This document shows, piece by piece, positions 1-64,000 of a stretch of 64,000 nucleotides of DNA. Made by a program: the position numbers and the translations under genes. The stretch's first letter is position 1, and the number at the start of each line of letters is the position of its first letter. Below the pieces are notes generated by a model. The model worked only from the letters and a program-made list of their open reading frames with translations. It was not told the origin of the DNA and did no database searches. This stretch comes from an uncultured Oscillospiraceae bacterium (lineage in GTDB: Bacteria > Bacillota > Clostridia > Oscillospirales > Ruminococcaceae), in NCBI GenBank assembly GCA_964622315.1, contig CAZUOY010000004.1, positions 2,064-66,063 of the forward strand, given 5' to 3'.

Positions 1-692
1 TTCCCTATAATGACGGCTGTTCGCTGTATATCCGTCCGTTCATTATTGCTACCGACCCGCACCTCGGCGTTCGCGTTGCGAACAACTATAAGTTTATCAT
101 AATCCTTTCGCCTGTCGGCGCGTATTATAAGGAAGGGCTAAATCCTGTTAAAATTTATATCGAGACAAAGTATGTACGTGCGGTAAGAGGCGGCACGGGT
201 ATGGCGAAAACGGGCGGCAACTATGCGTGCTCGCTAATTGCGCAGGAAGAAGCAAAGAAAGAGAAATATTCTCAGGTTCTCTGGCTTGACGGCGTAGAGA
301 GAAAGTACATAGAAGAAGTCGGCGCAATGAATGTCTTTTTCAAGATTAACGGCGAGGTTGTAACGCCTACGCTTGAAGCGGGAAGCATTCTTCCCGGAAT
401 TACTCGCAAAAGCACAATTGAGCTTCTTAAGAGCTGGGGCGTAAAGGTAAGCGAAAAGAGAATATCCGTTGAAGACCTTGAAAACGCCTTTGATAACGGA
501 ACCTTTGAGGAGGCTTTCGGAACAGGAACGGCGGCGGTAATATCACCTATCGGTGAGCTGAAGGTTAACGGAAAGATTATGACCCTCAACAATGGCAAAA
601 TAGGCGACCTTTCCCAAAAGCTTTACGATACCCTTACAGGCATTCAGTGGGGCAAAATTAAAGACGATTTCGGCTGGACCGAAAAAATTTAA
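1..692 (+). CDS. ilvE: Branched-chain amino acid aminotransferase, 3' part (5' end lies left of the window)
   Basis: Frame of ORF 201..692 stays open back to base 3 (PYNDGCSLYIRPFIIATDPHLGV...). GTGMAKTGGNYA and FGTGTAAVISPIGEL are class IV aminotransferase-like blocks. Confidence 0.85.
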   Translation, partial: PYNDGCSLYIRPFIIATDPHLGVRVANNYKFIIILSPVGAYYKEGLNPVKIYIETKYVRAVRGGTGMAKTGGNYACSLIAQEEAKKEKYSQVLWLDGVERKYIEEVGAMNVFFKINGEVVTPTLEAGSILPGITRKSTIELLKSWGVKVSEKRISVEDLENAFDNGTFEEAFGTGTAAVISPIGELKVNGKIMTLNNGKIGDLSQKLYDTLTGIQWGKIKDDFGWTEKI

Positions 693-735
693 GGAATAAG
701 AAAGGCGGACTTCACGGTCCGCCTTAGTTTTTGAT

Positions 736-1608
736 ATGAAGTATACCTTTATCGTAAACGACGAATATAATGAAAAGAAGCTGTTTTCATTTCTTCGCGC
801 CTTTGCCGGAATATCCGCGTCACTGATAAAAAGCGTGAAGTATGATGTGGGCGGCATAACCGTCAACGGCGAAAACGCAAAGACAAATCAAATTCTTCGC
901 TCGGGCGACAGGGTTATGATAAGCGCGGGCGAGGAGGACAACACTCTTTCGCCCTGCGGCGCAGAGGTCGCGATAGTGTGGGAGAGCGAGGATATTATCG
1001 TTTTCAACAAACCCGCGGGCATGGCGACCCACCCGACCCTTAATTATACCGACGGCACCCTTGCGAACGTCTATGCGAGAATACTGCTTGAAAGAGGCGA
1101 GAGGGGCGCGTTTCACCCGACAAACAGACTGGACAGAAACACCACAGGGCTTGTGCTTGCCGGAAAGAACAGGCTTATAACTCCGCTTCTCGCCAAAGCC
1201 GCTGATAAGGAATATTTAGCGGTAGTCGAAGGTGTGCTCGAAAAGGACGAGGGGGTAATAGACAGCCCAATAGCGTTGGAGGAGGGCTCGATAATAAAGC
1301 GCCGTGCGACAAAGGAGGGGCTTTCTGCCGTGACCGAATACCGAGTGGAAAGGCGCTTTGGTAATCATACCCTTGTCCGTGTGCATATGCTTACCGGAAG
1401 AACCCATCAGATAAGGGTGCATTTTTCCAGCATCGGGCATCCATTGGCGGGCGACGACCTTTACGCAGGAAGCAGAGAGCTCATTTCTCGCCACGCATTA
1501 CACTGTGATAAGCTTACTTTTACCCGCCCGTTTACCGATGAAAGGGTTGAGCTTTCCTGCGTTCTTGCCGAGGATATGAGGTTGCTTATAGAAAGCGGAC
1601 GGCTGTAG
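736..1608 (+). CDS. RluA-family 23S rRNA pseudouridine synthase with N-terminal S4-like domain
   Basis: HPTNRLDRNTTGLVL (catalytic Asp block) and TGRTHQIRVH motifs; 290 aa. Confidence 0.85.
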   Translation: MKYTFIVNDEYNEKKLFSFLRAFAGISASLIKSVKYDVGGITVNGENAKTNQILRSGDRVMISAGEEDNTLSPCGAEVAIVWESEDIIVFNKPAGMATHPTLNYTDGTLANVYARILLERGERGAFHPTNRLDRNTTGLVLAGKNRLITPLLAKAADKEYLAVVEGVLEKDEGVIDSPIALEEGSIIKRRATKEGLSAVTEYRVERRFGNHTLVRVHMLTGRTHQIRVHFSSIGHPLAGDDLYAGSRELISRHALHCDKLTFTRPFTDERVELSCVLAEDMRLLIESGRL

Positions 1609-1718
1609 CCACAAATTGCCTTCAAGCGGGAATGTTGAAATAATAATAAAAATATTATATAATACAAGGTAACTTTGTGCCTATGAGGCAGACGCCTTTT
1701 TAGCAAGGGACACTATTT

Positions 1719-3479
1719 ATGAACAGAAGAACCGCAAAAAGCTCGTCCGTCTTCCGCGGCGCGACTATGGAAAAGCCGCACAGACGTCCGAGAATATGCT
1801 TTAGCCTATTGGCTTCATATTTTTTCAGAGGAATCGGAGATTGGTTTTACTATTTCGGTTCCTCCGTTATACGTGCGCGCAGAAATACCCGAAGGTCTTG
1901 GCGCAGGTGGTTTAAGGGCTTCCGCCAGAACTACAAAAAATCCGCGAAAAAGTTTTTCAGTGGCATCAAAGAGCAGATTTCGACTGTGCGCTCGGACATT
2001 ACCGAGCCCATAGACAAGGCAAAACGCAGTATTAAAAGCCTTGCGGTGGTAATGCAGGGAACGCAGGACAAGACCTTTTCGCAGAAGCTTCAGCGTCTGA
2101 GAATGTTCTTCAAATACGGCTGGCTTTGGAACAAGCACCTTGTCGCGCGCTTTATGAACTATCTGCTTCCCGCAATAAGCGCGATAGTCTGCCTTGCGGT
2201 AATTATCTCTATGCTTAGCCTAAACTATGCGCTTGAGGTTAACTATAACGGGCAGATGATAGGCTATGTCACGGACGAGGCGGTCTACGATTCCGCAAAA
2301 AAGATAATTAAAAGCCGTATGGTAACCGGTTCCTCAAGTACATGGGAACGCGGAGCGACACTACAAATGGCGGTCGTAAACGAAAGCGAGCTTTCCTCGC
2401 AGGACGTTATGGCAACCTCGCTTCTCGCCGTGTCGGGTAACGAAATAGCCGAGGCAACGGGGCTTTTCGTGGGCGGCGAGTTTTACGGCGCGACCACGGC
2501 TACGGCGCTTCTTGAGGAAGCGGTAAACTCGGTTATTGCTCCGTATCAGGAGCAAGCCGCTATGCTCGGCGGAGATATGACGGTTAAATTTGCCCGAAAT
2601 GTTGAGCTGAAAAAGGGTATCTATTCGGTTGACGAAATTGTTCCCTTCGAGGAGCTTGATGCGGTTGTACACTCGAATGAGTCGCAGGATTTATACTATG
2701 ACGTTAAAGAGGGCGAAAAAGCGAGCGACATTGCGCTTGCGAACGGCATTACTCTTGATAATCTGACGGAGCTTAACCCCGGCACCGATATGGAGCTAAA
2801 GGGCGGCGAGCGTTTGCTTGTAGCCGCGGGAGAGCCCCTTTTGAGCGTAAAGACTGTAAGATACAGAACCTATACAGAGTCAATAGGCTTTTCGTCGATG
2901 ACGATAATAGATTCCCGCTTCCCCAACAACTATTTCTTAATGGTTACGACGGGCGAGGAGGGCGAGAAAACTGTCACCGAGGAGATAGAATATCGCGACG
3001 GCGTGGAGGTTTCCACCACGGTTGTTTCCGAGGAGGTAACGAAGCCCGCCGTAAACGCCGAGATAATCAAGGGCGGAAAGCCAATCGGAGATTCCACGAT
3101 TTCCATAGGAACGGGAAGCCTCACATGGCCGACAGGACCTACCTACTCGATAAGCCGCGGCTGGTCCTCCGTCCACTTCGGAATAGATATCGCTTCAGGC
3201 TATGGCACGCCGATTTATGCGGCGGACAACGGCGTTGTTACCTACACGGCTGTAACGGACGTGGGCTACGGAATATATACTATAATTGACCACCAGAACG
3301 GCATGACCACCGTTTACGCGCATCTGAGCGCAAACCTTTGCTCGGTAGGCGACGTAGTAAACAGTGGTGAGCTTATCGGGCTTATGGGCTCGACGGGTAA
3401 CTCCACGGGAAGCCACCTTCACTTTGAAGTAAGAATAGACGGTGAAAAGACAGACCCTGCGCCTTTCCTTTACGGCTAA
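1719..3479 (+). CDS. Membrane-anchored M23 (LytM) metallopeptidase with LysM-like and G5-like segments
   Basis: TM segment near aa 150. LysM-like SDIALANGITLDNLTELNPG. G5-like EKTVTEEIEYRDGVEVSTTVVSEEVTKPAVNAEIIKG. C-terminal HFGIDIA...GNSTGSHLHFEVRIDGEKTDP M23 motifs. Confidence 0.8.
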   Translation: MNRRTAKSSSVFRGATMEKPHRRPRICFSLLASYFFRGIGDWFYYFGSSVIRARRNTRRSWRRWFKGFRQNYKKSAKKFFSGIKEQISTVRSDITEPIDKAKRSIKSLAVVMQGTQDKTFSQKLQRLRMFFKYGWLWNKHLVARFMNYLLPAISAIVCLAVIISMLSLNYALEVNYNGQMIGYVTDEAVYDSAKKIIKSRMVTGSSSTWERGATLQMAVVNESELSSQDVMATSLLAVSGNEIAEATGLFVGGEFYGATTATALLEEAVNSVIAPYQEQAAMLGGDMTVKFARNVELKKGIYSVDEIVPFEELDAVVHSNESQDLYYDVKEGEKASDIALANGITLDNLTELNPGTDMELKGGERLLVAAGEPLLSVKTVRYRTYTESIGFSSMTIIDSRFPNNYFLMVTTGEEGEKTVTEEIEYRDGVEVSTTVVSEEVTKPAVNAEIIKGGKPIGDSTISIGTGSLTWPTGPTYSISRGWSSVHFGIDIASGYGTPIYAADNGVVTYTAVTDVGYGIYTIIDHQNGMTTVYAHLSANLCSVGDVVNSGELIGLMGSTGNSTGSHLHFEVRIDGEKTDPAPFLYG

Positions 3480-3521
3480 AGTCGGCGAAAGAAAGAATTA
3501 ACCTGAAACGAGGTTGCGGTT

Positions 3522-4808
3522 TTGGAGAAATTTATAATTAACGGCGGCGTTAGCCTTAAGGGCAGCGTGGACATCAGCGGCGCGAAGAACGCCGCGGTCG
3601 CCATTCTTCCTGCGGTGCTTGTCTCCGACGGCATATGTGTTATCGAAAACGTACCGAACATAAGCGATGTTGCCATAATCACAAGAATACTTTCCACCCT
3701 CGGTGCTTCCGTGAAGCCGCTTGATAAGCATACCCTTGAAATCGACGCTCGGCATGTTACAAGCCACGAGGTACCGCACGAGCTTTCCCGCCATATGCGT
3801 GCGTCATACTATTTTTTAGGCGCACTTCTTTCAAAGTTTCAAAAGGCGAAGGTTTCGCTTCCGGGCGGCTGTAATTTAGGCGCGCGCCCGATAGATTTGC
3901 ACCTAAAGGCGTTTGCGTCGCTCGGCTGTGACGTGGACGTAGAATACGGAATGGTCAACGTTAGCCGAAACGGACGTCTCAAGGGCGCGAGAATCTATTT
4001 TGACACCGTTTCCGTCGGCGCAACAATTAACACTATACTCGCCGCCGTGAAGGCGGAGGGACAAACGATTCTCGAAAACGTCGCGAAGGAGCCGCACATA
4101 GTCGATGTAGCGAACTTCCTTAACTCCATGGGTGCGGACATACGCGGAGCTGGTACCGACGTCATAAAAATAAACGGTGTAGCGTTTTTGCGCGGCACGA
4201 ACTATTCTATTATCCCCGACCAGATTGAAGCGGGTACATATATGGCGGCGGCTGTTGCTACGAGCGGCGATATTACCGTTAACAACATTACCCCGAAGCA
4301 CCTTGAGTCTATTACCTCGCTTATGCTCCGCGCGGGCGCCGAGGTGGAGGAGTTCGAGGAATCGCTTCATATTTGGCGTTCGGGCGAGCTTCATCCCACC
4401 AACGTAAAAACCATGCCGCATCCCGGCTTTCCCACCGATATGCAGCCGCAGATGTCTACTATTCTGTCGCTTGCAAAGGGCACCTCAATAATTACCGAAA
4501 GCATATGGGATAACCGCTTTAAGTATGTTGACGAACTACGAAGGATGGGCGCGAATATTCAGGTGGACGGTAAGGTAGCTATAATTGAGGGAATAGGCTG
4601 TTTTACGGGAGCACCCGTAAAAGCAACAGACCTTCGCGCGGGCGCGGCTATGATAATTGCGGGACTTACCGCAAAGGATACCACCGAAATTGAGGATATC
4701 TACCATATTGAACGCGGGTATGAGGACGTGGTAGATAAGCTGAAAGCGCTCGGCGCAAGGATAGAGCGTGTGGTAACGCCTGACGACTACATAGAGAAGG
4801 CGCAGTAA
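3522..4808 (+). CDS. murA: UDP-N-acetylglucosamine 1-carboxyvinyltransferase
   Basis: TTG start; 428 aa. ISGAKNAAVAILPA, LPGGCNLGARPIDLHL and PGFPTDMQPQ blocks are typical of MurA. Confidence 0.92.
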   Translation: MEKFIINGGVSLKGSVDISGAKNAAVAILPAVLVSDGICVIENVPNISDVAIITRILSTLGASVKPLDKHTLEIDARHVTSHEVPHELSRHMRASYYFLGALLSKFQKAKVSLPGGCNLGARPIDLHLKAFASLGCDVDVEYGMVNVSRNGRLKGARIYFDTVSVGATINTILAAVKAEGQTILENVAKEPHIVDVANFLNSMGADIRGAGTDVIKINGVAFLRGTNYSIIPDQIEAGTYMAAAVATSGDITVNNITPKHLESITSLMLRAGAEVEEFEESLHIWRSGELHPTNVKTMPHPGFPTDMQPQMSTILSLAKGTSIITESIWDNRFKYVDELRRMGANIQVDGKVAIIEGIGCFTGAPVKATDLRAGAAMIIAGLTAKDTTEIEDIYHIERGYEDVVDKLKALGARIERVVTPDDYIEKAQ

Positions 4809-4829
4809 GCTAAGAGCTTTCGGGCGAAG

Positions 4830-5663
4830 ATGAATTTCTTCGCCTTTATAATTTTTAAGGGGGGAATTGAAACGGCTAAGATAGCGACGCTTTATTCGGG
4901 AAGCAGCGGCAATAGCACCCTTGTTTGCGGTGAAAGAGCACGGGTGCTCGTCGATATGGGCTGCAGCTGCAAGAAGACACTCGCCGAGCTTTATTCGCTC
5001 GGTGTTTCTGCGCGTGATATTGATGCCGTGCTGATTACCCACGAGCACAGCGACCATGTCGGCGGACTTCTCACCTTCCTTTCAAGCTATGGCATACCTG
5101 TCTGCGGAAGTGAGCGCACCCTTAATTATTTAAGCGAGCGCGGAATTGTTCCGAAGAACACAAAGCTGGTTCCCCTTCAAAAGGGCGAGCCGTTTACAGT
5201 GGGCGACATTACCGCTCGGTGCTTTTCCACAAGCCACGACAGCGCCGATTGCGTTGGCTACCGCTTTGGCTTTGAAGGCGGCGGCAGCGCGGCGGTAGCG
5301 ACCGACTTGGGGTATATTTCCGATGAGGTAATGAACGAGGTTTCAGGCTGTTCGCTTGTGGGGCTTGAATCAAACTATGACGACAGTATGCTCCTTTCGG
5401 GGAAATATCCGTATTACCTGAAAGCGCGTATTCGCTCGCACGTCGGTCACCTTAGCAACCGAGAGTGCGCCGAGGCGGCGGTAAGACTTGCCGAGACGGG
5501 AACGAAAAGGCTTATACTTATGCACCTGAGCCGCGAGAACAATATACCCGAGCTTGCGCTGACCGGCTGTCTTTCCATTTTGGAAAACTACGGAATTACC
5601 GAGGATACCTTTAAGGTAACAGTTGCGCCGCGCCACGAAACGAGCGGATTTATCGAGGTGTAG
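4830..5663 (+). CDS. MBL-fold metallo-hydrolase (YycJ/WalJ-like)
   Basis: THEHSDH zinc motif and overall beta-lactamase-fold pattern. The start codon is uncertain because the first ~15 aa look non-native. Confidence 0.7.
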   Translation: MNFFAFIIFKGGIETAKIATLYSGSSGNSTLVCGERARVLVDMGCSCKKTLAELYSLGVSARDIDAVLITHEHSDHVGGLLTFLSSYGIPVCGSERTLNYLSERGIVPKNTKLVPLQKGEPFTVGDITARCFSTSHDSADCVGYRFGFEGGGSAAVATDLGYISDEVMNEVSGCSLVGLESNYDDSMLLSGKYPYYLKARIRSHVGHLSNRECAEAAVRLAETGTKRLILMHLSRENNIPELALTGCLSILENYGITEDTFKVTVAPRHETSGFIEV

Positions 5664-5664
5664 T

Positions 5665-6144
5665 ATGCTAAGTATTGACATTGTCTGCGTCGGAAAGCTT
5701 TCTCAAAGCTTTCTCCGCGACGGCTGTGCGGAATATGTTAAGCGCATTTCTTCCTTCGCGAAGCTTACCGTTACCGAGCTTTCCGAAACTAAGCTTGCCG
5801 ACGAGAGCAAAGCCGGAGAGCAAAGGGTGATTGAGGACGAGTCAGCCAGAATAATGGCTCATCTCTCAAAGAAAAAACAACTTGTTGTCGCCATGTGCGT
5901 GGAGGGGAAGAAGCTAAGCTCAACCGAGCTTGCCACATACATTTCCCGCGCACAGAACGACACCTCCGCCATAGCCTTTGTAATAGGCGGCTCGCTTGGA
6001 CTTTCGGAAGAATTGAAGAATAGCGCCGACCTCAAGCTTTCTGTTTCTGACATGACCTTTCCTCACCAGCTTTTTCGCTTAATGCTTCTTGAACAAATCT
6101 ACCGAGCGCAAACAATTAATTGTAATATTAAATATCATAAATAA
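5665..6144 (+). CDS. rlmH: 23S rRNA (pseudouridine1915-N3)-methyltransferase
   Basis: SPOUT-type ~159 aa protein starting MLSIDIVCVGKL, with FVIGGSLGLS..SDMTFPHQL C-terminal block. ATG at 5665 chosen over the longer ORF start 5623, which overlaps the upstream gene. Confidence 0.85.
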   Translation: MLSIDIVCVGKLSQSFLRDGCAEYVKRISSFAKLTVTELSETKLADESKAGEQRVIEDESARIMAHLSKKKQLVVAMCVEGKKLSSTELATYISRAQNDTSAIAFVIGGSLGLSEELKNSADLKLSVSDMTFPHQLFRLMLLEQIYRAQTINCNIKYHK

Positions 6145-6172
6145 ACGGACGGCTGAAAGCCGCCCGTTTTTC
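6144..6172 (+). terminator. Rho-independent terminator after rlmH
   Basis: AACGGACGGC-tgaaa-GCCGCCCGTT followed by a T run. Confidence 0.65.
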
Positions 6173-6259
6173 TCTGTAAAGTAAGCTACGGTAATTAAAA
6201 GGATATTTCACGCATATATATAAAACACTTCCAAATATATAAGAGGGGTGTTTTATTAT

Positions 6260-6868
6260 ATGTATGCCGCGTCAGTAGGCAAGAAACAGATAGGAAAAGG
6301 AATGATTTTCGCGCTCGCGGGGCTCGCGGTGCTTGCCGCAGTTCTGCTTTTAGGAGGAAAGGATAATGACAGCAGCGTCGGCGAGATAGACGGCTCGACG
6401 GAGGAGACAAGACGGTCTTATCTTTCATCGCTCGGTCTTGTGCTTTCCGAAACGAGCTCAATAGCGGACGTCGGCGTGCCCGAGCAGTTCGACGAGCGGT
6501 TCACGGAATATAACGAGATGCTTAAAACCACCGGCTTCGACCTTGAAGGCTATAAGGGCAAAACCGTAAAGAAGTGCACCTACACGGTGGTAAACCGTGA
6601 AGATTTGGGCGGCGAGGTAAACGCCGTGCTGCTTCTTGACGGAAACGCGGTTGTCGGAGGACACCTTGTAAACCTAAAAAGCGGCACGCTGTATCCGCTC
6701 TTTGAGGCAACCGCCGAGGAGCAGGGCGAAACGGCCCCGGAAACCGAGGAGACTATACTGCCCGCTGAGGAAACAGCGGCGGAGCCGACTGAGGATTTAA
6801 ACGAAGGAGAAACTGAAAGCGAAACCGAGAAGGAAGAAATCCCCGCGTCAGCTTTTCCGACGGAATAA
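6260..6868 (+). CDS. Membrane-anchored hypothetical protein (DUF4830-like) with acidic C-terminal tail
   Basis: N-terminal TM (IFALAGLAVLAAVLLLGG). The core RRSYLSSLGLVLSE..VPEQFDERFTEYNEML..GKTVKKCTY resembles DUF4830 proteins from memory. ATG at 6260 follows AGAGGGG. Confidence 0.45.
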   Translation: MYAASVGKKQIGKGMIFALAGLAVLAAVLLLGGKDNDSSVGEIDGSTEETRRSYLSSLGLVLSETSSIADVGVPEQFDERFTEYNEMLKTTGFDLEGYKGKTVKKCTYTVVNREDLGGEVNAVLLLDGNAVVGGHLVNLKSGTLYPLFEATAEEQGETAPETEETILPAEETAAEPTEDLNEGETESETEKEEIPASAFPTE

Positions 6869-6871
6869 ATA

Positions 6872-6907
6872 AAGAAGCCTATTCGGCATAGCCGAATAGG
6901 CTTCTTC
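6872..6907. terminator. Bidirectional terminator between convergent genes
   Basis: Perfect hairpin AAGAAGCCTATTCGG-cata-GCCGAATAGGCTTCTT. Confidence 0.7.
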
Positions 6908-6946
6908 TTGGAAATATCCGCTGCGAAAACGCTTATGTTGATTTAT

Positions 6947-7711
6947 TTAAGCAGCGTAGGTTTCCACCTTGATTGTTTTTATAATTACCTGTTCCTTCGG
7001 CTGGTCTGCGCTGTTGGTTTCAACTGAGGCTATCTTGTCTATTACGTCCAAACCCTCGTAAACCTGTCCGAAAACGGTGTAGTTGAAATCAAGGCTTGGG
7101 TATCCTCCAAGCGCGTCATAGGCGTCGGCAATCTCTGCGCCCCAGCCGTCCTCCGCGGAATAGCCGCGCATCTGGTCGGTCGTGGCTTTGTCCAGCTTAT
7201 CACCGTGCACGATATAAAACTGGCTGCTCTGTGAAACTGTGGTGTCACCGCGCCTTGCCATACAAAGCGCGCCCTTGATGTGGTGAAGCTCGGCGCAAAT
7301 CTCTATGTCGAATTCCTCGCCCCAAATGCTTTCGCCGCCCAATCCCGTGCCCTCGGGGTCGCCGCCTTGTATCATAAAGTTTTCAATAATACGGTGAAAT
7401 ATCACTCCGTCGTAATATCCCTCGTTCGCGTGGGTGATAAAGTTTTCAACAGCCTTCGGCGCGTATTGCGGATAGACAATCGCCTTCATAGTGCCCATAT
7501 TTGTTTCGATAGAAACAACGGTGTCGCCATCCTTCGGGGGTTGAAGCTGTATAGCCATATTGGAGGTGTCTCCTTTTATAATATCAGTTATTTTAGATGG
7601 TGAGGGTTCAGTCGGAGTTTTCGAATTTGAGGGGGTTGGCGGCTTTACCTCGCAGGAGGCAAGAACGCTCAGTAATACCGCCGCCGCGATAAAAGAAACT
7701 ATTTTTTTCAT
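6947..7711 (-). CDS. Cyclophilin-type peptidyl-prolyl cis-trans isomerase, lipoprotein
   Basis: Lipobox LLSVLASC at the N-terminus; FHRIIENFMIQGGDP and GALCMARRG cyclophilin blocks. Confidence 0.88.
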   Translation of the reverse strand: MKKIVSFIAAAVLLSVLASCEVKPPTPSNSKTPTEPSPSKITDIIKGDTSNMAIQLQPPKDGDTVVSIETNMGTMKAIVYPQYAPKAVENFITHANEGYYDGVIFHRIIENFMIQGGDPEGTGLGGESIWGEEFDIEICAELHHIKGALCMARRGDTTVSQSSQFYIVHGDKLDKATTDQMRGYSAEDGWGAEIADAYDALGGYPSLDFNYTVFGQVYEGLDVIDKIASVETNSADQPKEQVIIKTIKVETYAA

Positions 7712-7867
7712 GAGATACCGCTTTCGATAGTTTTTTCATATACTGCATTATATTATTGTTACAGCATAAAATATATTATACCACGTTTGTTAATGTTTGT
7801 GTAATTGACTTTACCACGTATAAAAAGTACAATTATGTTACAGGAAACCCCTGCAAGGAGAGTACAG

Positions 7868-8215
7868 ATGTCAGACGAAATGAACAATACCCCCACCCCC
7901 GAGGACGAGGGCGCGGAATTTACCGCAGACCTTGTAACCCTCACCGATGAGGAAGGCAAGGAGCACGAATTTGAGCTGGTCGATACCCTTGAGCACAAGG
8001 GTCAAAGCTACGTCGCGCTTATCGCGTCGGCGGAGACCGCGAACGAGGTTATAGACGACGACGGAAACCTCGTAATTATGAAGATTGTTTCCGAGGACGG
8101 CGACGACGAGGTTCTTGAGCTTATCGAGGACGACGACGAGTTTGAGGAGGTAAGCGAAATCTTTATGGACCGTCTTTCCGACCTCTACGAGTTCGACGAG
8201 GGCGAAGCGGACTAA
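7868..8215 (+). CDS. DUF1292-family acidic protein
   Basis: LTDEEGKEHEFELVDTLEHKGQSYVALI block and highly acidic tail. ATG at 7868 is preceded by AAGGAGAG. Confidence 0.6.
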   Translation: MSDEMNNTPTPEDEGAEFTADLVTLTDEEGKEHEFELVDTLEHKGQSYVALIASAETANEVIDDDGNLVIMKIVSEDGDDEVLELIEDDDEFEEVSEIFMDRLSDLYEFDEGEAD

Positions 8216-8440
8216 CCAAAAAGCGTAAATACCCCTGCTTTGTGCGATATGTTGCAGTTTCTTTTTAATCCGACAAGCATTAGAATAGGGAATTGTACTC
8301 CGTTGGCGGATTGCAGACCTCCCCTTTAGGGACGAAGGGAGCGTGAAACCAAAGGGACGGTACCCACCGTCGTAGCGACGGGTTCTAAACCGACTGCAGA
8401 CGGCAAAGCGGGGATATATTTATGTCCAAAGGAAGTAATT

Positions 8441-9139
8441 ATGGGCGACTGGCTTGACAGACAAAGAAGACTTATCGGGGACGAAGCTACCTTCGCGCTC
8501 GAAAAGGCAAAAGTAGCGGTTATCGGCGTGGGCGGCGTGGGTGGCGCGGCGCTTGAGGCGGTGGTGCGCGCGGGCATAGGGCATATACTTGTTATCGACT
8601 GCGATGTTTTTGACGAGACCAACCTGAACCGCCAGATAATCGCGACACGCGGCGAGATAGGTAAGAGTAAGGCTGACGTCGCACGACTGCGCGCCCTTTC
8701 AATTAACCCGAACGCAGACGTTACAGCTAAAAATATACGAATTTCAGAGGAAACCGTAAATGAGGTTGTTGATTACCGGCCCGACTTCGTAATTGACGCG
8801 ATAGATTCGGTTTCCGCGAAGCTCGCGCTCATTGAGGTCTGCAGCAAAAACGATATTCCGATAATCTCCTCTATGGGCACGGGCAACCGTACTGACTGCG
8901 GCGGCTTTATCATAGGAAGCATTGAGGAGACGGCTGGCTGCGGCTGTCCGCTGGCACGCGTTATGAGACGGGAGCTAAAAAAGCGCAATATAAGCGGCGT
9001 TGCGGTGCTTTATAACAAAAACGCGCCGTTGGATGCCGACGGCGAGAGAGCGCCCGCGAGTATATCTTTTGTTCCGCCCGTTGCGGGCTATACAATGGCG
9101 GGCTATGTTATTCGGTGGCTCGCAAAGCTTAATACATAA
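8441..9139 (+). CDS. tcdA: tRNA threonylcarbamoyladenosine dehydratase (ThiF/E1-like)
   Basis: VAVIGVGGVGGAALEAVVRAGIG Rossmann motif, D.D.....NLNRQ block, ~230 aa. Confidence 0.8.
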   Translation: MGDWLDRQRRLIGDEATFALEKAKVAVIGVGGVGGAALEAVVRAGIGHILVIDCDVFDETNLNRQIIATRGEIGKSKADVARLRALSINPNADVTAKNIRISEETVNEVVDYRPDFVIDAIDSVSAKLALIEVCSKNDIPIISSMGTGNRTDCGGFIIGSIEETAGCGCPLARVMRRELKKRNISGVAVLYNKNAPLDADGERAPASISFVPPVAGYTMAGYVIRWLAKLNT

Positions 9140-9146
9140 ATATACG

Positions 9147-9180
9147 CACCCGCGGAACACTAACCGCGGGTGATTTTATT
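9147..9180 (+). terminator. Rho-independent terminator after tcdA
   Basis: CACCCGCGG-aacactaa-CCGCGGGTG followed by ATTTTATT. Confidence 0.7.
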
Positions 9181-9530
9181 TGAAGAAGCTAAAAATGATA
9201 GTGGGCGGCGCGGTCTGCGGCTTTTTAAACGGTCTGTTTGGAAGCGGCGGCGGCGTGGTGGCGGTAATGCTGCTGCGCACGCTGATTTCGGACGAGCGGA
9301 AGGCGCACGCAAGCGCTACGCTGATGATTCTTTTAATGAGCGGTGTAAGCTTTGGGCTCTACGCCGCAAACGGCAGCGTAGACTACGAAACCGCGCTTAT
9401 GCTGGTGCCCGGCGGACTTGTCGGCGCGGCGGTAGGCAGTATGTTCCTAAAAAAGGTGAAGTCTGATTTCCTGCGGCGTCTTTTCGGCGGGGTCATCGCC
9501 GTGTCGGGCGTCGTTATGCTTCTCAGATGA
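9180..9530 (+). CDS. Half-size TauE/SafE (TSUP) family membrane protein, part 1
   Basis: GFLNGLFGSGGGVVAV motif and 4 predicted TM segments. Start is TTG 9180 or ATG 9195. Confidence 0.65.
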   Translation: MKKLKMIVGGAVCGFLNGLFGSGGGVVAVMLLRTLISDERKAHASATLMILLMSGVSFGLYAANGSVDYETALMLVPGGLVGAAVGSMFLKKVKSDFLRRLFGGVIAVSGVVMLLR

Positions 9531-9907
9531 GCTGGTTAATAGCGTCGATAATCGGCGCGCTGTCGGGCGTGCTCGCTTCCATGGGGCTCGGCGGCGGCTT
9601 TATCCTTCTCGTATATCTCACCCTTTTTACCGATATAGAACAGAAAACCGCGCAGGGAGTAAACCTTCTTTTCTTTATTCCCATAATTATTTTATCGCTT
9701 GTGTTTCATATAAAAAACAAGCTTATAGACTTCAAGGCGGCGCTCATCTGCGGAGCTGTCGGCGCGGCGGTGGTCTACTTTGGCTTTCTTCTTGCGAAAA
9801 GCCTTGATAACGACTGGTTGAGACGCGCTTTTGCGGTATTCATCATTGTTGCCGGACTCAAGGATTTATTTACTAAAAAGATTGACAAAAAGACGCCTAT
9901 GGAATAA
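9527..9907 (+). CDS. Half-size TauE/SafE (TSUP) family membrane protein, part 2
   Basis: SGVLASMGLGGGFILLV motif and 4 TM segments. ATGA stop/start overlap with the preceding half. Confidence 0.65.
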   Translation: MSWLIASIIGALSGVLASMGLGGGFILLVYLTLFTDIEQKTAQGVNLLFFIPIIILSLVFHIKNKLIDFKAALICGAVGAAVVYFGFLLAKSLDNDWLRRAFAVFIIVAGLKDLFTKKIDKKTPME

Positions 9908-9919
9908 ACTAATAACACA

Positions 9920-10155
9920 GTTTAATACCCGGTAGGCAAGGCTACCACAGGGATACGGGTTGCTGCCGCGAAACAGTGGAGACACTGTCAGTTGGTCAGC
10001 AGGTTATGTCGAAAAACAAGGCGTAACCTAACGCAACTTCATTGCCCTGCGAAGCTAAAGCTTGAACGGTGACCGCGAGCGCGCAAGCTGGGCGCTTTGT
10101 GGCATAAAAAAGCACGCTTAGCCGTGCCACCGTTTGAGTGGCGCGGCGTTTTTAT
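9920..10155 (+). promoter_or_regulatory. M-box (ykoK leader) magnesium riboswitch with terminator, upstream of mgtE
   Basis: GGTAGGCAAGGCT..GGGATACGGGTTGCTGCCGCGAAA..GTTGGTCAGCAGG..GCTAAAGCTTGAACGG matches remembered M-box conserved blocks. Terminator GCCGTGCCAC-cgtttga-GTGGCGCGGC plus T run at 10121-10155. Confidence 0.8.
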
Positions 10156-10191
10156 TGTTACAGTTCATTTTTTTGGAAGGGGGTCGGTACT

Positions 10192-11544
10192 ATGACTGAA
10201 AAGATTTTGGAGCTTCTTAAGGATAAAAAGAAGATAGCGCTTAAGGAGTTTTTGGCGGAACAGAACCCCGCTGATATAGCCTCGTGGATTGAGGAGCTTT
10301 TAGAGGGCGACGACATAGCGAAGGAAGAACTTTTACTTCTTTACCGCATCCTTCCCAAGGAGATTGCGGCGGATACCTTCGTCGAAATGAGCGTGGAAAC
10401 TCAGGAGATGCTGATAAAATCCTTTTCGGATAAAGAGCTTCGCGAGGTGCTCGACGATATCTTCCTTGACGACACCGTTGATATTATAGAGGAGATGCCC
10501 GCGAACGTCGTAAAGCGAATTTTAAAAAGCGTTGACGCCGAAACAAGAAAGAGCATAAACCAGCTCCTCGATTACCCTGAGGACAGCGCTGGAAGCATTA
10601 TGACGATAGAGTACGTTGACCTCAAGAAAAGCATGACGGTCGAAGCGGCTTTTAAACGCATAAGAAAAACGGGCGTAGATAAGGAAACGATATACACCTG
10701 CTATGTTACCGACAGCAACAGGAAGCTTTTGGGGCTTGTTTCCGTAAAAGACCTTCTCCTTTCCGAATATGAGGAGATAGTCGGCGATATCATGGAGGAA
10801 AACGTAATAAGCGTGGGCACCCACGATGACCAGGAGGAGGTTGCAAACGTCTTTGCGAAGTACGACCTCTTGGCACTGCCTGTTGTAGATAAGGAGAACC
10901 GCCTTGTCGGCATCATCACCGTTGACGACGCCATCGACGTCATTCAAGAGGAGTATACCGAGGATATCGAAAAGATGGCGGCTATTACCCCGTCCGATAA
11001 GCCGTACTTAAAGCTAAGCGTTTTTGATGTTTATAAAGCGCGTATTCCGTGGCTTCTGTTGATGATGATTTCAGCAACCTTTACTGGTCTTATTCTTCAG
11101 CGGTTTGAATCGGCGCTCGCAGCACAGATAGCGCTATCAACCTTTATTCCAATGCTAATGGACACAGGCGGAAATTCCGGAAGTCAAGCGTCGGTAACAG
11201 TCATTCGCGGACTTGCCATGGACGAGGTAGATTTTTCCGACATATTTTCAATTATTTGGAAGGAAATTCGTGTTGCTGTTATGTGTGGCGTGACCCTTGC
11301 CGCGGCTATGTTTTTAAAAATAATACTTCTCGACGGATATTCTGTCGGTATTGCGGCGTCGGTCTGTCTTACACTTGTTGGTACCGTTGCGGCGGCGAAA
11401 ACGGTAGGATGTACGTTGCCTATGCTTTCAAAGAAGATTGGCTTTGACCCTGCTGTTATGTCAGCGCCGCTCATTACCACGATTGTAGACGCGATATCGC
11501 TAATTATCTACTTTACGATAGCGACGGCAATCTTGGGTCTATAA
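10192..11544 (+). CDS. mgtE: Magnesium transporter MgtE
   Basis: N domain, tandem CBS region (LLGLVSVKDLL, LVGIITVDDAIDV) and TM domain with PMLMDTGGNSGSQ. ATG 10192 follows GGAAGGGGG. Confidence 0.92.
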   Translation: MTEKILELLKDKKKIALKEFLAEQNPADIASWIEELLEGDDIAKEELLLLYRILPKEIAADTFVEMSVETQEMLIKSFSDKELREVLDDIFLDDTVDIIEEMPANVVKRILKSVDAETRKSINQLLDYPEDSAGSIMTIEYVDLKKSMTVEAAFKRIRKTGVDKETIYTCYVTDSNRKLLGLVSVKDLLLSEYEEIVGDIMEENVISVGTHDDQEEVANVFAKYDLLALPVVDKENRLVGIITVDDAIDVIQEEYTEDIEKMAAITPSDKPYLKLSVFDVYKARIPWLLLMMISATFTGLILQRFESALAAQIALSTFIPMLMDTGGNSGSQASVTVIRGLAMDEVDFSDIFSIIWKEIRVAVMCGVTLAAAMFLKIILLDGYSVGIAASVCLTLVGTVAAAKTVGCTLPMLSKKIGFDPAVMSAPLITTIVDAISLIIYFTIATAILGL

Positions 11545-11556
11545 TTTTTATAATTT

Positions 11557-11589
11557 AAGCCCCGCAAGCTATTGCTTGCGGGGCTTTTG
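11557..11589. terminator. Bidirectional terminator (mgtE / xylanase)
   Basis: AAGCCCCGCAAGC-tatt-GCTTGCGGGGCTT followed by TT. Confidence 0.7.
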
Positions 11590-11591
11590 CG

Positions 11592-12698
11592 TTAACTGTT
11601 TACGCTTTCTTCAAGGTATCGCTCGGGATAAGCCACGGCGAAGAAGGAGAGCTTGGGATTAAGACCGCTGTCAAAAAGAAGGGGAAGTTTTTCTTTTCGC
11701 CAGCTTGTGTCATCGCGGTAGCCCCAGAAAGTTACGCGGACAATCCTGTCGCTGTGCGCCTTGTAAATCTCAAAAAGCTCGGCGTAAAGCCTTGCCTGGG
11801 TTTTCTGCGCGTTCCTATAGGCGGATTCGCTCGCTTGAACATTTGTCATACCGATATCAAGCTCGGTTACGGCAAGCTCAATATTGTCAATTGAGGAGAA
11901 CAGCTCAATGCTTCCCTCGACAAGCTTCGGCTTAAGCGTTAGGTCATAGTGCCCCTGCATGCCTATTCCGTCTATCGGCACACCCTGCGACTTCAAGTCC
12001 TTAACCATTTCGCATACAACTGTTGCTTTTGAGTTCTGGTTGAGGTTATAGTCATTATAGTAAAGCTTTGCGTTTGGCGCGGCCTCGTGCGCGAACCGGA
12101 AGGCAAGCGCAATATAGTCAGGACCAATGCTTTCGTACCACTGGGTTTTACGTAAACAGTCCTGCCAGGTTCTGCCGCCGTTTAGTGAAACGCCGTCTTC
12201 TATCGCTTCGTTCACAACGTCCCAGGAGTATATCTCGCCGTCATACTTTCCCGCGACTCCGAAAATGTGCGCTTTTAGCTGAGCTATCGCCGTTTCGCGG
12301 TCAACGTTTTTACCCAACCAATCACCTGATTGCTGGTGCCACGCGAGAGTGTGACCGATTACGGTCAAATCGTTTTCCTCAGCGAAGGCTATCATTTTAT
12401 CAGACTCCGTGTAGGTAAAGCTTCCCTCAGTTGGCTGCATGTTTTCGGGCTTCATCAAGTTTTCTGGCGTTATGGCGTTAAACTGCTTAATTACAAGCTC
12501 CATATCCTCGCCTGAGGTAATCTTTTCGGTATAAATAGTGCCGACCATAAAGTAATCGGAATAAATCTCTTTAAGAGAAATGTCTTCATAATTAAGCTCA
12601 TCATACCATTCGTAAGCTTCCGAATTTTGCCCGCATGCAGAAAGCAACAAAGCGAGGGCGAAAAGCAGAGCAATAACGGCGGTTGTTCTCTTTTTCAT
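11592..12698 (-). CDS. GH10 endo-1,4-beta-xylanase, lipoprotein
   Basis: Lipobox LLLSAC; WDVVNEA and VTELDI catalytic Glu blocks of GH10. Confidence 0.88.
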   Translation of the reverse strand: MKKRTTAVIALLFALALLLSACGQNSEAYEWYDELNYEDISLKEIYSDYFMVGTIYTEKITSGEDMELVIKQFNAITPENLMKPENMQPTEGSFTYTESDKMIAFAEENDLTVIGHTLAWHQQSGDWLGKNVDRETAIAQLKAHIFGVAGKYDGEIYSWDVVNEAIEDGVSLNGGRTWQDCLRKTQWYESIGPDYIALAFRFAHEAAPNAKLYYNDYNLNQNSKATVVCEMVKDLKSQGVPIDGIGMQGHYDLTLKPKLVEGSIELFSSIDNIELAVTELDIGMTNVQASESAYRNAQKTQARLYAELFEIYKAHSDRIVRVTFWGYRDDTSWRKEKLPLLFDSGLNPKLSFFAVAYPERYLEESVNS

Positions 12699-12814
12699 AA
12701 AACTTGTCCTTCAATCAATAATTCGTTTTAATATAGTATAGGTAAACGCCGAGTGCAAGTCAATGAGAAGTATGCCCGCTAATATGATATAATAACCTCA
12801 ATAAAGAAAGCGAG

Positions 12815-14419
12815 ATGAGCTGTGTTATGTGGATACCGTCGATATTCAGCGACGGCGCGGTGCTTCAGCGCGGTACGGATAACATAATTATTGGGCGCGA
12901 CGAGGGCGCAAAGCTTGTAAAGGCGCGGCTTGAGGGCGAGGAATACAGCGCGCCCGTTATTAACGGCAGGTTTGAGCTTTGCCTGCCCTCGCACTCTGCG
13001 GCAACGGGGCTGACCCTTGAAATACGCGGAAGTAAAACGGTTATTCTTCGCGATATCTGTTTCGGCGACGTTTTTTTGCTGAGTGGGCAGTCAAATATGG
13101 CGCTTCGCTTGGCGGAAACGCCATACGCCGACGATAGCGAACTTAAGAAGGTCAGACTGCCCGATATTAGGCACTTTGCCGTTACTCCCGACTATTCATT
13201 TACCGAGGCAGGAGAGCTTCAGCCGTCCGAATGGATAAAGGCTGAGGGCGAAAGTGTTATGAACATTAGCGCGACGGGCTTCTTCTTCGCTGAAAAGCTT
13301 TATGAGTCCGTCGGCGTTCCGATAGGTCTCGTTCTTAACGCGGTGGGCGGCGCGAACGTGGAGGCGTGGATGTCCGCGTCGGCACTCACGGCCTTCGGAG
13401 ATTACGACAGATACTACAGTGATTTCCTTGAGAAGGGCGCTCTGCTTCGGTTTATGCATGAATGTGAAAAAGGCACCGCTGAATGGTACAAAAGCGTTAA
13501 TTCTGGCGAGTCGAAAAAACTTTGCCGAGCAGTTCCCGAGAAGGCGAGAAGCTTTGTCGTACCAAAGATGACGACAGGAACAGAGCTGCGCGGGTTTTCG
13601 GGCAGCGTATGGTTTTATAAAAATTTTGACCTTGAAGAAACCGCAGGTGAGGCGCTTTTACAGCTCGGCGAGCTTGTCGATTCCGACGAAGTCTATGTCA
13701 ACGGAGTTAAGGTGGGTGAAACCTCTTACCGATACCCGACGCGAAAATACGGGTTTGACGGACGATTACTTAATAAGGGCACTAATCTGATAGCCGTAAG
13801 GCTGATAATCGAGCGCGGCGCAGGCGGCTTCATACCTGAGCATGAGTATTACATTGCCGTAGGCGAAAGCAAACAGCCGCTTTCGGGCGAATGGCGCTAT
13901 TTTGTTGAAAAGCAGGCAGAAAGAAGCATAGAGGAGTTCGTTAGCGAATGTAACACCACAGTAGGAAGCGACAGCGTATGGCTTGCGAGCGACAGAAAAG
14001 AGGGCTTTCTCGCCGCTCATCTGCCGACGGCGCTTTATAACGGCTCGCTGTTGCCTCTTAAGGGCGTGAGCTTTAAGGCGGTGCTATGGTATCAAGGCGA
14101 GAGCAACGCCGCCGACCCCGACGCAGAGCGCTATGCCGAGAAACTCAGAGCAATGATTACCGAATGGCGCTTGGCGCTGTGTCAGCGGCTTCCGCTAATC
14201 TGTGTGGAGATGGCAAACTACACGGAGCCCGCAAGCGATAACCCCGACAGCACGGGCTGGTCGATTATTCAAGCGCAGCAGCGAAGCGCCGAACAGGTAA
14301 TAGCTAACTGCGCTGTGGTTTCGGCGAGAGACCTCGGTGCGCCGTACGAGCTTCACCCGCCAAATAAGGCGGAGCTTGGACGACGGCTTGCAATTAAAGC
14401 GACGGAGTTTTTATATTGA
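12815..14419 (+). CDS. Sialate O-acetylesterase-like carbohydrate acetylesterase
   Basis: LSGQSNM and VLWYQGESN blocks. Lies next to the xylanase, suggesting acetyl-xylan esterase function. Confidence 0.75.
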   Translation: MSCVMWIPSIFSDGAVLQRGTDNIIIGRDEGAKLVKARLEGEEYSAPVINGRFELCLPSHSAATGLTLEIRGSKTVILRDICFGDVFLLSGQSNMALRLAETPYADDSELKKVRLPDIRHFAVTPDYSFTEAGELQPSEWIKAEGESVMNISATGFFFAEKLYESVGVPIGLVLNAVGGANVEAWMSASALTAFGDYDRYYSDFLEKGALLRFMHECEKGTAEWYKSVNSGESKKLCRAVPEKARSFVVPKMTTGTELRGFSGSVWFYKNFDLEETAGEALLQLGELVDSDEVYVNGVKVGETSYRYPTRKYGFDGRLLNKGTNLIAVRLIIERGAGGFIPEHEYYIAVGESKQPLSGEWRYFVEKQAERSIEEFVSECNTTVGSDSVWLASDRKEGFLAAHLPTALYNGSLLPLKGVSFKAVLWYQGESNAADPDAERYAEKLRAMITEWRLALCQRLPLICVEMANYTEPASDNPDSTGWSIIQAQQRSAEQVIANCAVVSARDLGAPYELHPPNKAELGRRLAIKATEFLY

Positions 14420-14893
14420 ACCAAAGAAAAGCCGTTCCGCTGTTTTAGCGGAACGACTTTTTTGCGTTTATTCTACGCTATTCTTTCCTGCTTTGTTCAA
14501 AGTGGAAAAGAAAAAAGCTTCAATGTTCTTGTAATCAATCGATAGGCACGCGAATATATAATAATGTTCGGCTCAGCTGCAAGCGGTTCTTGCTTTCGCT
14601 CGCAATAAAGATAGCACTTCTCTTATAAGAAGCATAGCTACAAAAAGTTAATAAATGTATATAATGTTTTAAAATATACATTGAGTATAAATAGAAATAT
14701 TATTTTGCTGACAAATAGTCGCTCGCAAAATATAATTTTTGGAAAGTTATACAATTTTATTACAAGTTAACCAAAATTCGTAAAATCGCTTTATTTTTGC
14801 ATTTTTATTATATATAATATCTTTGCGCTCCGGTTACAAAGTAACATTATAAAAATCAAGAAAAGTCGTAAAAAGTTAGCCGCAGAGCTGTTT

Positions 14894-14916
14894 TTGTTAC
14901 CGATATTGTTACCGAT
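14894..14916 (+). promoter_or_regulatory. Tandem direct repeat TTGTTACCGAT x2 at 12-bp register, next to a TAAAAT -10-like hexamer (14923-14928)
   Basis: TTGTTACCGATaTTGTTACCGAT read directly. The position is that of an activator (response-regulator-type) site replacing a -35. Confidence 0.35.
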
Positions 14917-14961
14917 GATGTGTAAAATAGTTAATGAAGAATGATAATTGCGGGAGCAGAT

Positions 14962-15381
14962 ATGTCGGGCTTAAGGAATAGGTTCAAAATAAGAATAGCA
15001 GGCAAGACCGCTGAGGGAGATTACACGGGAATAATTGAGGCGGAGGAGCTTGAGCGACCGATAAGCTTTGCACAGACGGCGCAGATGGTCGTGGCGCTTG
15101 AGGATTTGCTTGAGCGAAGGAACTTTCCAAAAGCCGCAGTCGGCATACGCACCTTCGGAAAACGACGTGAACAAAACGGAGCGAATGAGATGGAATTGTT
15201 AGACAAGAACGAACAGAATAAAGACAAGGCTACCTTCGTAGTTACGGTGCTTTACAGGCAGAACGCCACATGGCAGGGCACACTTAAGTGGCTTGAGGGC
15301 GGCAAAGAGGAAAAGTTCAGAAGCGCGCTGGAGCTAATCAAGCTTATGGACAGCGCGGTTGAGCAAACAGATGAGGAATAG
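14962..15381 (+). CDS. Hypothetical protein upstream of the giant surface protein
   Basis: ORF with GGGAG RBS before ATG 14962. No motif recognised; conserved-looking C-terminal block FVVTVLYRQNATWQGTLKWLE. Confidence 0.5.
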   Translation: MSGLRNRFKIRIAGKTAEGDYTGIIEAEELERPISFAQTAQMVVALEDLLERRNFPKAAVGIRTFGKRREQNGANEMELLDKNEQNKDKATFVVTVLYRQNATWQGTLKWLEGGKEEKFRSALELIKLMDSAVEQTDEE

Positions 15382-15430
15382 GGAAAACAAAGTAAGCACA
15401 GTATTCAACAACAATTTGGGAGGAAAAGAA

Positions 15431-18400
15431 ATGTTCAAGAAAGCGTTATCGACACTTCTCGCAGTGGCAATGGTGGTAACTATGCTGCCGATGAATGTAT
15501 TTGCTACCAGCGAAGAGCCTGTAGCGGAGCCCGCGATAGTTGAAACAGTTCCCGCGGAGCCTGTCGCAGAAGCCCCCAAGGCGGAGACACCCGCAGAGCC
15601 AGTAGCGGAAGCGCCTAAGGCAGACGTTCCCGAGGCGGAAGCGCCGGAGAGTGAAGACCCTGCAGGCGAAACGCTCGAGGAAGGCGAACTCGCAGGCGAA
15701 ACGCCCGAGGAAGGCGAACCCACAGGCGAAACGCCCGAGGAAGACGAACTCGCAGGCGAAACGCCCGAGGAAGACGAACTCGCAGGCGAAACACCCGAGA
15801 CTGAGAAGCCCGCTGAGGAGCCGACGGTCGAGGAAGAGCCTGTAGCGTTTTATGAGAACATTAATATAAACGGTACAAAGATAGAAATTAGCGCCGAAGC
15901 GGGAATTTTTCCGAACGGCACAACCGTCAATGTAGTGGAGGTAACCTCCGCGGTTCAAGGAGCTATTGAAGGCGCGGTTGACGGCGAAATCACCGCTATG
16001 CGTGCGTTCGATATAACCTTCTTTAACGCTAACGGAGAAGAAATTCAGCCTAACGGTAACGTGAACGTAAGCTTTAAGCTGAGCGTTGCGGATTTACCTG
16101 CGGCAGCGGCGGCGGATAAGACCGAGGTTTACCATATGGCCGACGTAAACGCTTCTCCCGAGAAGGTAGCGCAGACCTCAGCGTCGGACAGCGTCAGCAT
16201 TAACGTAAACAGCTTTTCAATCTACACTATTGCCGAGGTTTCACAAGCACAGAGAAAGCCGGGCGGCAATAACGACATTGAGATTAAAACATTTAAACTT
16301 GAAGCGAGCGCTGGCGAAACGATAGAACTTGTTTCTACACATCAAGGACCGACTACTGATAAAAAAGGCTGGAAGGTCGAAAGTGGCGCGTCTAATTTAA
16401 AGGGCGGTGTAACCGCTGGCGCCAATAAAAAAGTGGGCGGCAAAACGGTTGGAACGGCGAGCGTTACAATCAATGACAATGCCGATGCGGGAACGACTAT
16501 AGAAGTTGTTCGCGAGCGTCAAGGCGATAAAAACAATCAAGGATACAAAGAGACATTCATAATAACAGTAAAGGCGAAAACCCCCGAAACTCCTAAAACT
16601 GTTACAGCCAAATTCTACATTCATAAGATTGCTCAGGAAGATATTGACCAATTAGAAGCCTACGGCACAGCGCCGCAGAGTGATTCAAATTACTTCCCCT
16701 CGGCAAATAATGGTTTAGCAAAAGCTATAACGGTTCCCACCGATGAGGTTAGCAATTGGGGCAAGACCGACAACTATACTTGGAGAACCTGGATATTTAG
16801 CAGAGGAAGCAATATTGAGAAATGGATAGGAGACAACGCTCCTACGCTCAGTCAGTTTGCCAACACAGATGGCGTTCCCAATGACATTAACTGCAACGAC
16901 CCCAACCTTGAGGTTGTTTGGTACGTAATTAAGGACCAAAAGGACGGCTGGCACGTTGACGGCTATGTTCTTACTAAGTATACGATTAACTATGAGCTCA
17001 ACGGCGGAGCGCTGGCTGAGGGGGTAACGAACCCCACGGTCTACACCGCGAGCGACGCGTTTACGCTTAACAACCCGCAAAAGCCCGGATACACCTTCCT
17101 TGGCTGGACGGGAAGCAACGGAGCTGACGCAGAAACCTCTGTTTCCATAACAAGAGGAACCACGGGCAACAAGGAGTATACCGCGAACTGGGCGCCTTAT
17201 ACCTACACCGTTGAGTTTGACGGAAACGGCGGCGAAGGCACAATGGACGATATGTCCTTTAACTTTGACGAGGAAAAGACGCTCGATGAGAACGAGTTTG
17301 AGCGTAGCGGCTTTGCGTTTATCGGCTGGAGCACACAGCCGGACGGCGAAGTGGAATTCGAAGATGAAGAGTCGGTTAAAAATCTTTGCGACGAAAACGG
17401 CGGAACAGTAACTCTTTACGCTCAGTGGGAGCAGACAGAATATAAGGTAGATTACCAGTGGACGACGGACGCGCCGAGCGGTACAACAAAGCCCGGGGAT
17501 GACGTTGCGAACAGCGAGAACAGCTTTAAGGTTATCGTTGACGATAACTATAAGGAAAATCAAGTTGTTGTGGTAACCACCTATGGCATGTTTGGTTGGC
17601 AGACAGATAAGTATTATAAGTTCAGCGGCTGGAAGCTTAACGGAAACGTTGTAAGCGGCGAGCTCACTATTTCGAGCGACACAACGCTTACAGGCAGCTG
17701 GATTGAAGTAAGCTATCGCGATATAGTTTCACTGCAGTATTACGGAAACGGAAACGACGGCGGAAGCGCACCGGCGGAAAAGAGCTATTATGTAAAGGGC
17801 GCGAATGTTAAGGTTCTTGCGAATACTTATACCAAAAACGGCTATACGTTCGTAAAATGGAACGACAACAGCAACGGTAGAGGAAACTCTTACAACCCCG
17901 ACGGAACTATTACGCTTTACTCAAGCAAAACTCTTTATGCGCAGTGGGCACCTAACGGCTACACCGTGAAATTCAACGCTAACGGCGGCGAAGGCACAAT
18001 GAACGATATGTCCTTCAAGTTCAACGAGACCAAGAAGCTTACCGCTAATGCGTTTACCCGCACGGATTACAGATTTATTGGCTGGAGCACACAGGCAGAC
18101 GGAAACGTTGCTTACTCCAACGAAGCAAGGGTTAAGAACCTTACTAACGAAAAGGACGGCGTGGTTACGCTCTATGCTCAGTGGGAGCAGATACCTCCTA
18201 CGGTTACCTATTCATGGAGCGGAAATATTCCTACGGGCGTAAGTCTCCCGAGTTCGTCCGAGGCAACTAAAACGAATAACGGCTTCGAGCACAGCATTAA
18301 CACCTCCTACAACTCCAACTCGGTCAGAACGACCGTTGCCGGCAGATATACCTTCAGCGGCTGGAACACGGTAAGCGGCGGAACGATAAGCGGCGGCAAG

Positions 18401-20260
18401 GTTGTCGGAATAACCGATGATATTACAGTAAGCGGAACCTGGACCTTCACACCGTACGAATTTACAGTTAGATATTTCGGAAACGGCGGAAGCGGTGTAG
18501 TTACCGACACGAACACTTATCATTACGGTGACACGGTTACTCTGCTTGCAAACGGATTTAGCCGTGAAAATCATGAATTTGACGGCTGGACTATTAACGG
18601 AACTAAGTATGAACCGAACGACACCATCACAATTAAAGGAAACGTCAATGTGTACGCCGACTGGGAGTTCTTGGGTTATAGCGTAACCTACAACTGGGGA
18701 ACGGTTGCTCCCGCAGGCGAAACAAAGCCCGCTGACGGACGCACCTCCTACAGTTTGCCTTACGGTGAATACTTCGACTACGACACAAAATACACCAAGG
18801 GCTACACCGTTACCGACGAGACAGGCACATACGTCTTCAGCGGCTGGAGCATCTCGGGTGATTACTTCGGAATCGGAACGATATTCGATTGGTTCCATGG
18901 AACCAAGATTTGGGGAATCTCCAGCAACATTGCTATAACCGGCAGCTGGCAGTTCACACCTGAGGTTTACGACATCGTTTACAACCTCGATGGCGGAGCT
19001 TTAGAGGCTGGAAAATCGAATCCCACGACATACACTGTGAACGATGAATTTACGCTTGTCAATCCGCAGAAGGAAGGCTTTGCTTTCCTCGGCTGGACGG
19101 GAAGCAACGGAACAGACGCTGATACCGACGTTTCCATTACAAAGGGAACAACAGGAGACAAGGAGTATACAGCTAACTGGACTCCCAAGACTAACTCACG
19201 CTACACAGTTAACCACTATCTCCAGAACGCGGAGAATGATGAGTATACCTTTGATTCTTACGATTTACTCACCGGAACAACAAACACAGACACAGATGCA
19301 AAAGCCAAGGTGTTTGAGAACTTTATCGCGCAGGATATTGAAAATCAGAAGATTGAAGCTGACGGCTCAACTGTAGTGAATGTCTATTATGACCGCGAAA
19401 AGTTCGATGTAGTTTACATGGACGGCACGACCCAGCTCGGCGCTACTGAGAGCTACAAGTTCGGACAGAATGTAACAATCAGAGCGGCGGCTTCCAAGAG
19501 CGGCTACAACTTCAACGGTTGGTTTACAGAGGACGGTGAGGCAGCGAAGGATTTCGTTATGCCTACACAGAACGTGACAATTTACGCAAGATGGTCTGCA
19601 ATTCCGACACCTCCCGTGACACCTCCCGTAACACCGCCCACAACACCCCCCACAGTTATTCCTCCCATTACCCCGCCCCTTGCGCCTCCCGAGGACGTAT
19701 TTACCGTAACCTTCGTTGATTACGACGGTACAGTAATTCGCACCGGAACCTTTGAACTCGGCGACACGGTTTCCTTCCCCGCGGGTCCCTCAAGAGAGAA
19801 TTACGACTTTAGTGATTGGACCTTTGCGACTGGCACGGAGCTTGGCGTAGGCAACACGGTTCAGGGTGACGCAACCTATATGGCGAGCTACATGAGCACA
19901 ATGGACAGAACGATTAACGACCCGTCCATTCCTCTCGCAGACGGCGGCAACGGCTGGGCGATTCTCAACCTTATCCTCACAGTCATAACGGCGCTGACAA
20001 GCGTGCTTATGATAGTCGGCTACTTCACAAAGAAGAAGAACGGCAAGAAGGAAACGACTAAGAGCAAGACCGCAGCGAGATTTGGAACCCTTGTTCCCGC
20101 ACTCGGCGCGATAATCACCTTCATTCTCACAGAGAACATGAACAGCAAGATGATTTTCAGCGACAAGTACACGCTTCTTATGGCGGCAATCGCACTCCTT
20201 GGCGTAGCGGTTTCTGCCTTCGCGATTAGCGAAAAGAAGAATAAAGCAAAAGCAAAATAA
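15431..20260 (+). CDS. Giant cell-surface protein with multiple Listeria-Bacteroides (InlB B-type, Flg_new) repeats, acidic and Pro/Thr linkers and a C-terminal multi-TM anchor
   Basis: Signal peptide MFKKALSTLLAVAMVVTMLPMNVFA after a GGAGG RBS. Repeated modules Y.V.F..NGG.G.M......F......L..N.F.R.GY.F.GW........Y.....V.....D...LYAQW. TPPVTPPVTPPTTPP linker; three hydrophobic helices plus a K-rich end. Confidence 0.85.
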   Translation: MFKKALSTLLAVAMVVTMLPMNVFATSEEPVAEPAIVETVPAEPVAEAPKAETPAEPVAEAPKADVPEAEAPESEDPAGETLEEGELAGETPEEGEPTGETPEEDELAGETPEEDELAGETPETEKPAEEPTVEEEPVAFYENININGTKIEISAEAGIFPNGTTVNVVEVTSAVQGAIEGAVDGEITAMRAFDITFFNANGEEIQPNGNVNVSFKLSVADLPAAAAADKTEVYHMADVNASPEKVAQTSASDSVSINVNSFSIYTIAEVSQAQRKPGGNNDIEIKTFKLEASAGETIELVSTHQGPTTDKKGWKVESGASNLKGGVTAGANKKVGGKTVGTASVTINDNADAGTTIEVVRERQGDKNNQGYKETFIITVKAKTPETPKTVTAKFYIHKIAQEDIDQLEAYGTAPQSDSNYFPSANNGLAKAITVPTDEVSNWGKTDNYTWRTWIFSRGSNIEKWIGDNAPTLSQFANTDGVPNDINCNDPNLEVVWYVIKDQKDGWHVDGYVLTKYTINYELNGGALAEGVTNPTVYTASDAFTLNNPQKPGYTFLGWTGSNGADAETSVSITRGTTGNKEYTANWAPYTYTVEFDGNGGEGTMDDMSFNFDEEKTLDENEFERSGFAFIGWSTQPDGEVEFEDEESVKNLCDENGGTVTLYAQWEQTEYKVDYQWTTDAPSGTTKPGDDVANSENSFKVIVDDNYKENQVVVVTTYGMFGWQTDKYYKFSGWKLNGNVVSGELTISSDTTLTGSWIEVSYRDIVSLQYYGNGNDGGSAPAEKSYYVKGANVKVLANTYTKNGYTFVKWNDNSNGRGNSYNPDGTITLYSSKTLYAQWAPNGYTVKFNANGGEGTMNDMSFKFNETKKLTANAFTRTDYRFIGWSTQADGNVAYSNEARVKNLTNEKDGVVTLYAQWEQIPPTVTYSWSGNIPTGVSLPSSSEATKTNNGFEHSINTSYNSNSVRTTVAGRYTFSGWNTVSGGTISGGKVVGITDDITVSGTWTFTPYEFTVRYFGNGGSGVVTDTNTYHYGDTVTLLANGFSRENHEFDGWTINGTKYEPNDTITIKGNVNVYADWEFLGYSVTYNWGTVAPAGETKPADGRTSYSLPYGEYFDYDTKYTKGYTVTDETGTYVFSGWSISGDYFGIGTIFDWFHGTKIWGISSNIAITGSWQFTPEVYDIVYNLDGGALEAGKSNPTTYTVNDEFTLVNPQKEGFAFLGWTGSNGTDADTDVSITKGTTGDKEYTANWTPKTNSRYTVNHYLQNAENDEYTFDSYDLLTGTTNTDTDAKAKVFENFIAQDIENQKIEADGSTVVNVYYDREKFDVVYMDGTTQLGATESYKFGQNVTIRAAASKSGYNFNGWFTEDGEAAKDFVMPTQNVTIYARWSAIPTPPVTPPVTPPTTPPTVIPPITPPLAPPEDVFTVTFVDYDGTVIRTGTFELGDTVSFPAGPSRENYDFSDWTFATGTELGVGNTVQGDATYMASYMSTMDRTINDPSIPLADGGNGWAILNLILTVITALTSVLMIVGYFTKKKNGKKETTKSKTAARFGTLVPALGAIITFILTENMNSKMIFSDKYTLLMAAIALLGVAVSAFAISEKKNKAKAK
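15662..15800 (+). repeat. About 4.6 tandem copies of a 30-bp coding repeat (AGETPEEGEL decapeptide)
   Basis: GCAGGCGAAACGCCCGAGGAAGRCGAACYC units start at 15662, 15692, 15722, 15752 and 15782. Confidence 0.9.
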
Positions 20261-20277
20261 TTCTTCCCATTAATTTA

Positions 20278-20308
20278 AGCCGGTCAGTTTACTGACCGGC
20301 TTCTTTTA
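20278..20308 (+). terminator. Rho-independent terminator after the surface protein gene
   Basis: AGCCGGTCAG-ttt-ACTGACCGGCT followed by TCTTTTATT. Confidence 0.75.
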
Positions 20309-20535
20309 TTCTGTCTAATCGCGCGCTTATGCAGCATAATCGCAACGCCTTCTTAGCCGCAAGAAAAGATTAAAGCTTTGCTTGCGGCTAATGTCTTTTA
20401 CGAAAGAAAACTAAAATGAAACGATTGCGCAGCCGAGAGCGTGCGGCGTGGCTATTACGGAAAAGACCTCGAAGAAAGGTAAATGTAACGCAAAAGGTCG
20501 GCGTCCCGCAGGACGCCGACCTTAGCTTTGCTTAG

Positions 20536-21720
20536 TTAATTAAAGGAGATAAGCGCGAAGCATCTACCCGTATCTGCCTCGTAAAGAATGGGTACGTTCG
20601 CGACCTTCGCGGAAAAACCGCCTGATTTTAGCCGCTTGTTTATATCGGTCACAAGGTCCTCAATAAAGTCGGTGTCGTTCAGCTGAGCTTCAACGTCAGA
20701 ACCGGTCAACACAAATTCAAAGTAGCGTGGGCCCGCTGTGGCGGCGTTATAGACCGCGTCCTCAAACTTGTCTTTAATGTCCGAAATACTTTCGCCTTCA
20801 AGCCCAAGCTTCGTAAAATAACCGAAGTCGGTTTTACATTCGGGAAGCGGGAAGACTGCCTCGGCGGTATGTGTTTTCGCCATGAAGGCCTCGTCTACAA
20901 GGAAGTATACGTGGGAGACTATCTCATTTCCTCGCGTTTGAGCCTCGGTAAGAGCGGGGCGGTCCCAGGTTACGTCAATATAGTAATAAACGCCGTCCGC
21001 CTTTACGGCGTTCCATGCGTGAGCAACGCTCTCGCCTGCCGTGTTGGTAGCTGTGCCCTGAATGAAGTCGCAATCGGTATTCATAAGGCTCATTATATAT
21101 TGGAAGGCGTGGGCATAGCCGTCGCAGACAGCCGCTTTGTCAACAAGCGCGCCGTAGGCGGTGTGTATCGTTCCCTCGTTAGCCTTCGCGTTATATTCTA
21201 CGTTAGCCGTAAGGTAATCGTGGACGAATAAAACCCTGTCCGTCTCGCTGTTGGGATAGGCGGACTTTGCCGCGGCTACAAGCGTGTTGCAGGCGGTTTT
21301 GAAATTTTCTCGCTTTGCCTCAAGCTCGCTTTGTTCAAAGAAATAGGTCGGAATTATTACAAAGCCGTCGTCCACGTCGCGAAAATAAAGCGAGGAAAAA
21401 TCGACCCAGAAAAGCTCGGGACTGTCGTAAAAAATGCTGTCGCGAACAGCCATAAGGTCTTCGGGCTCGTATACGTCGCGCTTTATCACAATTTCAGCTT
21501 CGCGCGATATAAGCGCCGCCTTGACGATATCGTAAAGCTGTTTGTTGTCGTCGGTAAGCGAACCGCGAAGCTTTCCGCTCTGTTCGTTTATTGAAGCGGC
21601 ATATGGGTTTTTGACCGTCGCCGCCGCTTCGGAAAAGCTCGGCGCGCTCTTGGTATAGAAATAGTAACCGGCGGCGAGAGTTAAAACCGCAGCCACTATG
21701 ACAAAAATCTTCTTTATCAT
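20536..21720 (-). CDS. Transglutaminase-like cysteine protease-fold protein, membrane-anchored
   Basis: N-terminal TM (IFVIVAAVLTLAAGYYF). CDGYAHAFQYIM .. AHAWNAV .. IDVTWD Cys-His-Asp core. Internal ATG 21720 taken as the start. Confidence 0.75.
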   Translation of the reverse strand: MIKKIFVIVAAVLTLAAGYYFYTKSAPSFSEAAATVKNPYAASINEQSGKLRGSLTDDNKQLYDIVKAALISREAEIVIKRDVYEPEDLMAVRDSIFYDSPELFWVDFSSLYFRDVDDGFVIIPTYFFEQSELEAKRENFKTACNTLVAAAKSAYPNSETDRVLFVHDYLTANVEYNAKANEGTIHTAYGALVDKAAVCDGYAHAFQYIMSLMNTDCDFIQGTATNTAGESVAHAWNAVKADGVYYYIDVTWDRPALTEAQTRGNEIVSHVYFLVDEAFMAKTHTAEAVFPLPECKTDFGYFTKLGLEGESISDIKDKFEDAVYNAATAGPRYFEFVLTGSDVEAQLNDTDFIEDLVTDINKRLKSGGFSAKVANVPILYEADTGRCFALISFN

Positions 21721-22025
21721 ATTCCTTTCCCTTTTATACGTCTTTTTTCTTAGTTTACTATAATGCGGAAATATCTTCAATAGATATTTTGTTGCGAGTT
21801 TACGAAAAAACGGAGTGTAAACCGTGTCGCGCTACCTGTTTTGAGGCGCTTTGAGCGTGGCTTATTGACTTGAATGGTTAAAAGGAATATTCTATTAATG
21901 TTGACGGTTTTTCAAAATATGGCGTCTTCGCCGTATTATCGGCGTTACTTTGCTCGAAAAAATCAAAGCTCGGGTTTGTAATGCTTTGCGTCACAAAAGC
22001 CAGTTTATATAATTTGGAGGAAGCT

Positions 22026-22661
22026 ATGCAGAGGATATTGATAGTCGGCGCTCATTACGATGACGCAGAGCTGGGCGCAGGGGGCACAGCCGCGAAGCTT
22101 GTCGCTGAGGGAAAGACGGTCTATAAAATAACACTGACGGACAACAGGACGGAATTTGTACAGCGTAATATTTTTGTCGGTTGCGAAAGCAGCGAGACCG
22201 AAAGCGCGAGAGCCTGTAAGACGCTCGGCGTGACAGAGCTTCCGGATTTCAAGACAAGGGATTGCGGCAAGCTTGTTTATTCTCAAGAAGTAATGCAGGA
22301 GGTCGAGGCGATAATCTTTGATAAGAATATCGACACGGTTTTCATGCATTTTAATCATGATATGAATCAAGACCATGTTGAGGCTTCGCGAATATGCATG
22401 ACCGCCGCGAGACACTGCGACAACATTCTTGCGTATCAAAGCAATGTGTATCAGCTGGATAAGCCGTTTTATCCCTCCTTCTTTGTGGATATTTCAAAAT
22501 ATGTGGATAAAAAACGAGCGGCGCTTGCGTGCTACGGCACGGAACACAACCGCTATAACAAGCTGTTTGAAACAAATGTTGAGCGCAATCACATTTGGGG
22601 GTATTCCAACGAGGTTGAGTACGCTGAGGGCTTTCATGTTATAAAGTTTTTTGAGAGGTAG
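22026..22661 (+). CDS. PIG-L/LmbE-family N-acetylglucosaminyl deacetylase
   Basis: ILIVGAHYDDAELGAGG and HFNHDMNQDH motifs. GGAGG RBS before ATG 22026. Confidence 0.8.
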   Translation: MQRILIVGAHYDDAELGAGGTAAKLVAEGKTVYKITLTDNRTEFVQRNIFVGCESSETESARACKTLGVTELPDFKTRDCGKLVYSQEVMQEVEAIIFDKNIDTVFMHFNHDMNQDHVEASRICMTAARHCDNILAYQSNVYQLDKPFYPSFFVDISKYVDKKRAALACYGTEHNRYNKLFETNVERNHIWGYSNEVEYAEGFHVIKFFER

Positions 22662-22665
22662 CAGT

Positions 22666-23607
22666 ATGGGAAAGGTTTTGTTTATTGCCTGCACCAATGT
22701 CGGGCAGGCTATGATAAGCGAAATATGCGAAAACCCTGAGATAACTTCAAAGGTCTGCGGAATAGTCAATTTGAATATCCGTCGCGGCGCGTCAAAGGCA
22801 AATTACCAAACCTATGCCGACACGGCGGCAGAGTATGATATTCCTATTCACTACTGCGAAAATGTAAACGACGCCGAGACTATAGCCTTCATTAAGGAGT
22901 GCGAACCCGATTTAATTATCCAAACAGGCTGGTCGCAGAAATTTCACGACGAACTGCTTGAGCTGCCTCGTTACGGCTGTATAGGCGAGCACCCCGCGCC
23001 GTTGCCCAAGGGAAGGGGCGCCGCGTGCATAAATTGGGCAATACTTACGGGCGAAACCGAGTGGGGCGATTCCTTTTTCCGTATGGTTTCGCAGTATGAC
23101 AAGGGTGAGCTTTTCGCGCAGGATTATTTCAAAATAGAGGAATACGACACCGTTAAAACCGTTTACGACAAGGTCGCCGAAACCTCTGTGAGAATTATTA
23201 GAGCGCATATCGACGAATGGACGAACGGGCAACTTAACGGAGTTGAGCAGACCGACGAGGGCGCGACATACTATAAAAAAAGATGCCCCGCCGACGGAGT
23301 TTTCGACTTTTCGTGGGACGCAAAGAGAATCCATGATTTTATCAGAGCTCAAACCACCCCGTATCCCGGAGCGTTTTTTCTACTCAACGACAACAAGGTT
23401 ACCGTGCTTCTTTCTTCGCTTAGCGGTAAAAAGTACGAGGGTATCGAAGAGGGAACCATAGTGGGAAGCTGTAAGGGTAAAGTCGAGGTAGTGTGCTCAG
23501 ACGGTGGTTCTGTTTACCTTCACAGGCTCAGATACAAGAATCGACCTGAATGCTGGGCGGCTGATTTTGTCTCTCAAAACGGTATAAAAAGCTTCGCAGC
23601 TAACTGA
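22666..23607 (+). CDS. Formyltransferase-family protein (Fmt/ArnA N-domain-like)
   Basis: CEPDLIIQTGWSQKF, GCIGEHPAPLPKGRGAA and C-terminal Fmt-like beta domain. Confidence 0.7.
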   Translation: MGKVLFIACTNVGQAMISEICENPEITSKVCGIVNLNIRRGASKANYQTYADTAAEYDIPIHYCENVNDAETIAFIKECEPDLIIQTGWSQKFHDELLELPRYGCIGEHPAPLPKGRGAACINWAILTGETEWGDSFFRMVSQYDKGELFAQDYFKIEEYDTVKTVYDKVAETSVRIIRAHIDEWTNGQLNGVEQTDEGATYYKKRCPADGVFDFSWDAKRIHDFIRAQTTPYPGAFFLLNDNKVTVLLSSLSGKKYEGIEEGTIVGSCKGKVEVVCSDGGSVYLHRLRYKNRPECWAADFVSQNGIKSFAAN

Positions 23608-23787
23608 AACAGATTTCGCTGCTTTAACTATAATCGCTTCTCTGCTAAGAACAGGATTTATTATGGTTAAGGAGCGTGAAAAGCTATACGCAAACTGCAT
23701 GCTATGTAGTTTAGTCGGATGCATAGTGTAAAAGCATTATGAATGTTTGCGGCGTCACCGAAGTATCGGTGAAAGAAAGAGGATAAA

Positions 23788-24129
23788 ATGGATAACGACA
23801 GGAAAAAGGAACTGAAGAACGCCTACAGAAGCAGACCTATTATAGGTGGCGTCTGTTGCTTTCGCTGCAGCGGAAACGGCAGGTACTGGATACAAAGCAC
23901 GAGAGACATCGAAGCCCTAAGAAACAGGTTTAACTTTTCGCTTTCAATGAAAACAGCGCCCGAACCGAGTATGCGTGAGGAATGCGAAAAGTACGGCGCG
24001 GATTCCTTTTCGTTTTCCGTGCTTGAGGAACTAAAGAAACGCGAGGACCAAACTGATAAAGAATTTTCGGACGATTTAAAGCTTCTTTACGAGATATGGC
24101 TTGAAAAGGCAAATCAGGGTGAAATTTAG
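23788..24129 (+). CDS. Small GIY-YIG-like (degenerate) protein
   Basis: Layout KELKNAYRSRP.IGGV..FRCSGNGRYWIQSTRDIEALRNRF resembles short GIY-YIG family proteins of Clostridia. The motif is degenerate. Confidence 0.4.
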   Translation: MDNDRKKELKNAYRSRPIIGGVCCFRCSGNGRYWIQSTRDIEALRNRFNFSLSMKTAPEPSMREECEKYGADSFSFSVLEELKKREDQTDKEFSDDLKLLYEIWLEKANQGEI

Positions 24130-24300
24130 TCTGCCGCACGCATCTCGGCGTCTTTAGAGAAGTTACGCCTCGGTTTATAAGCGCTCGCGTTAAGTGGGCG
24201 CTTTATTATTTCTCTTGCGAAAATACTCTTACATAAACCCTCTTGTTTGTGAAGATTAAGCGATAGCGCATGCGAAAAGCTCTTTGTAAGAGTTTTGTTA

Positions 24301-24329
24301 TTGACAATGAGGTGAGAGTAGTTTACATT
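24301..24329 (+). promoter_or_regulatory. Sigma-A-type promoter for the ABC operon
   Basis: TTGACA - 17 nt - TACATT. Confidence 0.5.
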
Positions 24330-24383
24330 AATATGAAATAAAAGCGGCACTGTAAAGAGCCGCTGCCTTGTAAGGGGGATAGA

Positions 24384-25190
24384 ATGAAGCGCTCAAATTT
24401 CAACGCTTACAAGTACATATACAAAACGCGCATACAGAAATCCCTTGCCTATCGGTTTGATGTGTTTGCGGGAATAGTTTTTCAGTGTATCGTAATGTTT
24501 GCCGCTTCTTATTTCTGGAAAGCGCTTTATGCGGGAACAGAGTCGGCGCAGGGAGTACCGATAAACGATATGTTGACCTATACCGTTATTTCAGCGGTAA
24601 TGTCGGTGTTCCTTTCGCCAAACGTAGAGAGAAGGGTAATAGAAAGCGTCCGTCAGGGCACTGTTGCTACGGATATGCTCAAGCCGATAAGACTTTTCGG
24701 AGTGTATTTTTTCGAGGACCTCGGCTATCTTACCTCGCTTATCTTTCAAAACGCCGTTCCTATTCTGTTAATTGCGTCGGTTTGCATTATTGTGCCGAAA
24801 CCCGCAAGTCTTGAGGCGTTTTTGCTGTTTCTTCTCAGCTTCGTGGTTTCCTTTATGATTAATTGGCTGTTCTCCGCCATATTCGCTATGTGGGCGTTTA
24901 CAGCCATAGAAATGGACCCCATGATACAGGTGAAAAGGCATCTCGTTCGTCTGCTTTCGGGCAGTATAATTCCTATCTGGTTTTTTCCGAACTGGCTTTC
25001 GGGAATACTGCGTTTTCTGCCGTTTGTTTACATCTATCAGCTGCCGCTTGAACTGTATATCGGAAAAGGCAGCATAGCCGAACAGCTCCCGAAGATGGGT
25101 ATTCAGCTTTTGTGGCTGTTAATTCTGCTGGCGGTATTTCTTACCCTCGAAAAAAGGGTTCTACGTCGAGTTCTTGTACAGGGGGGTTAA
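24384..25190 (+). CDS. ABC-2-type transporter permease (COG4587-like)
   Basis: Six hydrophobic helices; first gene of a permease-permease-ATPase operon. Confidence 0.65.
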   Translation: MKRSNFNAYKYIYKTRIQKSLAYRFDVFAGIVFQCIVMFAASYFWKALYAGTESAQGVPINDMLTYTVISAVMSVFLSPNVERRVIESVRQGTVATDMLKPIRLFGVYFFEDLGYLTSLIFQNAVPILLIASVCIIVPKPASLEAFLLFLLSFVVSFMINWLFSAIFAMWAFTAIEMDPMIQVKRHLVRLLSGSIIPIWFFPNWLSGILRFLPFVYIYQLPLELYIGKGSIAEQLPKMGIQLLWLLILLAVFLTLEKRVLRRVLVQGG

Positions 25191-25195
25191 GGGAT

Positions 25196-26008
25196 ATGGC
25201 TACTATACGACATTATCTGCGGGTGTTCTTTGAAAGCATACGTCTTAATTTTCTTGTGGCGTTGGAATATCCGGCGAATCTTGCCGGCTGGGCGCTTTCC
25301 AATCCGATACAGTTCATCGTCGGCTTTGCGACGATAAAATTTGTTGTGTCCGAGTTCGGCACGATTAACGGCTGGGGCTATGAACAGCTTGCGTTTTTGT
25401 ACGGAATTTCAGTTATTTCTCACGCGCTTTCAATGGTTTTCTTTATTCAAGGGTGGTTCATGGGCTACTATGTTGTCGAGGGCGATTTTGACCGATACAT
25501 GCTTCGACCAATGAGCGTTTTGTTCCAATTCTTCTTTACAAATATAAACATTGTCGGAATAACCGACCTCATTCCGGGCATCTGCGTTTTCGCATACGGC
25601 TGTGTTAAGGTGGGCTTTGAGTGGAATCTGCTTGCTGTGGCGGAGCTTTTGTCGCTCATTATCGGCGCGACGCTTATTCGCGGCGGAATTTATATCGCTA
25701 TGGGCTCGCTCTCCTTTTGGACAAAGAGCACGAACCAGTTTGCCATGTTTACGCAGGAGTTTTTCGATAAAACAACCATGTATCCACTGACAATGTATCC
25801 TGAGGCGCTACAGTTTATCCTTACCTTTATTATCCCGATAGGCTGGGTTAGCTTCTATCCCGCGGGAGATATGCTCAATATGCAGGGCATGGGTCTCAGC
25901 TTTTCGGGAATGCCGTTTGTGACCCTTGGAGTTGGTGTTCTTGTGTTGTTGATTACCTCGGTTTTCTTCAAAACAGGACTAAAAAGATACGAAAGCGCGG
26001 GGCACTGA
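25196..26008 (+). CDS. ABC-2-type transporter permease (COG3694-like)
   Basis: Multi-TM protein. ATG 25196 lies just after the upstream stop. Confidence 0.65.
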   Translation: MATIRHYLRVFFESIRLNFLVALEYPANLAGWALSNPIQFIVGFATIKFVVSEFGTINGWGYEQLAFLYGISVISHALSMVFFIQGWFMGYYVVEGDFDRYMLRPMSVLFQFFFTNINIVGITDLIPGICVFAYGCVKVGFEWNLLAVAELLSLIIGATLIRGGIYIAMGSLSFWTKSTNQFAMFTQEFFDKTTMYPLTMYPEALQFILTFIIPIGWVSFYPAGDMLNMQGMGLSFSGMPFVTLGVGVLVLLITSVFFKTGLKRYESAGH

Positions 26009-26058
26009 TTATGGCTGACGTGTTACGGAAAAACACCTGTGAAACGGAGGATTTGAAA

Positions 26059-27042
26059 ATGCCTGTCATTAGGGTGGAGCACCTGAGCAAGGATTATAAA
26101 ACAGCAAAAAAAGAAAAAGGCTTAAAGGGAGCGCTTAAAAATTTGTTTACGCGCGAGAAGGTTATTGTTCACGCTGTAAACGATATTAGCTTCAATATAG
26201 AAGAAGGCGAAATCGTCGCCTTTATCGGACCGAACGGAGCGGGCAAGAGCACCACCGTCAAGATGCTCGCGGGTATACTTACCCCGACGGCGGGACACAT
26301 ATATGTTAACGGCCTTGAGCCACAGGAAAACAGGGTTAAGGTTGTTCAGCATTTAGGCGTGGTGTTCGGTCAGAGAACCCAGCTTAACTGGGACCTGCGG
26401 CTCGGCGAGAGCTTTGAGCTGTTAAAGCATATTTATAGGATAGACGAGAAAACGTATAACGAGAACCTGGCGGTAATGGATGAAATTTTAGGTATTAATA
26501 AGTTTATTGATACCCCTGTGCGCCAGCTTTCGCTCGGGCAGAGAATGCGCGGAGATTTGGCGGCGGCAATGCTTCATTCACCGTCTGTTCTGTTCCTCGA
26601 CGAGCCGACTATCGGGCTGGACGTTGACGGAAAGTATGCTATTCGCAAGTTTATTAAAGAGATTAATAAACTGAAAAAGACGACCGTAATACTCACGACC
26701 CACGACCTCGGTGACATTCAGGAGCTTTGCGAGCGACTCATCATCATTAACAGCGGGAAGATTATTGAGGACGGACCGTTAGAGGAGCTTGTAAATAGAA
26801 TTGCACCCTACAGAAGCCTTGTAGTGGAATATATGGACGAGCGATATGCCAAGCACCCAAAAGCACAGCTAATCTCCCACGAGGGCAGCACAGCGGTCTA
26901 CCGCTTTCAGAAGAAGGAGATAACGGCGGCGAAGCTTATACACGATATTTCCGAGAAACAGGCTGTCAAGGACGTGGCGATAGAGGAAGCGAAGATAGAG
27001 GATATTATCCGAATTGCTTACGGAAAAGAGAATAAGGATTAG
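26059..27042 (+). CDS. ABC transporter ATP-binding protein (COG4586-like)
   Basis: Walker A GPNGAGKST, signature LSLGQRMR, Walker B VLFLDEPT. GGAGG RBS before ATG 26059. Confidence 0.88.
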   Translation: MPVIRVEHLSKDYKTAKKEKGLKGALKNLFTREKVIVHAVNDISFNIEEGEIVAFIGPNGAGKSTTVKMLAGILTPTAGHIYVNGLEPQENRVKVVQHLGVVFGQRTQLNWDLRLGESFELLKHIYRIDEKTYNENLAVMDEILGINKFIDTPVRQLSLGQRMRGDLAAAMLHSPSVLFLDEPTIGLDVDGKYAIRKFIKEINKLKKTTVILTTHDLGDIQELCERLIIINSGKIIEDGPLEELVNRIAPYRSLVVEYMDERYAKHPKAQLISHEGSTAVYRFQKKEITAAKLIHDISEKQAVKDVAIEEAKIEDIIRIAYGKENKD

Positions 27043-27234
27043 AAGGAAGGGCGCGTATGCGTCCTTCTTTTACAAATCATAGACGGAACAATTGCCGGGA
27101 ACGGTGAAAATACTTTATTTTTAAAAGCAATGCACGTATATCAAGGAGGGCTGTTACCGACATATCGTTAGTCTTTGTATATTCTTTTAAAAACCGCAGA
27201 CAATATTACCAAAACACAACAAAGGCGGTAGATT

Positions 27235-27414
27235 ATGAGAGCGACAGGTATAGTAAGAAGGATAGACGACCTCGGACGGGTGGTAATACCTAAGGAGATA
27301 CGGCGCACGATGCGGATTCGCGAGGGCGAGCCGCTTCTGACAACATTGACAAGGGAAGAAAGCTTCTGCATAGCCATCAATAATTTCTACCGCCGCTGCG
27401 TAAAGACGAGCTGA
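27235..27414 (+). pseudogene. spoVT: spoVT 5' segment (AbrB-type DNA-binding domain, codons 1-34) fused to 25 element-encoded codons
   Basis: Translation MRATGIVRRIDDLGRVVIPKEIRRTMRIREGEPL then LTTLTREESFCIAINNFYRRCVKTS-stop. Below the ORF-track length cutoff; found by reading the + strand under the spurious minus ORF 27187..27525. Confidence 0.85.
27323..27336 (+). repeat. attL core (14-bp direct repeat)
   Basis: AGGGCGAGCCGCTT, in the codons for EGEPL of spoVT. Confidence 0.8.
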
Positions 27415-27526
27415 AAAGCGCCTGAAATAGGGCATATACATAAAATTGCACAAGTTTACAAGAACCGTTAAGCCGTCTACCCATTCTCGTTCACAAATGT
27501 GAAAGATGGCTTGTTGTTTATTCAAT

Positions 27527-27555
27527 TTGACAATAAAATTTAATTTGAGTATACT
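27527..27555 (+). promoter_or_regulatory. Near-consensus sigma-A promoter driving the NTase/HTH pair
   Basis: TTGACA - 17 nt - TATACT. Confidence 0.6.
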
Positions 27556-27564
27556 AACGATAGA

Positions 27565-28116
27565 TTGATTAATACTATTAATGAAAAGAGTAAAATGATG
27601 CTTGGAAGAGATGAATTGATAGAAAGACTGAAACGATTTGATGAAGATATTTCATTAGCATATGAAAATATAGATGATTTCAATGTTTATATTGTTGGCG
27701 GAAGTGCGCTCATTCTAATGAAATATATCCTTCGCGGTACGCATGATATCGATATACTCAACAAGATGAACTCTGAAATAGTTGAGATTATGGAGAAGTA
27801 CGATATAAACAACAGAGTGTCGGCGTATATTGACAGCTTTGCGGATGACTACAAAAAGCGGGCGGTGGAAATACCAATAGAGGGGTGTAAGGTTAAGTAT
27901 TTTGCCCTTTCGCTTGAAGACCTCGTAATTTCAAAGCTATCCTCAAGCAGACGAACCGATGAAGAGGATATTACAAGCGACGGTGTAATTGAAAACATTG
28001 ATTGGGACACTTTAGATGAAATAGCAAAGACAACAAGAGAAGGTATGCTTAACGACAGAATTGTTGAAGAATTCAATGTGCGATATGAAAACTATGTAAG
28101 GAGGTTTAGAAAATGA
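27565..28116 (+). CDS. Nucleotidyltransferase-fold protein (DUF6036 / MNT-like)
   Basis: VYIVGGSALILMKY..RGTHDIDIL fits the G[GS]-x(9-13)-D-x-D pol-beta NTase motif. A later LEDLVISKLSSSRRTDEEDI block is present. The start may be the internal MML. Confidence 0.5.
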   Translation: MINTINEKSKMMLGRDELIERLKRFDEDISLAYENIDDFNVYIVGGSALILMKYILRGTHDIDILNKMNSEIVEIMEKYDINNRVSAYIDSFADDYKKRAVEIPIEGCKVKYFALSLEDLVISKLSSSRRTDEEDITSDGVIENIDWDTLDEIAKTTREGMLNDRIVEEFNVRYENYVRRFRK

Positions 28117-28640
28117 GACGGCTCACATTCAAGGGCTTTTTGCGACGCTATTTACAGGAGCTCTCTTTAGAGAATACCAGTTCGGTTCATAAGCTTCTTA
28201 TTGAAGCCGAATCGAACAACGCCCGTTTGTTTGAGCCGCTGCTGATATATATCGCTTTGTCGTTTGATAATGACAGACTGAATTCGATTCTTAAAAAAAG
28301 CGAGACACTGAACGATGAATATTCGCGCTACTTCAAAACAGTGTTAAGAGAAAATTTGGAGGAGTACCTCTCAAATTCAAACGATGTTCCGAAGGAGTAT
28401 ACGAAGATTTACAGAAGCTATCTCAGCGTAAGAAACCGCGTCGAGAGCGACAACGACACGAAAGCGAGGATGCGGACAAAAATACTGAAGCTGATAGAAG
28501 ATAAGGGTTACAGTGACTATAGAGTATACAAAAAGCTAAAGATAAACCCGGGTAATTACAGCGCCTTCTTTAAGCAGGGCAAGCTTGACCGGTTGAGCCT
28601 TGATAAGACGAGAGAGGTTTTAAGCTTCGTAAATCACTGA
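28113..28640 (+). CDS. Hypothetical partner protein with C-terminal HTH-like segment
   Basis: ATGA overlap with the NTase gene. C-terminal YRVYKKLKINPGNYSAFFKQGKLDRLSLDKTREVL looks XRE-like. Confidence 0.4.
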   Translation: MRRLTFKGFLRRYLQELSLENTSSVHKLLIEAESNNARLFEPLLIYIALSFDNDRLNSILKKSETLNDEYSRYFKTVLRENLEEYLSNSNDVPKEYTKIYRSYLSVRNRVESDNDTKARMRTKILKLIEDKGYSDYRVYKKLKINPGNYSAFFKQGKLDRLSLDKTREVLSFVNH

Positions 28641-28696
28641 GGAACCAAATTAGCGAACAGTCATAAAAAAATATAATGCGAACGACAGATACAGGT

Positions 28697-28734
28697 AAAA
28701 ATGGCAGGGCCAAAAGAGACCTTGCCATTTTCTT
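28697..28734. terminator. Bidirectional hairpin terminator between convergent genes
   Basis: AATGGCAGGG-ccaaaagaga-CCTTGCCATT flanked by A and T runs. Confidence 0.6.
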
Positions 28735-28868
28735 AATATCAAAATAATTAATGACCTCCAAAATCACCGTGCTGTTATTCTCGCGGTCAGCGAGCGCTAA
28801 CCCAAACAGCCAAGGGAGAAGTTTACTTCAGAATAACGGTATTTGTGGTTTCAACAATATCAGAGCTA

Positions 28869-29963
28869 TTAATGGTTATCTATGTGTTGGAGTCCTTCAC
28901 ACAAAATGTTCTGTGCGGCGTTTTGGTCGCGGTCGCATTCAAAACCGCAATTCGGGCAAAAGTATACCCTCTGAGAAAGAGAAAAAGTTGGAAGGATGTT
29001 TCCGCAAGCAGAGCATCGCTTTGTGCTCGGAAAGTACTGCGAACACTTAACAAGAATGCCGCCGGTGTCCTTTTGCGCATTGATTATTTTTTTCTCAAAA
29101 CTAACAGGGGCGTTATCGCGCATTTTAGCAGAGAGTGATGGGTTGGTTTCTTGCATTTTGTGAAAATTTAAAGTCTCTGTGCAAATAACATCGTGAGTTT
29201 CCGCGAGTCTCCGAGCTTCTTTGAATTGCCAATCTTTGCGCTGATTCTTAATATGTTGCTCAAGCTTATCGATTTTCCTGAAGGTTTCATTCCAGCGACG
29301 ACTACCTTTTTTCTTATGAGATAGAAGTTCATAAAGAGCATTAAGTCTTTCTCGCTCCGCCGCTCGGAAATGAGGACAGTCTCCCGACATGCCATTAGAG
29401 TCCACGTAAAGACCATCCTGTTTATAATCAAGCCCTATAGCAGTTTTCGTATTAATTGTTTTTTTCGGCGGGTCGTTATCGAAGCAGACAAGGACCGAAA
29501 TATAGTACTGCTTTAAAATCTTTCGATGACAAAGAGTAACCTTAACGATTTTTCCGTCTGTGGGGATAGGACGATGCAAATTGATTTCAACGTCGCCGAT
29601 TCCTTCAAGCTGTATATTTTCTTCGTCTATTAATGAGTACGTAAGGACATAGGATTTGAGTGTCCTCCATTGACCACGCTTATACAGGTAGTGTTTTCCA
29701 AACTTCTCCTCGCTTTTAATAGATTTGACGATATCTTTAATGATAAATTTTGCTGTGATTTCATCCACATCAAATCGGTCGTCAACGTTAAATTCCTCGA
29801 CCCATTGAATACGCTCTGGGAATTCTAATCCGCAATCCCGACAAGCGATAGCGAAGTCAATTATTGTATTGTATAAGAAATCCGCAGCTTTGAATCTCGC
29901 TGAGATAAGATTTTCCTGCTCCTTGGTGGGGAAAATTCTGTATTCAAAGTTTCTATAAAACAT
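28869..29963 (-). CDS. tnpB: TnpB (IS200/IS605-family OrfB, RuvC-like RNA-guided nuclease), no adjacent tnpA
   Basis: N-terminus FYRNFEYRIFPTKEQ. RuvC triad candidates IGLDYK, ICTETLNF and CDRDQNAAQNI. Zinc ribbon CSACG..CPNCG. ATG 29963 follows a GGAGGT RBS. Confidence 0.85.
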   Translation of the reverse strand: MFYRNFEYRIFPTKEQENLISARFKAADFLYNTIIDFAIACRDCGLEFPERIQWVEEFNVDDRFDVDEITAKFIIKDIVKSIKSEEKFGKHYLYKRGQWRTLKSYVLTYSLIDEENIQLEGIGDVEINLHRPIPTDGKIVKVTLCHRKILKQYYISVLVCFDNDPPKKTINTKTAIGLDYKQDGLYVDSNGMSGDCPHFRAAERERLNALYELLSHKKKGSRRWNETFRKIDKLEQHIKNQRKDWQFKEARRLAETHDVICTETLNFHKMQETNPSLSAKMRDNAPVSFEKKIINAQKDTGGILVKCSQYFPSTKRCSACGNILPTFSLSQRVYFCPNCGFECDRDQNAAQNILCEGLQHIDNH

Positions 29964-30075
29964 AATTACCTCCGCAAAAATGTTATACGAATAATCATCT
30001 TGAGAGAATAATAACAAAAATGTGACGTTGTGTCAATACATTTGTTCAAAATATGATTATATTCGTCACAATCGC

Positions 30076-30104
30076 TTGAGAATTGTAACCGTTTTTGTTA
30101 GAAT
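30076..30104 (+). promoter_or_regulatory. Sigma-A-type promoter for the XRE/hsdM unit
   Basis: TTGAGA - 17 nt - TAGAAT. Confidence 0.5.
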
Positions 30105-30135
30105 AGTAATATAAATCATTAAAGAGGAAAGAAAT

Positions 30136-30366
30136 ATGTCTGTTTGTAATAAAATTAGAGCTCTAATGAACTTAACAGGAAAAAAGACACAGGAGGTGGC
30201 AGATAGTCTTGGGATATCTCCACAAGGGCTTAGAAATAAGCTATCACGGGATAGCTTTTCGGCGGAAGACTTAATTAAAATTTCTGCATGTTTAGGCTGT
30301 GAGTTGTCGATAGCGATGGACCAAAATATAAAAATCACTTTGGATTTGACAGATTTGGAGAAGTAA
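30136..30366 (+). CDS. XRE-family helix-turn-helix protein
   Basis: KIRALMNLTGKKTQEVADSLGISPQGLRNKLSRD is a typical HTH_3 pattern; 76 aa. Confidence 0.75.
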   Translation: MSVCNKIRALMNLTGKKTQEVADSLGISPQGLRNKLSRDSFSAEDLIKISACLGCELSIAMDQNIKITLDLTDLEK

Positions 30367-30459
30367 AACGTTCAATACAATTAATTAAAACGTTGAATAG
30401 TTCAGCGGTTCATGAGTAATAGTACTAAACTGGAATTATTGCGCAAGGAAGGGCAGACG

Positions 30460-31830
30460 ATGAATAAGCAACAACTCGCAGCAAAAATATGGGAATCCGC
30501 AAATAAAATGCGTTCCAAGATTGAGGCAAATGAGTATAAAGACTATATTCTGGGTTTTATTTTTTATAAATTCCTGTCTGATAAAGAGGTTAAATATCTA
30601 AAGAGTATCGGATACACAGACAGTTCGATAAAACAAGTAGCAGAAGATATCCCGGAAGTAGTAGAGAATGTGCAAAATAACATAGGATACTTTATTGCAT
30701 ATGATAATCTTTTTTCAACATGGCTTGAGATAGGCGCAGATTTTAATGTATCAAATGTTCGTGATGCACTAGCAGCTTTTAATAGGCTTATCAGTTCATC
30801 GCATAAGAAGGTATTTGAAAAGATTTTCGATACTCTGCAAACTGGTCTGTCTAAACTTGGCGATACTTCTGGGACACAGACGAAGTCTATTAGTGACTTA
30901 ATACACCTAATCAAAGACATTCCAATGGATGGAAGACAAGACTACGATGTTCTTGGATTCATCTATGAATATCTAATCTCCAACTTTGCTGCCAATGCAG
31001 GAAAGAAAGCCGGAGAGTTCTACACTCCGCACGAAGTGTCGTTGCTGATGTCGGAAATAGTAGCTAATCACTTAAAGGAAAGGTCAGAAATTAAGATTTA
31101 TGACCCTACCAGCGGGTCGGGGTCATTGCTTATTAATATAGGCAAATGTATAGCAAAATACATGGGCGACGGTGACAGAATAAAGTATTATGCGCAAGAG
31201 CTTAAAGAAAACACATATAACTTGACACGCATGAATTTAATTATGCGTGGAATAATTCCTTCTAATGTTGTTACAAGAAACGGTGACACTCTGGAAGAAG
31301 ACTGGCCATATTTTGATGAAAGTGACCCTGTAGGTACTTATGACCCGTTATATGTTGATGCCGTTGTTTCAAATCCCCCCTATTCTCAAAACTGGAATCC
31401 CGGAGATAAGGAGAACGACCCAAGATATAAGCGTTATGGTGTCGCACCTAAGGGAAAAGCAGATTACGCATTTCTGTTGCATGACCTGTACCACATTAAA
31501 CCTGATGGAATTATGACCATTGTTCTTCCGCATGGAGTGTTGTTCCGCGGTGGCGAAGAAGCTGCCATTCGTAAGAATTTGATTGAGAACAACAATATAG
31601 ATACTATAATTGGTTTGCCTGCGAATATTTTCTTTGGTACCGGCATACCCACAATTATCATGGTATTAAGACAAATCCGTAGCAACAATGATGTGCTTAT
31701 AATTGATGCTTCAAAAGGATTTGAAAAGGTAGGAAAGAACAATAAGTTACGAGCTTCGGACATTAAAAGAGTTGTTGATGTTGTAACGAAGAGAGAAACT
31801 GTTGATAAGTACAATAACAAGCGATTTTAG
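30460..31830 (+). CDS. hsdM: Type I restriction-modification methyltransferase subunit HsdM, 3'-truncated and orphan (no hsdS/hsdR)
   Basis: HsdM_N block LAAKIWESANKMRS..EYKDYILGFIFYKFLSD, AdoMet motif IYDPTSGSGSLL, catalytic SNPPYS. Ends ..ETVDKYNNKRF where family members normally continue about 40-50 aa (..NDYNLNI.RYV). Confidence 0.75.
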   Translation: MNKQQLAAKIWESANKMRSKIEANEYKDYILGFIFYKFLSDKEVKYLKSIGYTDSSIKQVAEDIPEVVENVQNNIGYFIAYDNLFSTWLEIGADFNVSNVRDALAAFNRLISSSHKKVFEKIFDTLQTGLSKLGDTSGTQTKSISDLIHLIKDIPMDGRQDYDVLGFIYEYLISNFAANAGKKAGEFYTPHEVSLLMSEIVANHLKERSEIKIYDPTSGSGSLLINIGKCIAKYMGDGDRIKYYAQELKENTYNLTRMNLIMRGIIPSNVVTRNGDTLEEDWPYFDESDPVGTYDPLYVDAVVSNPPYSQNWNPGDKENDPRYKRYGVAPKGKADYAFLLHDLYHIKPDGIMTIVLPHGVLFRGGEEAAIRKNLIENNNIDTIIGLPANIFFGTGIPTIIMVLRQIRSNNDVLIIDASKGFEKVGKNNKLRASDIKRVVDVVTKRETVDKYNNKRF

Positions 31831-31926
31831 TTGTGAAACACACTATTGGGTGGATTTAATACAGTGGCGGTAAGAAATTAAGTCGCCAGTTCTAAATTAA
31901 TAAAGCGTTACGCAACTTCGTTTTAA

Positions 31927-32018
31927 CGTAACACTAAAAAATAAAACTGTAACACAAATGAGCTTTAACGTTACAGTAAAAAATTTTTGTGTTACATAAA
32001 ATGCTTTTTGCGTAACAC
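31927..32018. repeat. Phased array of five YGTAACAC-type motifs (both orientations) at ~21-bp spacing
   Basis: CGTAACAC 31927, TGTAACAC 31948, CGTTACAG (reverse, partial) 31969, GTGTTACA (reverse) 31989, CGTAACAC 32011. A GCGTTACGC palindrome lies at 31905. Confidence 0.7.
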
Positions 32019-32551
32019 TTATTTTCTAAATATGATTTTACGAGGGCGTTATTTAATAGCTTTTAGCAAAAACAATTTGACGCGTCCCCGAAAATCACCT
32101 AAACTTTAGTTGTTAGAAGAAAAGAAAATCAATTTTGATACGCAAATGCGGTGCCAGTAATGGTGCCGCTTTTCTTTTTCTTCTTTTTACATATATAAGT
32201 CCTTTAGGTTTCAATGAAAAAAAGATGATGGGAAAGTAGGTAAGAAAAAGCATACAGCATCGGCTCGGCAAACCGGTGCTGTGTAGCCTCTGTGGAAAAT
32301 ACAGGGGAGCCAGCTATTCGGTTATTCGCCTTGGTTTGTAGCGAATAAACGGATAGAGAATATGTTCCTTGGTTTTTGGGATGTAGAACCGGCTACGGAG
32401 TAGCGAAAAACGCCCAACCGGTGCGGTTTCCAGCCATAGTGCTGTTGCAACCGTCCATACTTAACAGGCAATTCAATAACGAAAAATACGACCCGAGGGC
32501 GATAAAATCGCCGATTCGGTTTCTTCAGAACACCTAAAGGAGGAAAGTAGC

Positions 32552-33551
32552 ATGAAGAAAGCAAAAACGAACGAAGAATATCTGAGGGAGGCTAAGGATT
32601 CCCGCTTCCGCGAACTCAACAAAATTGGTACATCGAAAAAGCAGGCACGCGATGAGTACAACGAATGGCGGAAGGAGGAGGTGAGAAAAAACGGTAAGCC
32701 GATACCGACAGATTATGCGCCATCTCCGTACATCCACGGTCTTGGTACGCTAAAGCAGTACAATGCAATTTCAGAACATTATATTACTTACATAGTAGAG
32801 AATCATCCCGAAGCTTACAAGCTGTCGTATTGCTTTAAGCATGGATTTGCACACGAATATATTCAGACCCTTATTGATAAAGGTCAGAGCGCTTGGAGTA
32901 TAGCCCGTGCCCGCGCGGCTCTTGCGAAGCTGCATGGAAAAACAGGTCCCGAAATCCATAATGACATCCCTCGCCGCGAAGCTGAAGACATCACTAAAGG
33001 CAGAATGTCAGAACTTGAATATGCTGCCGCATTGAATGAGTATGGCGACATGGTTGCATTTGCACGCTGTGTCGGAGTTAGAAGTGCCACATTCGTCACG
33101 CTGACGCCGGATTGTTTTAAAACAGACAACGAAGGGAACCTTTTTCTCCACCTTGACGGTAAGCTTAATAATACCAAGGGGGGGGAAAACCTTCGATGTA
33201 GAAATTATTCCGACAAATCAGAAGTACGTCAGAGACTATATTTCGAAGCATAACCACGATGAACTGCTTTTTCCTGAAGTGCCGAGCCACTTAAATCTGC
33301 ATGGAGTTCGTGCATTCTTCGCAAAGGACTTCTACAATTTCTATGCGCGCGATATTGATGAAATAAAAAACAATAGGACAAAATATAAAGGAAGTATGAG
33401 AAGTGCAATCTACACTCGGAGAATTGAAGGCTTGAAGCCGAGTGAGCAGCCTTCTTATGATTTTGAGGCACTGTTGAGGATGTCAAGGTCGCTTGGTCAC
33501 GAGAGGGTGTGCACCTCAATTGTGCATTATCTCTACAACGTTGACGATTAG
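32552..33551 (+). pseudogene. Tyrosine recombinase/integrase interrupted by a +1 frameshift in a G8 homopolymer (33178-33185)
   Basis: ORFs 32552..33253 and 33153..33551 overlap. Removing one G gives ..LHLDGKLNNTKGGKTFDVEIIP... Catalytic signature CVGVRSAT (Arg), LHGVRAFF (H-x-x-R), LGHER..IVHYL (His, Tyr). Confidence 0.75.
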
Positions 33552-33586
33552 CTTAATATGAAGCATCTATATTGATGATTCAATTA

Positions 33587-33595
33587 TGCTATAAT
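33587..33595 (+). promoter_or_regulatory. Extended -10 promoter element (TGcTATAAT) upstream of the orphan two-gene cassette
   Basis: TGCTATAAT read directly, followed by the inverted repeat ATATCACT-caataca-GTGATAT. Confidence 0.4.
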
Positions 33596-33889
33596 ATGTA
33601 TATCACTCAATACAGTGATATGAAAGGTTACGAATTTTGTAGATGGGACAATGTCAACGAAGTCTTGTTTGATGGGACACACATTGAAATAGAACAACAC
33701 GAGTGTCTTGATTGAAGAGGCAGAAGCTTTCATGAGTAAATGTTAAGTACAAACTCAATACTGCTTGGATGCAAGTTATGTGGGTATAGTTACAAACGAC
33801 TAAATCACAAAAACATTAAGGTAGGGAATGTAGATAGGATGCGTTCTCAACATTAACCATTTGAGATTATCCCTCACTAAGGAGAAATT

Positions 33890-34870
33890 ATGAATAATAG
33901 TAAGGACGACACATTAAACTCTTTTCTTGATAGGTCTGAAAAAAAGATAAAAACGTTTAAATATAGTGTAACTGATAAACAATGGAATGAACTTGTAGGG
34001 TTTTATAATTACCTTACTTTTTGGGTTAATGGTTATCAACAGTTGCTTTATTATCTCCGAGAAAGACAGAATCTTGTTGAATTACATCGCACTGGTATAC
34101 CTATCACCTTATATATACATGATAAATACCACGAGGCAACAGCAGAGGTAATAAGTCAGTATCGTACTTTTTTTGAACATAGTAAGCAATTGCTAAATGC
34201 TTTTGTAGTTTTGCTCGGTCATATAATTGCAGACCATGAATTCAACAGAGTAAAAACCAGTAGTTTCGGAAAATGTATAAATTCATTTAGTAATGTTTCA
34301 GAATTCAATAATAAGTGTTTGAATAAACTTAAGGCATTATTTACTAAAGTTGGAAAGTTGATTGACAATACTATCTGTGAATATCGTGATAAACATGTTG
34401 AGCACGCAAAACTGTTAGGAGTAGGCGTAGCTCGAACATTCGGAGACTCGATGGTGTTAATTCACGATAAAGATGAAACACCTCCAATGTTATATCCCAT
34501 AGAAAAGGTAAAAGGTGTTTCGCGAATGTCAATATTCATTGATTACATAGGGATTCAGAGTACAAATGGAGGTACAGACTATATCTATCATATTAAGTCA
34601 AACAAAAATAAAGGAGATAGCGTTAGAACTGGTGAATGCATTGGACCCGCTTATGTAGATAGTTCTGGTATACACTTTGAAGAATATGGAAAGCACTATC
34701 ATGAATTTTCGTCAGAGAGTCGCAAGGTGCTCTATCCAGTTGCTTCACCAATACATAAAGGAACCACTTCACCGAAATCCGATGATTCTTTTGATATAAT
34801 GTGTTGTTTTATAGAAGAATGTTTGGGTATACTTTCTGAGTATGTCAAATCCTCCTCTGACAAAGAATAG
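33890..34870 (+). CDS. Hypothetical protein A of orphan cassette (helical N half, beta-rich C half)
   Basis: Strong RBS AAGGAGAAATT before the ATG; AT-rich codon usage. The only motif-like element is YRDKHVEH (R-x5-H) at aa 165-172. Confidence 0.6.
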   Translation: MNNSKDDTLNSFLDRSEKKIKTFKYSVTDKQWNELVGFYNYLTFWVNGYQQLLYYLRERQNLVELHRTGIPITLYIHDKYHEATAEVISQYRTFFEHSKQLLNAFVVLLGHIIADHEFNRVKTSSFGKCINSFSNVSEFNNKCLNKLKALFTKVGKLIDNTICEYRDKHVEHAKLLGVGVARTFGDSMVLIHDKDETPPMLYPIEKVKGVSRMSIFIDYIGIQSTNGGTDYIYHIKSNKNKGDSVRTGECIGPAYVDSSGIHFEEYGKHYHEFSSESRKVLYPVASPIHKGTTSPKSDDSFDIMCCFIEECLGILSEYVKSSSDKE

Positions 34871-34967
34871 TTTCTCCAAGCATTGTGTCCGAATGTCTAT
34901 TAATCTATATACAAGAAGCGAAATGTTATAGAAGAGTAAAAAATCAGTTTAACAGAAAGGGAAATTT

Positions 34968-36095
34968 ATGAAAAGCAACGAATTAATTGAAGGGTTTGCT
35001 AATTGTTTCATCTGTATTAGTTATAAATTGCATGATGATACTTACGGGGATTATCGACATTCAACAGCTTGTACTTTTACCAAATATGACCGGAATATTA
35101 ACATGTTTCCATCAGTTGAATCAACTAAAAGCAAAATGGAAATTGAAAAACTCTTGGACCATTTATACTCTATTCTTCCTGCGTTAAGAATAATTATAGA
35201 TAGAGATATTTACTTGCAAAGAGTTTTGCATTCCGTTGATACTATTTGGAGAAGCATCTTTAACGGTTTAAAAAACGCTTTTGATAAAGATATTTTAAAT
35301 GATGTTTCTATTATGTTCCCCTTTCTAAGAGCACATGGTTTGGGTGGGCATCCGTTGCTGTCTTTTCCATTGATTGTAAATTATCGAACGGGAGAACAAG
35401 AATTATGGGTAATTGAACCAATTCCAACAATTATTGACAATTCTCGCGAAAATGGAACTGAAGAAGCTATGTCTTTTGATACATTAGAAGACTACACGAT
35501 AAATTGTGACACATTAATGAGAACATCTCGTTTTATAGATTCATCTATATACAGTTACCCTCTGGATAATCCAAATGCTGACTGTAAGCATGTGCAGATT
35601 CATGAATCCTATATTTTGAAAAAACTATTAGAACACAGTTTTAAAATAGAATTAGGTGACGATAGAGTTAAAAAATGTGTAACAACCCAAGGCTTAGTTA
35701 CACCCACAAGAATGAAGAAATCATCGAGTATTACAATAACTTTCAATTCTGAAACTATCTTGATGGGAATTAACCAAGTGGAGTTTGATGCCTACCGACA
35801 AAAAGCAATAAAAGCCATCGTAGAAACCTGCATATATCGCAGCGTTTATTTTGGATTTATGGAAACTGAACAAATCACTCAATCTGAAAGTACTTCAATT
35901 CGAATTTACGAACAACTTAACAGAGCACGTTTTCTGAAGAAAATAGCTAAACCAAATTCTGTGGTTTTACCTCCAGCAAGCATAGAAAGCATAAATAGTT
36001 ATCTCCAAATAGAACAAATGAAAAATGTGCGCAATGCTTCTGAAATTGCAGGCACTCTTTTGGGAGCTGCATATAATCAAATTGAACCACCTTAA
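34968..36095 (+). CDS. Hypothetical protein B of orphan cassette
   Basis: RBS AAAGGGAAATTT before the ATG. Same strand and composition as protein A. No recognisable motif. Confidence 0.6.
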   Translation: MKSNELIEGFANCFICISYKLHDDTYGDYRHSTACTFTKYDRNINMFPSVESTKSKMEIEKLLDHLYSILPALRIIIDRDIYLQRVLHSVDTIWRSIFNGLKNAFDKDILNDVSIMFPFLRAHGLGGHPLLSFPLIVNYRTGEQELWVIEPIPTIIDNSRENGTEEAMSFDTLEDYTINCDTLMRTSRFIDSSIYSYPLDNPNADCKHVQIHESYILKKLLEHSFKIELGDDRVKKCVTTQGLVTPTRMKKSSSITITFNSETILMGINQVEFDAYRQKAIKAIVETCIYRSVYFGFMETEQITQSESTSIRIYEQLNRARFLKKIAKPNSVVLPPASIESINSYLQIEQMKNVRNASEIAGTLLGAAYNQIEPP

Positions 36096-36126
36096 CATAT
36101 CAATTATCTGAGGGTAACAGCAATCC

Positions 36127-36714
36127 TTACGCCAACTCCTTCTCAAAGCTTGGCATCTCCGCCCGTATCATCTTCCTCGCTTTCGTGAGGTCACCCGATA
36201 CCCACTCGTCGAGCTTGTCGGAGGGGATAATCACGGGCATACGGTGGTGGACGTCCTTCGTCGATTCGTTCGCCTCGGTCGTGAGTATCACGAATCTGCG
36301 CTCGCCGTCGAACTCATCCCATACACCCGCCATATAGATAACATCGTCCTTTGGTAGAGTAAAGAGGTATTTATCCTTCTTGCTCTTTCCCGTATCCTTC
36401 CATTCAAAAAAGCCCGTCGCAGGTACGACGCATCTGTTGTTCTCGAATCCGTTCGAGAACATTTTCTTTTCTGTGATGCTTTCACTGCGAGCGTTAACGA
36501 TAACGCCCTTGCCCGTGAAGTGGGGATAGCCCCAAGAGATAAGCTCAGCCGTACATTCCTTGCCGTCAGAGACGAGCACAGGTGCCTTGTCGGTGGGGTA
36601 AATCTCACCCTCTTTGACGGTGGCTTTCCCGTGATACTTCTCGTTAACCTCTTTGATTATCTGCATATATTCCTCGCGGTCATCGTCCGACGAAAACATA
36701 TATCTCCCGCACAT
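36127..36714 (-). CDS. SOS response-associated peptidase (SRAP/YedK family)
   Basis: N-terminal MCGRY with catalytic Cys2; PATGFFEW and HHRMPVI blocks. Confidence 0.85.
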   Translation of the reverse strand: MCGRYMFSSDDDREEYMQIIKEVNEKYHGKATVKEGEIYPTDKAPVLVSDGKECTAELISWGYPHFTGKGVIVNARSESITEKKMFSNGFENNRCVVPATGFFEWKDTGKSKKDKYLFTLPKDDVIYMAGVWDEFDGERRFVILTTEANESTKDVHHRMPVIIPSDKLDEWVSGDLTKARKMIRAEMPSFEKELA

Positions 36715-36775
36715 AGTGTCGCTCCTTCAATAAATATGTCTAAAGTATTCCCGAAATATTTAGAAATATTTCCTG

Positions 36776-36804
36776 TTTACATTTTACCACGGCGGATATA
36801 TAAT
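36776..36804 (+). promoter_or_regulatory. Promoter of the Y-family polymerase gene
   Basis: TTTACA - 17 nt - TATAAT. Confidence 0.55.
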
Positions 36805-36819
36805 TGAAACACAAAAAAA

Positions 36820-36831
36820 GAACAAATGTTC
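36820..36831. promoter_or_regulatory. LexA (Cheo) box GAAC-N4-GTTC
   Basis: aGAACAAATGTTCt lies 15 nt downstream of the -10. It matches the Firmicute LexA operator consensus CGAACnnnnGTTCG at the core. Confidence 0.7.
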
Positions 36832-36849
36832 TCACTGGAGCTGATTTTT

Positions 36850-38091
36850 TTGGAAAGGACAATTTTGCATTGTGATTTAAATGGGTTTTACGCTTCGGTG
36901 GAATGTTTTTACCACCCCGAGCTGAGACCTTTTCCTGTTGCTGTGGCGGGAGACCCCGAACAGCGGCATGGAATTATTCTTGCCAAAAACAGCGTGGCAA
37001 AGAAGTACAACATCAAGACGGGTGAGGCGATATGGCAGGCGAAACGCAAGTGCCCGAATCTAATCTGCCTTACTCCAAACTATGACCTATATGCAAAGCA
37101 CTCGCAGTTGGCAAGGGAGATTTATCAGGAGTATTCCGACAAGGTAGAAAGCTTCGGACCTGACGAGTGTTGGCTTGACGCTACGGGCGGAGTAGCTTCT
37201 TTTTCTGATGGCAAGCTTCTTGCCGACGAGATAAGGGAACGAATCAAGGCAGAGCTTGGGATAACCGCTTCGGTAGGAGTGAGCTTCAATAAGATATTCG
37301 CGAAGCTCGGCTCGGACTACAGAAAGCCAGACGCGACGACGGTAATCTCCGAGCAGAACTTCAAGGAAATCGTCTGGCCGTTGAGCGCGAACGATATGAT
37401 ATATGTCGGTCCCTCTACGGCGAGAAAGCTTGAGCGGTTCGCCATTCATACTCTTGGAGATGTAGCGAACGCCGATGTGGAGTTTCTTAAAAACAGGCTC
37501 GGCAAAGCGGGGGTTGTCCTGTGGCAATGGGCGAACGGTAAGGACTATTCACAGGTGCGGCAGTATCAAGCTTCGCCCGAAATCAAGAGCATAGGCAACA
37601 GCACTACCGCACCGCACGACCTCGCGACGGATAACGATATACGAATTACACTTAGACTTTTGAGCGAAAGTGTGGCGTCAAGACTTCGTGACGGCAACTA
37701 CCGCTGTCGGACGGTGCAGGTATCTATGCGGCAGACCGACCTATTCTATTACGAACGACAGATGGCGTTACCGTACCCGACAGCAGAGAGCGAAAGCATC
37801 TACGAGGCGGCGTACAGGCTTTTATGCAAGCACTCGTTCGAGGAGAAGCCGCTTCGCTCGGTTGGAGTGCGGGGAATGAACCTCGTGGACGATTCGGTCA
37901 CTCAGCTTAGTTTGTATCCTGAAATTCAGGCAATGCAGCAACAGGAGGAGCTTGAGCGGGCGATAGATTCACTCCGTAACCGCTTTGGCTTTCAGATAGT
38001 CAAACGCGGGCTTATGATGACCGACAACGCTCTATCTGCGCTTGACGCGAAGGGCGACCACACGGTGCACCCCGAGAGCTATTTTCGTTAA
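36850..38091 (+). CDS. dinB: Y-family DNA polymerase (DinB/ImpB-MucB-SamB family)
   Basis: ILHCDLNGFYASVE, SVGVSFNKIFAKLGSDYRKPD and little-finger region. TTG 36850 with GGAG 9 nt upstream is preferred because ATG 36826 lies inside the LexA box. Confidence 0.85.
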   Translation: MERTILHCDLNGFYASVECFYHPELRPFPVAVAGDPEQRHGIILAKNSVAKKYNIKTGEAIWQAKRKCPNLICLTPNYDLYAKHSQLAREIYQEYSDKVESFGPDECWLDATGGVASFSDGKLLADEIRERIKAELGITASVGVSFNKIFAKLGSDYRKPDATTVISEQNFKEIVWPLSANDMIYVGPSTARKLERFAIHTLGDVANADVEFLKNRLGKAGVVLWQWANGKDYSQVRQYQASPEIKSIGNSTTAPHDLATDNDIRITLRLLSESVASRLRDGNYRCRTVQVSMRQTDLFYYERQMALPYPTAESESIYEAAYRLLCKHSFEEKPLRSVGVRGMNLVDDSVTQLSLYPEIQAMQQQEELERAIDSLRNRFGFQIVKRGLMMTDNALSALDAKGDHTVHPESYFR

Positions 38092-38106
38092 AAAGGAGGC
38101 GGTAAA

Positions 38107-38343
38107 ATGGATTACAAAATCTATGTGAGAGTTAAGTCGGAAACCGACACGGACGGAAATATCGTTCCGACGCATATCATTTGGTCAGATGACCGAGAGT
38201 TCCCGATAGATAGAGTAATTGATGTCAGAAAAGCCGCCAGCACAAAAGCGGGCGGTCTTGGGCTTCGATATACCGTTCGTATTGACAATAAGGAGCGATT
38301 CCTCTATTACGAAGCTCCACGCTGGTTTGTTGAGAGGAAGTAG
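38107..38343 (+). CDS. Small conserved-looking protein following the polymerase gene
   Basis: RBS AGGAGGCGG; 78 aa; ends RYTVRIDNKERFLYYEAPRWFVE. Polymerase-accessory role is inferred from position only. Confidence 0.5.
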   Translation: MDYKIYVRVKSETDTDGNIVPTHIIWSDDREFPIDRVIDVRKAASTKAGGLGLRYTVRIDNKERFLYYEAPRWFVERK

Positions 38344-38347
38344 TAGT

Positions 38348-38530
38348 ATGAACAGATACTTTGTACGAGATATGACCGAGCTTTATCGGCAACACACCAA
38401 CGCAGACCTATACGAGCAACAGATTGATACGCTTAAATGCCTGCTTCAAAGCGGCGCAATAACAAAAGAGCAGTATGAGCATAGCGAGAGGGTATTGAAG
38501 CAAAATATGGAAGCAGTGGTTTCGTTATAA
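38348..38530 (+). CDS. Small hypothetical protein (60 aa)
   Basis: ATG 38348 directly follows the upstream stop; helical, no motif. Confidence 0.35.
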   Translation: MNRYFVRDMTELYRQHTNADLYEQQIDTLKCLLQSGAITKEQYEHSERVLKQNMEAVVSL

Positions 38531-38703
38531 GCGGTGATAGATATATAATAATAAGTTCTGCGTAGCGAATTGCTCCTTATTGACAAAAAACGACAAAAAC
38601 AAACCCATATGTTGTTATTTTGTTTAAAAACGGTGTATAATGGGGATGTTCTTGTAATCGCAATTAAGATTCAGCGGATAATAAAGTCAAAGAGGAAAGT
38701 ATA

Positions 38704-40509
38704 ATGGGATATCAAGCAAAATTGCAGAAAGTACATATTAAAAACTTTAGGTCAATAGTTGACGAAACGATTTATTTTGATAATTTTAATATTTATGTGG
38801 GACTCAATGATTGTGGAAAATCAAATGTTCTGAAAGCATTAAATCTTTTTTTTAATGGGCAAACTGAAAATGGTCATTTGCTTGATTTCCCCCGAGATTA
38901 TGCTCAACATGGTAAGACGGGAAAAGGAAAAGCTAAAGAAATTGTAATAGAAATCAGCCTAATTATACCAGATAATTTTAAAGAGGCCGGAATAAAATCT
39001 TGGAAAAAAGTTTGGCGCGATAATGATTTGTTTAGTGATAACTTATCTGAAATTGTTGATGAATATTCAAAATGTACAACTTTACTTAAAAGAATCAAGT
39101 TTGAGTATATTCCTGCCGTAAAAAGTGAATCTTTCTTTCAAGAACTCTTACTTGAATTATACAATTCAATGACAATTTCCGCAGATAGTGCACTCCATAC
39201 AGCAAACTTGGAGTATTCTAAAGCTCTAACTGAGCTTACTCAAAATTTAAGTGAAAATGTCAAAAATAAAGTAGGTTTAGACTCAAGCGTAATGATGCCT
39301 GACAAGCTTTCAGTTCTATTTAGAAATTTAAAAATTAATACAAAAGATGAAAACATTAAGGATATTGATTTAAATCATCGTGGTGATGGGATAAAAGCTC
39401 GCCATATACCATCAATATTATTAACAATTGCCCATAATATTAAGAACTCAAGAAAAAGGAATTCTGTTGATTATTCATTTATATGGGGCTACGAAGAACC
39501 AGAAAATGGAGTTGAGTTTTTTGCTTGCTCGCAATTAGCTGATGAACTGTACTCATATTCAAAAGAGTTACAATTAATAATAACAACCCATTCACCAGCC
39601 ATATATTCAAAAAGCAATATGCAAGACTGCAAATGCTATTATGTGTATAAAACAGAATGTGGTGACTCAAAGTACGATACAAATTATAGTTTTATTGAGT
39701 TAAATAAAAATATAGGCTTAATGCCATTAATTGCTCCTTACGTTCAAGATTTTCAAAAAGTGATAGAAGAGAGGAGCAGTGCAATAAGTTCTTTAGAAGA
39801 AGAGAACAAGCGCATAAATCAGATGACAAATCGTGTAATTCTATATACAGAGGGAAAAACGGATGTTAAATATCTCAAAAAGGCTTTTGAAACATTTAAA
39901 GAATATGGAGATGTCTCGCATAGAATTGAGTATTATGATATAGAAAATGCACGGTTTACAGGGGACGGTGAACTCAAGAAAATTTTTGATTACTTACAAA
40001 AAGGTAATGATTCCAATATTAAGATTATGATGTTCGATAGGGATGTTGAAGACAAAATTATAGAGTACGAATTTGAAAAGGGACAAAACAAAGTGTATCG
40101 CTTTAATATTCCTATTCCACCCCACCGTAAATCTAATGACAAGATTTCAATAGAACATTTTATTGAAGATGATAATTTGTCAGTGGTTGATACGATGGGA
40201 CGACGCTTGTTCATGGCAAAAGATTTCGATTATAAGGGAATCTCATTAGATGGAAAATACACATTTAACCATGCTAAGAATCCGTTAGACGCTAAATACA
40301 ATCCTCTGGAAATAATTAATGGTTCTGCAGATAAAAAAGTCTTTAGTGTTAATCCTAACGATAATAAAAACTATGCAATGTCCAAGGATGACTTTGTTAA
40401 TCATATAATTAATGAGGATGAGGGCTTCTGCTTTGATTTATCTGTATACAAACTAATCTTAGATTTAATATGCAGAATTATTGCAGATGCAGATACGAGT
40501 AAAACATAA
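38704..40509 (+). CDS. OLD-family-like ABC ATPase fused to a Toprim-like C-terminal domain (class-1 OLD or fused PARIS AriA-AriB-like)
   Basis: IKNFRSI..VGLNDCGKSNVLKAL (Walker A), YEEPENGV (Walker B), IITTHSP (H-loop). C-terminal VILYTEGKTDVKYLK and IMMFDRDVED (Toprim-type E ... DxD). 601 aa, AT-rich. Confidence 0.65.
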   Translation: MGYQAKLQKVHIKNFRSIVDETIYFDNFNIYVGLNDCGKSNVLKALNLFFNGQTENGHLLDFPRDYAQHGKTGKGKAKEIVIEISLIIPDNFKEAGIKSWKKVWRDNDLFSDNLSEIVDEYSKCTTLLKRIKFEYIPAVKSESFFQELLLELYNSMTISADSALHTANLEYSKALTELTQNLSENVKNKVGLDSSVMMPDKLSVLFRNLKINTKDENIKDIDLNHRGDGIKARHIPSILLTIAHNIKNSRKRNSVDYSFIWGYEEPENGVEFFACSQLADELYSYSKELQLIITTHSPAIYSKSNMQDCKCYYVYKTECGDSKYDTNYSFIELNKNIGLMPLIAPYVQDFQKVIEERSSAISSLEEENKRINQMTNRVILYTEGKTDVKYLKKAFETFKEYGDVSHRIEYYDIENARFTGDGELKKIFDYLQKGNDSNIKIMMFDRDVEDKIIEYEFEKGQNKVYRFNIPIPPHRKSNDKISIEHFIEDDNLSVVDTMGRRLFMAKDFDYKGISLDGKYTFNHAKNPLDAKYNPLEIINGSADKKVFSVNPNDNKNYAMSKDDFVNHIINEDEGFCFDLSVYKLILDLICRIIADADTSKT

Positions 40510-40869
40510 TTTTACATTAATGAAATTTATTTATATTAATTAAAACAATTTTTGTATACATGAGATACAAATACATAAATAACCCAGAAGGGAAAGCAAC
40601 TTTGCGGTGCGATATTTTACAGTATTTATTTTTTCATTCAAGAGCGTGATTAATGATAAATAGGATGTAATAATCAATTTGGTGATTGGTAGGATGTTGT
40701 TTATAAGTGAATTCAACCCCAAACTATTGCGCTTGGGAACACATTGTGTTAGCCGACTATATAGAATAAGGTTTTTACAGTTATCGAATATATTGTGTGA
40801 TGAGTTGTAAGCATTTAGGCTAAAATGTTATAATAATGAAAAGTAAAACCCTCATGCAGGGAAAAATGA

Positions 40870-41124
40870 ACCGAACCCTTACCTCAACTATCAAACATTC
40901 ATGTATCAAATGATATGCGCGGGCAAGGAATCGGTAAGGAATTATTCAACATGGCAAAGGCATGGGCGAAAAATAGGCAGGCGGATAAACTATATATTTC
41001 TGCCCATTCCTCAGTCGAGAGTCAGGCTTTCTATAAAGCTATGGGGTGCGAAGAGGCGGCGGAATATAATTAACAGCTGGCGGAAAAAGAGCCCTGCGAC
41101 TGTCAAATGGAGTGCGTGTTATAA
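40870..41124 (+). pseudogene. GNAT acetyltransferase remnant: 5'-truncated with an in-frame TAA at 41071
   Basis: Frame shifted from ORF 40901..41167. It reads ..LSNIHVSNDMRGQGIGKELFNMAKAWAKNRQADKLYISAHSSVESQAFYKAMGCEEAAEYN-stop-QLAEKEPCDCQMECVL. The R/Q-x-x-G-x-G AcCoA motif is present and the N-terminal half is absent. Confidence 0.7.
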
Positions 41125-41495
41125 GTGCGATTTGATGTGTAATCAGGTGCATTATCGGAAAATTTGACACCCGAAGAAAATCTATATATACTTTGCTTGA
41201 AACAGGGTTATCGTCGTTAATACCGCTCGGGAGATGTCCCCTTGGGGTCGATTGCGACAGATACCCTGTTTTTATTTTATTAAGATGAAATAAAAAGGGT
41301 TAAAGCAAATTCGTCAGAAACAAAAAAACAAACCATCATAGTTACAGGCGCTCAGGCTGCAATTGCCGTCAGCAGTAACAAATTTTGATTCTAAAGCAAG
41401 AATTCAAAATTAGTCAATTACGAATTGCCGAATCGTACTTGACTAAATATTTATCCTATGATATATTGTATGCGTAAGAAAACGGAGGTGACGGT

Positions 41496-42884
41496 ATGTT
41501 TATCGGAAGAAACAGCGAGCTTGATACGCTAAATAAGCTTTACAGTTCCGAAAGGTTCGAGTTTGCGGTTATCTACGGCCGCCGCCGCGTCGGGAAAACC
41601 GCGCTTATTAATGAGTTTATCAGCGACAAAAGGGCGATATACTTTATGGGCGTTGAGAGCAACGAAAAACAGAACCTCGAAAATTTCAGTAAAAGCGTGA
41701 TTGAATTCAGTTCGGGGATAGCCGCCGAGACTTCGTTTTTATCGTTTCAGCACGCTATTGAGTATGTTTTTGAGCTTGCGAAAAAGGAACGGATTATACT
41801 CGCGATTGACGAGTATCCGTATGTTGCGCGGGCGTCAAAAAGTCTCGCTTCTACGCTCCAGTTACTGATTGACAAAAACAAAGATACATCGAAGCTGATG
41901 CTTATACTCTGCGGCTCTTCTATGTCATATATGGAGGACAACGTTCTCGCTTATAAGGCACCGCTGTACGGAAGAAAAACCGCGCAGATAAAGCTCCTTC
42001 CCTTTAGCTTTTGGGAAACCTGCAGATATTTTACCGGCTTTTCCGCTGAGGACAAGGCGCTGATATACGGTATTGTCGGAGGAACGCCGCAGTATCTTCT
42101 TCAGATGAACGATAGCCTGAGCGTAGCGGAGAATATAAAGAACACTTTTTTGAATCCGACCTCGTCGCTGTATGAGGAGTCCGAAAACCTTCTGAAGCAA
42201 GAGGTTCGCGAGCCGTCGCTTTACAACGCGATTATCACGGCGATAGCTAACGGAGCTACTCGAATGTCTGAAATATCAGGCAAAGTGGGCGAAGACACCA
42301 ACGTATGCTCGACCTATCTCAAGAATCTCACAACTCTCGGAATAGTTAAAAAGGAAACACCTTACGGCGAAAAGGTTTCTCACAAATCGATATACTCTAT
42401 TGAAGACAATATGTTTAAGTTTTGGTATCGCTTTGTGCCGGAGAACAATTCGTTAATAGCGCGCGGAGCGGCGGAGCTTGCATACAAACGCATTGAGCCG
42501 CACCTTAACGAATATATGGGAAAGATATTTGAGGATATCTGCGCTCAATACCTATGGCGTCGGCTTCTTTCGGGGAGCTGTCCCGTTCGGTTTTCTTCTC
42601 TCGGCAGATGGTGGGGAAACGACCCGAACGAGAAAAAGCAGACAGAGATAGATATTATGGGCGAGCAGGACAAGAGTACTGCGCTTTTTGCGGAGTGTAA
42701 ATGGACGAACGAAAAGGTAGACGAAGAGGTCCTCGGCACGATTATAAAGCGAAGTAAACTTTTCGGCTATACGAAGACGCACCTGTTTTTATTTGCTAAG
42801 AGTGGGTTTACAAAAAGCTGTGAGGTCAAAGCCGCCCAGCTCGGAAATGTCACGCTTGTTAATTACAAAGATATGATTGAATGA
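41496..42884 (+). CDS. ATP-binding protein (archaeal-type ATPase domain plus DUF234)
   Basis: FIGRNSEL..L.......FAVIYGRRRVGKTALI Walker A, ILAIDEYPY Walker B, C-terminal EIDIMGE..ALFAECKW DUF234-like block. Confidence 0.8.
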   Translation: MFIGRNSELDTLNKLYSSERFEFAVIYGRRRVGKTALINEFISDKRAIYFMGVESNEKQNLENFSKSVIEFSSGIAAETSFLSFQHAIEYVFELAKKERIILAIDEYPYVARASKSLASTLQLLIDKNKDTSKLMLILCGSSMSYMEDNVLAYKAPLYGRKTAQIKLLPFSFWETCRYFTGFSAEDKALIYGIVGGTPQYLLQMNDSLSVAENIKNTFLNPTSSLYEESENLLKQEVREPSLYNAIITAIANGATRMSEISGKVGEDTNVCSTYLKNLTTLGIVKKETPYGEKVSHKSIYSIEDNMFKFWYRFVPENNSLIARGAAELAYKRIEPHLNEYMGKIFEDICAQYLWRRLLSGSCPVRFSSLGRWWGNDPNEKKQTEIDIMGEQDKSTALFAECKWTNEKVDEEVLGTIIKRSKLFGYTKTHLFLFAKSGFTKSCEVKAAQLGNVTLVNYKDMIE

Positions 42885-43006
42885 AAAAGGCAGACTGTTA
42901 TTCAGTCTGCTTTTTTGTTATTTTGTGGTTACTGTCCGTTTTTTGGGACGGCTCGGATGATATAATACGGGTGTAAGAGAGAAGAAGGATTTTTAGAGGA
43001 GGATGT

Positions 43007-43222
43007 ATGGGCGATATATTTAATCCGATGAAATGTCAGGTGGAGTTACTGAGAATAATACAGAACTCGAAACTATCTCTGAATTCCGAACATGAGATTT
43101 TAATGACTCTAAAAAAATTCCGAAAAGAACAAAGAGAAAATATGGCGCAAAGTCTTATCAATTTAATACAGTCAAGTCGAACCGAAGAAGCAATTATTGA
43201 GAAGCTGAAAGCGCTCGATTAA
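43007..43222 (+). CDS. Small hypothetical protein (71 aa)
   Basis: Strong RBS AGAGGAGGATGT before the ATG; helical. Confidence 0.45.
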   Translation: MGDIFNPMKCQVELLRIIQNSKLSLNSEHEILMTLKKFRKEQRENMAQSLINLIQSSRTEEAIIEKLKALD

Positions 43223-43253
43223 ACTACACATAAAATTAATAGGAGGGTTTACC

Positions 43254-43433
43254 ATGTTTTTAGACGGTGACGGAAAACTGTTTGATTTCGACGAAAACGG
43301 AAGGCTTAATTCTTTTGAGCAGAGCGAAATGGAGCTCTTTGAGTTCGGCGACGGCAGTATGCACGAGCCGAACGGCGTAGACATCTATGATGAAGACGAT
43401 TTTGACGACGACGAGGATGACGACGATTTTTAG
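43254..43433 (+). CDS. Small highly acidic protein (59 aa) with DxDxDG-like start
   Basis: RBS AGGAGGG. MFLDGDGKLFDFDENGRLNSFEQSEMELFEFGDGSMHEPNGVDIYDEDDFDDDEDDDDF. Below the ORF-track cutoff. Confidence 0.45.
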   Translation: MFLDGDGKLFDFDENGRLNSFEQSEMELFEFGDGSMHEPNGVDIYDEDDFDDDEDDDDF

Positions 43434-43664
43434 GAGGCAGCGATAAAGACTATTGTTTAGTGTTTAGTTTTTCGCTTGCCGTATCCCCGAAAATGCTATA
43501 ATATATACATATAAAATAAATAAAAAACAAAACCGTTACGCAAATACTGCGTAGCGGTTATTTTTTTGCTCTTTTTTCGGAGCACATATTACTTTTTAGA
43601 AAGGACGGGTGTAAACAAATAGCAAGTGAATACATACAAGCAATAATGGCAATAATTGTATTGA

Positions 43665-43883
43665 ATGGAGGCGCATATGAACATTCAGATTTCCGAAAAT
43701 GACAAGATAGTAGCCTTCTGGCTTACAAATAAGGAAAAGGCAGACGATAAATTCCGTGAAACGCTAAAGCCGCAATATTCCGAATGGAAAAAGAAAGGCT
43801 ACAGGGTTGCGGTTTTTATTTCCGGAAACGAGAACCTTTTAAAGAATACGGAAAGCTTACTGTTAAACAACAAAAATATTTAG
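43665..43883 (+). CDS. Small hypothetical protein (72 aa)
   Basis: ORF followed by terminator GGCAACCGCCCCTGC-gatatat-GCAGGGCGGTTGC plus TTTT (43903-43943). Confidence 0.4.
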   Translation: MEAHMNIQISENDKIVAFWLTNKEKADDKFRETLKPQYSEWKKKGYRVAVFISGNENLLKNTESLLLNNKNI

Positions 43884-44050
43884 TGAGAAAATCAATATTA
43901 TAACGGCAACCGCCCCTGCGATATATGCAGGGCGGTTGCTTTTATATAGAATGTCGTTCGGCGCATATTTGAAATAGGTTTGTTTTTAATATATACTGAC
44001 TTTAGATTGATACACAAATCTGATTGAGATTAGCAAAAAGGAGAAAAAGA

Positions 44051-44371
44051 ATGATTATTACAACAACACCCTCTGTGGAGGGAAAAACAATAGTAGATTA
44101 CAGGGGCATAGTTTTCGGCGAAGTAGTTTCGGGGGTAGATTTCGTCAAGGATTTTGCCGCCTCGCTAAACAATATTTTCGGCGGACGTTCCGGAAGTTAT
44201 GAGGAAGAGCTGATTCAGGCAAGACAGAACGCCATAGGCGAGATGGAACAGCGCGCGGTTTCTGTCGGTGCAAACGCGATAGTCGGTGTCGATATCGACT
44301 ACGAGGTGCTCGGCTCGAATAACGGAATGTTAATGGTAACCGCAAGCGGTACGGCCGTTGTTGTTCAGTAA
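44051..44371 (+). CDS. YbjQ-family (UPF0145) protein
   Basis: [57 protein letters not shown] before ATG 44051. Confidence 0.8.
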
Positions 44372-44521
44372 AAGCATATTAATAAATCGGCGCTTCGTTT
44401 TACAGAAACGGAGCGCCTTTATTGGTGAGAGTTCGTCTCTTTTCCCATTAACACAACAATGCCGTAGACGCAGTTAAAAAACAATCACACATAAGTTTGG
44501 ATGGCCGGTTGTAAGCGTTAC

Positions 44522-44557
44522 TTGAAAAGAAGAAAGCTGTATGATACAATATTGTAT
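44522..44557 (+). promoter_or_regulatory. Promoter of the serine recombinase gene with an overlapping 14-bp palindrome
   Basis: TTGAAA - 17 nt - TACAAT. The perfect palindrome ATACAATATTGTAT (44544-44557) covers the -10. Confidence 0.5.
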
Positions 44558-44603
44558 ACAAACGAAGCTAAACAACAAACAACATTGAAAGGAGGGCGCT
44601 GAA

Positions 44604-46775
44604 ATGGCGAAAGCTACAGAGAACATCGCGGCATATATGCGTATTTCGGTAGATACCGAAGCGGATAGAGATAACACTTCTATTGAAAACCAACGAGCTA
44701 TAATTAAAGCCTATATAAAGAATAGGTTTTCCGATGTACAGACGACATATTATGAAGACCGCGACCGCAGCGGATACACCTTCAAACAGCGAGAAGGATA
44801 TCAAAGCATGCGGCCGCTATTACTAAGCGGAAAACACAACATCTTAATAGTAAAAGACCTTTCACGATTTTCCCGCAGAAACAGCCGCGGACTTGTTGAG
44901 CTGGAGGATTTGCGTGACGCGGGCGTCAGGATTATTTCGATTGATGACTGTATCGACTATCCGACCCGTGATGAGTGGCAGCAAATTCAGTTTAAATTTT
45001 TGATGAATGAAATGCCGGTAACTGATGCGTCTCGCAAGGTGAAAAGCGTTATTAACCGCCGACAGAACGACGGCAAATGGATTTGCAGCGTTCCCTTCGG
45101 TTATGTCATAACTAATACAAAAAACATGACGGTATCCGTTGATGAAAAATCTGCCGAGATTGTCAGATTAGTTTTTAATAAGTACCTTGAAGGTTGGGGC
45201 TATAAAAAAATAGCGAATTTTTTAACTGATAAGAATATGCCGACTCCGCGTGCTGTTGAAAAAGAATTCAGAGAAGCCGACGGAACTGTTACAAACATAA
45301 AACCCAAGGATACATGGTCGATTGCAACGGTTCAGGGAATATTGAAAAACGATTTCTATATCGGAACCCTCCGCCAGAGAAAGTACACTCGAAAGAATAT
45401 CAACGGTAAGGATATGAAGCTTGACGAGGAAGAAAACATAGTCTTTGAAAACCATCACGAGGCTATTATAGATTATCGGACCTTTTCAAAAGTTCAGCAA
45501 CAGCTGGTTAGCCGTTCGAAAAACAACTATCGAGGTGTTTCGAAGTATCCGACGGTATATTCGGGATTCCTTTTCTGCGGCGACTGCGGAAGTCCGATGT
45601 TCTCCATGAGCCGTCCCGATTTGCCTGCGGCGTATACATGCGGAAGCTATCATAGACGCGGCAAAAAGGGATGCTCATCACATCACATCAGAGTCGACGC
45701 AATGGACAGCATCCTTAAAATGTATGTGAAAAAAGTATTAGAGAACTCAAAGGAAATGATAGCCCAGCTTGAAAAGTCCATTGCTCAAGAGCCTGATAAG
45801 CTTAAATCAAGCACCTCGACTGTTGAAGCGTTGGAAAAGGACCTTGAGAAAGCTAAGGATGTTTTGAAGAATACCCTGAAGCAGAAGGTTAAAGAAATTA
45901 CCGCGCACCCCGACATGGAGGAAGTGCTTTCGGAAACCTTTGATTCAATGATTGAAGAAGCTGACAAAAAAATCAAGGGAATCGAGAATCAAATTACTCT
46001 CGTGGCCGATAAGCGCAATGTGATTATTCACACCAACAGAATTGCGAAGACAGCGCTTGAGATTTTCAACGACATTATTAATAAGCCTGCGTTAGACAAA
46101 AACGATTTAGAGGTTATAATCAATCGTATGGTTGTTTACGAGGACCATGTTGATATTGAGCTAAAGTCCGATATTGATATGCTGATAAAGACCGGCTCTC
46201 TCACAGAGGAAAGGGAAATGGCAACGGCAACGGTAAATTTTAAGTGGGACACCGACAGTATCTTAAGAGCCAAAGCAGTCCTAAAACAGCGAAATAAGAG
46301 GGACGAGGCTATCGGTGTCAATGTTATCAGTAAGGGCGAGCCGCTTGAGATTTTCACAAGCGGCGACGGAGACGTTATCTTCAGAAAATACTCGACCATG
46401 AACGAGCTTGCAAACTGCGCTGATAAGTATGCCGAGGTGCTGTTTTCGTCAATAAAGCAGCCCGTCATCGTCTGCGACAGGGACGCGGTATGCGCGGCGT
46501 ATCCCTCAAAGAAGAAGGAGCTTGTCGGCAAGCGGATAAGCGAGGAGCTTGAGGAAAAGATACGTGGGCGCGATTCCGCGGTGATGGGCGAGGGTATTTT
46601 CTGCCTTAGCAACTATAAGGAAAAGGCGAGCGTGGTCGTACCCGTGCGAGCGGCTGGAAGCGCTATAGGATGTATCGCGGTCTTACAGTCCGATTCGTCA
46701 AAAAAGGTGGAAGACAAGGACATCTCTATGCTCGAAACCGCGTCTAAGCTGCTCGGTGCGCAGACGGAGAGCTGA
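44604..46775 (+). CDS. Large serine recombinase; the ORF continues without a stop across attR into the spoVT 3' segment (chimeric 723-aa ORF)
   Basis: Resolvase N domain (AAYMRISVDTE..NQ), recombinase domain, zinc ribbon CGDCGSPM..CGSYHRRGKKGC and coiled-coil region. The last ~142 codons are SpoVT C-terminal sequence. Confidence 0.88.
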   Translation: MAKATENIAAYMRISVDTEADRDNTSIENQRAIIKAYIKNRFSDVQTTYYEDRDRSGYTFKQREGYQSMRPLLLSGKHNILIVKDLSRFSRRNSRGLVELEDLRDAGVRIISIDDCIDYPTRDEWQQIQFKFLMNEMPVTDASRKVKSVINRRQNDGKWICSVPFGYVITNTKNMTVSVDEKSAEIVRLVFNKYLEGWGYKKIANFLTDKNMPTPRAVEKEFREADGTVTNIKPKDTWSIATVQGILKNDFYIGTLRQRKYTRKNINGKDMKLDEEENIVFENHHEAIIDYRTFSKVQQQLVSRSKNNYRGVSKYPTVYSGFLFCGDCGSPMFSMSRPDLPAAYTCGSYHRRGKKGCSSHHIRVDAMDSILKMYVKKVLENSKEMIAQLEKSIAQEPDKLKSSTSTVEALEKDLEKAKDVLKNTLKQKVKEITAHPDMEEVLSETFDSMIEEADKKIKGIENQITLVADKRNVIIHTNRIAKTALEIFNDIINKPALDKNDLEVIINRMVVYEDHVDIELKSDIDMLIKTGSLTEEREMATATVNFKWDTDSILRAKAVLKQRNKRDEAIGVNVISKGEPLEIFTSGDGDVIFRKYSTMNELANCADKYAEVLFSSIKQPVIVCDRDAVCAAYPSKKKELVGKRISEELEEKIRGRDSAVMGEGIFCLSNYKEKASVVVPVRAAGSAIGCIAVLQSDSSKKVEDKDISMLETASKLLGAQTES
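46333..46346 (+). repeat. attR core (14-bp direct repeat)
   Basis: AGGGCGAGCCGCTT, identical to 27323-27336 and in the same codon phase. Confidence 0.8.
46347..46775 (+). pseudogene. spoVT: spoVT 3' segment (linker plus GAF-like C-terminal domain, codons 35-176)
   Basis: EIFTSGDGDVIFRKYS..KYAEVLF..VIVCDRD..SKKKELVGKRIS..GSAIGCIAVLQS..ETASKLLGAQTES parallels the remembered B. subtilis SpoVT sequence. Confidence 0.85.
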
Positions 46776-46821
46776 AAAAGTCGAATATGGCTTACTGAGA
46801 TTAAACGGAATATACAACCAA

Positions 46822-46857
46822 ACGCCGCTGTAATTTGAGCTTGCAGTGGCGTTTTTT
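46822..46857 (+). terminator. Rho-independent terminator after spoVT
   Basis: ACGCCGCTG-(13 nt)-CAGTGGCGT followed by TTTTTT. Confidence 0.65.
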
Positions 46858-46907
46858 GTGTGAATAGAAATGAAATAGGAGCCTTGTAAGCAAGCGAAAA
46901 GCGAATG

Positions 46908-46960
46908 TTGACAAGGTTGTCTATTTGTGATAGACTGCAATTAGTCTATTGAGAATAGAC
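46908..46960 (+). promoter_or_regulatory. blaI-type promoter with two GTCTAT/ATAGAC dyad operators
   Basis: TTGACA - 17 nt - TAGACT. Dyads GTCTATttgtgATAGAC (46919-46935) and GTCTATTgagAATAGAC (46944-46960). Confidence 0.55.
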
Positions 46961-46981
46961 AACGCTGACGGAGGAACGTGA

Positions 46982-47350
46982 ATGATTGATTACACGCTTG
47001 GCGCGGTTGAAGGGAAATTCGCAGATATTGTTTGGAGCCACGAGCCGCTCTCCTCGCGCGAGCTTGCGCTTTTTGCCGAAGAAACGCTTTCGTGGAAGCG
47101 GACGACCTCGTATACGGTGCTTCGTAAGCTCTGCGACAAGGGGCTTTTTCAAAACAATAACGGCACGGTAACGTCGATTGTCAGCCGTGACGAATACTAC
47201 GGCTCGCAGGGGCGGCAGCTTATAAGCGAGGCGTTCGGCGGTTCTCTGCCGCTCTTTCTTGCCGCGTTTACAAACGGGAAACAGCTTACTGCGGAAGAAG
47301 CGGCGGCGCTTCAAAAGCTTATTGATGGCAGTAGGGAGGGGCAAGCTTGA
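46982..47350 (+). CDS. BlaI/MecI/CopY-family transcriptional repressor
   Basis: 122 aa winged-helix protein (SYTVLRKLCDKGL) directly upstream of an M56 protein, with start/stop overlap. Confidence 0.8.
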   Translation: MIDYTLGAVEGKFADIVWSHEPLSSRELALFAEETLSWKRTTSYTVLRKLCDKGLFQNNNGTVTSIVSRDEYYGSQGRQLISEAFGGSLPLFLAAFTNGKQLTAEEAAALQKLIDGSREGQA

Positions 47351-48798
47351 ACGAACTGTTTATCGCGATACTGAATATGAGCCTTGCTGCCTCGTGGGCT
47401 GTTCTTATCGTGCTTATTCTAAGGCTGCTTTTACGCCATGCACCGAAGCGCTTTTCATATATTTTGTGGGCTGCGCCGTTTTTAAGGCTGCTTGTGCCCT
47501 TTACAATAACGAGCGCGATAGCTCTCATTCCGGCGAGTGTCGAAACGATACCGCAGGACATCGCCCTTTCCGTAACGCCTCGGATTTACTCGGGCATTAC
47601 GGCGATTGACGAGCTTGTGAACCCTGCGCTGCAAAACGTCGCGCCCGAGGTGGGCGAAAGCGCAAACCCGCTTGCCGTTATGCTTGCGGTGGGCGAAGCG
47701 GTGTGGCTGTTGGGTATTGCGGTGCTTCTTGTGTATAGCGCCGTTACGTTGTTTTTACTGCGCCGAGACCTTCGTGTTTCGGCACCGTTGCTTGATAACG
47801 TTTATATTGCGGACAGAATAAAGTCGCCGTTTGTAATTGGGCTGTTTCGTCCGAAAATCTACCTTCCCTCAAATCTTACCGAGCGCGAGCGTGAGTATGT
47901 GCTGCTTCACGAGCGGGTGCATATAAAGCGCGGAGACCACATAATTAAGCTGCTCGCATTCGCGGCGCTTTGTATACATTGGTTTAACCCGTTTGTATGG
48001 CTCGCGTTCTTCTGCCTTGTGCGGGATATGGAATCCTCCTGTGACGAGCGGGTGCTGGCGAGCGCGAAAGGGGACATACGCGCCGAATATTCCGCTTCGA
48101 TTCTGTCGCTTTCTACGGGCCACAGGATAATTTCAGGCACGCCGCTCGCCTTTGGCGAGGGGGACGCGAAGGAAAGGATAAAGAACGTTATGAAGTATAA
48201 AAAGCCGCTCATTTGGGTTACGGCGATATGTTTTGTTGTGGTCGCAGTCGTAAGTGTGTCGCTTTTGTGCAGTAAACCGGAAAAGAGCATTGCGATAATC
48301 GGCGGAGCGGACGGACCGACCGCTGTATTCATTTCCGACAACGTAAAGGAAGAAACCTTCACACTGCCCGATACCGCGCCCGAAGCGCTCATATTCCCGA
48401 TAGACACGAGCGAAGCCTCAATCGTCAGAGGCTTTGCGAATTTCCACACCGGCATTGATATTGCCGAGCCGGTCGGTACGCCTATATACGCCGCGGCGGA
48501 CGGGATTGTAGTCAAGGCGGTCAGGGAGGGAGAAGCGACCGAGGAGATGGCGGGCTACGGAAGCTACGTTATTATCAATCACGGCGGTGGAATGACCACC
48601 CTTTACGCACACAACAGCAAGAACCTTGTAACCGTGGGCGACACGGTAAAAAGCGGCGACGCGATAGCGGAGGTGGGCATAACGGGAAACAGCACCGGTG
48701 CGCACGTACATTTCGGTGTGCTTATTGACGGCGTGCAGGTAGACCCCGCACGCTATTTAAAGGACACCGAAGGATGGGAAAAAAGAATCGGTGAATAG
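47347..48798 (+). CDS. BlaR1-type M56 membrane metalloprotease with C-terminal M23 peptidase domain
   Basis: LLHERVHIKRGDH (HExxH) after N-terminal TMs. C-terminal HTGIDIAEPVGTPIYAAADG .. GNSTGAHVHFGVLIDG. Confidence 0.8.
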   Translation: MNELFIAILNMSLAASWAVLIVLILRLLLRHAPKRFSYILWAAPFLRLLVPFTITSAIALIPASVETIPQDIALSVTPRIYSGITAIDELVNPALQNVAPEVGESANPLAVMLAVGEAVWLLGIAVLLVYSAVTLFLLRRDLRVSAPLLDNVYIADRIKSPFVIGLFRPKIYLPSNLTEREREYVLLHERVHIKRGDHIIKLLAFAALCIHWFNPFVWLAFFCLVRDMESSCDERVLASAKGDIRAEYSASILSLSTGHRIISGTPLAFGEGDAKERIKNVMKYKKPLIWVTAICFVVVAVVSVSLLCSKPEKSIAIIGGADGPTAVFISDNVKEETFTLPDTAPEALIFPIDTSEASIVRGFANFHTGIDIAEPVGTPIYAAADGIVVKAVREGEATEEMAGYGSYVIINHGGGMTTLYAHNSKNLVTVGDTVKSGDAIAEVGITGNSTGAHVHFGVLIDGVQVDPARYLKDTEGWEKRIGE

Positions 48799-48968
48799 AA
48801 AATAAAAGTAGGCAGCCGCTTGTGCGGCTGTCTTTTTTGCGTTTTGCTCTCTGTTCTCATCAATTGTTAACGAAAAAGTGATGACTTAGTGGGCGTTTTT
48901 GTGCTATACTATCAAAAATAGTAAATGTTTTACTAAATGTTTATCTACAAACCATAGGGAGTGGGTCT

Positions 48969-50240
48969 ATGAAGGCGTCTGAGCTGATTGAAGGGCTTAA
49001 AGGCGGAAATTTCGATAGCGAGATTTTAAGGGTTTATCCCGACGGGGTTGACAGCGCGCGCGCGCGTTTAATTCTGCTTGCGAAGCGGTTTATCGAGGAA
49101 ATAGGCGATAAAGAGGGCGTCGGAGTTTTCAGCGCCCCGGGAAGAACCGAGATTGGCGGAAACCACACCGACCACCAGTTAGGCAACGTCGTGGCGGCGT
49201 CGGTCTCGCTTGATACCGTCGCTGTGGCGGCACCGAACGGTACAAGCAGAGTGAGCGTAAAATCTGAGGGCTTTAAGCCCTGCGAGCTTGATATTAAGAA
49301 GCTTTCGCCGGATAAGAAGGAGGCTAACAGCGCGAACGCATTGATACGCGGCGTGTGCGCGGGCTTCGCAAAAAGGGGCTGTGCGGTTGGCGGCTTTGAC
49401 GCCGTTACCGCGTCCGACGTTCCCGCGGGAAGCGGGCTTTCCACCTCGGCGGCGTTCGAGGTGCTTATCGGCAACATAATTAACGGCTTTTTCGCCGGCG
49501 GCGAGGCGGATTCCACGGATATCGCAAAAATAGGTCAAGCCGCAGAGAACGATTATTTTATGAAGCCCTGTGGGCTTATGGACCAGCTCGCCTCCTCCAC
49601 AGGCGGCTGTATAGCCATAGATTTTTTCGAGCCTGATAACACGGTAATAAAGCGCTTTGACTTTGACCTCAAGGGTAACGGCTTCGCGCTTTGCATAACG
49701 AACACGGGCGGCTCGCACGCTGACCTTACCGACGAATACGCCTCAATAACTCGGGAGATGAAAGAAGTTTCTCAATTTTTCGGAAAGCGATACTTAAGCC
49801 GTGTGGACGAAAAGGAGTTCTACTCAAGGCTTGGCGAGCTTCGCGCGCGGGTGTCCGACCGTGCAATACTTCGGGCAATGCATTTTTTCAACGAGAATAA
49901 GCGCGCTCGCAAGGAGTTTCTTGCCCTTCGCGAAAACGACATTAGCCTGTTTCTTGAATTAGTTACAGAATCGGGCTATTCGTCATATATGTATTTACAG
50001 AATATATTTCCCGCCGATGTCAGCGAGAGAAGCGTGTCGTTGGGGCTTGCGCTGAGTGAAAGGCTGCTTCGCGGTCGAGGAGCCTGGCGCGTTCACGGCG
50101 GTGGCTTCGCGGGCACTGTTCAGGCTTTTGTGCCGCTCGATTTAGTTGACAGATACACAGGCGAAATGGAAAAGGCTTTTGGAAAAGGAAGCTGTCAAAA
50201 TCTTTCTATCCGCGCGTCGGGCGGAACGCAGATTATTTAA
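48969..50240 (+). CDS. galK: Galactokinase-family GHMP kinase
   Basis: FSAPGRTEIGGNHTDH (galactokinase signature variant), GHMP motif PAGSGLSTSAA, C-terminal HGGGFAGT. Confidence 0.7.
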   Translation: MKASELIEGLKGGNFDSEILRVYPDGVDSARARLILLAKRFIEEIGDKEGVGVFSAPGRTEIGGNHTDHQLGNVVAASVSLDTVAVAAPNGTSRVSVKSEGFKPCELDIKKLSPDKKEANSANALIRGVCAGFAKRGCAVGGFDAVTASDVPAGSGLSTSAAFEVLIGNIINGFFAGGEADSTDIAKIGQAAENDYFMKPCGLMDQLASSTGGCIAIDFFEPDNTVIKRFDFDLKGNGFALCITNTGGSHADLTDEYASITREMKEVSQFFGKRYLSRVDEKEFYSRLGELRARVSDRAILRAMHFFNENKRARKEFLALRENDISLFLELVTESGYSSYMYLQNIFPADVSERSVSLGLALSERLLRGRGAWRVHGGGFAGTVQAFVPLDLVDRYTGEMEKAFGKGSCQNLSIRASGGTQII

Positions 50241-50269
50241 GAGCAGAAAATAGTAAGGAGAAAAATACT

Positions 50270-51898
50270 ATGTCAGTTTGGTGGAAGGAACAGGTTGTTT
50301 ACCAGATTTATCCCAGAAGTTTTCAGGACTCAAACGGTGACGGAATAGGCGACCTTCCCGGCATAATCAGCCGTCTGGACGATTTAAAGGAGTTGGGTGT
50401 GGGAATACTGTGGCTGTCCCCGGTATACCGCTCGCCTAACGCCGATAACGGCTACGACATCAGCGATTACCGTGACATTAACCCCGAATACGGAACGCTG
50501 GACGATATGAAAAGGCTTATCTCGGAAGCGAAGAAGCGGGATATAAAAATAATTATGGACCTCGTTGTAAACCACACCTCGGACGAGCACGATTGGTTTC
50601 AAAAGAGCCGACGCCGTGAGAAGGGCTACGAGGACTACTACATATGGAAGCCCGCAAAAGAAAACGGAAAGCTGCCGAATAACTGGACCTCCTTTTTCGC
50701 CGAGGACGCGTGGGAGTATGACGACGTAAGGGGCGAATACTACCTGCACCTTTTTGCAAAGAAACAGCCAGACCTCAACTATTACAACCCCAAAATCATT
50801 GAGGAGGTAATGGACATATTAAGGTATTGGCTCGATATGGGGATAGCGGGCTTCCGTTGCGACGTAATTAATATACTTTACAAGACTTCGCTTTCAGACG
50901 CGAAGAAGCGCTTAGCGCTTACTGGTATGGAGTATTATATCTCACAGGAAGGCACCCACGAGATACTTCGCACCCTTCGCCGCGAGGTGCTTGATAAGTA
51001 CGACTGCTTCACGGTGGGCGAATCGGTTATGGTAACGACTAAGCTTGCGCGTGACCTTTGCGACGAGAGCCGAAAAGAGCTTTCAATGGTCTTCGGCTTC
51101 GAGCATATGAACTGCGACTGCTTCGGAATAAAGTATCTGCCGAGAAAATTCAGTGCCAAGCGCTTCGGAAAGGTTATTACAAAGTGGCAAAAGGAGCTTT
51201 CGTGGAACGCGAACTATCTTGAAAACCACGACCAGCCGCGAAGCGTCTCCCGCTTCGGCGACGTTAATAAGTATTGGTCGGAATCGGCTAAAATGCTGGG
51301 GCTTATGCTCTTGACCCTTCGCGGAACACCTTATATGTTCCAAGGCGAGGAGATAGGTATGACCAACTTCGACTACGAAAGCATGAACCAGATAGACGAT
51401 GTAGAATCAAAGAATGTTTACAAGCTTCTTGACAGCGTCGGCGTACCGGATTCTCTGAAGTGGAAGCTTATTAAGCGCGCCTCACGCGATAACGCGCGAA
51501 CCCCCGTGCAGTGGACGAACGGCAAGAACGCGGGCTTTACAGAGGGCACGCCGTGGCTTGACATTAACTCAAACTACAAGAAGATAAACTACGCCGCGCA
51601 AAGGGACGACGAACACTCGATTTTGAGCTTTTATAAACGAATGATTGCCTTTAGAAAGAATTCTGAAACGCTCATTGGCGGTTCCTTTAACGCGCGGGAA
51701 ATCTCGAAAAATGTCTTTGCGTATGAACGCTCGCTCGGCGAGGAAAAGCTGTTGGTCGTACTCAATTTTTCGGGCAAAAACAGGTCGGTTGATTTTCGCG
51801 GCGAGGTGGTTTTCTCAAGCTCAGACCGCCGCATATTCAACGGTACGCTGTTCCCTTATGAAGGTGTAATACTAAGGGAGGGTAAGGCGGCAGAATGA
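50270..51898 (+). CDS. GH13 alpha-glucosidase / oligo-1,6-glucosidase-like
   Basis: WWKEQVVYQIYPRSF.DSNGDGIGDL, DLVVNHTSDEH, GFRCDVI and NHDQPR blocks. Confidence 0.85.
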   Translation: MSVWWKEQVVYQIYPRSFQDSNGDGIGDLPGIISRLDDLKELGVGILWLSPVYRSPNADNGYDISDYRDINPEYGTLDDMKRLISEAKKRDIKIIMDLVVNHTSDEHDWFQKSRRREKGYEDYYIWKPAKENGKLPNNWTSFFAEDAWEYDDVRGEYYLHLFAKKQPDLNYYNPKIIEEVMDILRYWLDMGIAGFRCDVINILYKTSLSDAKKRLALTGMEYYISQEGTHEILRTLRREVLDKYDCFTVGESVMVTTKLARDLCDESRKELSMVFGFEHMNCDCFGIKYLPRKFSAKRFGKVITKWQKELSWNANYLENHDQPRSVSRFGDVNKYWSESAKMLGLMLLTLRGTPYMFQGEEIGMTNFDYESMNQIDDVESKNVYKLLDSVGVPDSLKWKLIKRASRDNARTPVQWTNGKNAGFTEGTPWLDINSNYKKINYAAQRDDEHSILSFYKRMIAFRKNSETLIGGSFNAREISKNVFAYERSLGEEKLLVVLNFSGKNRSVDFRGEVVFSSSDRRIFNGTLFPYEGVILREGKAAE

Positions 51899-54237
51899 TA
51901 GAGAAGAAAAGCGGAGTTTTTCGTCTTTCCACCGCAAACACAAGCTACTGGTTCAGGGTGACGAAGCACGGGCACCTCGAAACCATCCATTATGGTCGGC
52001 GATTGAATGACGGCGAGGACATCGAGGCGCTTCTCGTTAAGCGCACGATAGAGCTTGGAAGCAGCGTGCTTTATGAGCAGGAGGACAGAACCTACTGCCT
52101 TGATAATATCTGTCTTGAGTGGTCGGGTATAGGAAGGGGCGACTTTCGTATGCCCGCCGCCGAAATAAAGATGCCCGACGGCAATTTTACAAACGATTTC
52201 ATATATAAGAGCCATAGTATATCCAAAGGATTCATCAAACCCGCAACGCTTCCGTCGGCGTATGGCGAGAAGGACGAGTGCGAAACGCTTGAAATAAAGC
52301 TATTAGACGAGCCGACGAACACAGAGCTTACGCTTTACTACACCGTATATGAAGAAACCGACGTCATTACAAGGCGGGCGGTCGTTACCAACCTCGCAAA
52401 AGCGCCGCTTTCAATCCGTCGGCTTATGAGTATGTCGATTGACCTGCCTAACAAGGCATATAAGCTTGTTACCTTCGACGGGTCATGGATAAGGGAGGCG
52501 AACCGCCACGACCGTGCGCTGCAGTACGGTATTTACGTCAATTCTTCTACCACGGGCGCGAGCAGCAACCGTCACAATCCGGGCTTTCTTATCGCCGAGG
52601 AGGACGCTGACGAGGAAAGCGGCGAGGTCTACGGCTTTAACCTCATTTACAGCGGCAACCACTACGGAGCGGCGGAGCGCTCGATATATGACCTAATTCG
52701 CGTGCAGCTCGGCATTAACCCCTACTGCTTTGAGTGGGAGCTGAAAAGCGGCGAAAGCTTTGAAACACCTGAGGCGATAATGACCTTCAGCGAGAACGGC
52801 TTCGGCGGAATGAGCCGTAATTTTCACGGTTTTATTAATAATCATATAGTCAGAGGGGATTGGAAGGGCAAGGAACGTCCCGTCCTCATAAACAATTGGG
52901 AATCAAGTTTTTTTAAGTTTACCCGAGGAAAACTAATGAAGCTCGCCCGCCGCGCAAAAAAACTCGGCGTTGAGCTGTTTGTGCTCGACGACGGCTGGTT
53001 TGGTAAACGCGACAGTGACAGAGCGGGGTTGGGCGACTACAGCGTTAATAAAAAGAAGCTTCCCTCGGGTATTACGGGTTTATCCAAAAGCGTAAAGAGA
53101 CTCGGCATGAAATTCGGGCTTTGGTTTGAGCCTGAAATGGTGAACGAGGACAGTGACCTTTTTCGAGCGCACCCCGAATACGCCGTTTCCGCGGACGGAA
53201 GAAGACCGGTTCTCGGGCGCAACCAGATGGTGCTTGACCTTTGTAATGAGGACGTTCGGAAGTATATAGTAGACAACGTCACACGCGTGTTGGATACGGC
53301 GGATATTGATTATGTTAAGTGGGATATGAACCGCCACATGAGCGACGCGTGCTCGAGAACAATATCAAATCAGGGTGAGTTTTTCCACCGCTATATCCTG
53401 GGGCTTTATGAGGTGCTTGAAAGGATATTCTACGCGCGCCCGCACATTCTGTTTGAAAGCTGCTCAAGCGGCGGAAACCGCTTTGACCTCGGAATGCTGT
53501 GTTTCTGTCAGCAGGTGTGGACCTCGGACGACACCGACGCGATGGAACGTCTTAAGATTCAGGGCGGGACCTCTTATCTTTATCCTCTTTCGACTATGGG
53601 TGCGCATGTATCCTGTTCGCCTCACCAGCAAACCCTTCGCGCCACGCCGCTTTCCACCCGCTTTAATGTCGCGGCGTTCGGTTGCCTCGGCTACGAGTTT
53701 GATTTAAATACTCTCAGCCGCGCAGAACAAAAGGAACTCAAGGAGCAAATCGAGTTTTACAAAAAGCACCGCCGCACATTGCAGTATGGCGACTTTTACA
53801 GGAACAAGTATCCGAAAAAGACAAAGACCGTTTGGCAGACCGTTTCGCCCGACAAAACCGAGTCGGTGGCGGGCTTCTTCCAAACGCTCGCGAGCGCGAG
53901 CGAGGGTTACGACTACCTTCCGCTTTCTGGCCTTGACGAGAATAAAAGGTACACAATAAAAACAAAGCCGCAAAGCCTTTATATCAAACGGTTCGGCGGA
54001 CTTGTTGAGCACCTTTTACCGTTTAAGCTTAACCCCGAGGGATTTATAATACGTACGGCGAACAAGCTATACGCGCTTTCTGACGGTGTGGAGGAATATC
54101 GAGTTTTCGGGAAAACCGCTATGAAGGGCGTTCGGCTGAATAACCAGTATATGGGAACGGGCTACAACGACAAGCTGCGTCTTCTCGGAGATTTCGGTTC
54201 GAGTCTTTATACAGTTGAAGAAAGCATCAACGACTGA
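51895..54237 (+). CDS. GH36 alpha-galactosidase
   Basis: ~780 aa with LFVLDDGWFGKRD, YVKWDMNR and CSSGGNRFD blocks. Confidence 0.85.
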   Translation: MIEKKSGVFRLSTANTSYWFRVTKHGHLETIHYGRRLNDGEDIEALLVKRTIELGSSVLYEQEDRTYCLDNICLEWSGIGRGDFRMPAAEIKMPDGNFTNDFIYKSHSISKGFIKPATLPSAYGEKDECETLEIKLLDEPTNTELTLYYTVYEETDVITRRAVVTNLAKAPLSIRRLMSMSIDLPNKAYKLVTFDGSWIREANRHDRALQYGIYVNSSTTGASSNRHNPGFLIAEEDADEESGEVYGFNLIYSGNHYGAAERSIYDLIRVQLGINPYCFEWELKSGESFETPEAIMTFSENGFGGMSRNFHGFINNHIVRGDWKGKERPVLINNWESSFFKFTRGKLMKLARRAKKLGVELFVLDDGWFGKRDSDRAGLGDYSVNKKKLPSGITGLSKSVKRLGMKFGLWFEPEMVNEDSDLFRAHPEYAVSADGRRPVLGRNQMVLDLCNEDVRKYIVDNVTRVLDTADIDYVKWDMNRHMSDACSRTISNQGEFFHRYILGLYEVLERIFYARPHILFESCSSGGNRFDLGMLCFCQQVWTSDDTDAMERLKIQGGTSYLYPLSTMGAHVSCSPHQQTLRATPLSTRFNVAAFGCLGYEFDLNTLSRAEQKELKEQIEFYKKHRRTLQYGDFYRNKYPKKTKTVWQTVSPDKTESVAGFFQTLASASEGYDYLPLSGLDENKRYTIKTKPQSLYIKRFGGLVEHLLPFKLNPEGFIIRTANKLYALSDGVEEYRVFGKTAMKGVRLNNQYMGTGYNDKLRLLGDFGSSLYTVEESIND

Positions 54238-54417
54238 AAACTCCTATATTACCGCGAAAATGCAAACGAAAAACTGAAAACGCAAAACGTTTAGGCAACA
54301 GTGAACAGTTTGAAAAACTAATTTTGTGCAAACCGACGCTTTTGAGAAAAAGTATCGGTTTTTTAATATATATGTGATATATTTATGGAGTAAAAATTCC
54401 GAAAACAGGAGCCGATT

Positions 54418-55572
54418 ATGGATAAAGACGCAAGGCGTCACCAAAGGGTGTTCAAATTTTTCTGCCATATAATTCCGCCGTTTGTAAAGGCGAAGTTTAA
54501 CCTTGAAAGCGAGCCTGCGCCAGCTATCGAGGGTTCGTATATAGTGCTTTCCAACCATACGGCGAACCTTGACCCCGTGCTGGTGTCCATGAGTTTTAAG
54601 TATCGCCAGATGTATTTCGTAGCGAGCGAGCACCTTTTCCGAATGGGCTTGGTCTCTTTCCTGCTTAAGCGTTACTTCGCGCCGATTTCAAGGATAAAGG
54701 GCGGCACCGACGCCTCGACTGCCATGAACGCTATCAGGGCACTCAGAAAAGGGCATAACGTCTGCTTATTTGCGGAGGGCAACCGCTCCTTTAACGGCGA
54801 AACCTGCCCCATACATCCCGCTACGGCGAAGCTGGTTAAATCCTCAGGCGCGTCGCTTGTAACGTATAAATTTACGGGTGGCTATCTTACTACTCCTCGC
54901 TGGGCGTTCTTCGACCGAAAGGGGAAAATGCACGGCGCAGTAACGGCGGTTTATTCGCCCGAGCAGCTAAAGCGTTTATCCACGCAGGAGATACACGAAA
55001 TAATCAAGGCTGACCTTTATGAGAACGCCTACGAGCGTCAGAAGAAGGAGCGTATTGAGTTTCGAGGAAAGAAACTTGCCGAGGGGCTTGAAACGGCGCT
55101 TTACATCTGCCCGAAATGCGGAGGAACAAGCACACTGCATTCTAAAGGCGACCGTTTCTGGTGCGATAGCTGCGATATGAGCGTGACCTATAACGTTTAC
55201 GGCGAGCTTGTCGGAAATTCGCCCTATGACAACGTGCTTGATTGGGACCGCTTTCAGCGCGAAAGGCTTTGCGAAACGGTTAAGGCAGGTAAAGACGGCG
55301 AAATCTTTGCGGACAACGACTTTACCCTTACCGTAGTTGGTGCGCGCCATAAGTCCTCGGTTGTGGCAAAGGGGCGGCTGTCAATGAGCTTAAAGGAGCT
55401 TCGTATTGGCGACACGGCGTTTTCAACCGACGAAATAACGGATATGAATATCATTTTGAGAAATATACTAATGTTCACGGCCAATGGCGCACATTACGAG
55501 CTGAGAACGACTAAGACAAACTGCTCACGCAAGTATTTTGAGCTTTACAGAGCAATAAATAAATTGATATAG
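54418..55572 (+). CDS. Lysophospholipid (1-acyl-glycerol-3-phosphate-type) acyltransferase with C-terminal zinc-ribbon extension
   Basis: HTANLD (HxxxxD) and FAEGNRS blocks; CPKCGG..CDSCD. Confidence 0.7.
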   Translation: MDKDARRHQRVFKFFCHIIPPFVKAKFNLESEPAPAIEGSYIVLSNHTANLDPVLVSMSFKYRQMYFVASEHLFRMGLVSFLLKRYFAPISRIKGGTDASTAMNAIRALRKGHNVCLFAEGNRSFNGETCPIHPATAKLVKSSGASLVTYKFTGGYLTTPRWAFFDRKGKMHGAVTAVYSPEQLKRLSTQEIHEIIKADLYENAYERQKKERIEFRGKKLAEGLETALYICPKCGGTSTLHSKGDRFWCDSCDMSVTYNVYGELVGNSPYDNVLDWDRFQRERLCETVKAGKDGEIFADNDFTLTVVGARHKSSVVAKGRLSMSLKELRIGDTAFSTDEITDMNIILRNILMFTANGAHYELRTTKTNCSRKYFELYRAINKLI

Positions 55573-55582
55573 AGGTGAACTT

Positions 55583-56992
55583 ATGAACTATTCTGCTGAA
55601 AACACGGCACTTTGGAACTCGATAATTCAGTTTGCGGTCATCGCGGCTATTATCGTTTGTTCAAACTTCCTCAGAAGGAAACTTCCGATTATCAGAAAAA
55701 GCCTTATGCCGATATCGGTCATAGGCGGCTTTCTGCTTTTGCTCCTTCGTACAGTTGGCGCTCTGCCGTTTGTGACAACCTCGTTTCTCGACACAATTAC
55801 CTATCACGGCATAGCTCTTGGCTTTATTGCCTTGTCGCTTCGCGTTCCCTCTAAAGAGGAAAAGGAACAGCGAAAGGGCAACCTCACGGGCTTAAAGAGC
55901 GGCGCGGTCATAGTAAGCTCATACCTAATCCAAGGCTTTTTTGGGCTTCTGATAACGCTGGCGCTCGCCTACACCTTTATGCCAAACCTCTTTAAGGCGG
56001 CGGGAATACTGCTTCCTATGGGTTACGGACAAGGACCGGGGCAGGCTAACAATATAGGCGGCTCATACGAGGCACAGGGCTTCGTCGGCGGACGCTCGTT
56101 CGGTCTTGCCATAGCGGCGGCGGGCTTCCTTTGCGCTTGCATAGTCGGCGTAATTTACATTAACATAATGGTTAAAAAGGGTAAGTTAAAAAAAGCCGAA
56201 CATGGTGAGGTATCGGGCTCGGTAAATATAGACACCTTCCAGGACGAAAACGAGATGCCTATTTCGGAGTCTATAGACAAGCTTTCAATGCAAGTCGCGC
56301 TTATTCTTGTTGTATACGGTCTTACCTTTCTTGTTACCTGCGGGCTTGAAAAGCTTGTCGGTCTTATCGCGCCGGGCGCGGTTTCCAGTGCCTCAGCGCT
56401 GCTTTGGGGCTTTAACTTTATGATAGGCTCGCTTCTTGCGATAGTGGTGCGCTCCGTAATAAACGCGCTAAGAAAGACGAAGATAATGACGAGGCAGTAT
56501 CAAAACAACTATCTGCTTAACCGTATATCGGGACTCGCCTTCGACGTTATGATAATAGCCGGCATCGGTTCCATTAGCATAGAAGACCTTTCGGGGCTTT
56601 GGGTGCCGTTCATTATCCTTGCAATTGTCGGCGGAATAACAACCTTTATCCATCTAAAAATATGCGCTAAAAAAGTATATCCCGATTATGAGGAGGAGGG
56701 TTTTGTTTCCATGTATGGAATGCTTACGGGAACGATAAGCTCAGGAATACTCCTTCTTCGCGAGCTTGACCCGGAGCTTAAAACACCCGCTGCGACAAAC
56801 CTCGTTTCAGGCAGTGCGTTCGCTATTGCCTTCGGCGCGCCTGTACTCGTGCTTGTAGGGCTCGCGCCCCAGTCTGACGCAATGACCTTTACCGTAGCGG
56901 GAATTATCGCCGTTTACTACTTTGTTATGATGGCGGTTGTGTTCTTGAAGGTGAAGAAGAAAGATAAACCTGAGGACAATAGCAAAGAGTAG
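55583..56992 (+). CDS. Sodium/glutamate symporter (GltS)-family permease
   Basis: Polytopic membrane protein. N-terminal pattern FLRRKLPIIRKSLMPISVIGGFLLLL resembles GltS. Confidence 0.55.
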   Translation: MNYSAENTALWNSIIQFAVIAAIIVCSNFLRRKLPIIRKSLMPISVIGGFLLLLLRTVGALPFVTTSFLDTITYHGIALGFIALSLRVPSKEEKEQRKGNLTGLKSGAVIVSSYLIQGFFGLLITLALAYTFMPNLFKAAGILLPMGYGQGPGQANNIGGSYEAQGFVGGRSFGLAIAAAGFLCACIVGVIYINIMVKKGKLKKAEHGEVSGSVNIDTFQDENEMPISESIDKLSMQVALILVVYGLTFLVTCGLEKLVGLIAPGAVSSASALLWGFNFMIGSLLAIVVRSVINALRKTKIMTRQYQNNYLLNRISGLAFDVMIIAGIGSISIEDLSGLWVPFIILAIVGGITTFIHLKICAKKVYPDYEEEGFVSMYGMLTGTISSGILLLRELDPELKTPAATNLVSGSAFAIAFGAPVLVLVGLAPQSDAMTFTVAGIIAVYYFVMMAVVFLKVKKKDKPEDNSKE

Positions 56993-57056
56993 TATAATGT
57001 AAAATTAAGAACGCCCCGTATTGAATACGGGGCGTTCCTTTTATTCTTGTTTTAGG

Positions 57057-59567
57057 CTACGGTTGAATTGTGGCTTTAAACTCGTCCATGCTCTTATAAA
57101 GACTTAAGTTTGTTATCGCAAGGCTGAGCGCGGTAGAATCCGCTGTATCCATATCAAGCATAACGGTTAGGTCGTCTATATCGGAGACGTCTATGCTAAA
57201 GGCTTCTGGCTGAGCTGTGCCGTTCGCGGCGCTTGAGGAATATAACAGCGAGCCGTCGCCGTAGATATAAAGCTTTCCCGAAACGCCGTCCTTTTCTATT
57301 CCCGCGGAGTTAGCGTGGGCGACGAAGACGCCGGTAAGCAGTTCGTAATCTCCGCCTATTTGGTATTCCTTTTCAAAGGTGTTTGAGGCGGTTACGGTGA
57401 ATATCTTTCCGCTCGTGTAATTATTCGCCTGGTTGTCGGTATCGGTGTTCTCGTTCCAGTCCGCCTCGGAGTAGCCCGAATCAGCGCTGTTGGAATCCTC
57501 TGACGTGAGGGTGAACACATTTATAGGCGCTATCCACGGCGTGTAGCTGTCGTAAAGAGCCTTGAGGTTAGTGCTGTTATGAGCGAGGTTTACCGCGTAA
57601 ACGATATTGGCATATGCGTCGCCGTATTTACCCTCAAGGATATAGGCGTTAATGACGCTTGTAATGTACGCCTCAAATTCACCTTCGTGCGTTGCGTATT
57701 GCGTCGCTATGTCGCTGTCGTCGGGAAGTAGTCTTTCAGCGGTGTCGTAAGCAGTAAAGCACGCGGTAAAATATCCGTTTGCAAAGTTGCTCTTAGTGCT
57801 CTCAAGTATGGAGGTTTTTAATGATTCCTTAGCGGTAGCGAGTTTTGTGAGTGCCAAATCGTAATTCGGACTAACCGAATCGACAAGCGACAACTGTTCA
57901 ACGGCTGTAATGAGGTCACCGCCGTCAAGAGCGGCTATGCCCGCCGTAAACGCCTCGTCGGAGGAATGCATCTTGCTCAGTGTGTCGGTCGCAAGAGCCA
58001 CCGCGTCGCCGAGCCCAGAAACCGAGGAGAGGGAAAGCAGCGCGTCCGCGGCCTCGTCATAGCTGAGCTTTCCGTCAATATAGGAGTTCAAAACTCTGTT
58101 GGCGAAGAAGCTCGCGACCTTGTCGGAAACCTTGGCTTGAAGCTCGCTTGTCGCAACGCCGGTTTCATATTTTACCGCCGCTGAGGTGTAATCCTTGGTT
58201 AGGAGACTGTAGGTAAAGCTGAGTGTCGGGAACAAAACGGCTGCCCCCGCGATAACAATAACAAGTATAACCGCCAGCGCAATCAGTCCGCCACGCCCCT
58301 TCTTTGCGCTTGAAACACCAGAGCGCCTTTTGGACGAGGATTTTGCCGAGCTCTTTTTTGAGCCCTTCTTTTTCTTTCCTCCGCGCTTTACCGCGCGCGG
58401 AGCAATATATGGAGGCGGCTCAAGCTCATCATTTTCGTCGTCGTAATCGTCCTGCGTGTCGTTGGAGGCGTTAAGCGCCGCGAAATATTCGTTCTCCTCG
58501 TCTGGCACAGCCGCTTTTATGACAGAAGGGGTTTCGGGATTTTCCATCGTTGGAGGAATATCCGCTGTCATATCATCGGCTTGAGGCAACGGTGTCTCAG
58601 CTATTTCGGGCAGTGGGTCCTGCCCGACGTTAATTGTCGTAAAGCTTGGACCCTCGTCGGAAAACTCGTTGTAAGGCTCAACGTCCTTCGCGGTTATGTT
58701 CTCTTGCCGCTCTGAATTTTCGGCAGGTATGGTTTCGCTTTGCGGCTCATTTACGGGTTCAAATTCAGTTTCACCGTCAGCGCTCAACGCGGCTTCGCTT
58801 AATTCGGCGTTAAAGCTTACAGGCTCGGGCTCAGTTGCAACGGCGTTATCAAAGGCAATTTCCGAATCAATGTCGGTGTGGGCATTTATGTCGTCCTCCT
58901 CGGATAAATCGAAAGAGTCGACCGAGGCTTCCGACGTCTGTATGGGTTCCTCAGCCGTCGGCTGCGCTGAGGCTCCCTTTATTGCTGAAAACGCTCCCGC
59001 AAAATAAGAGCTGTCGATAAACGGCTCGTCTGCGGACTCGGACTCCGCCGCGCGGGGATAAACAAGCGGCGTCGCGTCCTGTGGTTCGGCTGTAGGAGCA
59101 TCGTCGTCAAGCTGAGGGAAGCCACTTTCAAGCTGTTCGGCGGCACTTTCCTCTGACGGCGGAATATAACCGAAATCACCCTCGGAAAGCTGTTCACCTT
59201 GAGATAACATATCCGAAAACGGGTTTTCGTTTGCGAAGTTTTTTAGCTCCTCTTGGCGTATTACCTCAGTCGAGGTGGTGAGGTCCATCTCGTCCCATAT
59301 CGGGTTTATCCCGCTATAGGTTTGCACAGCGTCGGAGTTGTCGGGAAGGGGAGGCAACGAATCGAAGTTAGGCGCGACCTTATCGGGAGAGCGCTTATCC
59401 GCTTCGTCGTCGAAAAACGCCGAGGCAAGGGTAGAAAGTCCTTCATCAACCAGCGCTTTCTCGCTGTCGGCTTTCTTCTGCTGTGTTTTTATTGATTTTA
59501 AAAGCTCGTCGATTGCAGAGTCCTCGGGTGTTTTGCTTGTCCCGAAGGGGGAACTGTAGTTATCCAT
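57057..59567 (-). CDS. Large membrane protein: acidic disordered cytoplasmic N half, K/R-rich stretch, one TM, extracytoplasmic C half
   Basis: ATG 59567 (MDNYSSPFG). KRGGKKKKGSKKSSAKSSSKRRS followed by TM LIALAVILVIVIAGAAVLF. No catalytic motif recognised. Confidence 0.55.
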   Translation of the reverse strand: MDNYSSPFGTSKTPEDSAIDELLKSIKTQQKKADSEKALVDEGLSTLASAFFDDEADKRSPDKVAPNFDSLPPLPDNSDAVQTYSGINPIWDEMDLTTSTEVIRQEELKNFANENPFSDMLSQGEQLSEGDFGYIPPSEESAAEQLESGFPQLDDDAPTAEPQDATPLVYPRAAESESADEPFIDSSYFAGAFSAIKGASAQPTAEEPIQTSEASVDSFDLSEEDDINAHTDIDSEIAFDNAVATEPEPVSFNAELSEAALSADGETEFEPVNEPQSETIPAENSERQENITAKDVEPYNEFSDEGPSFTTINVGQDPLPEIAETPLPQADDMTADIPPTMENPETPSVIKAAVPDEENEYFAALNASNDTQDDYDDENDELEPPPYIAPRAVKRGGKKKKGSKKSSAKSSSKRRSGVSSAKKGRGGLIALAVILVIVIAGAAVLFPTLSFTYSLLTKDYTSAAVKYETGVATSELQAKVSDKVASFFANRVLNSYIDGKLSYDEAADALLSLSSVSGLGDAVALATDTLSKMHSSDEAFTAGIAALDGGDLITAVEQLSLVDSVSPNYDLALTKLATAKESLKTSILESTKSNFANGYFTACFTAYDTAERLLPDDSDIATQYATHEGEFEAYITSVINAYILEGKYGDAYANIVYAVNLAHNSTNLKALYDSYTPWIAPINVFTLTSEDSNSADSGYSEADWNENTDTDNQANNYTSGKIFTVTASNTFEKEYQIGGDYELLTGVFVAHANSAGIEKDGVSGKLYIYGDGSLLYSSSAANGTAQPEAFSIDVSDIDDLTVMLDMDTADSTALSLAITNLSLYKSMDEFKATIQP

Positions 59568-59765
59568 AAACAATCTCCCAAAAATAATATATATGAAACG
59601 ATATAAAATACAACTTATCAAATATCTATTTTATATGTATTTCAGCAATATGTCAATTTAGAAAAGGCTAATAGAACCAAATTACTGCGTATTGCTCGTT
59701 GAATGAAGTTTTTAATTGTGTTAAAATACATATACCCCTGTTTTACTATGAAAGGAAGCGTAAAA

Positions 59766-61694
59766 ATGGAACAAAAGAAGTTTTACATTACCACACCCAT
59801 CTATTACCCGTCCAACAAGCTGCATATAGGTCACGGCTATACTACCGTCGCGGCAGATGTTGTTTCGAGGTTTAAGCGAATGCAGGGGTACGACGTTATG
59901 TTCCTTACTGGAACTGACGAACACGGACAGAAGATAGACGATAAAGCGCGAGCGGCGGGCAAGACCCCAAAACAGTATGTGGACGAGATAGTCGCGACCA
60001 TAAAAGATTTGTGGAAGCTAATGAATATCTCCTATGACCGCTTTATAAGAACAACCGACGATTATCATATCGAGTCCGTTCAAAAGATATTCAAAAAGCT
60101 TCACGATAACGGCGATATTTACAAGGGCGAGTATAAGGGAATGTACTGCAAGCCCTGCGAGTCTTTTTGGACCGAAAGCCAGCTTAAGGACGGGAAATGC
60201 CCCGACTGCGGCGGCGAGGTTCAGGAGGCGAGCGAGGAAGCATATTTCTTCCGCCTTTCAAAGTACGCCGACAGAATACTTAAGCTCTATGACGACCAGC
60301 CCGATTTTCTTCAGCCCGCGTCCCGCGTAAACGAGATGAAGGCGTTTATAAATCAGGGCCTTGAGGATTTATGCGTTTCCCGCACCTCTTTTTCGTGGGG
60401 CGTGCCCGTGGATTTCGACCCCGGTCACGTGGTCTACGTCTGGGTGGACGCGCTCTCCAACTATATCACCGCGCTCGGCTACGGCAACGAACGGTTTAAC
60501 GATTACGACAGGTATTGGCCCGCCGACGTTCATCTTATGGCAAAGGAGATAGTGCGCTTCCATTCTATTATCTGGCCCGCGCTTCTTATGGCGCTGGATT
60601 TACCGCTGCCTAAAAAGGTGTTCGGTCACGGTTGGCTTTTGTTTGACGGCGGAAAGATGAGTAAGAGCAAGGGCAACGTGGTGGACCCCGTGGTGCTCTG
60701 CGACCGCTACGGCGCGGACGCGATACGTTACTATTTAATGCGTGAAATTCCCTTCGGTCACGACGGAAGCTTTACTAACGATAGCCTTATTAACAGGATA
60801 AACTCAGACCTTGCTAACGACCTCGGAAACCTCCTTTCAAGAACCGTTTCGATGGTTGAAAAGTATTTCGGCGGAACTCTTATCGCCGAAAGACAGCACG
60901 AGGCGGCAGATGACGAGCTAATAGCCATGTGCAACGCGCTGTATTCGTCGGTAAACGACTGTATAGACAAGCTTATGCTTCCGAACGCGCTTACCGAGAT
61001 ATTCAAGGTTATCTCCCGTGCAAACAAGTATATTGACGAAACGACCCCGTGGATTCTCGCGAAGGACGAGGCAAACAAGCCCCGCCTTGCGAGCGTAATG
61101 TATAACCTGTGCGAGGCGCTTCGCATTTCTGCCGTAATGCTTACTCCCTTTATGCCCGCGACCTCGCCGAAAATTTTTGCGGCGATAGGCGCAGGCGAGG
61201 ACGTGCAGACTATTGAGAGCGCTGTATTCGGAAGACTCAACCAGACCCTTTCCGTGACGAAGACAGAGGTGCTTTTCCCGCGTATAGACGTGGAAGCTGA
61301 GCTCGCGGAGCTTGAAGAAAAGCACGGAAACAAACAAGCCGAGACCGAAAAGAAAGCGGTGGAGCATCTGCCTGAGATAACATACGACGACTTTATGAAA
61401 AGCGAGCTTATTGTTTGCAAGGTGCTTTCCTGCGAGAAGGTGGAAAAGGCGGACAAGCTGTTGAAGTTCAGCCTCTTTGACGGCGAGCGTGAACGCACGG
61501 TGCTCTCAGGTATAGCGAAATGGTACAGCCCCGAGGAGCTGGTCGGGAAGAAGGTTGCGCTTGTCGCCAACCTCGCGCCCGCAAAGATACGCGGAATAGT
61601 AAGCGAAGGCATGATACTTTCAAGTGACCTCGGCGACGAGGCGAGGGTAGTGTTTATCGACGACGCTGTGCCCGAGGGCTCAAGGATAAGATAA
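59766..61694 (+). CDS. metG: Methionine--tRNA ligase with C-terminal tRNA-binding domain
   Basis: PIYYPSNKLHIGH (HIGH), KMSKSKGN (KMSKS), zinc knuckle CKPCE..CPDCGG, C-terminal EMAP-like LVVCKV..GIVSEGMIL. Confidence 0.93.
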   Translation: MEQKKFYITTPIYYPSNKLHIGHGYTTVAADVVSRFKRMQGYDVMFLTGTDEHGQKIDDKARAAGKTPKQYVDEIVATIKDLWKLMNISYDRFIRTTDDYHIESVQKIFKKLHDNGDIYKGEYKGMYCKPCESFWTESQLKDGKCPDCGGEVQEASEEAYFFRLSKYADRILKLYDDQPDFLQPASRVNEMKAFINQGLEDLCVSRTSFSWGVPVDFDPGHVVYVWVDALSNYITALGYGNERFNDYDRYWPADVHLMAKEIVRFHSIIWPALLMALDLPLPKKVFGHGWLLFDGGKMSKSKGNVVDPVVLCDRYGADAIRYYLMREIPFGHDGSFTNDSLINRINSDLANDLGNLLSRTVSMVEKYFGGTLIAERQHEAADDELIAMCNALYSSVNDCIDKLMLPNALTEIFKVISRANKYIDETTPWILAKDEANKPRLASVMYNLCEALRISAVMLTPFMPATSPKIFAAIGAGEDVQTIESAVFGRLNQTLSVTKTEVLFPRIDVEAELAELEEKHGNKQAETEKKAVEHLPEITYDDFMKSELIVCKVLSCEKVEKADKLLKFSLFDGERERTVLSGIAKWYSPEELVGKKVALVANLAPAKIRGIVSEGMILSSDLGDEARVVFIDDAVPEGSRIR

Positions 61695-62464
61695 TGAGCT
61701 ACAGCGGTATCTTCGACACCCACGCCCACTACGATGACGCGGAGCGCTTCCCTGATGTTGCCGCCGTGTTGACAACACAAAAGGCGAACGGGGTAGAATA
61801 CATTATAAACAACGCAAGCGACGAAAAAAGCTCGCTTGCCTCGATAAAGCTTTCCGAAAGCTTTGGTTTTGTCTACGCCGCCGTAGGATTACACCCCGAG
61901 GAGGCGGGAAAAGCAAGCGATGGCTGGCTTGACAGGATAGCCGACCTTACAAGGCGAAGTAAGGTTGTGGCTATTGGGGAGATTGGGCTTGACTACCACT
62001 GGCAGGAGCCGTCGCGTGATATTCAAAATGCGGCGTTTGAGGCTCAGTTAGGGCTTGCGCGTGAGCTTGATATGCCTGTTGAGATACACGACCGTGACGC
62101 TCACGGCGACATTACCGAGGCGGTGAAGCGGTTTAAGCCAAAGGGTTGCCTTCACAGGTTTTCCGGCTCGCCCGAAATGGCTCGTGAGATTGTAAAATGC
62201 GGAATGCTGCTCGGTATTGGAGGCGCGCTTACCTACAAAAACTCAAAAAAAGAGGCAGCAACCGTCGCGGAGATACCGCTTGAATATCTTCTTCTTGAAA
62301 CCGACTGTCCATACCTTGCGCCGGCGCAGTACAGAGGACAAACCTGCACGTCCGATATGCTCGGCGCGGTAGCTGAGAGGATAGCCGAGATAAAGGGAAC
62401 GAGCGCACAAACGGTGATTGACGTAACACGGGAAAACGCAAAAAAGCTTTTCAATATAAAGTAA
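61694..62464 (+). CDS. tatD: TatD-family metal-dependent hydrolase
   Basis: IFDTHAHYDD, IGEIGLDYHW, VEIHDRDAH and LLETDCPYL blocks. Confidence 0.85.
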   Translation: MSYSGIFDTHAHYDDAERFPDVAAVLTTQKANGVEYIINNASDEKSSLASIKLSESFGFVYAAVGLHPEEAGKASDGWLDRIADLTRRSKVVAIGEIGLDYHWQEPSRDIQNAAFEAQLGLARELDMPVEIHDRDAHGDITEAVKRFKPKGCLHRFSGSPEMAREIVKCGMLLGIGGALTYKNSKKEAATVAEIPLEYLLLETDCPYLAPAQYRGQTCTSDMLGAVAERIAEIKGTSAQTVIDVTRENAKKLFNIK

Positions 62465-62650
62465 AAAACTTCCGCCTAAAATGAATTTGGGCGGAAGTTT
62501 TGAATATTAGCCTTGTTTTTTGTTCAAACTATTTTCACAGGGGGCAAATTCGCGACTTAGTGCGCGAAGCAGGCGGAGCTTTAGTAAGAGCCGCCCGACA
62601 AGCCCGAAGCCGACACATGCTGCGGTATCTGCGAAAGGAATGGTCATATA

Positions 62651-63376
62651 ATGAACAAAAAAAACAACAAGGGTTCAGCAAGAGTATTTTTTAAGAAGAA
62701 CGGCTTTTACATTGCCATCATAGTCTGTGTGGTGGCTGCGGCGGCAATTTCACTCGGCGCGGTGAATAAGATATTAGGAAATATCGCGCCCGACTCGCCT
62801 GTTAATTTGAGCGAGACGGACGCCGCAAAAGACGAGATAGAAAAGGAGCCGAGCGGTGGCGGCGCCGAAGACGTAAGCGAGGTGGACACTCCCGTGCAGG
62901 ACGAGCAGAAGCCACCGACCGAGGAGTTGGTTGAGCCGACAGAGGAATCGATAAATGCCGAGCCGCTGATTCCGATTTACACTATGCCTGTGGCAAGCGG
63001 AATGCCCGTAAAGGGCTTCAGCGGCGGTGAGCTTGTAAAAAGCGAGACAATGAACGATTGGCGTACCCACGACGGTATTGATATTGAAACAAAGCAAGGC
63101 GCAGAGGTATATGCCGTATATTCGGGCGAGGTGCTTCGCGCCGAGGAGGACCCGCTTTGGGGTTATGTCGTTGAGCTTAAGGTGGATACGGGATACACGG
63201 CGTTCTATGCGAATCTTACCGATGACCTAAAGGTAAAAGCGGGCGACAGGGTTTCTCAAGGAGACCTTCTCGGTTTTGTCGGCACCTCTGCGATACTCGA
63301 AAACGCTGAACCGCCACACCTTCATTTTGAAGTGAGAAGCGGCAACAAGCTAATTGACCCCGCGTCCTTCTATTAA
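62651..63376 (+). CDS. Membrane-anchored M23 (LytM) metallopeptidase
   Basis: N-terminal TM; HDGIDIETKQGAEVYAV and PHLHFEVRSGNKLIDP. Confidence 0.8.
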   Translation: MNKKNNKGSARVFFKKNGFYIAIIVCVVAAAAISLGAVNKILGNIAPDSPVNLSETDAAKDEIEKEPSGGGAEDVSEVDTPVQDEQKPPTEELVEPTEESINAEPLIPIYTMPVASGMPVKGFSGGELVKSETMNDWRTHDGIDIETKQGAEVYAVYSGEVLRAEEDPLWGYVVELKVDTGYTAFYANLTDDLKVKAGDRVSQGDLLGFVGTSAILENAEPPHLHFEVRSGNKLIDPASFY

Positions 63377-63386
63377 GGGTGCGGCC

Positions 63387-63533
63387 ATGGAGAATATTAA
63401 TCCTATGAAGAAGGCTGAGGAGGTCGCGAGCGTGTTCCTTGACGGCGACGAACGCTTCGACCCCTCTGGAAGCTACACCGGAACGAGTACAGATGAGGAT
63501 ATTACGCCCGTGCAGGACGCGGACGACCTATAA
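63387..63533 (+). CDS. Small acidic hypothetical protein (48 aa)
   Basis: MENINPMKKAEEVASVFLDGDERFDPSGSYTGTSTDEDITPVQDADDL. Tightly follows the M23 gene. Below the ORF-track cutoff. Confidence 0.35.
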   Translation: MENINPMKKAEEVASVFLDGDERFDPSGSYTGTSTDEDITPVQDADDL

Positions 63534-63563
63534 AAGAACGACGCCCTTCGGGCGTCGTTTGTT

Positions 63564-64000
63564 TTAAATGAGCTTATCCTTTATCGGCGTTTTCTCCGTT
63601 CGCCTTACGGCAAGCACCGCGAGCGCAAGCTTGATTAGGTCAAATGGCAGGAACGGCACGACGCAGACGAGAAGCGAATTAACAAAGCTCATCTCCTTAT
63701 ATCGTGAGAACCAGAGCGTGCCGAAAAGATAGAGAAAAACAAGCGCGGCGAGCATACCTATGCTCAAAGACAAAACGCTTCGCTTTTTAAACAGCTTGAC
63801 CGTAACAGAAACGGCGAGCGCCATAAAAGGGTAGGCAATAATATAGCCGCCCGTCGGCCCGAAAAGCACGCCGAGCCCCGCGTTGAAGCCGGCGAAGACG
63901 GGAAGACCTATTGCGCCAAGCAGAATGTAACCTAACACCGAAAAGAGCGCGTATTTGGGCGAAAGAAGCCCGCCCGTGATAAGCACGGCAAAAACGGAAA
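63564..64000 (-). CDS. bioY: Biotin transporter BioY (5' end lies right of the window)
   Basis: ..VLITGGLLSPKYALFSVLGYILLGAIGLPVFAGF..GPTGGYIIAYP block. The frame stays open to base 64000. Confidence 0.8.
   Translation of the reverse strand, partial: SVFAVLITGGLLSPKYALFSVLGYILLGAIGLPVFAGFNAGLGVLFGPTGGYIIAYPFMALAVSVTVKLFKKRSVLSLSIGMLAALVFLYLFGTLWFSRYKEMSFVNSLLVCVVPFLPFDLIKLALAVLAVRRTEKTPIKDKLI

What the first reader, a model, noticed from the sequence alone, without database searches (positions are those of the whole stretch)
38704..40509. Single-gene ABC-ATPase/Toprim fusion: class-1 OLD or fused PARIS-like defence protein
The N-terminal ~340 aa carry Walker A (GLNDCGKSN), Walker B (YEEPENG) and H-loop (TTHSP) in the AAA_15/AAA_21 arrangement. 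After a coiled linker, the C-terminal part has VILYTEGKTDVKYLK and IMMFDRDVED, the E...DxD pattern of Toprim nucleases. The EGKTD wording resembles what I recall for DUF4435/AriB-type Toprim. No helicase partner (as in Gabija) is adjacent. The gene is very AT-rich and is followed by ~360 bp of junk-like AT-rich DNA ending at a truncated GNAT gene.
Basis: partly seen in the sequence, partly recalled or inferred. Interest (0 to 1): 0.65.

Follow-up and report, generated by a model that had tools for sequence, protein, structure and literature searches.

The report
OLD-like ATPase–Toprim defence nuclease gene
One 601-residue gene on a mobile island joins an ABC-type ATPase to a metal-dependent Toprim nuclease of the kind otherwise fused to retron reverse transcriptases; it is most likely a single-gene anti-phage nuclease, an uncharacterised branch of the well-known OLD-type family, not a new kind of system.

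Summary
The ORF (38704-40509, +, 601 aa) and every quoted motif are real and conserved in more than 100 full-length homologues.

**Domains**
- Residues 1-340 are an ABC ATPase (Pfam AAA_15/AAA_21). Its closest solved relatives are GajA and Thermus OLD, not AriA.
- Residues 376-601 have no Pfam hit: not OLD-like_TOPRIM and not DUF4435.
- That region matches PADLOC's retron RT-Toprim_I-C profiles (2e-17). It is 34% identical to an annotated RT-Toprim protein.
- Its confident AlphaFold model (pLDDT 94.6) has one significant PDB match, the Toprim RNase domain of retron Eco2.
- E383, D387, D445, D447, S482, E484 and K561 occupy the Toprim two-metal motif positions.

**Classification.** The architecture is OLD-like (class 1 by context). 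The Toprim belongs to the retron I-C lineage. Fused PARIS is not supported.

**Context**
- The domain is a promiscuous effector module, also fused to other ATPases, methylases, RTs and STAND NTPases.
- There is no conserved partner gene.
- Homologues recur between hsdS and hsdR of type I R-M operons and inside DISARM.
- The window copy is cargo of a ~19-kb element inserted in spoVT.

**Likely function (inferred).** An ATPase-gated abortive-infection nuclease, probably acting on RNA/tRNA.

**Verdict.** A new variant of a known kind, of moderate interest.

The parts
38612..38641 (+). promoter-like site TTGTTA-18-TATAAT in the 174-nt gap upstream of the gene
   Evidence: Weak: the number of such sites in the region equals the shuffle expectation.
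38692..38696 (+). ribosome-binding site GAGGA, 7 nt before the ATG
   Evidence: read directly from the sequence
38704..40509 (+). complete ORF, 601 aa: ABC ATPase, linker helix, Toprim nuclease
   Evidence: End-to-end alignment with more than 100 homologues.
38704..39735 (+). ABC ATPase domain (aa 1-344) with a helical insert at aa ~142-250
   Evidence: Pfam AAA_15 2.7e-18 and AAA_21 7e-10. PDB profile hits GajA 1.8e-10 and TsOLD 1.9e-9. AF2 model.
38800..38826 (+). Walker A, GLNDCGKSN (K39)
39379..39390 (+). RGDG (aa 226-229), a near-invariant motif at the position of the ABC signature
   Evidence: Conservation, position. The assignment as signature motif is inferred.
39490..39510 (+). Walker B, YEEPENG (E264/E265)
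39583..39597 (+). H-loop, TTHSP (H296 invariant)
39733..39828 (+). long linker helix, aa 344-375; the most variable segment of the family
39829..40506 (+). Toprim nuclease domain of the retron type I-C lineage (aa 376-601)
   Evidence: PADLOC RT-Toprim_I-C 2.2e-17. Profile versus PDB finds only Eco2. AF2 pLDDT 94.6, and Foldseek finds only Eco2, E 1.9e-5, TM 0.52. 34% identity to Haur_5150 RT-Toprim, E 1e-26.
39850..39864 (+). Toprim motif IV, EGKTD (E383, D387); aligned by HMMER to Eco2 E374/D378
40036..40044 (+). Toprim motif V, DRD (D445, D447)
   Evidence: Invariant. Equivalence to Eco2 D460/D462 is inferred from motif order and.
40147..40155 (+). SIE (S482, E484), putative second-metal ligands
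   Evidence: E484 invariant. Equivalence to Eco2 S513/E515 is inferred (PMC12405507).
40384..40386 (+). K561, the conserved lysine of the C-terminal extension
   Evidence: Invariant. Aligned to Eco2 K546. A catalytic role is inferred.
40510..40869 (.). AT-rich non-coding spacer (GC 0.30) with no terminator-like hairpin
40870..41073 (+). 3' remnant of a GNAT acetyltransferase gene; context only, not part of the system
27322..27335 (.). left copy of the 14-bp direct repeat AGGGCGAGCCGCTT, inside the 5' part of spoVT: one end of the ~19-kb element that carries the gene
46332..46345 (.). right copy of the same 14-bp repeat, at the junction between the serine recombinase ORF and the 3' part of spoVT

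Best explanation
The gene encodes a stand-alone, OLD-like anti-phage nuclease carried as cargo on a mobile element. The N-terminal ABC ATPase has an intact Walker A, Walker B and H-loop, plus a helical insert that probably mediates dimerisation. It most likely acts as the infection sensor and gate. The C-terminal domain is a two-metal Toprim nuclease (E383/D445/D447 at one metal site; D387/S482/E484 at the other; K561). It belongs to the lineage otherwise fused to retron type I-C reverse transcriptases. In the resting state the nuclease is held inactive. A phage cue sensed through the ATPase licenses cleavage, and the cell or the phage is arrested (abortive infection, or second-line defence). 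The cue may be an anti-restriction or other anti-defence protein, given how often homologues sit inside R-M and DISARM operons. The most likely substrate is RNA, especially tRNA. This is because the nearest characterised relative, the Eco2 Toprim, is an RNase that nicks tRNA acceptor stems, and because P2 Old and AriB are also tRNA nucleases. Shown here: the domain architecture, motif conservation, fold, homology, modularity and genomic contexts. Inferred: the defence role, the gating by the ATPase, the trigger and the substrate.
For: ATPase: Pfam AAA_15 and AAA_21. PADLOC AriA, Old and GajA at 1e-18 to 1e-20. The PDB profile search ranks GajA and TsOLD first.

Whole-protein fold: GajA 2.8e-16 over 546 columns, TsOLD 2.3e-15 over 504 columns, then the Eco8 OLD protein. 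hhalign to P2 Old is collinear over aa 5-401, placing YTEGKTD on P2's VEGKTE.

Toprim: RT-Toprim_I-C profiles at 2.2e-17. Eco2 is the only PDB hit by sequence profile and by fold. 34% identity over 235 aa to an RT-Toprim protein, E 1e-26. The catalytic residues are invariant across 79 family members and across 82 proteins of unrelated architecture.

Effector-module behaviour: 1489 clusters carry the domain. It is fused to AAA_21 and AAA_15 ATPases, N6_N4 methylases, RTs, NB-ARC/NACHT, SIR2 and Cas_APE2256.

Defence context: homologues lie between hsdS and hsdR (L010, L089-092, L013) and inside DrmMII-DrmD-[X]-type III MTase-type III REase-DrmA clusters (L004-006, L085, L093-094, L027). The window copy sits next to a PDC-S27-like gene on a 19-kb integrative element. 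DNA similarity between loci stops at the gene borders.

Function of relatives: Eco2 Toprim RNase/tRNase (PMC12916289, PMC12405507); P2 Old tRNA nuclease (PMC12445682); AriB (PMC11464382); HEC-04, a validated single-gene ABC ATPase-Toprim defence (bioRxiv 10.1101/2024.01.29.577857).
Against: There is no experiment on this family. No expression data exist: only DNA metagenomes hold the sequence.

Eco2 proper is a distant relative. The profile E-value is 3e-4, TM is 0.52, and pairwise BLAST to Ec67-family proteins gives about 1e-3. Transfer of substrate specificity is therefore weak. Other OLD proteins (TsOLD, Vc OLD, GajA) cut DNA.

R-M or DISARM embedding was seen in only about 7 of 18 contexts examined, and not in the window itself.

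The canonical OLD Toprim and DUF4435 profiles do not match. An OLD-family protein with a non-defence role exists (Cran1, PMC12796447).
Confidence: 0.68

Rival explanations
1. Same architecture and same defence role, but the Toprim cuts DNA, as in classical OLD enzymes: it nicks or degrades phage or host DNA rather than RNA.
For: The overall fold is closest to GajA and TsOLD, which are DNA nucleases. Vc OLD is a DNA nickase (PMC12392090). Embedding next to DNA-targeting R-M and DISARM systems is compatible with a DNA substrate.
Against: The Toprim domain on its own matches neither the OLD or GajA Toprims nor PF20469. Its only characterised relative is an RNase (PMC12916289, PMC12405507). P2 Old itself is now shown to act on tRNA (PMC12445682).
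Confidence: 0.25
2. It is a merged PARIS protein (AriAB): an AriA-type ATPase fused to a DUF4435 Toprim, triggered by anti-restriction proteins such as Ocr, and cleaving tRNA-Lys.
For: The best PADLOC hit of the N-terminus is AriA (72 bits). The EGxxD motif and the 62-residue spacing from E to DxD are the same as AriB E26 to D88 (PMC11464382). A C. perfringens plasmid protein carrying the same Toprim scores with PADLOC AriAB at 2.9e-35.
Against: There is no DUF4435 hit. There is no AriB or AriAB hit on aa 101-344 or aa 345-601. Solved AriA scores 1.2e-3, against 1.8e-10 for GajA. No PARIS chain appears among the top 50 fold matches of either model.
Confidence: 0.06
3. It is not a defence gene. 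It would instead be a stabilisation (addiction) or DNA-processing function of the mobile element, or a housekeeping OLD-like nickase like archaeal Cran1.
For: The gene lies on an integrative element next to SOS and repair genes (SRAP, Y-family polymerase). Cran1 shows that OLD-family proteins can have non-defence roles (PMC12796447).
Against: The distribution is patchy and the gene moves as a single unit between unrelated contexts. It recurs inside R-M and DISARM operons. The same Toprim is fused to typical immune sensors such as STAND, SIR2 and retron RT. There is no conserved partner and no conserved position on the element.
Confidence: 0.08
4. The C-terminal domain is a TIR-like NADase rather than a Toprim nuclease.
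For: The PADLOC profile RT-TIR_XII matches aa 361-529 at 2.5e-11. TIR and Toprim are both small parallel-sheet alpha/beta folds.
Against: The same RT-TIR_XII profiles also match a bona fide RT-Toprim_I-C protein at 1e-151 over its full length, so the profile is not specific. The invariant residues follow the Toprim pattern (E-G-x-x-D, D-x-D, S-x-E, K). The only significant fold match is the Eco2 Toprim; a TIR-STING chain scores E 0.31.
Confidence: 0.03

Closest known systems
Retron-Eco2 (Ec67) and other type I-C RT-Toprim fusion proteins (effector domain only)
   Same: The Toprim lineage is the same. It shares motif IV TEGKTD, motif V DxD, an S-x-E motif, and a C-terminal helical extension with a conserved Lys. 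Eco2 is the only significant sequence-profile and fold match in the PDB. The domain is 34% identical to the Herpetosiphon RT-Toprim and matches the PADLOC RT-Toprim_I-C profiles.
   Different: There is no reverse transcriptase, no ncRNA or msDNA, and no Rfam hit. The regulator is an ABC ATPase instead of an msDNA cage. Eco2 proper is only distantly related and has large insertions.
Class 1 OLD nucleases (P2 Old, Thermus scotoductus OLD, Vc OLD)
   Same: One polypeptide with an N-terminal ABC ATPase carrying a helical insert and a C-terminal Toprim, and no partner gene. The full-length fold match to TsOLD is 2.3e-15. hhalign to P2 Old is collinear through the EGKT(D/E) motif.
   Different: The Toprim does not match Pfam OLD-like_TOPRIM, whereas P2 Old does. 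Beyond motif IV there is no detectable sequence similarity to the P2 Old Toprim. Motif IV is EGxxD rather than EGxxE.
HEC-04 / IbfA (single-gene ABC ATPase-Toprim defence found embedded in Hma systems)
   Same: The concept is the same: a single-gene ABC ATPase fused to a Toprim, found embedded in larger restriction-like systems. HEC-04 is experimentally protective, and both of its active sites are needed (bioRxiv 10.1101/2024.01.29.577857; PMC12111858).
   Different: No HEC-04 profile appears in the complete PADLOC lists for aa 101-344 or aa 345-601, nor in the top 25 for the whole protein. tblastn against plasmids finds no Salmonella IbfA-type hit. It is therefore a different family.
PARIS (AriA/AriB; merged AriAB)
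   Same: An ABC ATPase plus an EGxxD-type Toprim. The effector is a tRNA nuclease. It acts as a second line of defence triggered by anti-restriction proteins.
   Different: DUF4435, AriB and AriAB profiles are not matched. The ATPase is closer to GajA and TsOLD than to AriA.
PrrC (anticodon nuclease inside the EcoprrI hsd operon); functional analogy only
   Same: Family members occupy the same slot between hsdS and hsdR. They also combine an ABC-type NTPase with a latent nuclease.
   Different: The nuclease domain is unrelated. The window copy is not inside an R-M operon. No interaction with R-M proteins has been shown.

Membership tests
OLD family (ATPase-Toprim nucleases, general) | N-terminal ABC ATPase with Walker A, Walker B and H-loop | tested here: met
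   Pfam AAA_15 and AAA_21. Motifs are invariant or near-invariant. GajA and TsOLD are the top PDB hits.
OLD family (ATPase-Toprim nucleases, general) | C-terminal Toprim with an invariant Glu, Gly and DxD | tested here: met
   E383, G384, D445 and D447 are invariant. The fold matches the Eco2 Toprim. The full-length fold matches TsOLD and GajA.
OLD family (ATPase-Toprim nucleases, general) | Match to the OLD-type Toprim sequence profile (Pfam PF20469) | tested here: not met
   No hit for the whole protein or for the C-terminus alone at E up to 10. The positive control, P2 Old, scores 1.2e-17.
OLD family (ATPase-Toprim nucleases, general) | Dimerisation domain inserted in the ATPase | tested here: inconclusive
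   A helical insert at aa ~142-250 is predicted, but at pLDDT 58-70. No multimer model was made.
Class 1 OLD | Stand-alone gene without a conserved partner | tested here: met
   No helicase, RT or DUF4435 neighbour. Neighbours differ in every context, and DNA similarity ends at the gene borders.
Class 2 OLD / Gabija | Adjacent UvrD-like helicase GajB | tested here: not met
   The neighbours are small ORFs plus a Y-family polymerase upstream, and a GNAT remnant plus an ATPase_2/DUF234 gene downstream.
Class 3 OLD / retron I-B | Adjacent retron RT and ncRNA | tested here: not met
   None of the larger ORFs scanned in 26-47 kb has an RVT_1 domain. No Rfam family is found in 26-48 kb.
PARIS / merged AriAB (class 4) | DUF4435 (PF14491) Toprim, or a match to the AriB or AriAB profile | tested here: not met
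   AriA in the PDB scores only 1.2e-3.
Retron type I-C (RT-Toprim) | [quoted passage not shown] | tested here: met
   motif definitions from PMC7736814.
Retron type I-C (RT-Toprim) | Reverse transcriptase domain fused N-terminally, with an msr-msd ncRNA upstream | tested here: not met
   The N-terminus is an ABC ATPase. No Rfam RNA is found.
HEC-04 / IbfA | Match to the PADLOC HEC-04 profile | tested here: not met
   Absent from the complete lists for aa 101-344 and aa 345-601, and from the 25 best hits of the whole protein. The first 100 residues were not scanned on their own.
Anti-phage defence system (any) | Protection against phage that depends on the active sites | not testable with these tools
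   Only contextual evidence is available.

The most novel reading that the evidence does not exclude
The family is a distinct, so far unnamed class of OLD-like immunity proteins. In it, an OLD-type ABC ATPase has captured the retron-I-C-type Toprim RNase. It would work as a guard embedded in (or travelling with) R-M and DISARM systems. Like PrrC and PARIS, it would be unleashed by phage anti-restriction factors and would then cut tRNA, possibly in acceptor stems as Eco2 does. If so, the same effector is controlled by msDNA in retrons and by ATP-driven sensing here.
Probability: 0.25. Interest if true: 0.6.

Novelty: new variant of a known kind. Interest (0 to 1): 0.42.

Why it matters
**An annotation gap.** More than 1,400 protein clusters carry a Toprim-type effector domain that neither Pfam nor NCBIfam recognised in the proteins scanned here. 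PADLOC matched it only through its retron RT-fusion profiles (plus a weak AbiLii hit). ATPase-fused members, such as this gene, are labelled 'AAA family ATPase'. On these profile hits, defence-finding pipelines are unlikely to call them as a system, though none was run here.

**A link between two systems.** The finding ties the recently solved Eco2 effector to the OLD and PARIS world of ATPase-gated Toprim nucleases. It also gives a simple one-gene system in which to ask how an ABC ATPase gates this nuclease and what the nuclease cuts.

**A testable idea.** The recurrent placement between hsdS and hsdR, and inside DISARM, makes the 'embedded back-up defence' idea testable for a new family.

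**Its limits.** It is not a new principle. Single-gene ATPase-Toprim defences (P2 Old, Vc OLD, HEC-04) are already established.

Tried and rejected
- **Pfam on the C-terminus alone** (two boundaries): only noise, such as DUF2812 at 0.0015, below threshold.
- **NCBIfam:** only sub-threshold N-terminal ATPase hits.
- **Word-indexed homologue search with the C-terminus alone:** returned only 12 fragments. It was replaced by the exhaustive profile search.
- **hhalign of the Toprim profile** against single sequences of the P2 Old Toprim and of an RloB: not significant. Single-sequence templates are weak, so this does not exclude remote homology.
- **Foldseek of the Toprim model against viral structures (BFVD):** nothing significant.
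- **phmmer with single ATPase or RT seeds** to classify the 145 representatives: too insensitive, 108 were left unassigned. The Pfam scan of 82 members was used instead.
- **Attempt to fetch Eco2 itself.** tblastn with an Eco2 fragment found nothing in phages and only Ec67-family homologues on plasmids. MAFFT misaligned their DxD region because of insertions. The equivalence of the DxD and SxE motifs to Eco2 therefore rests on motif order, not on a residue-level alignment.
- **RNA evidence:** only DNA metagenome runs hold the sequence.
- **Repeats, terminators and Rfam.** No flanking repeats or terminator define a cassette around the gene. There are no Rfam hits.
- **Linkage to the neighbouring PDC-S27-like ATPase:** rejected, because no homologue context repeats it.
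Full report
**Observation**

The ORF is exactly as described: 38704..40509 on the + strand, 601 aa, ATG start, with a GAGGA ribosome-binding site 7 nt upstream. All five quoted peptides are present at aa 33-41, 263-269, 294-298, 378-392 and 441-450.

A database search found more than 100 full-length relatives of 41-70% identity, nearly all unnamed or labelled 'AAA family ATPase'. In an alignment of 79 of them, several residues are invariant:
- the H-loop region: Q290, H296, S297, P298;
- the acidic residues of the C-terminal domain: E383, G384, T386, D387, D445, R446, D447, E484.

The Walker A and B residues and K561 are at least 90% conserved. The motifs are therefore under selection, not chance.

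The gene has 31% GC in a window that is 49% GC outside the island. The downstream GNAT is a 3' remnant. No helicase, RT or DUF4435 gene is adjacent.

**N-terminal half**

- Pfam gives AAA_15 (2.7e-18) and AAA_21.
- PADLOC gives AriA, Old and GajA at 1e-18 to 1e-20, all through the ATPase.
- A family profile searched against PDB sequences ranks GajA (1.8e-10) and Thermus scotoductus OLD (1.9e-9) far above AriA (1.2e-3).
- The AlphaFold2 model of the whole protein has mean pLDDT 85. By Foldseek it matches GajA (2.8e-16, 546 columns), TsOLD (2.3e-15, 504 of 512 residues) and the OLD protein of retron Eco8. PtuA, Rad50 and SMC heads follow. No PARIS chain is in the top 50.
- hhalign of the family against P2 Old is collinear from residue 5 to 401. 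It places YTEGKTD on P2's VEGKTE.

The architecture is therefore that of an OLD-family protein: an ABC ATPase with a helical insert (aa ~142-250), a 32-residue linker helix, then a Toprim.

**C-terminal half**

- Pfam finds nothing here, neither OLD-like_TOPRIM (PF20469) nor DUF4435 (PF14491), even when the domain is scanned alone. P2 Old scores 1.2e-17 on PF20469 in the same test.
- PADLOC matches five RT-Toprim_I-C profiles (best 2.2e-17), RT-TIR_XII (2.5e-11) and, weakly, AbiLii. It does not match AriB, AriAB, or the Old or GajA Toprims.
- A 26-sequence profile of the domain finds only 'Retron Ec67 protein' in the PDB. Its TEGKTD aligns on Eco2 E374/D378.
- The domain modelled alone (pLDDT 94.6, pTM 0.90) has the beta1-alpha-beta2-alpha-beta3-beta4 order of a Toprim core. 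Its only significant Foldseek matches in the PDB are two chains of the Eco2 structure 9i2f (best E 1.9e-5, TM 0.52, 260 columns). Everything else has E above 0.1.
- Directly, the domain is 34% identical over 235 residues (E 1e-26) to Herpetosiphon Haur_5150. That protein is annotated as an RNA-directed DNA polymerase and scores 3.5e-163 on RT-Toprim_I-C.

[quoted passage not shown] The window domain belongs to that lineage.

Eco2 proper is a more distant member, with large insertions. The correspondence of D445/D447, S482/E484 and K561 to the Eco2 catalytic residues (PMC12405507, PMC12916289) is therefore by motif order and by homology to closer RT-Toprims. It is not from a residue-level alignment with Eco2.

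**The domain is a mobile effector module**

An exhaustive profile search of 1.8 billion representatives found 1489 clusters at E up to 1e-3, and 560 at E up to 1e-30. Among 82 longer members, the partner domains were:

| Partner domain | Members |
|---|---|
| AAA_21 ATPase | 49 |
| AAA_15 ATPase | 34 |
| N6_N4 methylase | 8 |
| Reverse transcriptase | 5 |
| NB-ARC | 4 |
| NACHT | 2 |
| SIR2, Cas_APE2256, Roc/LRR | 1 each |

The catalytic residues stay invariant across these architectures.

The ATPase also recombines. A Sphingobium plasmid protein shares the window's ATPase (31% identity over aa 5-398, with the same RGDGIKARHIP and EEPEN motifs) but carries a different Toprim (VEGESD...DGD). 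A C. perfringens plasmid protein has this Toprim behind a PtuA/AAA_21-type ATPase. This shuffling is typical of immune effectors.

**Genomic context**

There is no conserved partner. DNA similarity between loci is confined to the gene itself. Ten contexts of family members were examined:

| Context | Count | Loci |
|---|---|---|
| Between hsdS and hsdR of type I R-M operons | 3 | L010, L089/090, L091/092 |
| Inside DrmMII-DrmD-[X]-type III MTase-type III REase-DrmA clusters | 3 | L004-006, L085, L093/094 |
| Solitary, on mobile elements or islands | 4 | includes the window copy |

Among 37 further loci from species-representative genomes:
- one family member (L013) lies in a type I R-M locus;
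- one AAA_21-type relative (L027) lies in the same DISARM-type cluster;
- five more loci show only isolated weak matches to a single R-M or DISARM gene;
- the rest show none.

Embedding is therefore recurrent but not obligatory, roughly 7 of 18 family contexts.

The window copy lies on a ~19-kb low-GC element bounded by a 14-bp direct repeat, AGGGCGAGCCGCTT, at 27322 and 46332. The element splits spoVT and carries a large serine recombinase at its right end. Its other cargo includes:
- a TnpB gene and an hsdM gene;
- a DUF6036 nucleotidyltransferase;
- an SRAP and Y-family polymerase pair;
- a PADLOC PDC-S27-like ATPase.

The sequence occurs in bioreactor, anaerobic-digester and wastewater metagenomes. 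No RNA run holds it.

**How it most likely works**

Shown here:
- an intact ABC ATPase and an intact two-metal Toprim site in one polypeptide;
- an OLD-like overall fold;
- a Toprim of the retron I-C lineage;
- defence-type contexts.

Inferred:
- the ATPase senses infection and gates the nuclease, as in P2 Old, where ATP hydrolysis activates tRNA cleavage (PMC12445682), and in HEC-04 and Vc OLD, where the ATPase is required in vivo (bioRxiv 10.1101/2024.01.29.577857; PMC12392090);
- activation causes growth arrest or abortive infection.

The substrate is uncertain, and I favour RNA or tRNA. The Eco2 Toprim is an RNase that nicks tRNA acceptor stems (PMC12916289). Its isolated Toprim is toxic and has RNase activity (PMC12405507). 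P2 Old and AriB are tRNA nucleases. DNA nicking, as in GajA or Vc OLD, is the main alternative.

The hsdS-[X]-hsdR position is the slot occupied by PrrC in the prr locus, by my own recollection of the gene order; the paper cited says only that PrrC is embedded in the EcoprrI (hsdMSR) system. Several ABC-ATPase defences are triggered by anti-restriction proteins (discussed in bioRxiv 10.1101/2024.01.29.577857). A guard role for R-M or DISARM is therefore a reasonable but untested idea. It does not obviously apply to the solitary window copy.

**Comparison with known systems**

By the context-based OLD classification (Dot et al. 2023, as summarised in PMC10568477 and PMC12796447) this is class 1. 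By the sequence of its Toprim it is not a canonical OLD, and it is not PARIS.

The nearest validated analogue in concept is HEC-04/IbfA, but no HEC-04 profile is matched.

Recent work notes at least 11 uncharacterised OLD clades (PMC12796447). This family may be one of them, or may lie just outside, given its different Toprim.

I therefore rate it a new variant of a known kind. The combination of an OLD-type ATPase with a retron-I-C-type Toprim as a free-standing gene is not described in the papers I could search, and no profile library used here recognises it as such. The principle is familiar.

**Verdict**

- Interest is moderate (0.42).

Noticed in passing
window 27235-27414 and 44604-46775; repeats at 27322-27335 and 46332-46345: The low-GC island is a ~19-kb element inserted inside spoVT. 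The AbrB-type 5' part of spoVT lies at the left end. The SpoVT_C part is fused in frame to the end of a large serine recombinase ORF at the right end. A 14-bp direct repeat, AGGGCGAGCCGCTT, marks both junctions. This looks like a skin-type sporulation-gene intervening element. No paper in the library pairs spoVT with 'intervening element'.
   Followed up: partly
window 41496-42884 (+): The ATPase_2/AAA_14/DUF234 protein just downstream matches the PADLOC candidate single-gene defence PDC-S27 (5e-66). It is not linked to the OLD-like gene in any other context.
   Followed up: partly
window 33890-34870 and 34968-36095 (+): Two adjacent low-GC ORFs (326 and 375 aa) on the same element have no Pfam or PADLOC hit at all. 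They may be another cargo or defence pair.
   Followed up: no
window 27565-28640, 28869-30017 (-), 30412-31830, 32552-33551: The left part of the element carries a DUF6036 nucleotidyltransferase with an overlapping 175-aa partner, an IS605-type TnpB, a lone type I hsdM with no intact hsdS or hsdR nearby, and two overlapping ORFs that look like one gene split by a frameshift.
   Followed up: no
PADLOC profiles RT-TIR_XII (PDLC02961/02962) against window aa 361-529 and L099:1906-3657: The 'RT-TIR_XII' profiles match this Toprim-type domain (2.5e-11). They also match a full-length RT-Toprim_I-C protein almost as well as the I-C profiles do (1e-151 against 1e-163). The TIR label of those profiles may not describe the domain they actually model.
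   Followed up: partly
L100:2995-4818 (Sphingobium pMI1) and L101:3050-4870 (C. perfringens plasmid): The modules have been swapped. The Sphingobium protein has the window's ATPase family joined to a different Toprim (VEGESD...DGD) that has no Pfam or PADLOC hit. The C. perfringens protein has the window's Toprim joined to a PtuA/AAA_21-type ATPase, and it scores with PADLOC AriAB.
   Followed up: partly
L004-L006, L085, L093-L094, L027: DISARM-like clusters (DrmMII, DrmD, DrmA) contain a complete type III R-M pair as well as the OLD-like gene between DrmD and the type III methylase. This is a three-layer nested defence locus.
   Followed up: partly
L091:12621-13782 (-): The Mogibacterium locus with the hsdS-[X]-hsdR arrangement also carries a separate RloB plus AAA_15/21 ATPase pair about 5 kb downstream. 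Two ATPase-Toprim-type systems therefore sit in one R-M island.
   Followed up: no
window 36127-38091: A divergent SRAP (SOS-response peptidase) and Y-family DNA polymerase pair lies on the element just upstream of the gene, followed by two small ORFs of 78 and 60 aa with no significant family hit.
   Followed up: no
window 15359-20260 (+): A 1633-aa protein with eight or more Listeria-Bacteroides repeat (Flg_new) domains lies outside the element.
   Followed up: no

What the first reader, a model, noticed from the sequence alone, without database searches (positions are those of the whole stretch)
46317..46346. Reconstructed attP has near-perfect 14-bp inverted arms around the shared core
Joining the sequence left of attR to the sequence right of attL gives GTCAATGTTATCAG-ta-AGGGCGAGCCGCTT-CTGACAACATTGAC (46317-46346 followed by 27337-27350). 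The outer 14-mers are reverse complements of each other except for one base (GTCAATGTTATCAG versus GTCAATGTTGTCAG). Imperfect inverted half-sites flanking a short central crossover region are what large serine recombinase attP sites look like. This symmetry exists only in the excised-circle junction, not in the integrated sequence. It therefore supports the breakpoint assignment independently and places the crossover dinucleotide near the middle of TAAGGGCGAGCCGCTT.
Basis: seen in the sequence. Interest (0 to 1): 0.7.

Follow-up and report, generated by a model that had tools for sequence, protein, structure and literature searches.

The report
Serine-recombinase attP site splitting spoVT
The two ends of a 19-kb mobile island that splits the sporulation regulator gene spoVT join into a typical large-serine-recombinase attachment site, and related islands sit at the same codons of spoVT in dozens of gut Clostridia genomes examined here (relatives of the recombinase are in several hundred species).

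Summary
A 14-bp direct repeat, AGGGCGAGCCGCTT, lies at 27323-27336 and 46333-46346. It brackets a 19,010-bp AT-richer island. Joining the island ends gives GTCAATGTTATCAG-TA-core-CTGACAACATTGAC. The arms match 13/14, and 17/22 positions are symmetric about G46338|A46339. attL, attR and attB show no such symmetry.

The interrupted gene is spoVT. The two fragments rebuild a 176-aa SpoVT, and an 81%-identical uninterrupted orthologue reads straight through the junction.

The recombinase at 44604 has the three large-serine-recombinase domains. Its nearest solved relative is SPbeta SprA, whose attP has the same core-plus-inverted-repeat layout.

Evidence from relatives supports the reading:
- A 60%-identical recombinase carries the same kind of attP as one contiguous piece, with the island's right end joined to its left end.
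- Reconstructing attP from three integrated relatives gives the same pseudo-palindrome.
- The left arm is invariant even at synonymous codon positions in 47 diverged genes.
- One lineage changed CAATG to CAACG in both arms.

Comparative data place the crossover within GGCGA. The symmetry centre picks GA.

Integration therefore swaps the recombinase's last 25 codons for SpoVT's C-terminal domain, in frame. The site is an ordinary LSR attP; the target gene is the unusual part.

The parts
46314..46338 (+). P half-site of attP (25 bp, left of the symmetry centre).
   Evidence: Positions 9-23 from the centre are nearly invariant in 47 non-redundant relatives, including synonymous sites.
27329..27353 (+). 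P' half-site of attP (25 bp, right of the symmetry centre).
   Evidence: The same CAATG..T.TCAG-type arm is found in the P' halves of L001, L015, L034, L035, L094, L100 and L101.
46333..46346 (+). Core copy in attR (AGGGCGAGCCGCTT). It is shared by attP and attB.
   Evidence: exact 14-bp identity with 27323-27336.
27323..27336 (+). Core copy in attL (AGGGCGAGCCGCTT). It covers spoVT codons 30-34 (E-G-E-P-L).
46338..46339 (+). Predicted crossover dinucleotide GA in attR. The equivalent in attL is 27328-27329. It is the first two bases of the Glu/Asp codon of G-[ED]-P-L.
   Evidence: It is the symmetry centre of attP in the window and in 6 relatives. The identity block between attL and attR is only GGCGA (-4..+1) in L034. 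The position is inferred, not measured.
27337..46332 (+). Island-specific DNA. The insertion is 19,010 bp, counted repeat to repeat. Cargo: DUF6036 nucleotidyltransferase plus HTH protein, TnpB, type I methyltransferase, SRAP, Y-family polymerase, OLD/GajA-like ATPase-Toprim protein, PDC-S27 ATPase, YbjQ. No phage structural genes and no conjugation genes were found.
   Evidence: GC is about 0.40 against 0.45-0.52 in the flanks.
44604..46775 (+). Open reading frame of the integrated state. It consists of the large serine recombinase (residues 1-576, to 46331), the core, and then the SpoVT C-terminal domain (46347-46775) fused in frame, 723 aa in all.
   Evidence: The identical protein P0001 is found in public assemblies. 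PDB: SprA/YokA, E 1.3e-15. PHROG 95 integrase, E 6e-90.
27235..27414 (+). spoVT 5' fragment (codons 1-34, 27235-27336) fused in frame to 25 island codons (27337-27411) plus a stop. In the excised form those 25 codons are the recombinase's own C-terminal tail (LTTLTREESFCIAINNFYRRCVKTS).
   Evidence: The tail is conserved at protein level, with synonymous DNA differences, in L001, L034, L035, L100 and L101.
46347..46775 (+). spoVT 3' fragment (codons 35-176 plus the stop codon at 46773-46775). A terminator-like hairpin lies at 46820-46854.
43677..43883 (+). Small conserved ORF (68-72 aa) of unknown family. It is a candidate accessory or directionality factor of the recombination module.
   Evidence: It lies immediately upstream of the recombinase, on the same strand, in 41 of 43 related loci whose cargo otherwise differs. 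It has no Pfam or PHROG match. The proposed function is an inference from linkage only.

Best explanation
The 44-50 bp sequence obtained by joining 46314-46346 to 27337-27353 is the attP site of the large serine recombinase (LSR) encoded at 44604. Two recombinase subunits would bind the two imperfectly inverted half-sites. These are about 25 bp each, and the conserved GTCAATGTT block lies at positions 14-22 from the centre. The recombinase would pair this site with the asymmetric attB inside spoVT (codons 30-34, E-G-[ED]-P-L). It would cut both at the central GA and exchange strands. That inserted the 19-kb island and produced attL (27304-27353) and attR (46314-46363). Because attP lies inside the recombinase ORF and the core is read in the same frame in both genes, integration creates two chimeric ORFs. 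One is SpoVT(1-34) plus the recombinase tail. The other is the recombinase plus SpoVT(35-176). Excision, probably with an island-encoded directionality factor, would restore both genes exactly. Shown from sequence: site architecture, breakpoints, family-wide conservation, and the joined form in a relative. Inferred: protein binding, the cleavage position, and present-day activity.
For: The arms match 13/14 and the site is 17/22 symmetric, only in the joined form; none of 200,000 random junctions matched this. The recombinase has the three LSR domains, and its nearest solved structure is SPbeta SprA. SprA's experimentally mapped attP is a 16-bp shared core flanked by 16-bp inverted repeats, cut at the centre, with an asymmetric attB (PMC5499854). 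The rebuilt spoVT is complete, and an intact orthologue with GalK synteny reads through the junction. L001, with a 60%-identical LSR, carries a contiguous attP: GGTGTCAATGTTATATGTGGCGGCG|ACCCGTTACATACATCATTGACACC. Its right side matches the left ends of the integrated elements L034 and L035 at 82-86%. The same LSR in L002 and L003 is identical up to ...GGCGACCCG and then continues into spoVT. Reconstructed attP sites of L034, L035 and L094 are symmetric about the same G|A. L094 has CAACG in both arms where all others have CAATG. Own-pair arm matches exceed most re-pairings: 19 of 720 pairings reach the observed value. The left arm is invariant at synonymous sites in 47 non-redundant genes: GTC 47/47 against 24% background, GTT 45/47 against 27%. 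In-frame LSR-SpoVT_C fusions make up 115 of the 120 best protein clusters and nearly all of the 80 best loci kept from the scan of GTDB species-representative genomes.
Against: No excised or empty-site copy of this particular element was found. The exact-arm pattern gave 0 hits in viral contigs. A looser attP pattern gave 0 hits in viral contigs and only one relative in metagenomes. Both public copies of this element are integrated. A zinc-ribbon motif shifted 5 bp inward in attB, as in the Listeria integrase model, could not be demonstrated. In the integrated state the recombinase is a fusion lacking its conserved native tail, so it may be inactive. No directionality factor has been identified. 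Nothing here is experimental.
Confidence: 0.88

Rival explanations
1. The arms are terminal inverted repeats of a DDE-type transposon, and the 14-bp direct repeat is a target-site duplication.
For: Formally, the pattern of direct repeat, inverted end, cargo, inverted end, direct repeat is what a cut-and-paste transposon leaves. A TnpB gene is present in the island.
Against: No DDE transposase is present. TnpB/IS605 elements have neither terminal inverted repeats nor target duplications, and this one sits internally at 28869-30017. The layout is asymmetric: the core abuts the arm on the left, but TA separates them on the right. The 'duplication' length varies in relatives at the same site, from 5 to 14 bp. 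In the loci examined the family inserts at the same codon of the same gene (the 80 best loci from the species-representative scan), which is site-specific recombination and not transposition. The arms lie inside the LSR ORF, and the joined form exists in L001.
Confidence: 0.02
2. The inverted similarity is a by-product of protein-coding constraint (G-V-N-V-I on one side, L-T-T-L-T on the other) and has no DNA-binding role.
For: Both arms are translated, and both peptides are conserved in relatives.
Against: Synonymous third positions in the left arm are fixed far beyond codon usage. The two arms encode different peptides yet keep the same DNA word. L094 changed the same base in both arms. The symmetry centre coincides with the only block shared by attL and attR in L034.
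Confidence: 0.04
3. The site is a genuine but fossil attP. The island is now immobile, and spoVT is permanently inactivated in this host, which would have lost sporulation.
For: Only integrated copies of this element were found. The integrated recombinase is a fusion without its native tail. The cargo carries an IS-type TnpB insertion. Several family hosts, such as Ruminococcus flavefaciens, are to my knowledge not known to sporulate (hosts listed).
Against: The recombinase ORF is intact over all three domains, and both arms and both core copies are intact. The spoVT fragments show no frameshift or stop and are 86% identical in protein to an intact orthologue. The linked small ORF is also intact. 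A relative exists in the joined form.
Confidence: 0.2

Closest known systems
SPbeta prophage SprA/SprB system in Bacillus subtilis spsM (PMC4191935, PMC5499854)
   Same: A large serine recombinase, the nearest solved structure to this one. Its attP is a 16-bp core shared with attB, flanked by 16-bp inverted repeats, giving 25-bp symmetric half-sites. Cleavage is at the central dinucleotide and attB has no obvious symmetry. The element splits a sporulation gene ORF, and precise excision rebuilds it.
   Different: The relationship is distant (E 1e-15). SPbeta is a 134-kb active phage, whereas this is a 19-kb island with defence-type cargo. The centre is AA in SPbeta and GA here. spsM is a mother-cell gene, whereas spoVT is a forespore regulator (PMC3789822). 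Here attP lies inside the recombinase ORF, so both recombination products are chimeric ORFs.
skin element / SpoIVCA in sigK, and other gene-intervening elements (vfbin-spoVFB, vrin-spoVR, gin-gerE, yin-yabG)
   Same: [quoted passage not shown] The gin element is likewise not prophage-like (PMC5595907).
   Different: All described targets are expressed in the mother cell, and excision there is not inherited. I found no paper naming spoVT as a target. The family here is far more widespread than any single described element: relatives of the recombinase are in several hundred species representatives.
Listeria A118/LI integrase attP-attB model (PMC3783163)
   Same: 25-bp half-sites, with a distal conserved block of about 9 bp. 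Here it is GTCAATGTT at positions 14-22; in LI the ZD motif is at 16-24. A non-palindromic central dinucleotide and integration into a coding gene.
   Different: The predicted 5-bp inward shift of the distal motif in attB could not be shown here. There is no close sequence relationship.
Clostridial LSR transposons Tn4451 (TnpX) and Tn5397 (TndX)
   Same: Clostridial hosts, small mobilisable elements, and a GA crossover dinucleotide (from my memory of the literature; not verified here, one search found nothing). Some relatives in this family carry Mob/Pre-type relaxase or RepA_N genes.
   Different: TnpX and TndX insert at many sites and need no directionality factor. This family is essentially specific to one site in spoVT, with rare secondary sites at G-E-P-L in rtcB, msrB and an AbrB-like gene.
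SSV1-type archaeal integrases whose attP lies within the integrase gene
   Same: Integration partitions the recombinase gene itself (from my own knowledge).
   Different: Those are tyrosine recombinases, and the gene is split into two inactive parts. Here only the last 25 codons are exchanged, and the catalytic and DNA-binding domains stay intact.

Membership tests
Large serine recombinase attP site | A cognate recombinase with an N-terminal serine catalytic domain, a recombinase domain and a zinc-ribbon domain, encoded in the same element | tested here: met
   PF00239 residues 8-159, PF07508 residues 182-301, PF13408 residues 319-372. PHROG 95 integrase. SprA match over residues 7-490.
Large serine recombinase attP site | A pseudo-palindromic site of about 40-60 bp made of two imperfect inverted half-sites of about 20-25 bp | tested here: met
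   17/22 symmetric (19/28) about G|A in the window. The figure is 15-21/28 in six relatives.
Large serine recombinase attP site | A central dinucleotide identical in attP and attB and lying at the symmetry centre | tested here: met
   GA lies within the attL/attR identity block in the window (14 bp), L035 (11 bp), L094 (11 bp) and L034 (5 bp, GGCGA). Actual cleavage was not measured.
Large serine recombinase attP site | An attB that shares only the core, lacks attP's symmetry, and carries the distal motif shifted about 5 bp inward | tested here: inconclusive
   Lack of symmetry is met (7/22). The shift test gave no unique peak: shifts of 3, 5, -1 and -7 score alike.
Large serine recombinase attP site | Conservative recombination that restores both partners exactly | tested here: met
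   In silico, the rebuilt spoVT is a full-length SpoVT and is colinear with an intact orthologue. The rebuilt recombinase gains the tail seen in the contiguous form in L001.
Large serine recombinase attP site | Recombinase-dependent attP x attB recombination | not testable with these tools
   This needs an in vitro or two-plasmid assay.
Sporulation-gene-intervening element (skin/SPbeta type) | Inserted within the ORF of a sporulation gene, which is rebuilt in frame by excision | tested here: met
   spoVT is split after codon 34.
Sporulation-gene-intervening element (skin/SPbeta type) | Developmentally timed excision confined to the mother cell, so the element stays in the spore genome | not testable with these tools
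   By established knowledge, SpoVT acts in the forespore (PMC3789822). A mother-cell-only excision would therefore not restore its function. This argues against simple membership but was not tested here.
Sporulation-gene-intervening element (skin/SPbeta type) | A directionality factor under sporulation control | not tested
   There is only a linked small ORF of unknown family. No promoter analysis beyond a sigma-70 scan was done.

The most novel reading that the evidence does not exclude
These elements form a widespread, undescribed class of spoVT-intervening islands in gut Clostridia, and their logic differs from skin/SPbeta. The target is the forespore regulator, so restoring it requires excision in the germ-line compartment, or reversible excision and re-integration. 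The attP embedded in the recombinase ORF makes the recombinase itself change form with the integration state: a native tail when free, and a SpoVT GAF-like domain when integrated. This could couple recombination directionality or sporulation competence to the element's state.
Probability: 0.25. Interest if true: 0.75.

Novelty: new member of a known kind. Interest (0 to 1): 0.5.

Why it matters
The result gives a defined attP/attB pair and a predicted crossover for a new large serine recombinase, backed by natural variation across dozens of genomes. That is directly usable for recombination assays. It adds spoVT to the short list of sporulation genes split by recombinase-borne elements. It is the first case I could find in which the split gene acts in the forespore. 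This raises a testable question: how, or whether, such hosts still make spores while keeping the element. It also explains a recurrent annotation oddity. Hundreds of 'recombinase family' or 'SpoVT C-terminal domain' proteins of about 730 aa in Clostridia MAGs are attR read-through fusions.

Tried and rejected
(1) I searched for an excised copy of this element. The exact-arm pattern with any 16-bp spacer gave 0 hits in viral contigs. A looser attP pattern gave 0 hits in viral contigs. In metagenomes it gave one true relative (L015) and one chance hit (L016).

(2) Two GenBank 'Bacteriophage sp.' fragments carry 52-56% identical recombinases. One ends exactly before the att site and the other lacks it, so neither is informative.

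(3) I looked for an inward 5-bp shift of the distal motif in attB. There was no unique peak, so the result is inconclusive.

(4) I tried to identify the directionality factor. The linked small ORF has no Pfam, PHROG or word-index relatives beyond two near-identical hits. No structure prediction was attempted, because only two alignable sequences were admissible.

(5) L074 at first looked like a third contiguous attP. However, it is followed by a chemotaxis-receptor gene and an intact spoVT 3 kb downstream. I treat it as unexplained and do not rely on it.

(6) I considered and rejected the transposon (TIR plus TSD) reading and the pure coding-constraint reading (see the rival explanations).

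(7) The idea that the tail completes an AbrB-type fold in the SpoVT(1-34)::tail chimera was considered. It was not tested, because a fair alignment-free prediction was not feasible.

(8) Literature searches for spoVT as an integration target, and for the arm sequence itself, found nothing relevant. Supplementary catalogues of recombinase sites were not searchable.
Full report
OBSERVATION. AGGGCGAGCCGCTT occurs at 27323-27336 and at 46333-46346. The identity is exactly 14 bp. Immediately right of the first copy lies CTGACAACATTGAC (27337-27350). Left of the second copy lies GTCAATGTTATCAG (46317-46330), followed by TA.

The two 14-mers are reverse complements at 13/14 positions. When the right junction's left side is joined to the left junction's right side, the symmetry extends into the spacer: 17 of 22 positions pair about the centre G46338|A46339. 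The best symmetry anywhere in attL is 10/22, in attR 11/22, and in the rebuilt attB 9/22 (7/22 at the same centre).

None of 200,000 random junctions made from this window reached either 13/14 or 17/22. The degenerate 14-mer occurs only twice in 64 kb, at these two places on opposite strands.

WHAT IS INTERRUPTED. The ORF starting at 27235 encodes MRATGIVRRIDDLGRVVIPKEIRRTMRIREGEPL. After the core at 46347 the frame continues EIFTSGDGDVIFRKYS... to a stop at 46775. Joined, these give a 176-aa protein. It matches Pfam MazE_antitoxin (AbrB-type domain) at residues 7-49, across the junction, and SpoVT_C at 54-175.

The closest intact relative (P0121, 86% protein and 81% DNA identity) reads ...CGCGAGGGCGAGCCGCTCGAAATATTCACC... 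without interruption. It is followed by a galactokinase 80% identical to the one downstream in the window. So the host gene is spoVT. The insertion is 19,010 bp, and the breakpoints lie within the 14-bp repeat. The insert is AT-richer than its flanks: about 0.40 GC against 0.45-0.52.

THE RECOMBINASE AND THE ISLAND. The ORF at 44604 has Resolvase, Recombinase and Zn_ribbon_recom domains. It matches the phage integrase family PHROG 95. Its nearest solved structure is SPbeta SprA (E 1.3e-15 over residues 7-490).

The cargo is not phage-like. It comprises:
- a DUF6036 nucleotidyltransferase with an HTH partner
- TnpB
- a type I methyltransferase
- SRAP and a Y-family polymerase
- an OLD/GajA-like ATPase-Toprim protein
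- a PDC-S27 ATPase
- YbjQ

None of the seven further cargo ORFs scanned matched a PHROG family.

The recombinase ORF does not stop before the site. It reads through the left arm (G-V-N-V-I-S-K) and the core (G-E-P-L). In the integrated state it continues in frame into SpoVT residues 35-176, giving a 723-aa fusion.

In the joined form it would instead continue through the right arm (L-T-T-L-T) for 25 codons: ...REESFCIAINNFYRRCVKTS*. Reciprocally, spoVT codons 1-34 are fused to those 25 codons (27235-27414). attP therefore lies inside the recombinase gene, and integration exchanges C-termini between the two genes.

EVIDENCE FROM RELATIVES. A protein search returned 8,000 relatives. Of the 120 best clusters (about 60% identity), 115 are the same kind of recombinase-SpoVT_C fusion. 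In the 80 best loci nearly every recombinase is fused in frame to spoVT at G-[DE]-P-L. Hosts are Acutalibacteraceae, Oscillospiraceae and Ruminococcus (including R. flavefaciens 007c and ATCC 19208), Eubacterium sp. MSJ-21 and Hominimerdicola aceti.

Five lines of evidence bear directly on the finding.

(a) Contig L001 encodes a recombinase (P0011) that is not fused to SpoVT. It reads through a contiguous site GGTGTCAATGTTATATGTGGCGGCG|ACCCGTTACATACATCATTGACACC. The arms match 16/18, and the tail HTSLTPYEKFCYAMLQFAERCIGK is homologous to the window's tail, with mostly synonymous DNA differences. The DNA right of the centre in L001 matches, at 82-86%, the DNA next to attL in the integrated relatives L034 and L035. 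This is the same level of identity as the recombinase genes themselves. L001 therefore holds the right end joined to the left end, as expected for an excised circle (or a tandem copy).

(b) The same recombinase in L002 and L003 is identical to L001 up to ...GGCGACCCG and then continues into spoVT.

(c) Three integrated relatives contain both junctions. Their reconstructed attP sites are symmetric about the same G|A: 21/28, 21/28 and 18/28. L034's reconstruction is identical to L001's contiguous site except at one base next to the centre (+2: T in L034, C in L001).

(d) L094 has CAACG in both arms where every other site has CAATG. The inner arm words (TCAG, TATGT, TCTG) also agree between the two arms of each site. 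Own-pair matches sum to 89 against a mean of 81.8 over all 720 re-pairings, and 19 pairings reach that value. This is modest support for co-variation.

(e) In 47 non-redundant recombinase genes, positions 9-23 of the left half-site are nearly invariant, including synonymous third positions. GTC is 47/47 where Val codon usage is 24%. GTT is 45/47 against 27%. AAT is 44/47 against 54%. That is selection on the DNA word, not only on the peptide.

Two further attL sites from viral contigs (L100, L101) carry the same P' arm and tail.

CROSSOVER. The exchanged dinucleotide must lie where attL and attR are identical. That block is 14 bp in the window (-6 to +8), 11 bp in L035 and L094, and only GGCGA (-4 to +1) in L034. 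The symmetry centre of every attP falls between the G and the A. The predicted crossover is therefore GA at 46338-46339 and 27328-27329.

These are the first two bases of the Glu/Asp codon, which stay GA whichever of the two residues is encoded. It is an inference, not a measurement.

HOW IT MOST LIKELY WORKS. The architecture is that of the experimentally dissected SPbeta system. That system has a 16-bp core shared by all att sites and 16-bp inverted repeats in attP that extend to 25-bp symmetric half-sites. Cleavage is at the central dinucleotide, and attB has no obvious symmetry (PMC5499854). The half-site length and the distal conserved block (GTCAATGTT at positions 14-22) also fit the Listeria integrase-attP structure, where a 9-bp zinc-ribbon motif occupies positions 16-24 (PMC3783163).

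I could not show the predicted 5-bp inward shift of that motif in attB, because several offsets score alike.

A small ORF (43677-43883) lies just upstream of the recombinase in 41 of 43 relatives whose cargo otherwise differs. It has no known family. It is the best candidate for a directionality or accessory factor, on linkage alone.

COMPARISON AND NOVELTY. As an attP site this is a textbook member of the large-serine-recombinase kind. As an element it joins skin (sigK), SPbeta (spsM), vfbin, vrin, gin (gerE) and yin (yabG). I found no paper naming spoVT as a target.

All described targets are mother-cell genes, and excision there is not inherited. SpoVT is the forespore's ancillary regulator and is required for heat-resistant spores in C. 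difficile (PMC3789822). The known logic therefore cannot simply be transferred. Whether these hosts sporulate, excise the element in the forespore, or have lost spoVT function is open.

Rare fusions of the same recombinase to rtcB, msrB and an AbrB-like gene, all at G-E/D-P-L, look like secondary sites.

LIMITS. No excised or empty-site copy of this exact element was found. No experiment was possible. One relative (L074) has an attP-like contiguous site next to chromosomal-looking genes and an intact spoVT, which I cannot explain.

VERDICT. The site itself is ordinary for its class. Its target, its position inside the recombinase ORF and its wide distribution make the surrounding system moderately interesting.

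Noticed in passing
window 31903-32020: Three 29-nt units (GTTACGCAACTTCGTTTTAACGTAACACT and two 72% copies) spaced 42 nt apart. Each has an internal palindrome GTTACG...CGTAAC. They lie in the gap between the type I methyltransferase gene and the next ORF. There is no Rfam match.
   Followed up: partly
window 43677-43883: A small ORF of unknown family lies directly upstream of the recombinase in 41 of 43 related loci. In the window, a YbjQ gene (44024-44371) and a terminator-like hairpin (44389-44417) have come between it and the recombinase, which has its own promoter-like site at 44522-44550.
   Followed up: partly
L074 9986-15069: In an Oscillospiraceae MAG, a family recombinase reads through an attP-like contiguous site. 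It is followed by a chemotaxis-receptor gene and, 3 kb on, an intact spoVT. This could be a secondary site, a rearrangement or a misassembly; it is not resolved.
   Followed up: partly
proteins P0019, P0020, P0120: One and the same recombinase backbone is fused in frame to RtcB, to MsrB and to an AbrB-like protein with a zinc finger, each time right after G-E/D-P-L. These are apparent secondary integration sites that share the core.
   Followed up: no
window 28869-30017 (minus strand): A TnpB (IS605 OrfB / Cas12f-like) gene sits inside the island next to the type I methyltransferase. No specificity or restriction subunit was recognised among the neighbouring ORFs. The restriction-modification system may therefore be disrupted.
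   Followed up: no
window 27550-27569, 38409-38428, 43992-44011: A 20-nt word TATACTAACGATAGATTGAT recurs at 80-85% identity just upstream of three island genes. The first copy overlaps a strong sigma-70-like promoter match at 27527-27555. It may be a shared promoter or leader element.
   Followed up: no
window 46982-48798: A BlaI/BlaR1-type pair (with an added Peptidase_M23 domain) lies between spoVT and galK in the window. It is absent from the orthologous locus L006, where galK follows spoVT directly.
   Followed up: no
L097 (MT839487.1), record end: A GenBank 'Bacteriophage sp.' contig from human faeces carries a 56%-identical recombinase and stops exactly at the start of the att site (...AAGGTTTTCCGTG). 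This is as expected if assemblies break where integrated and excised forms coexist.
   Followed up: no
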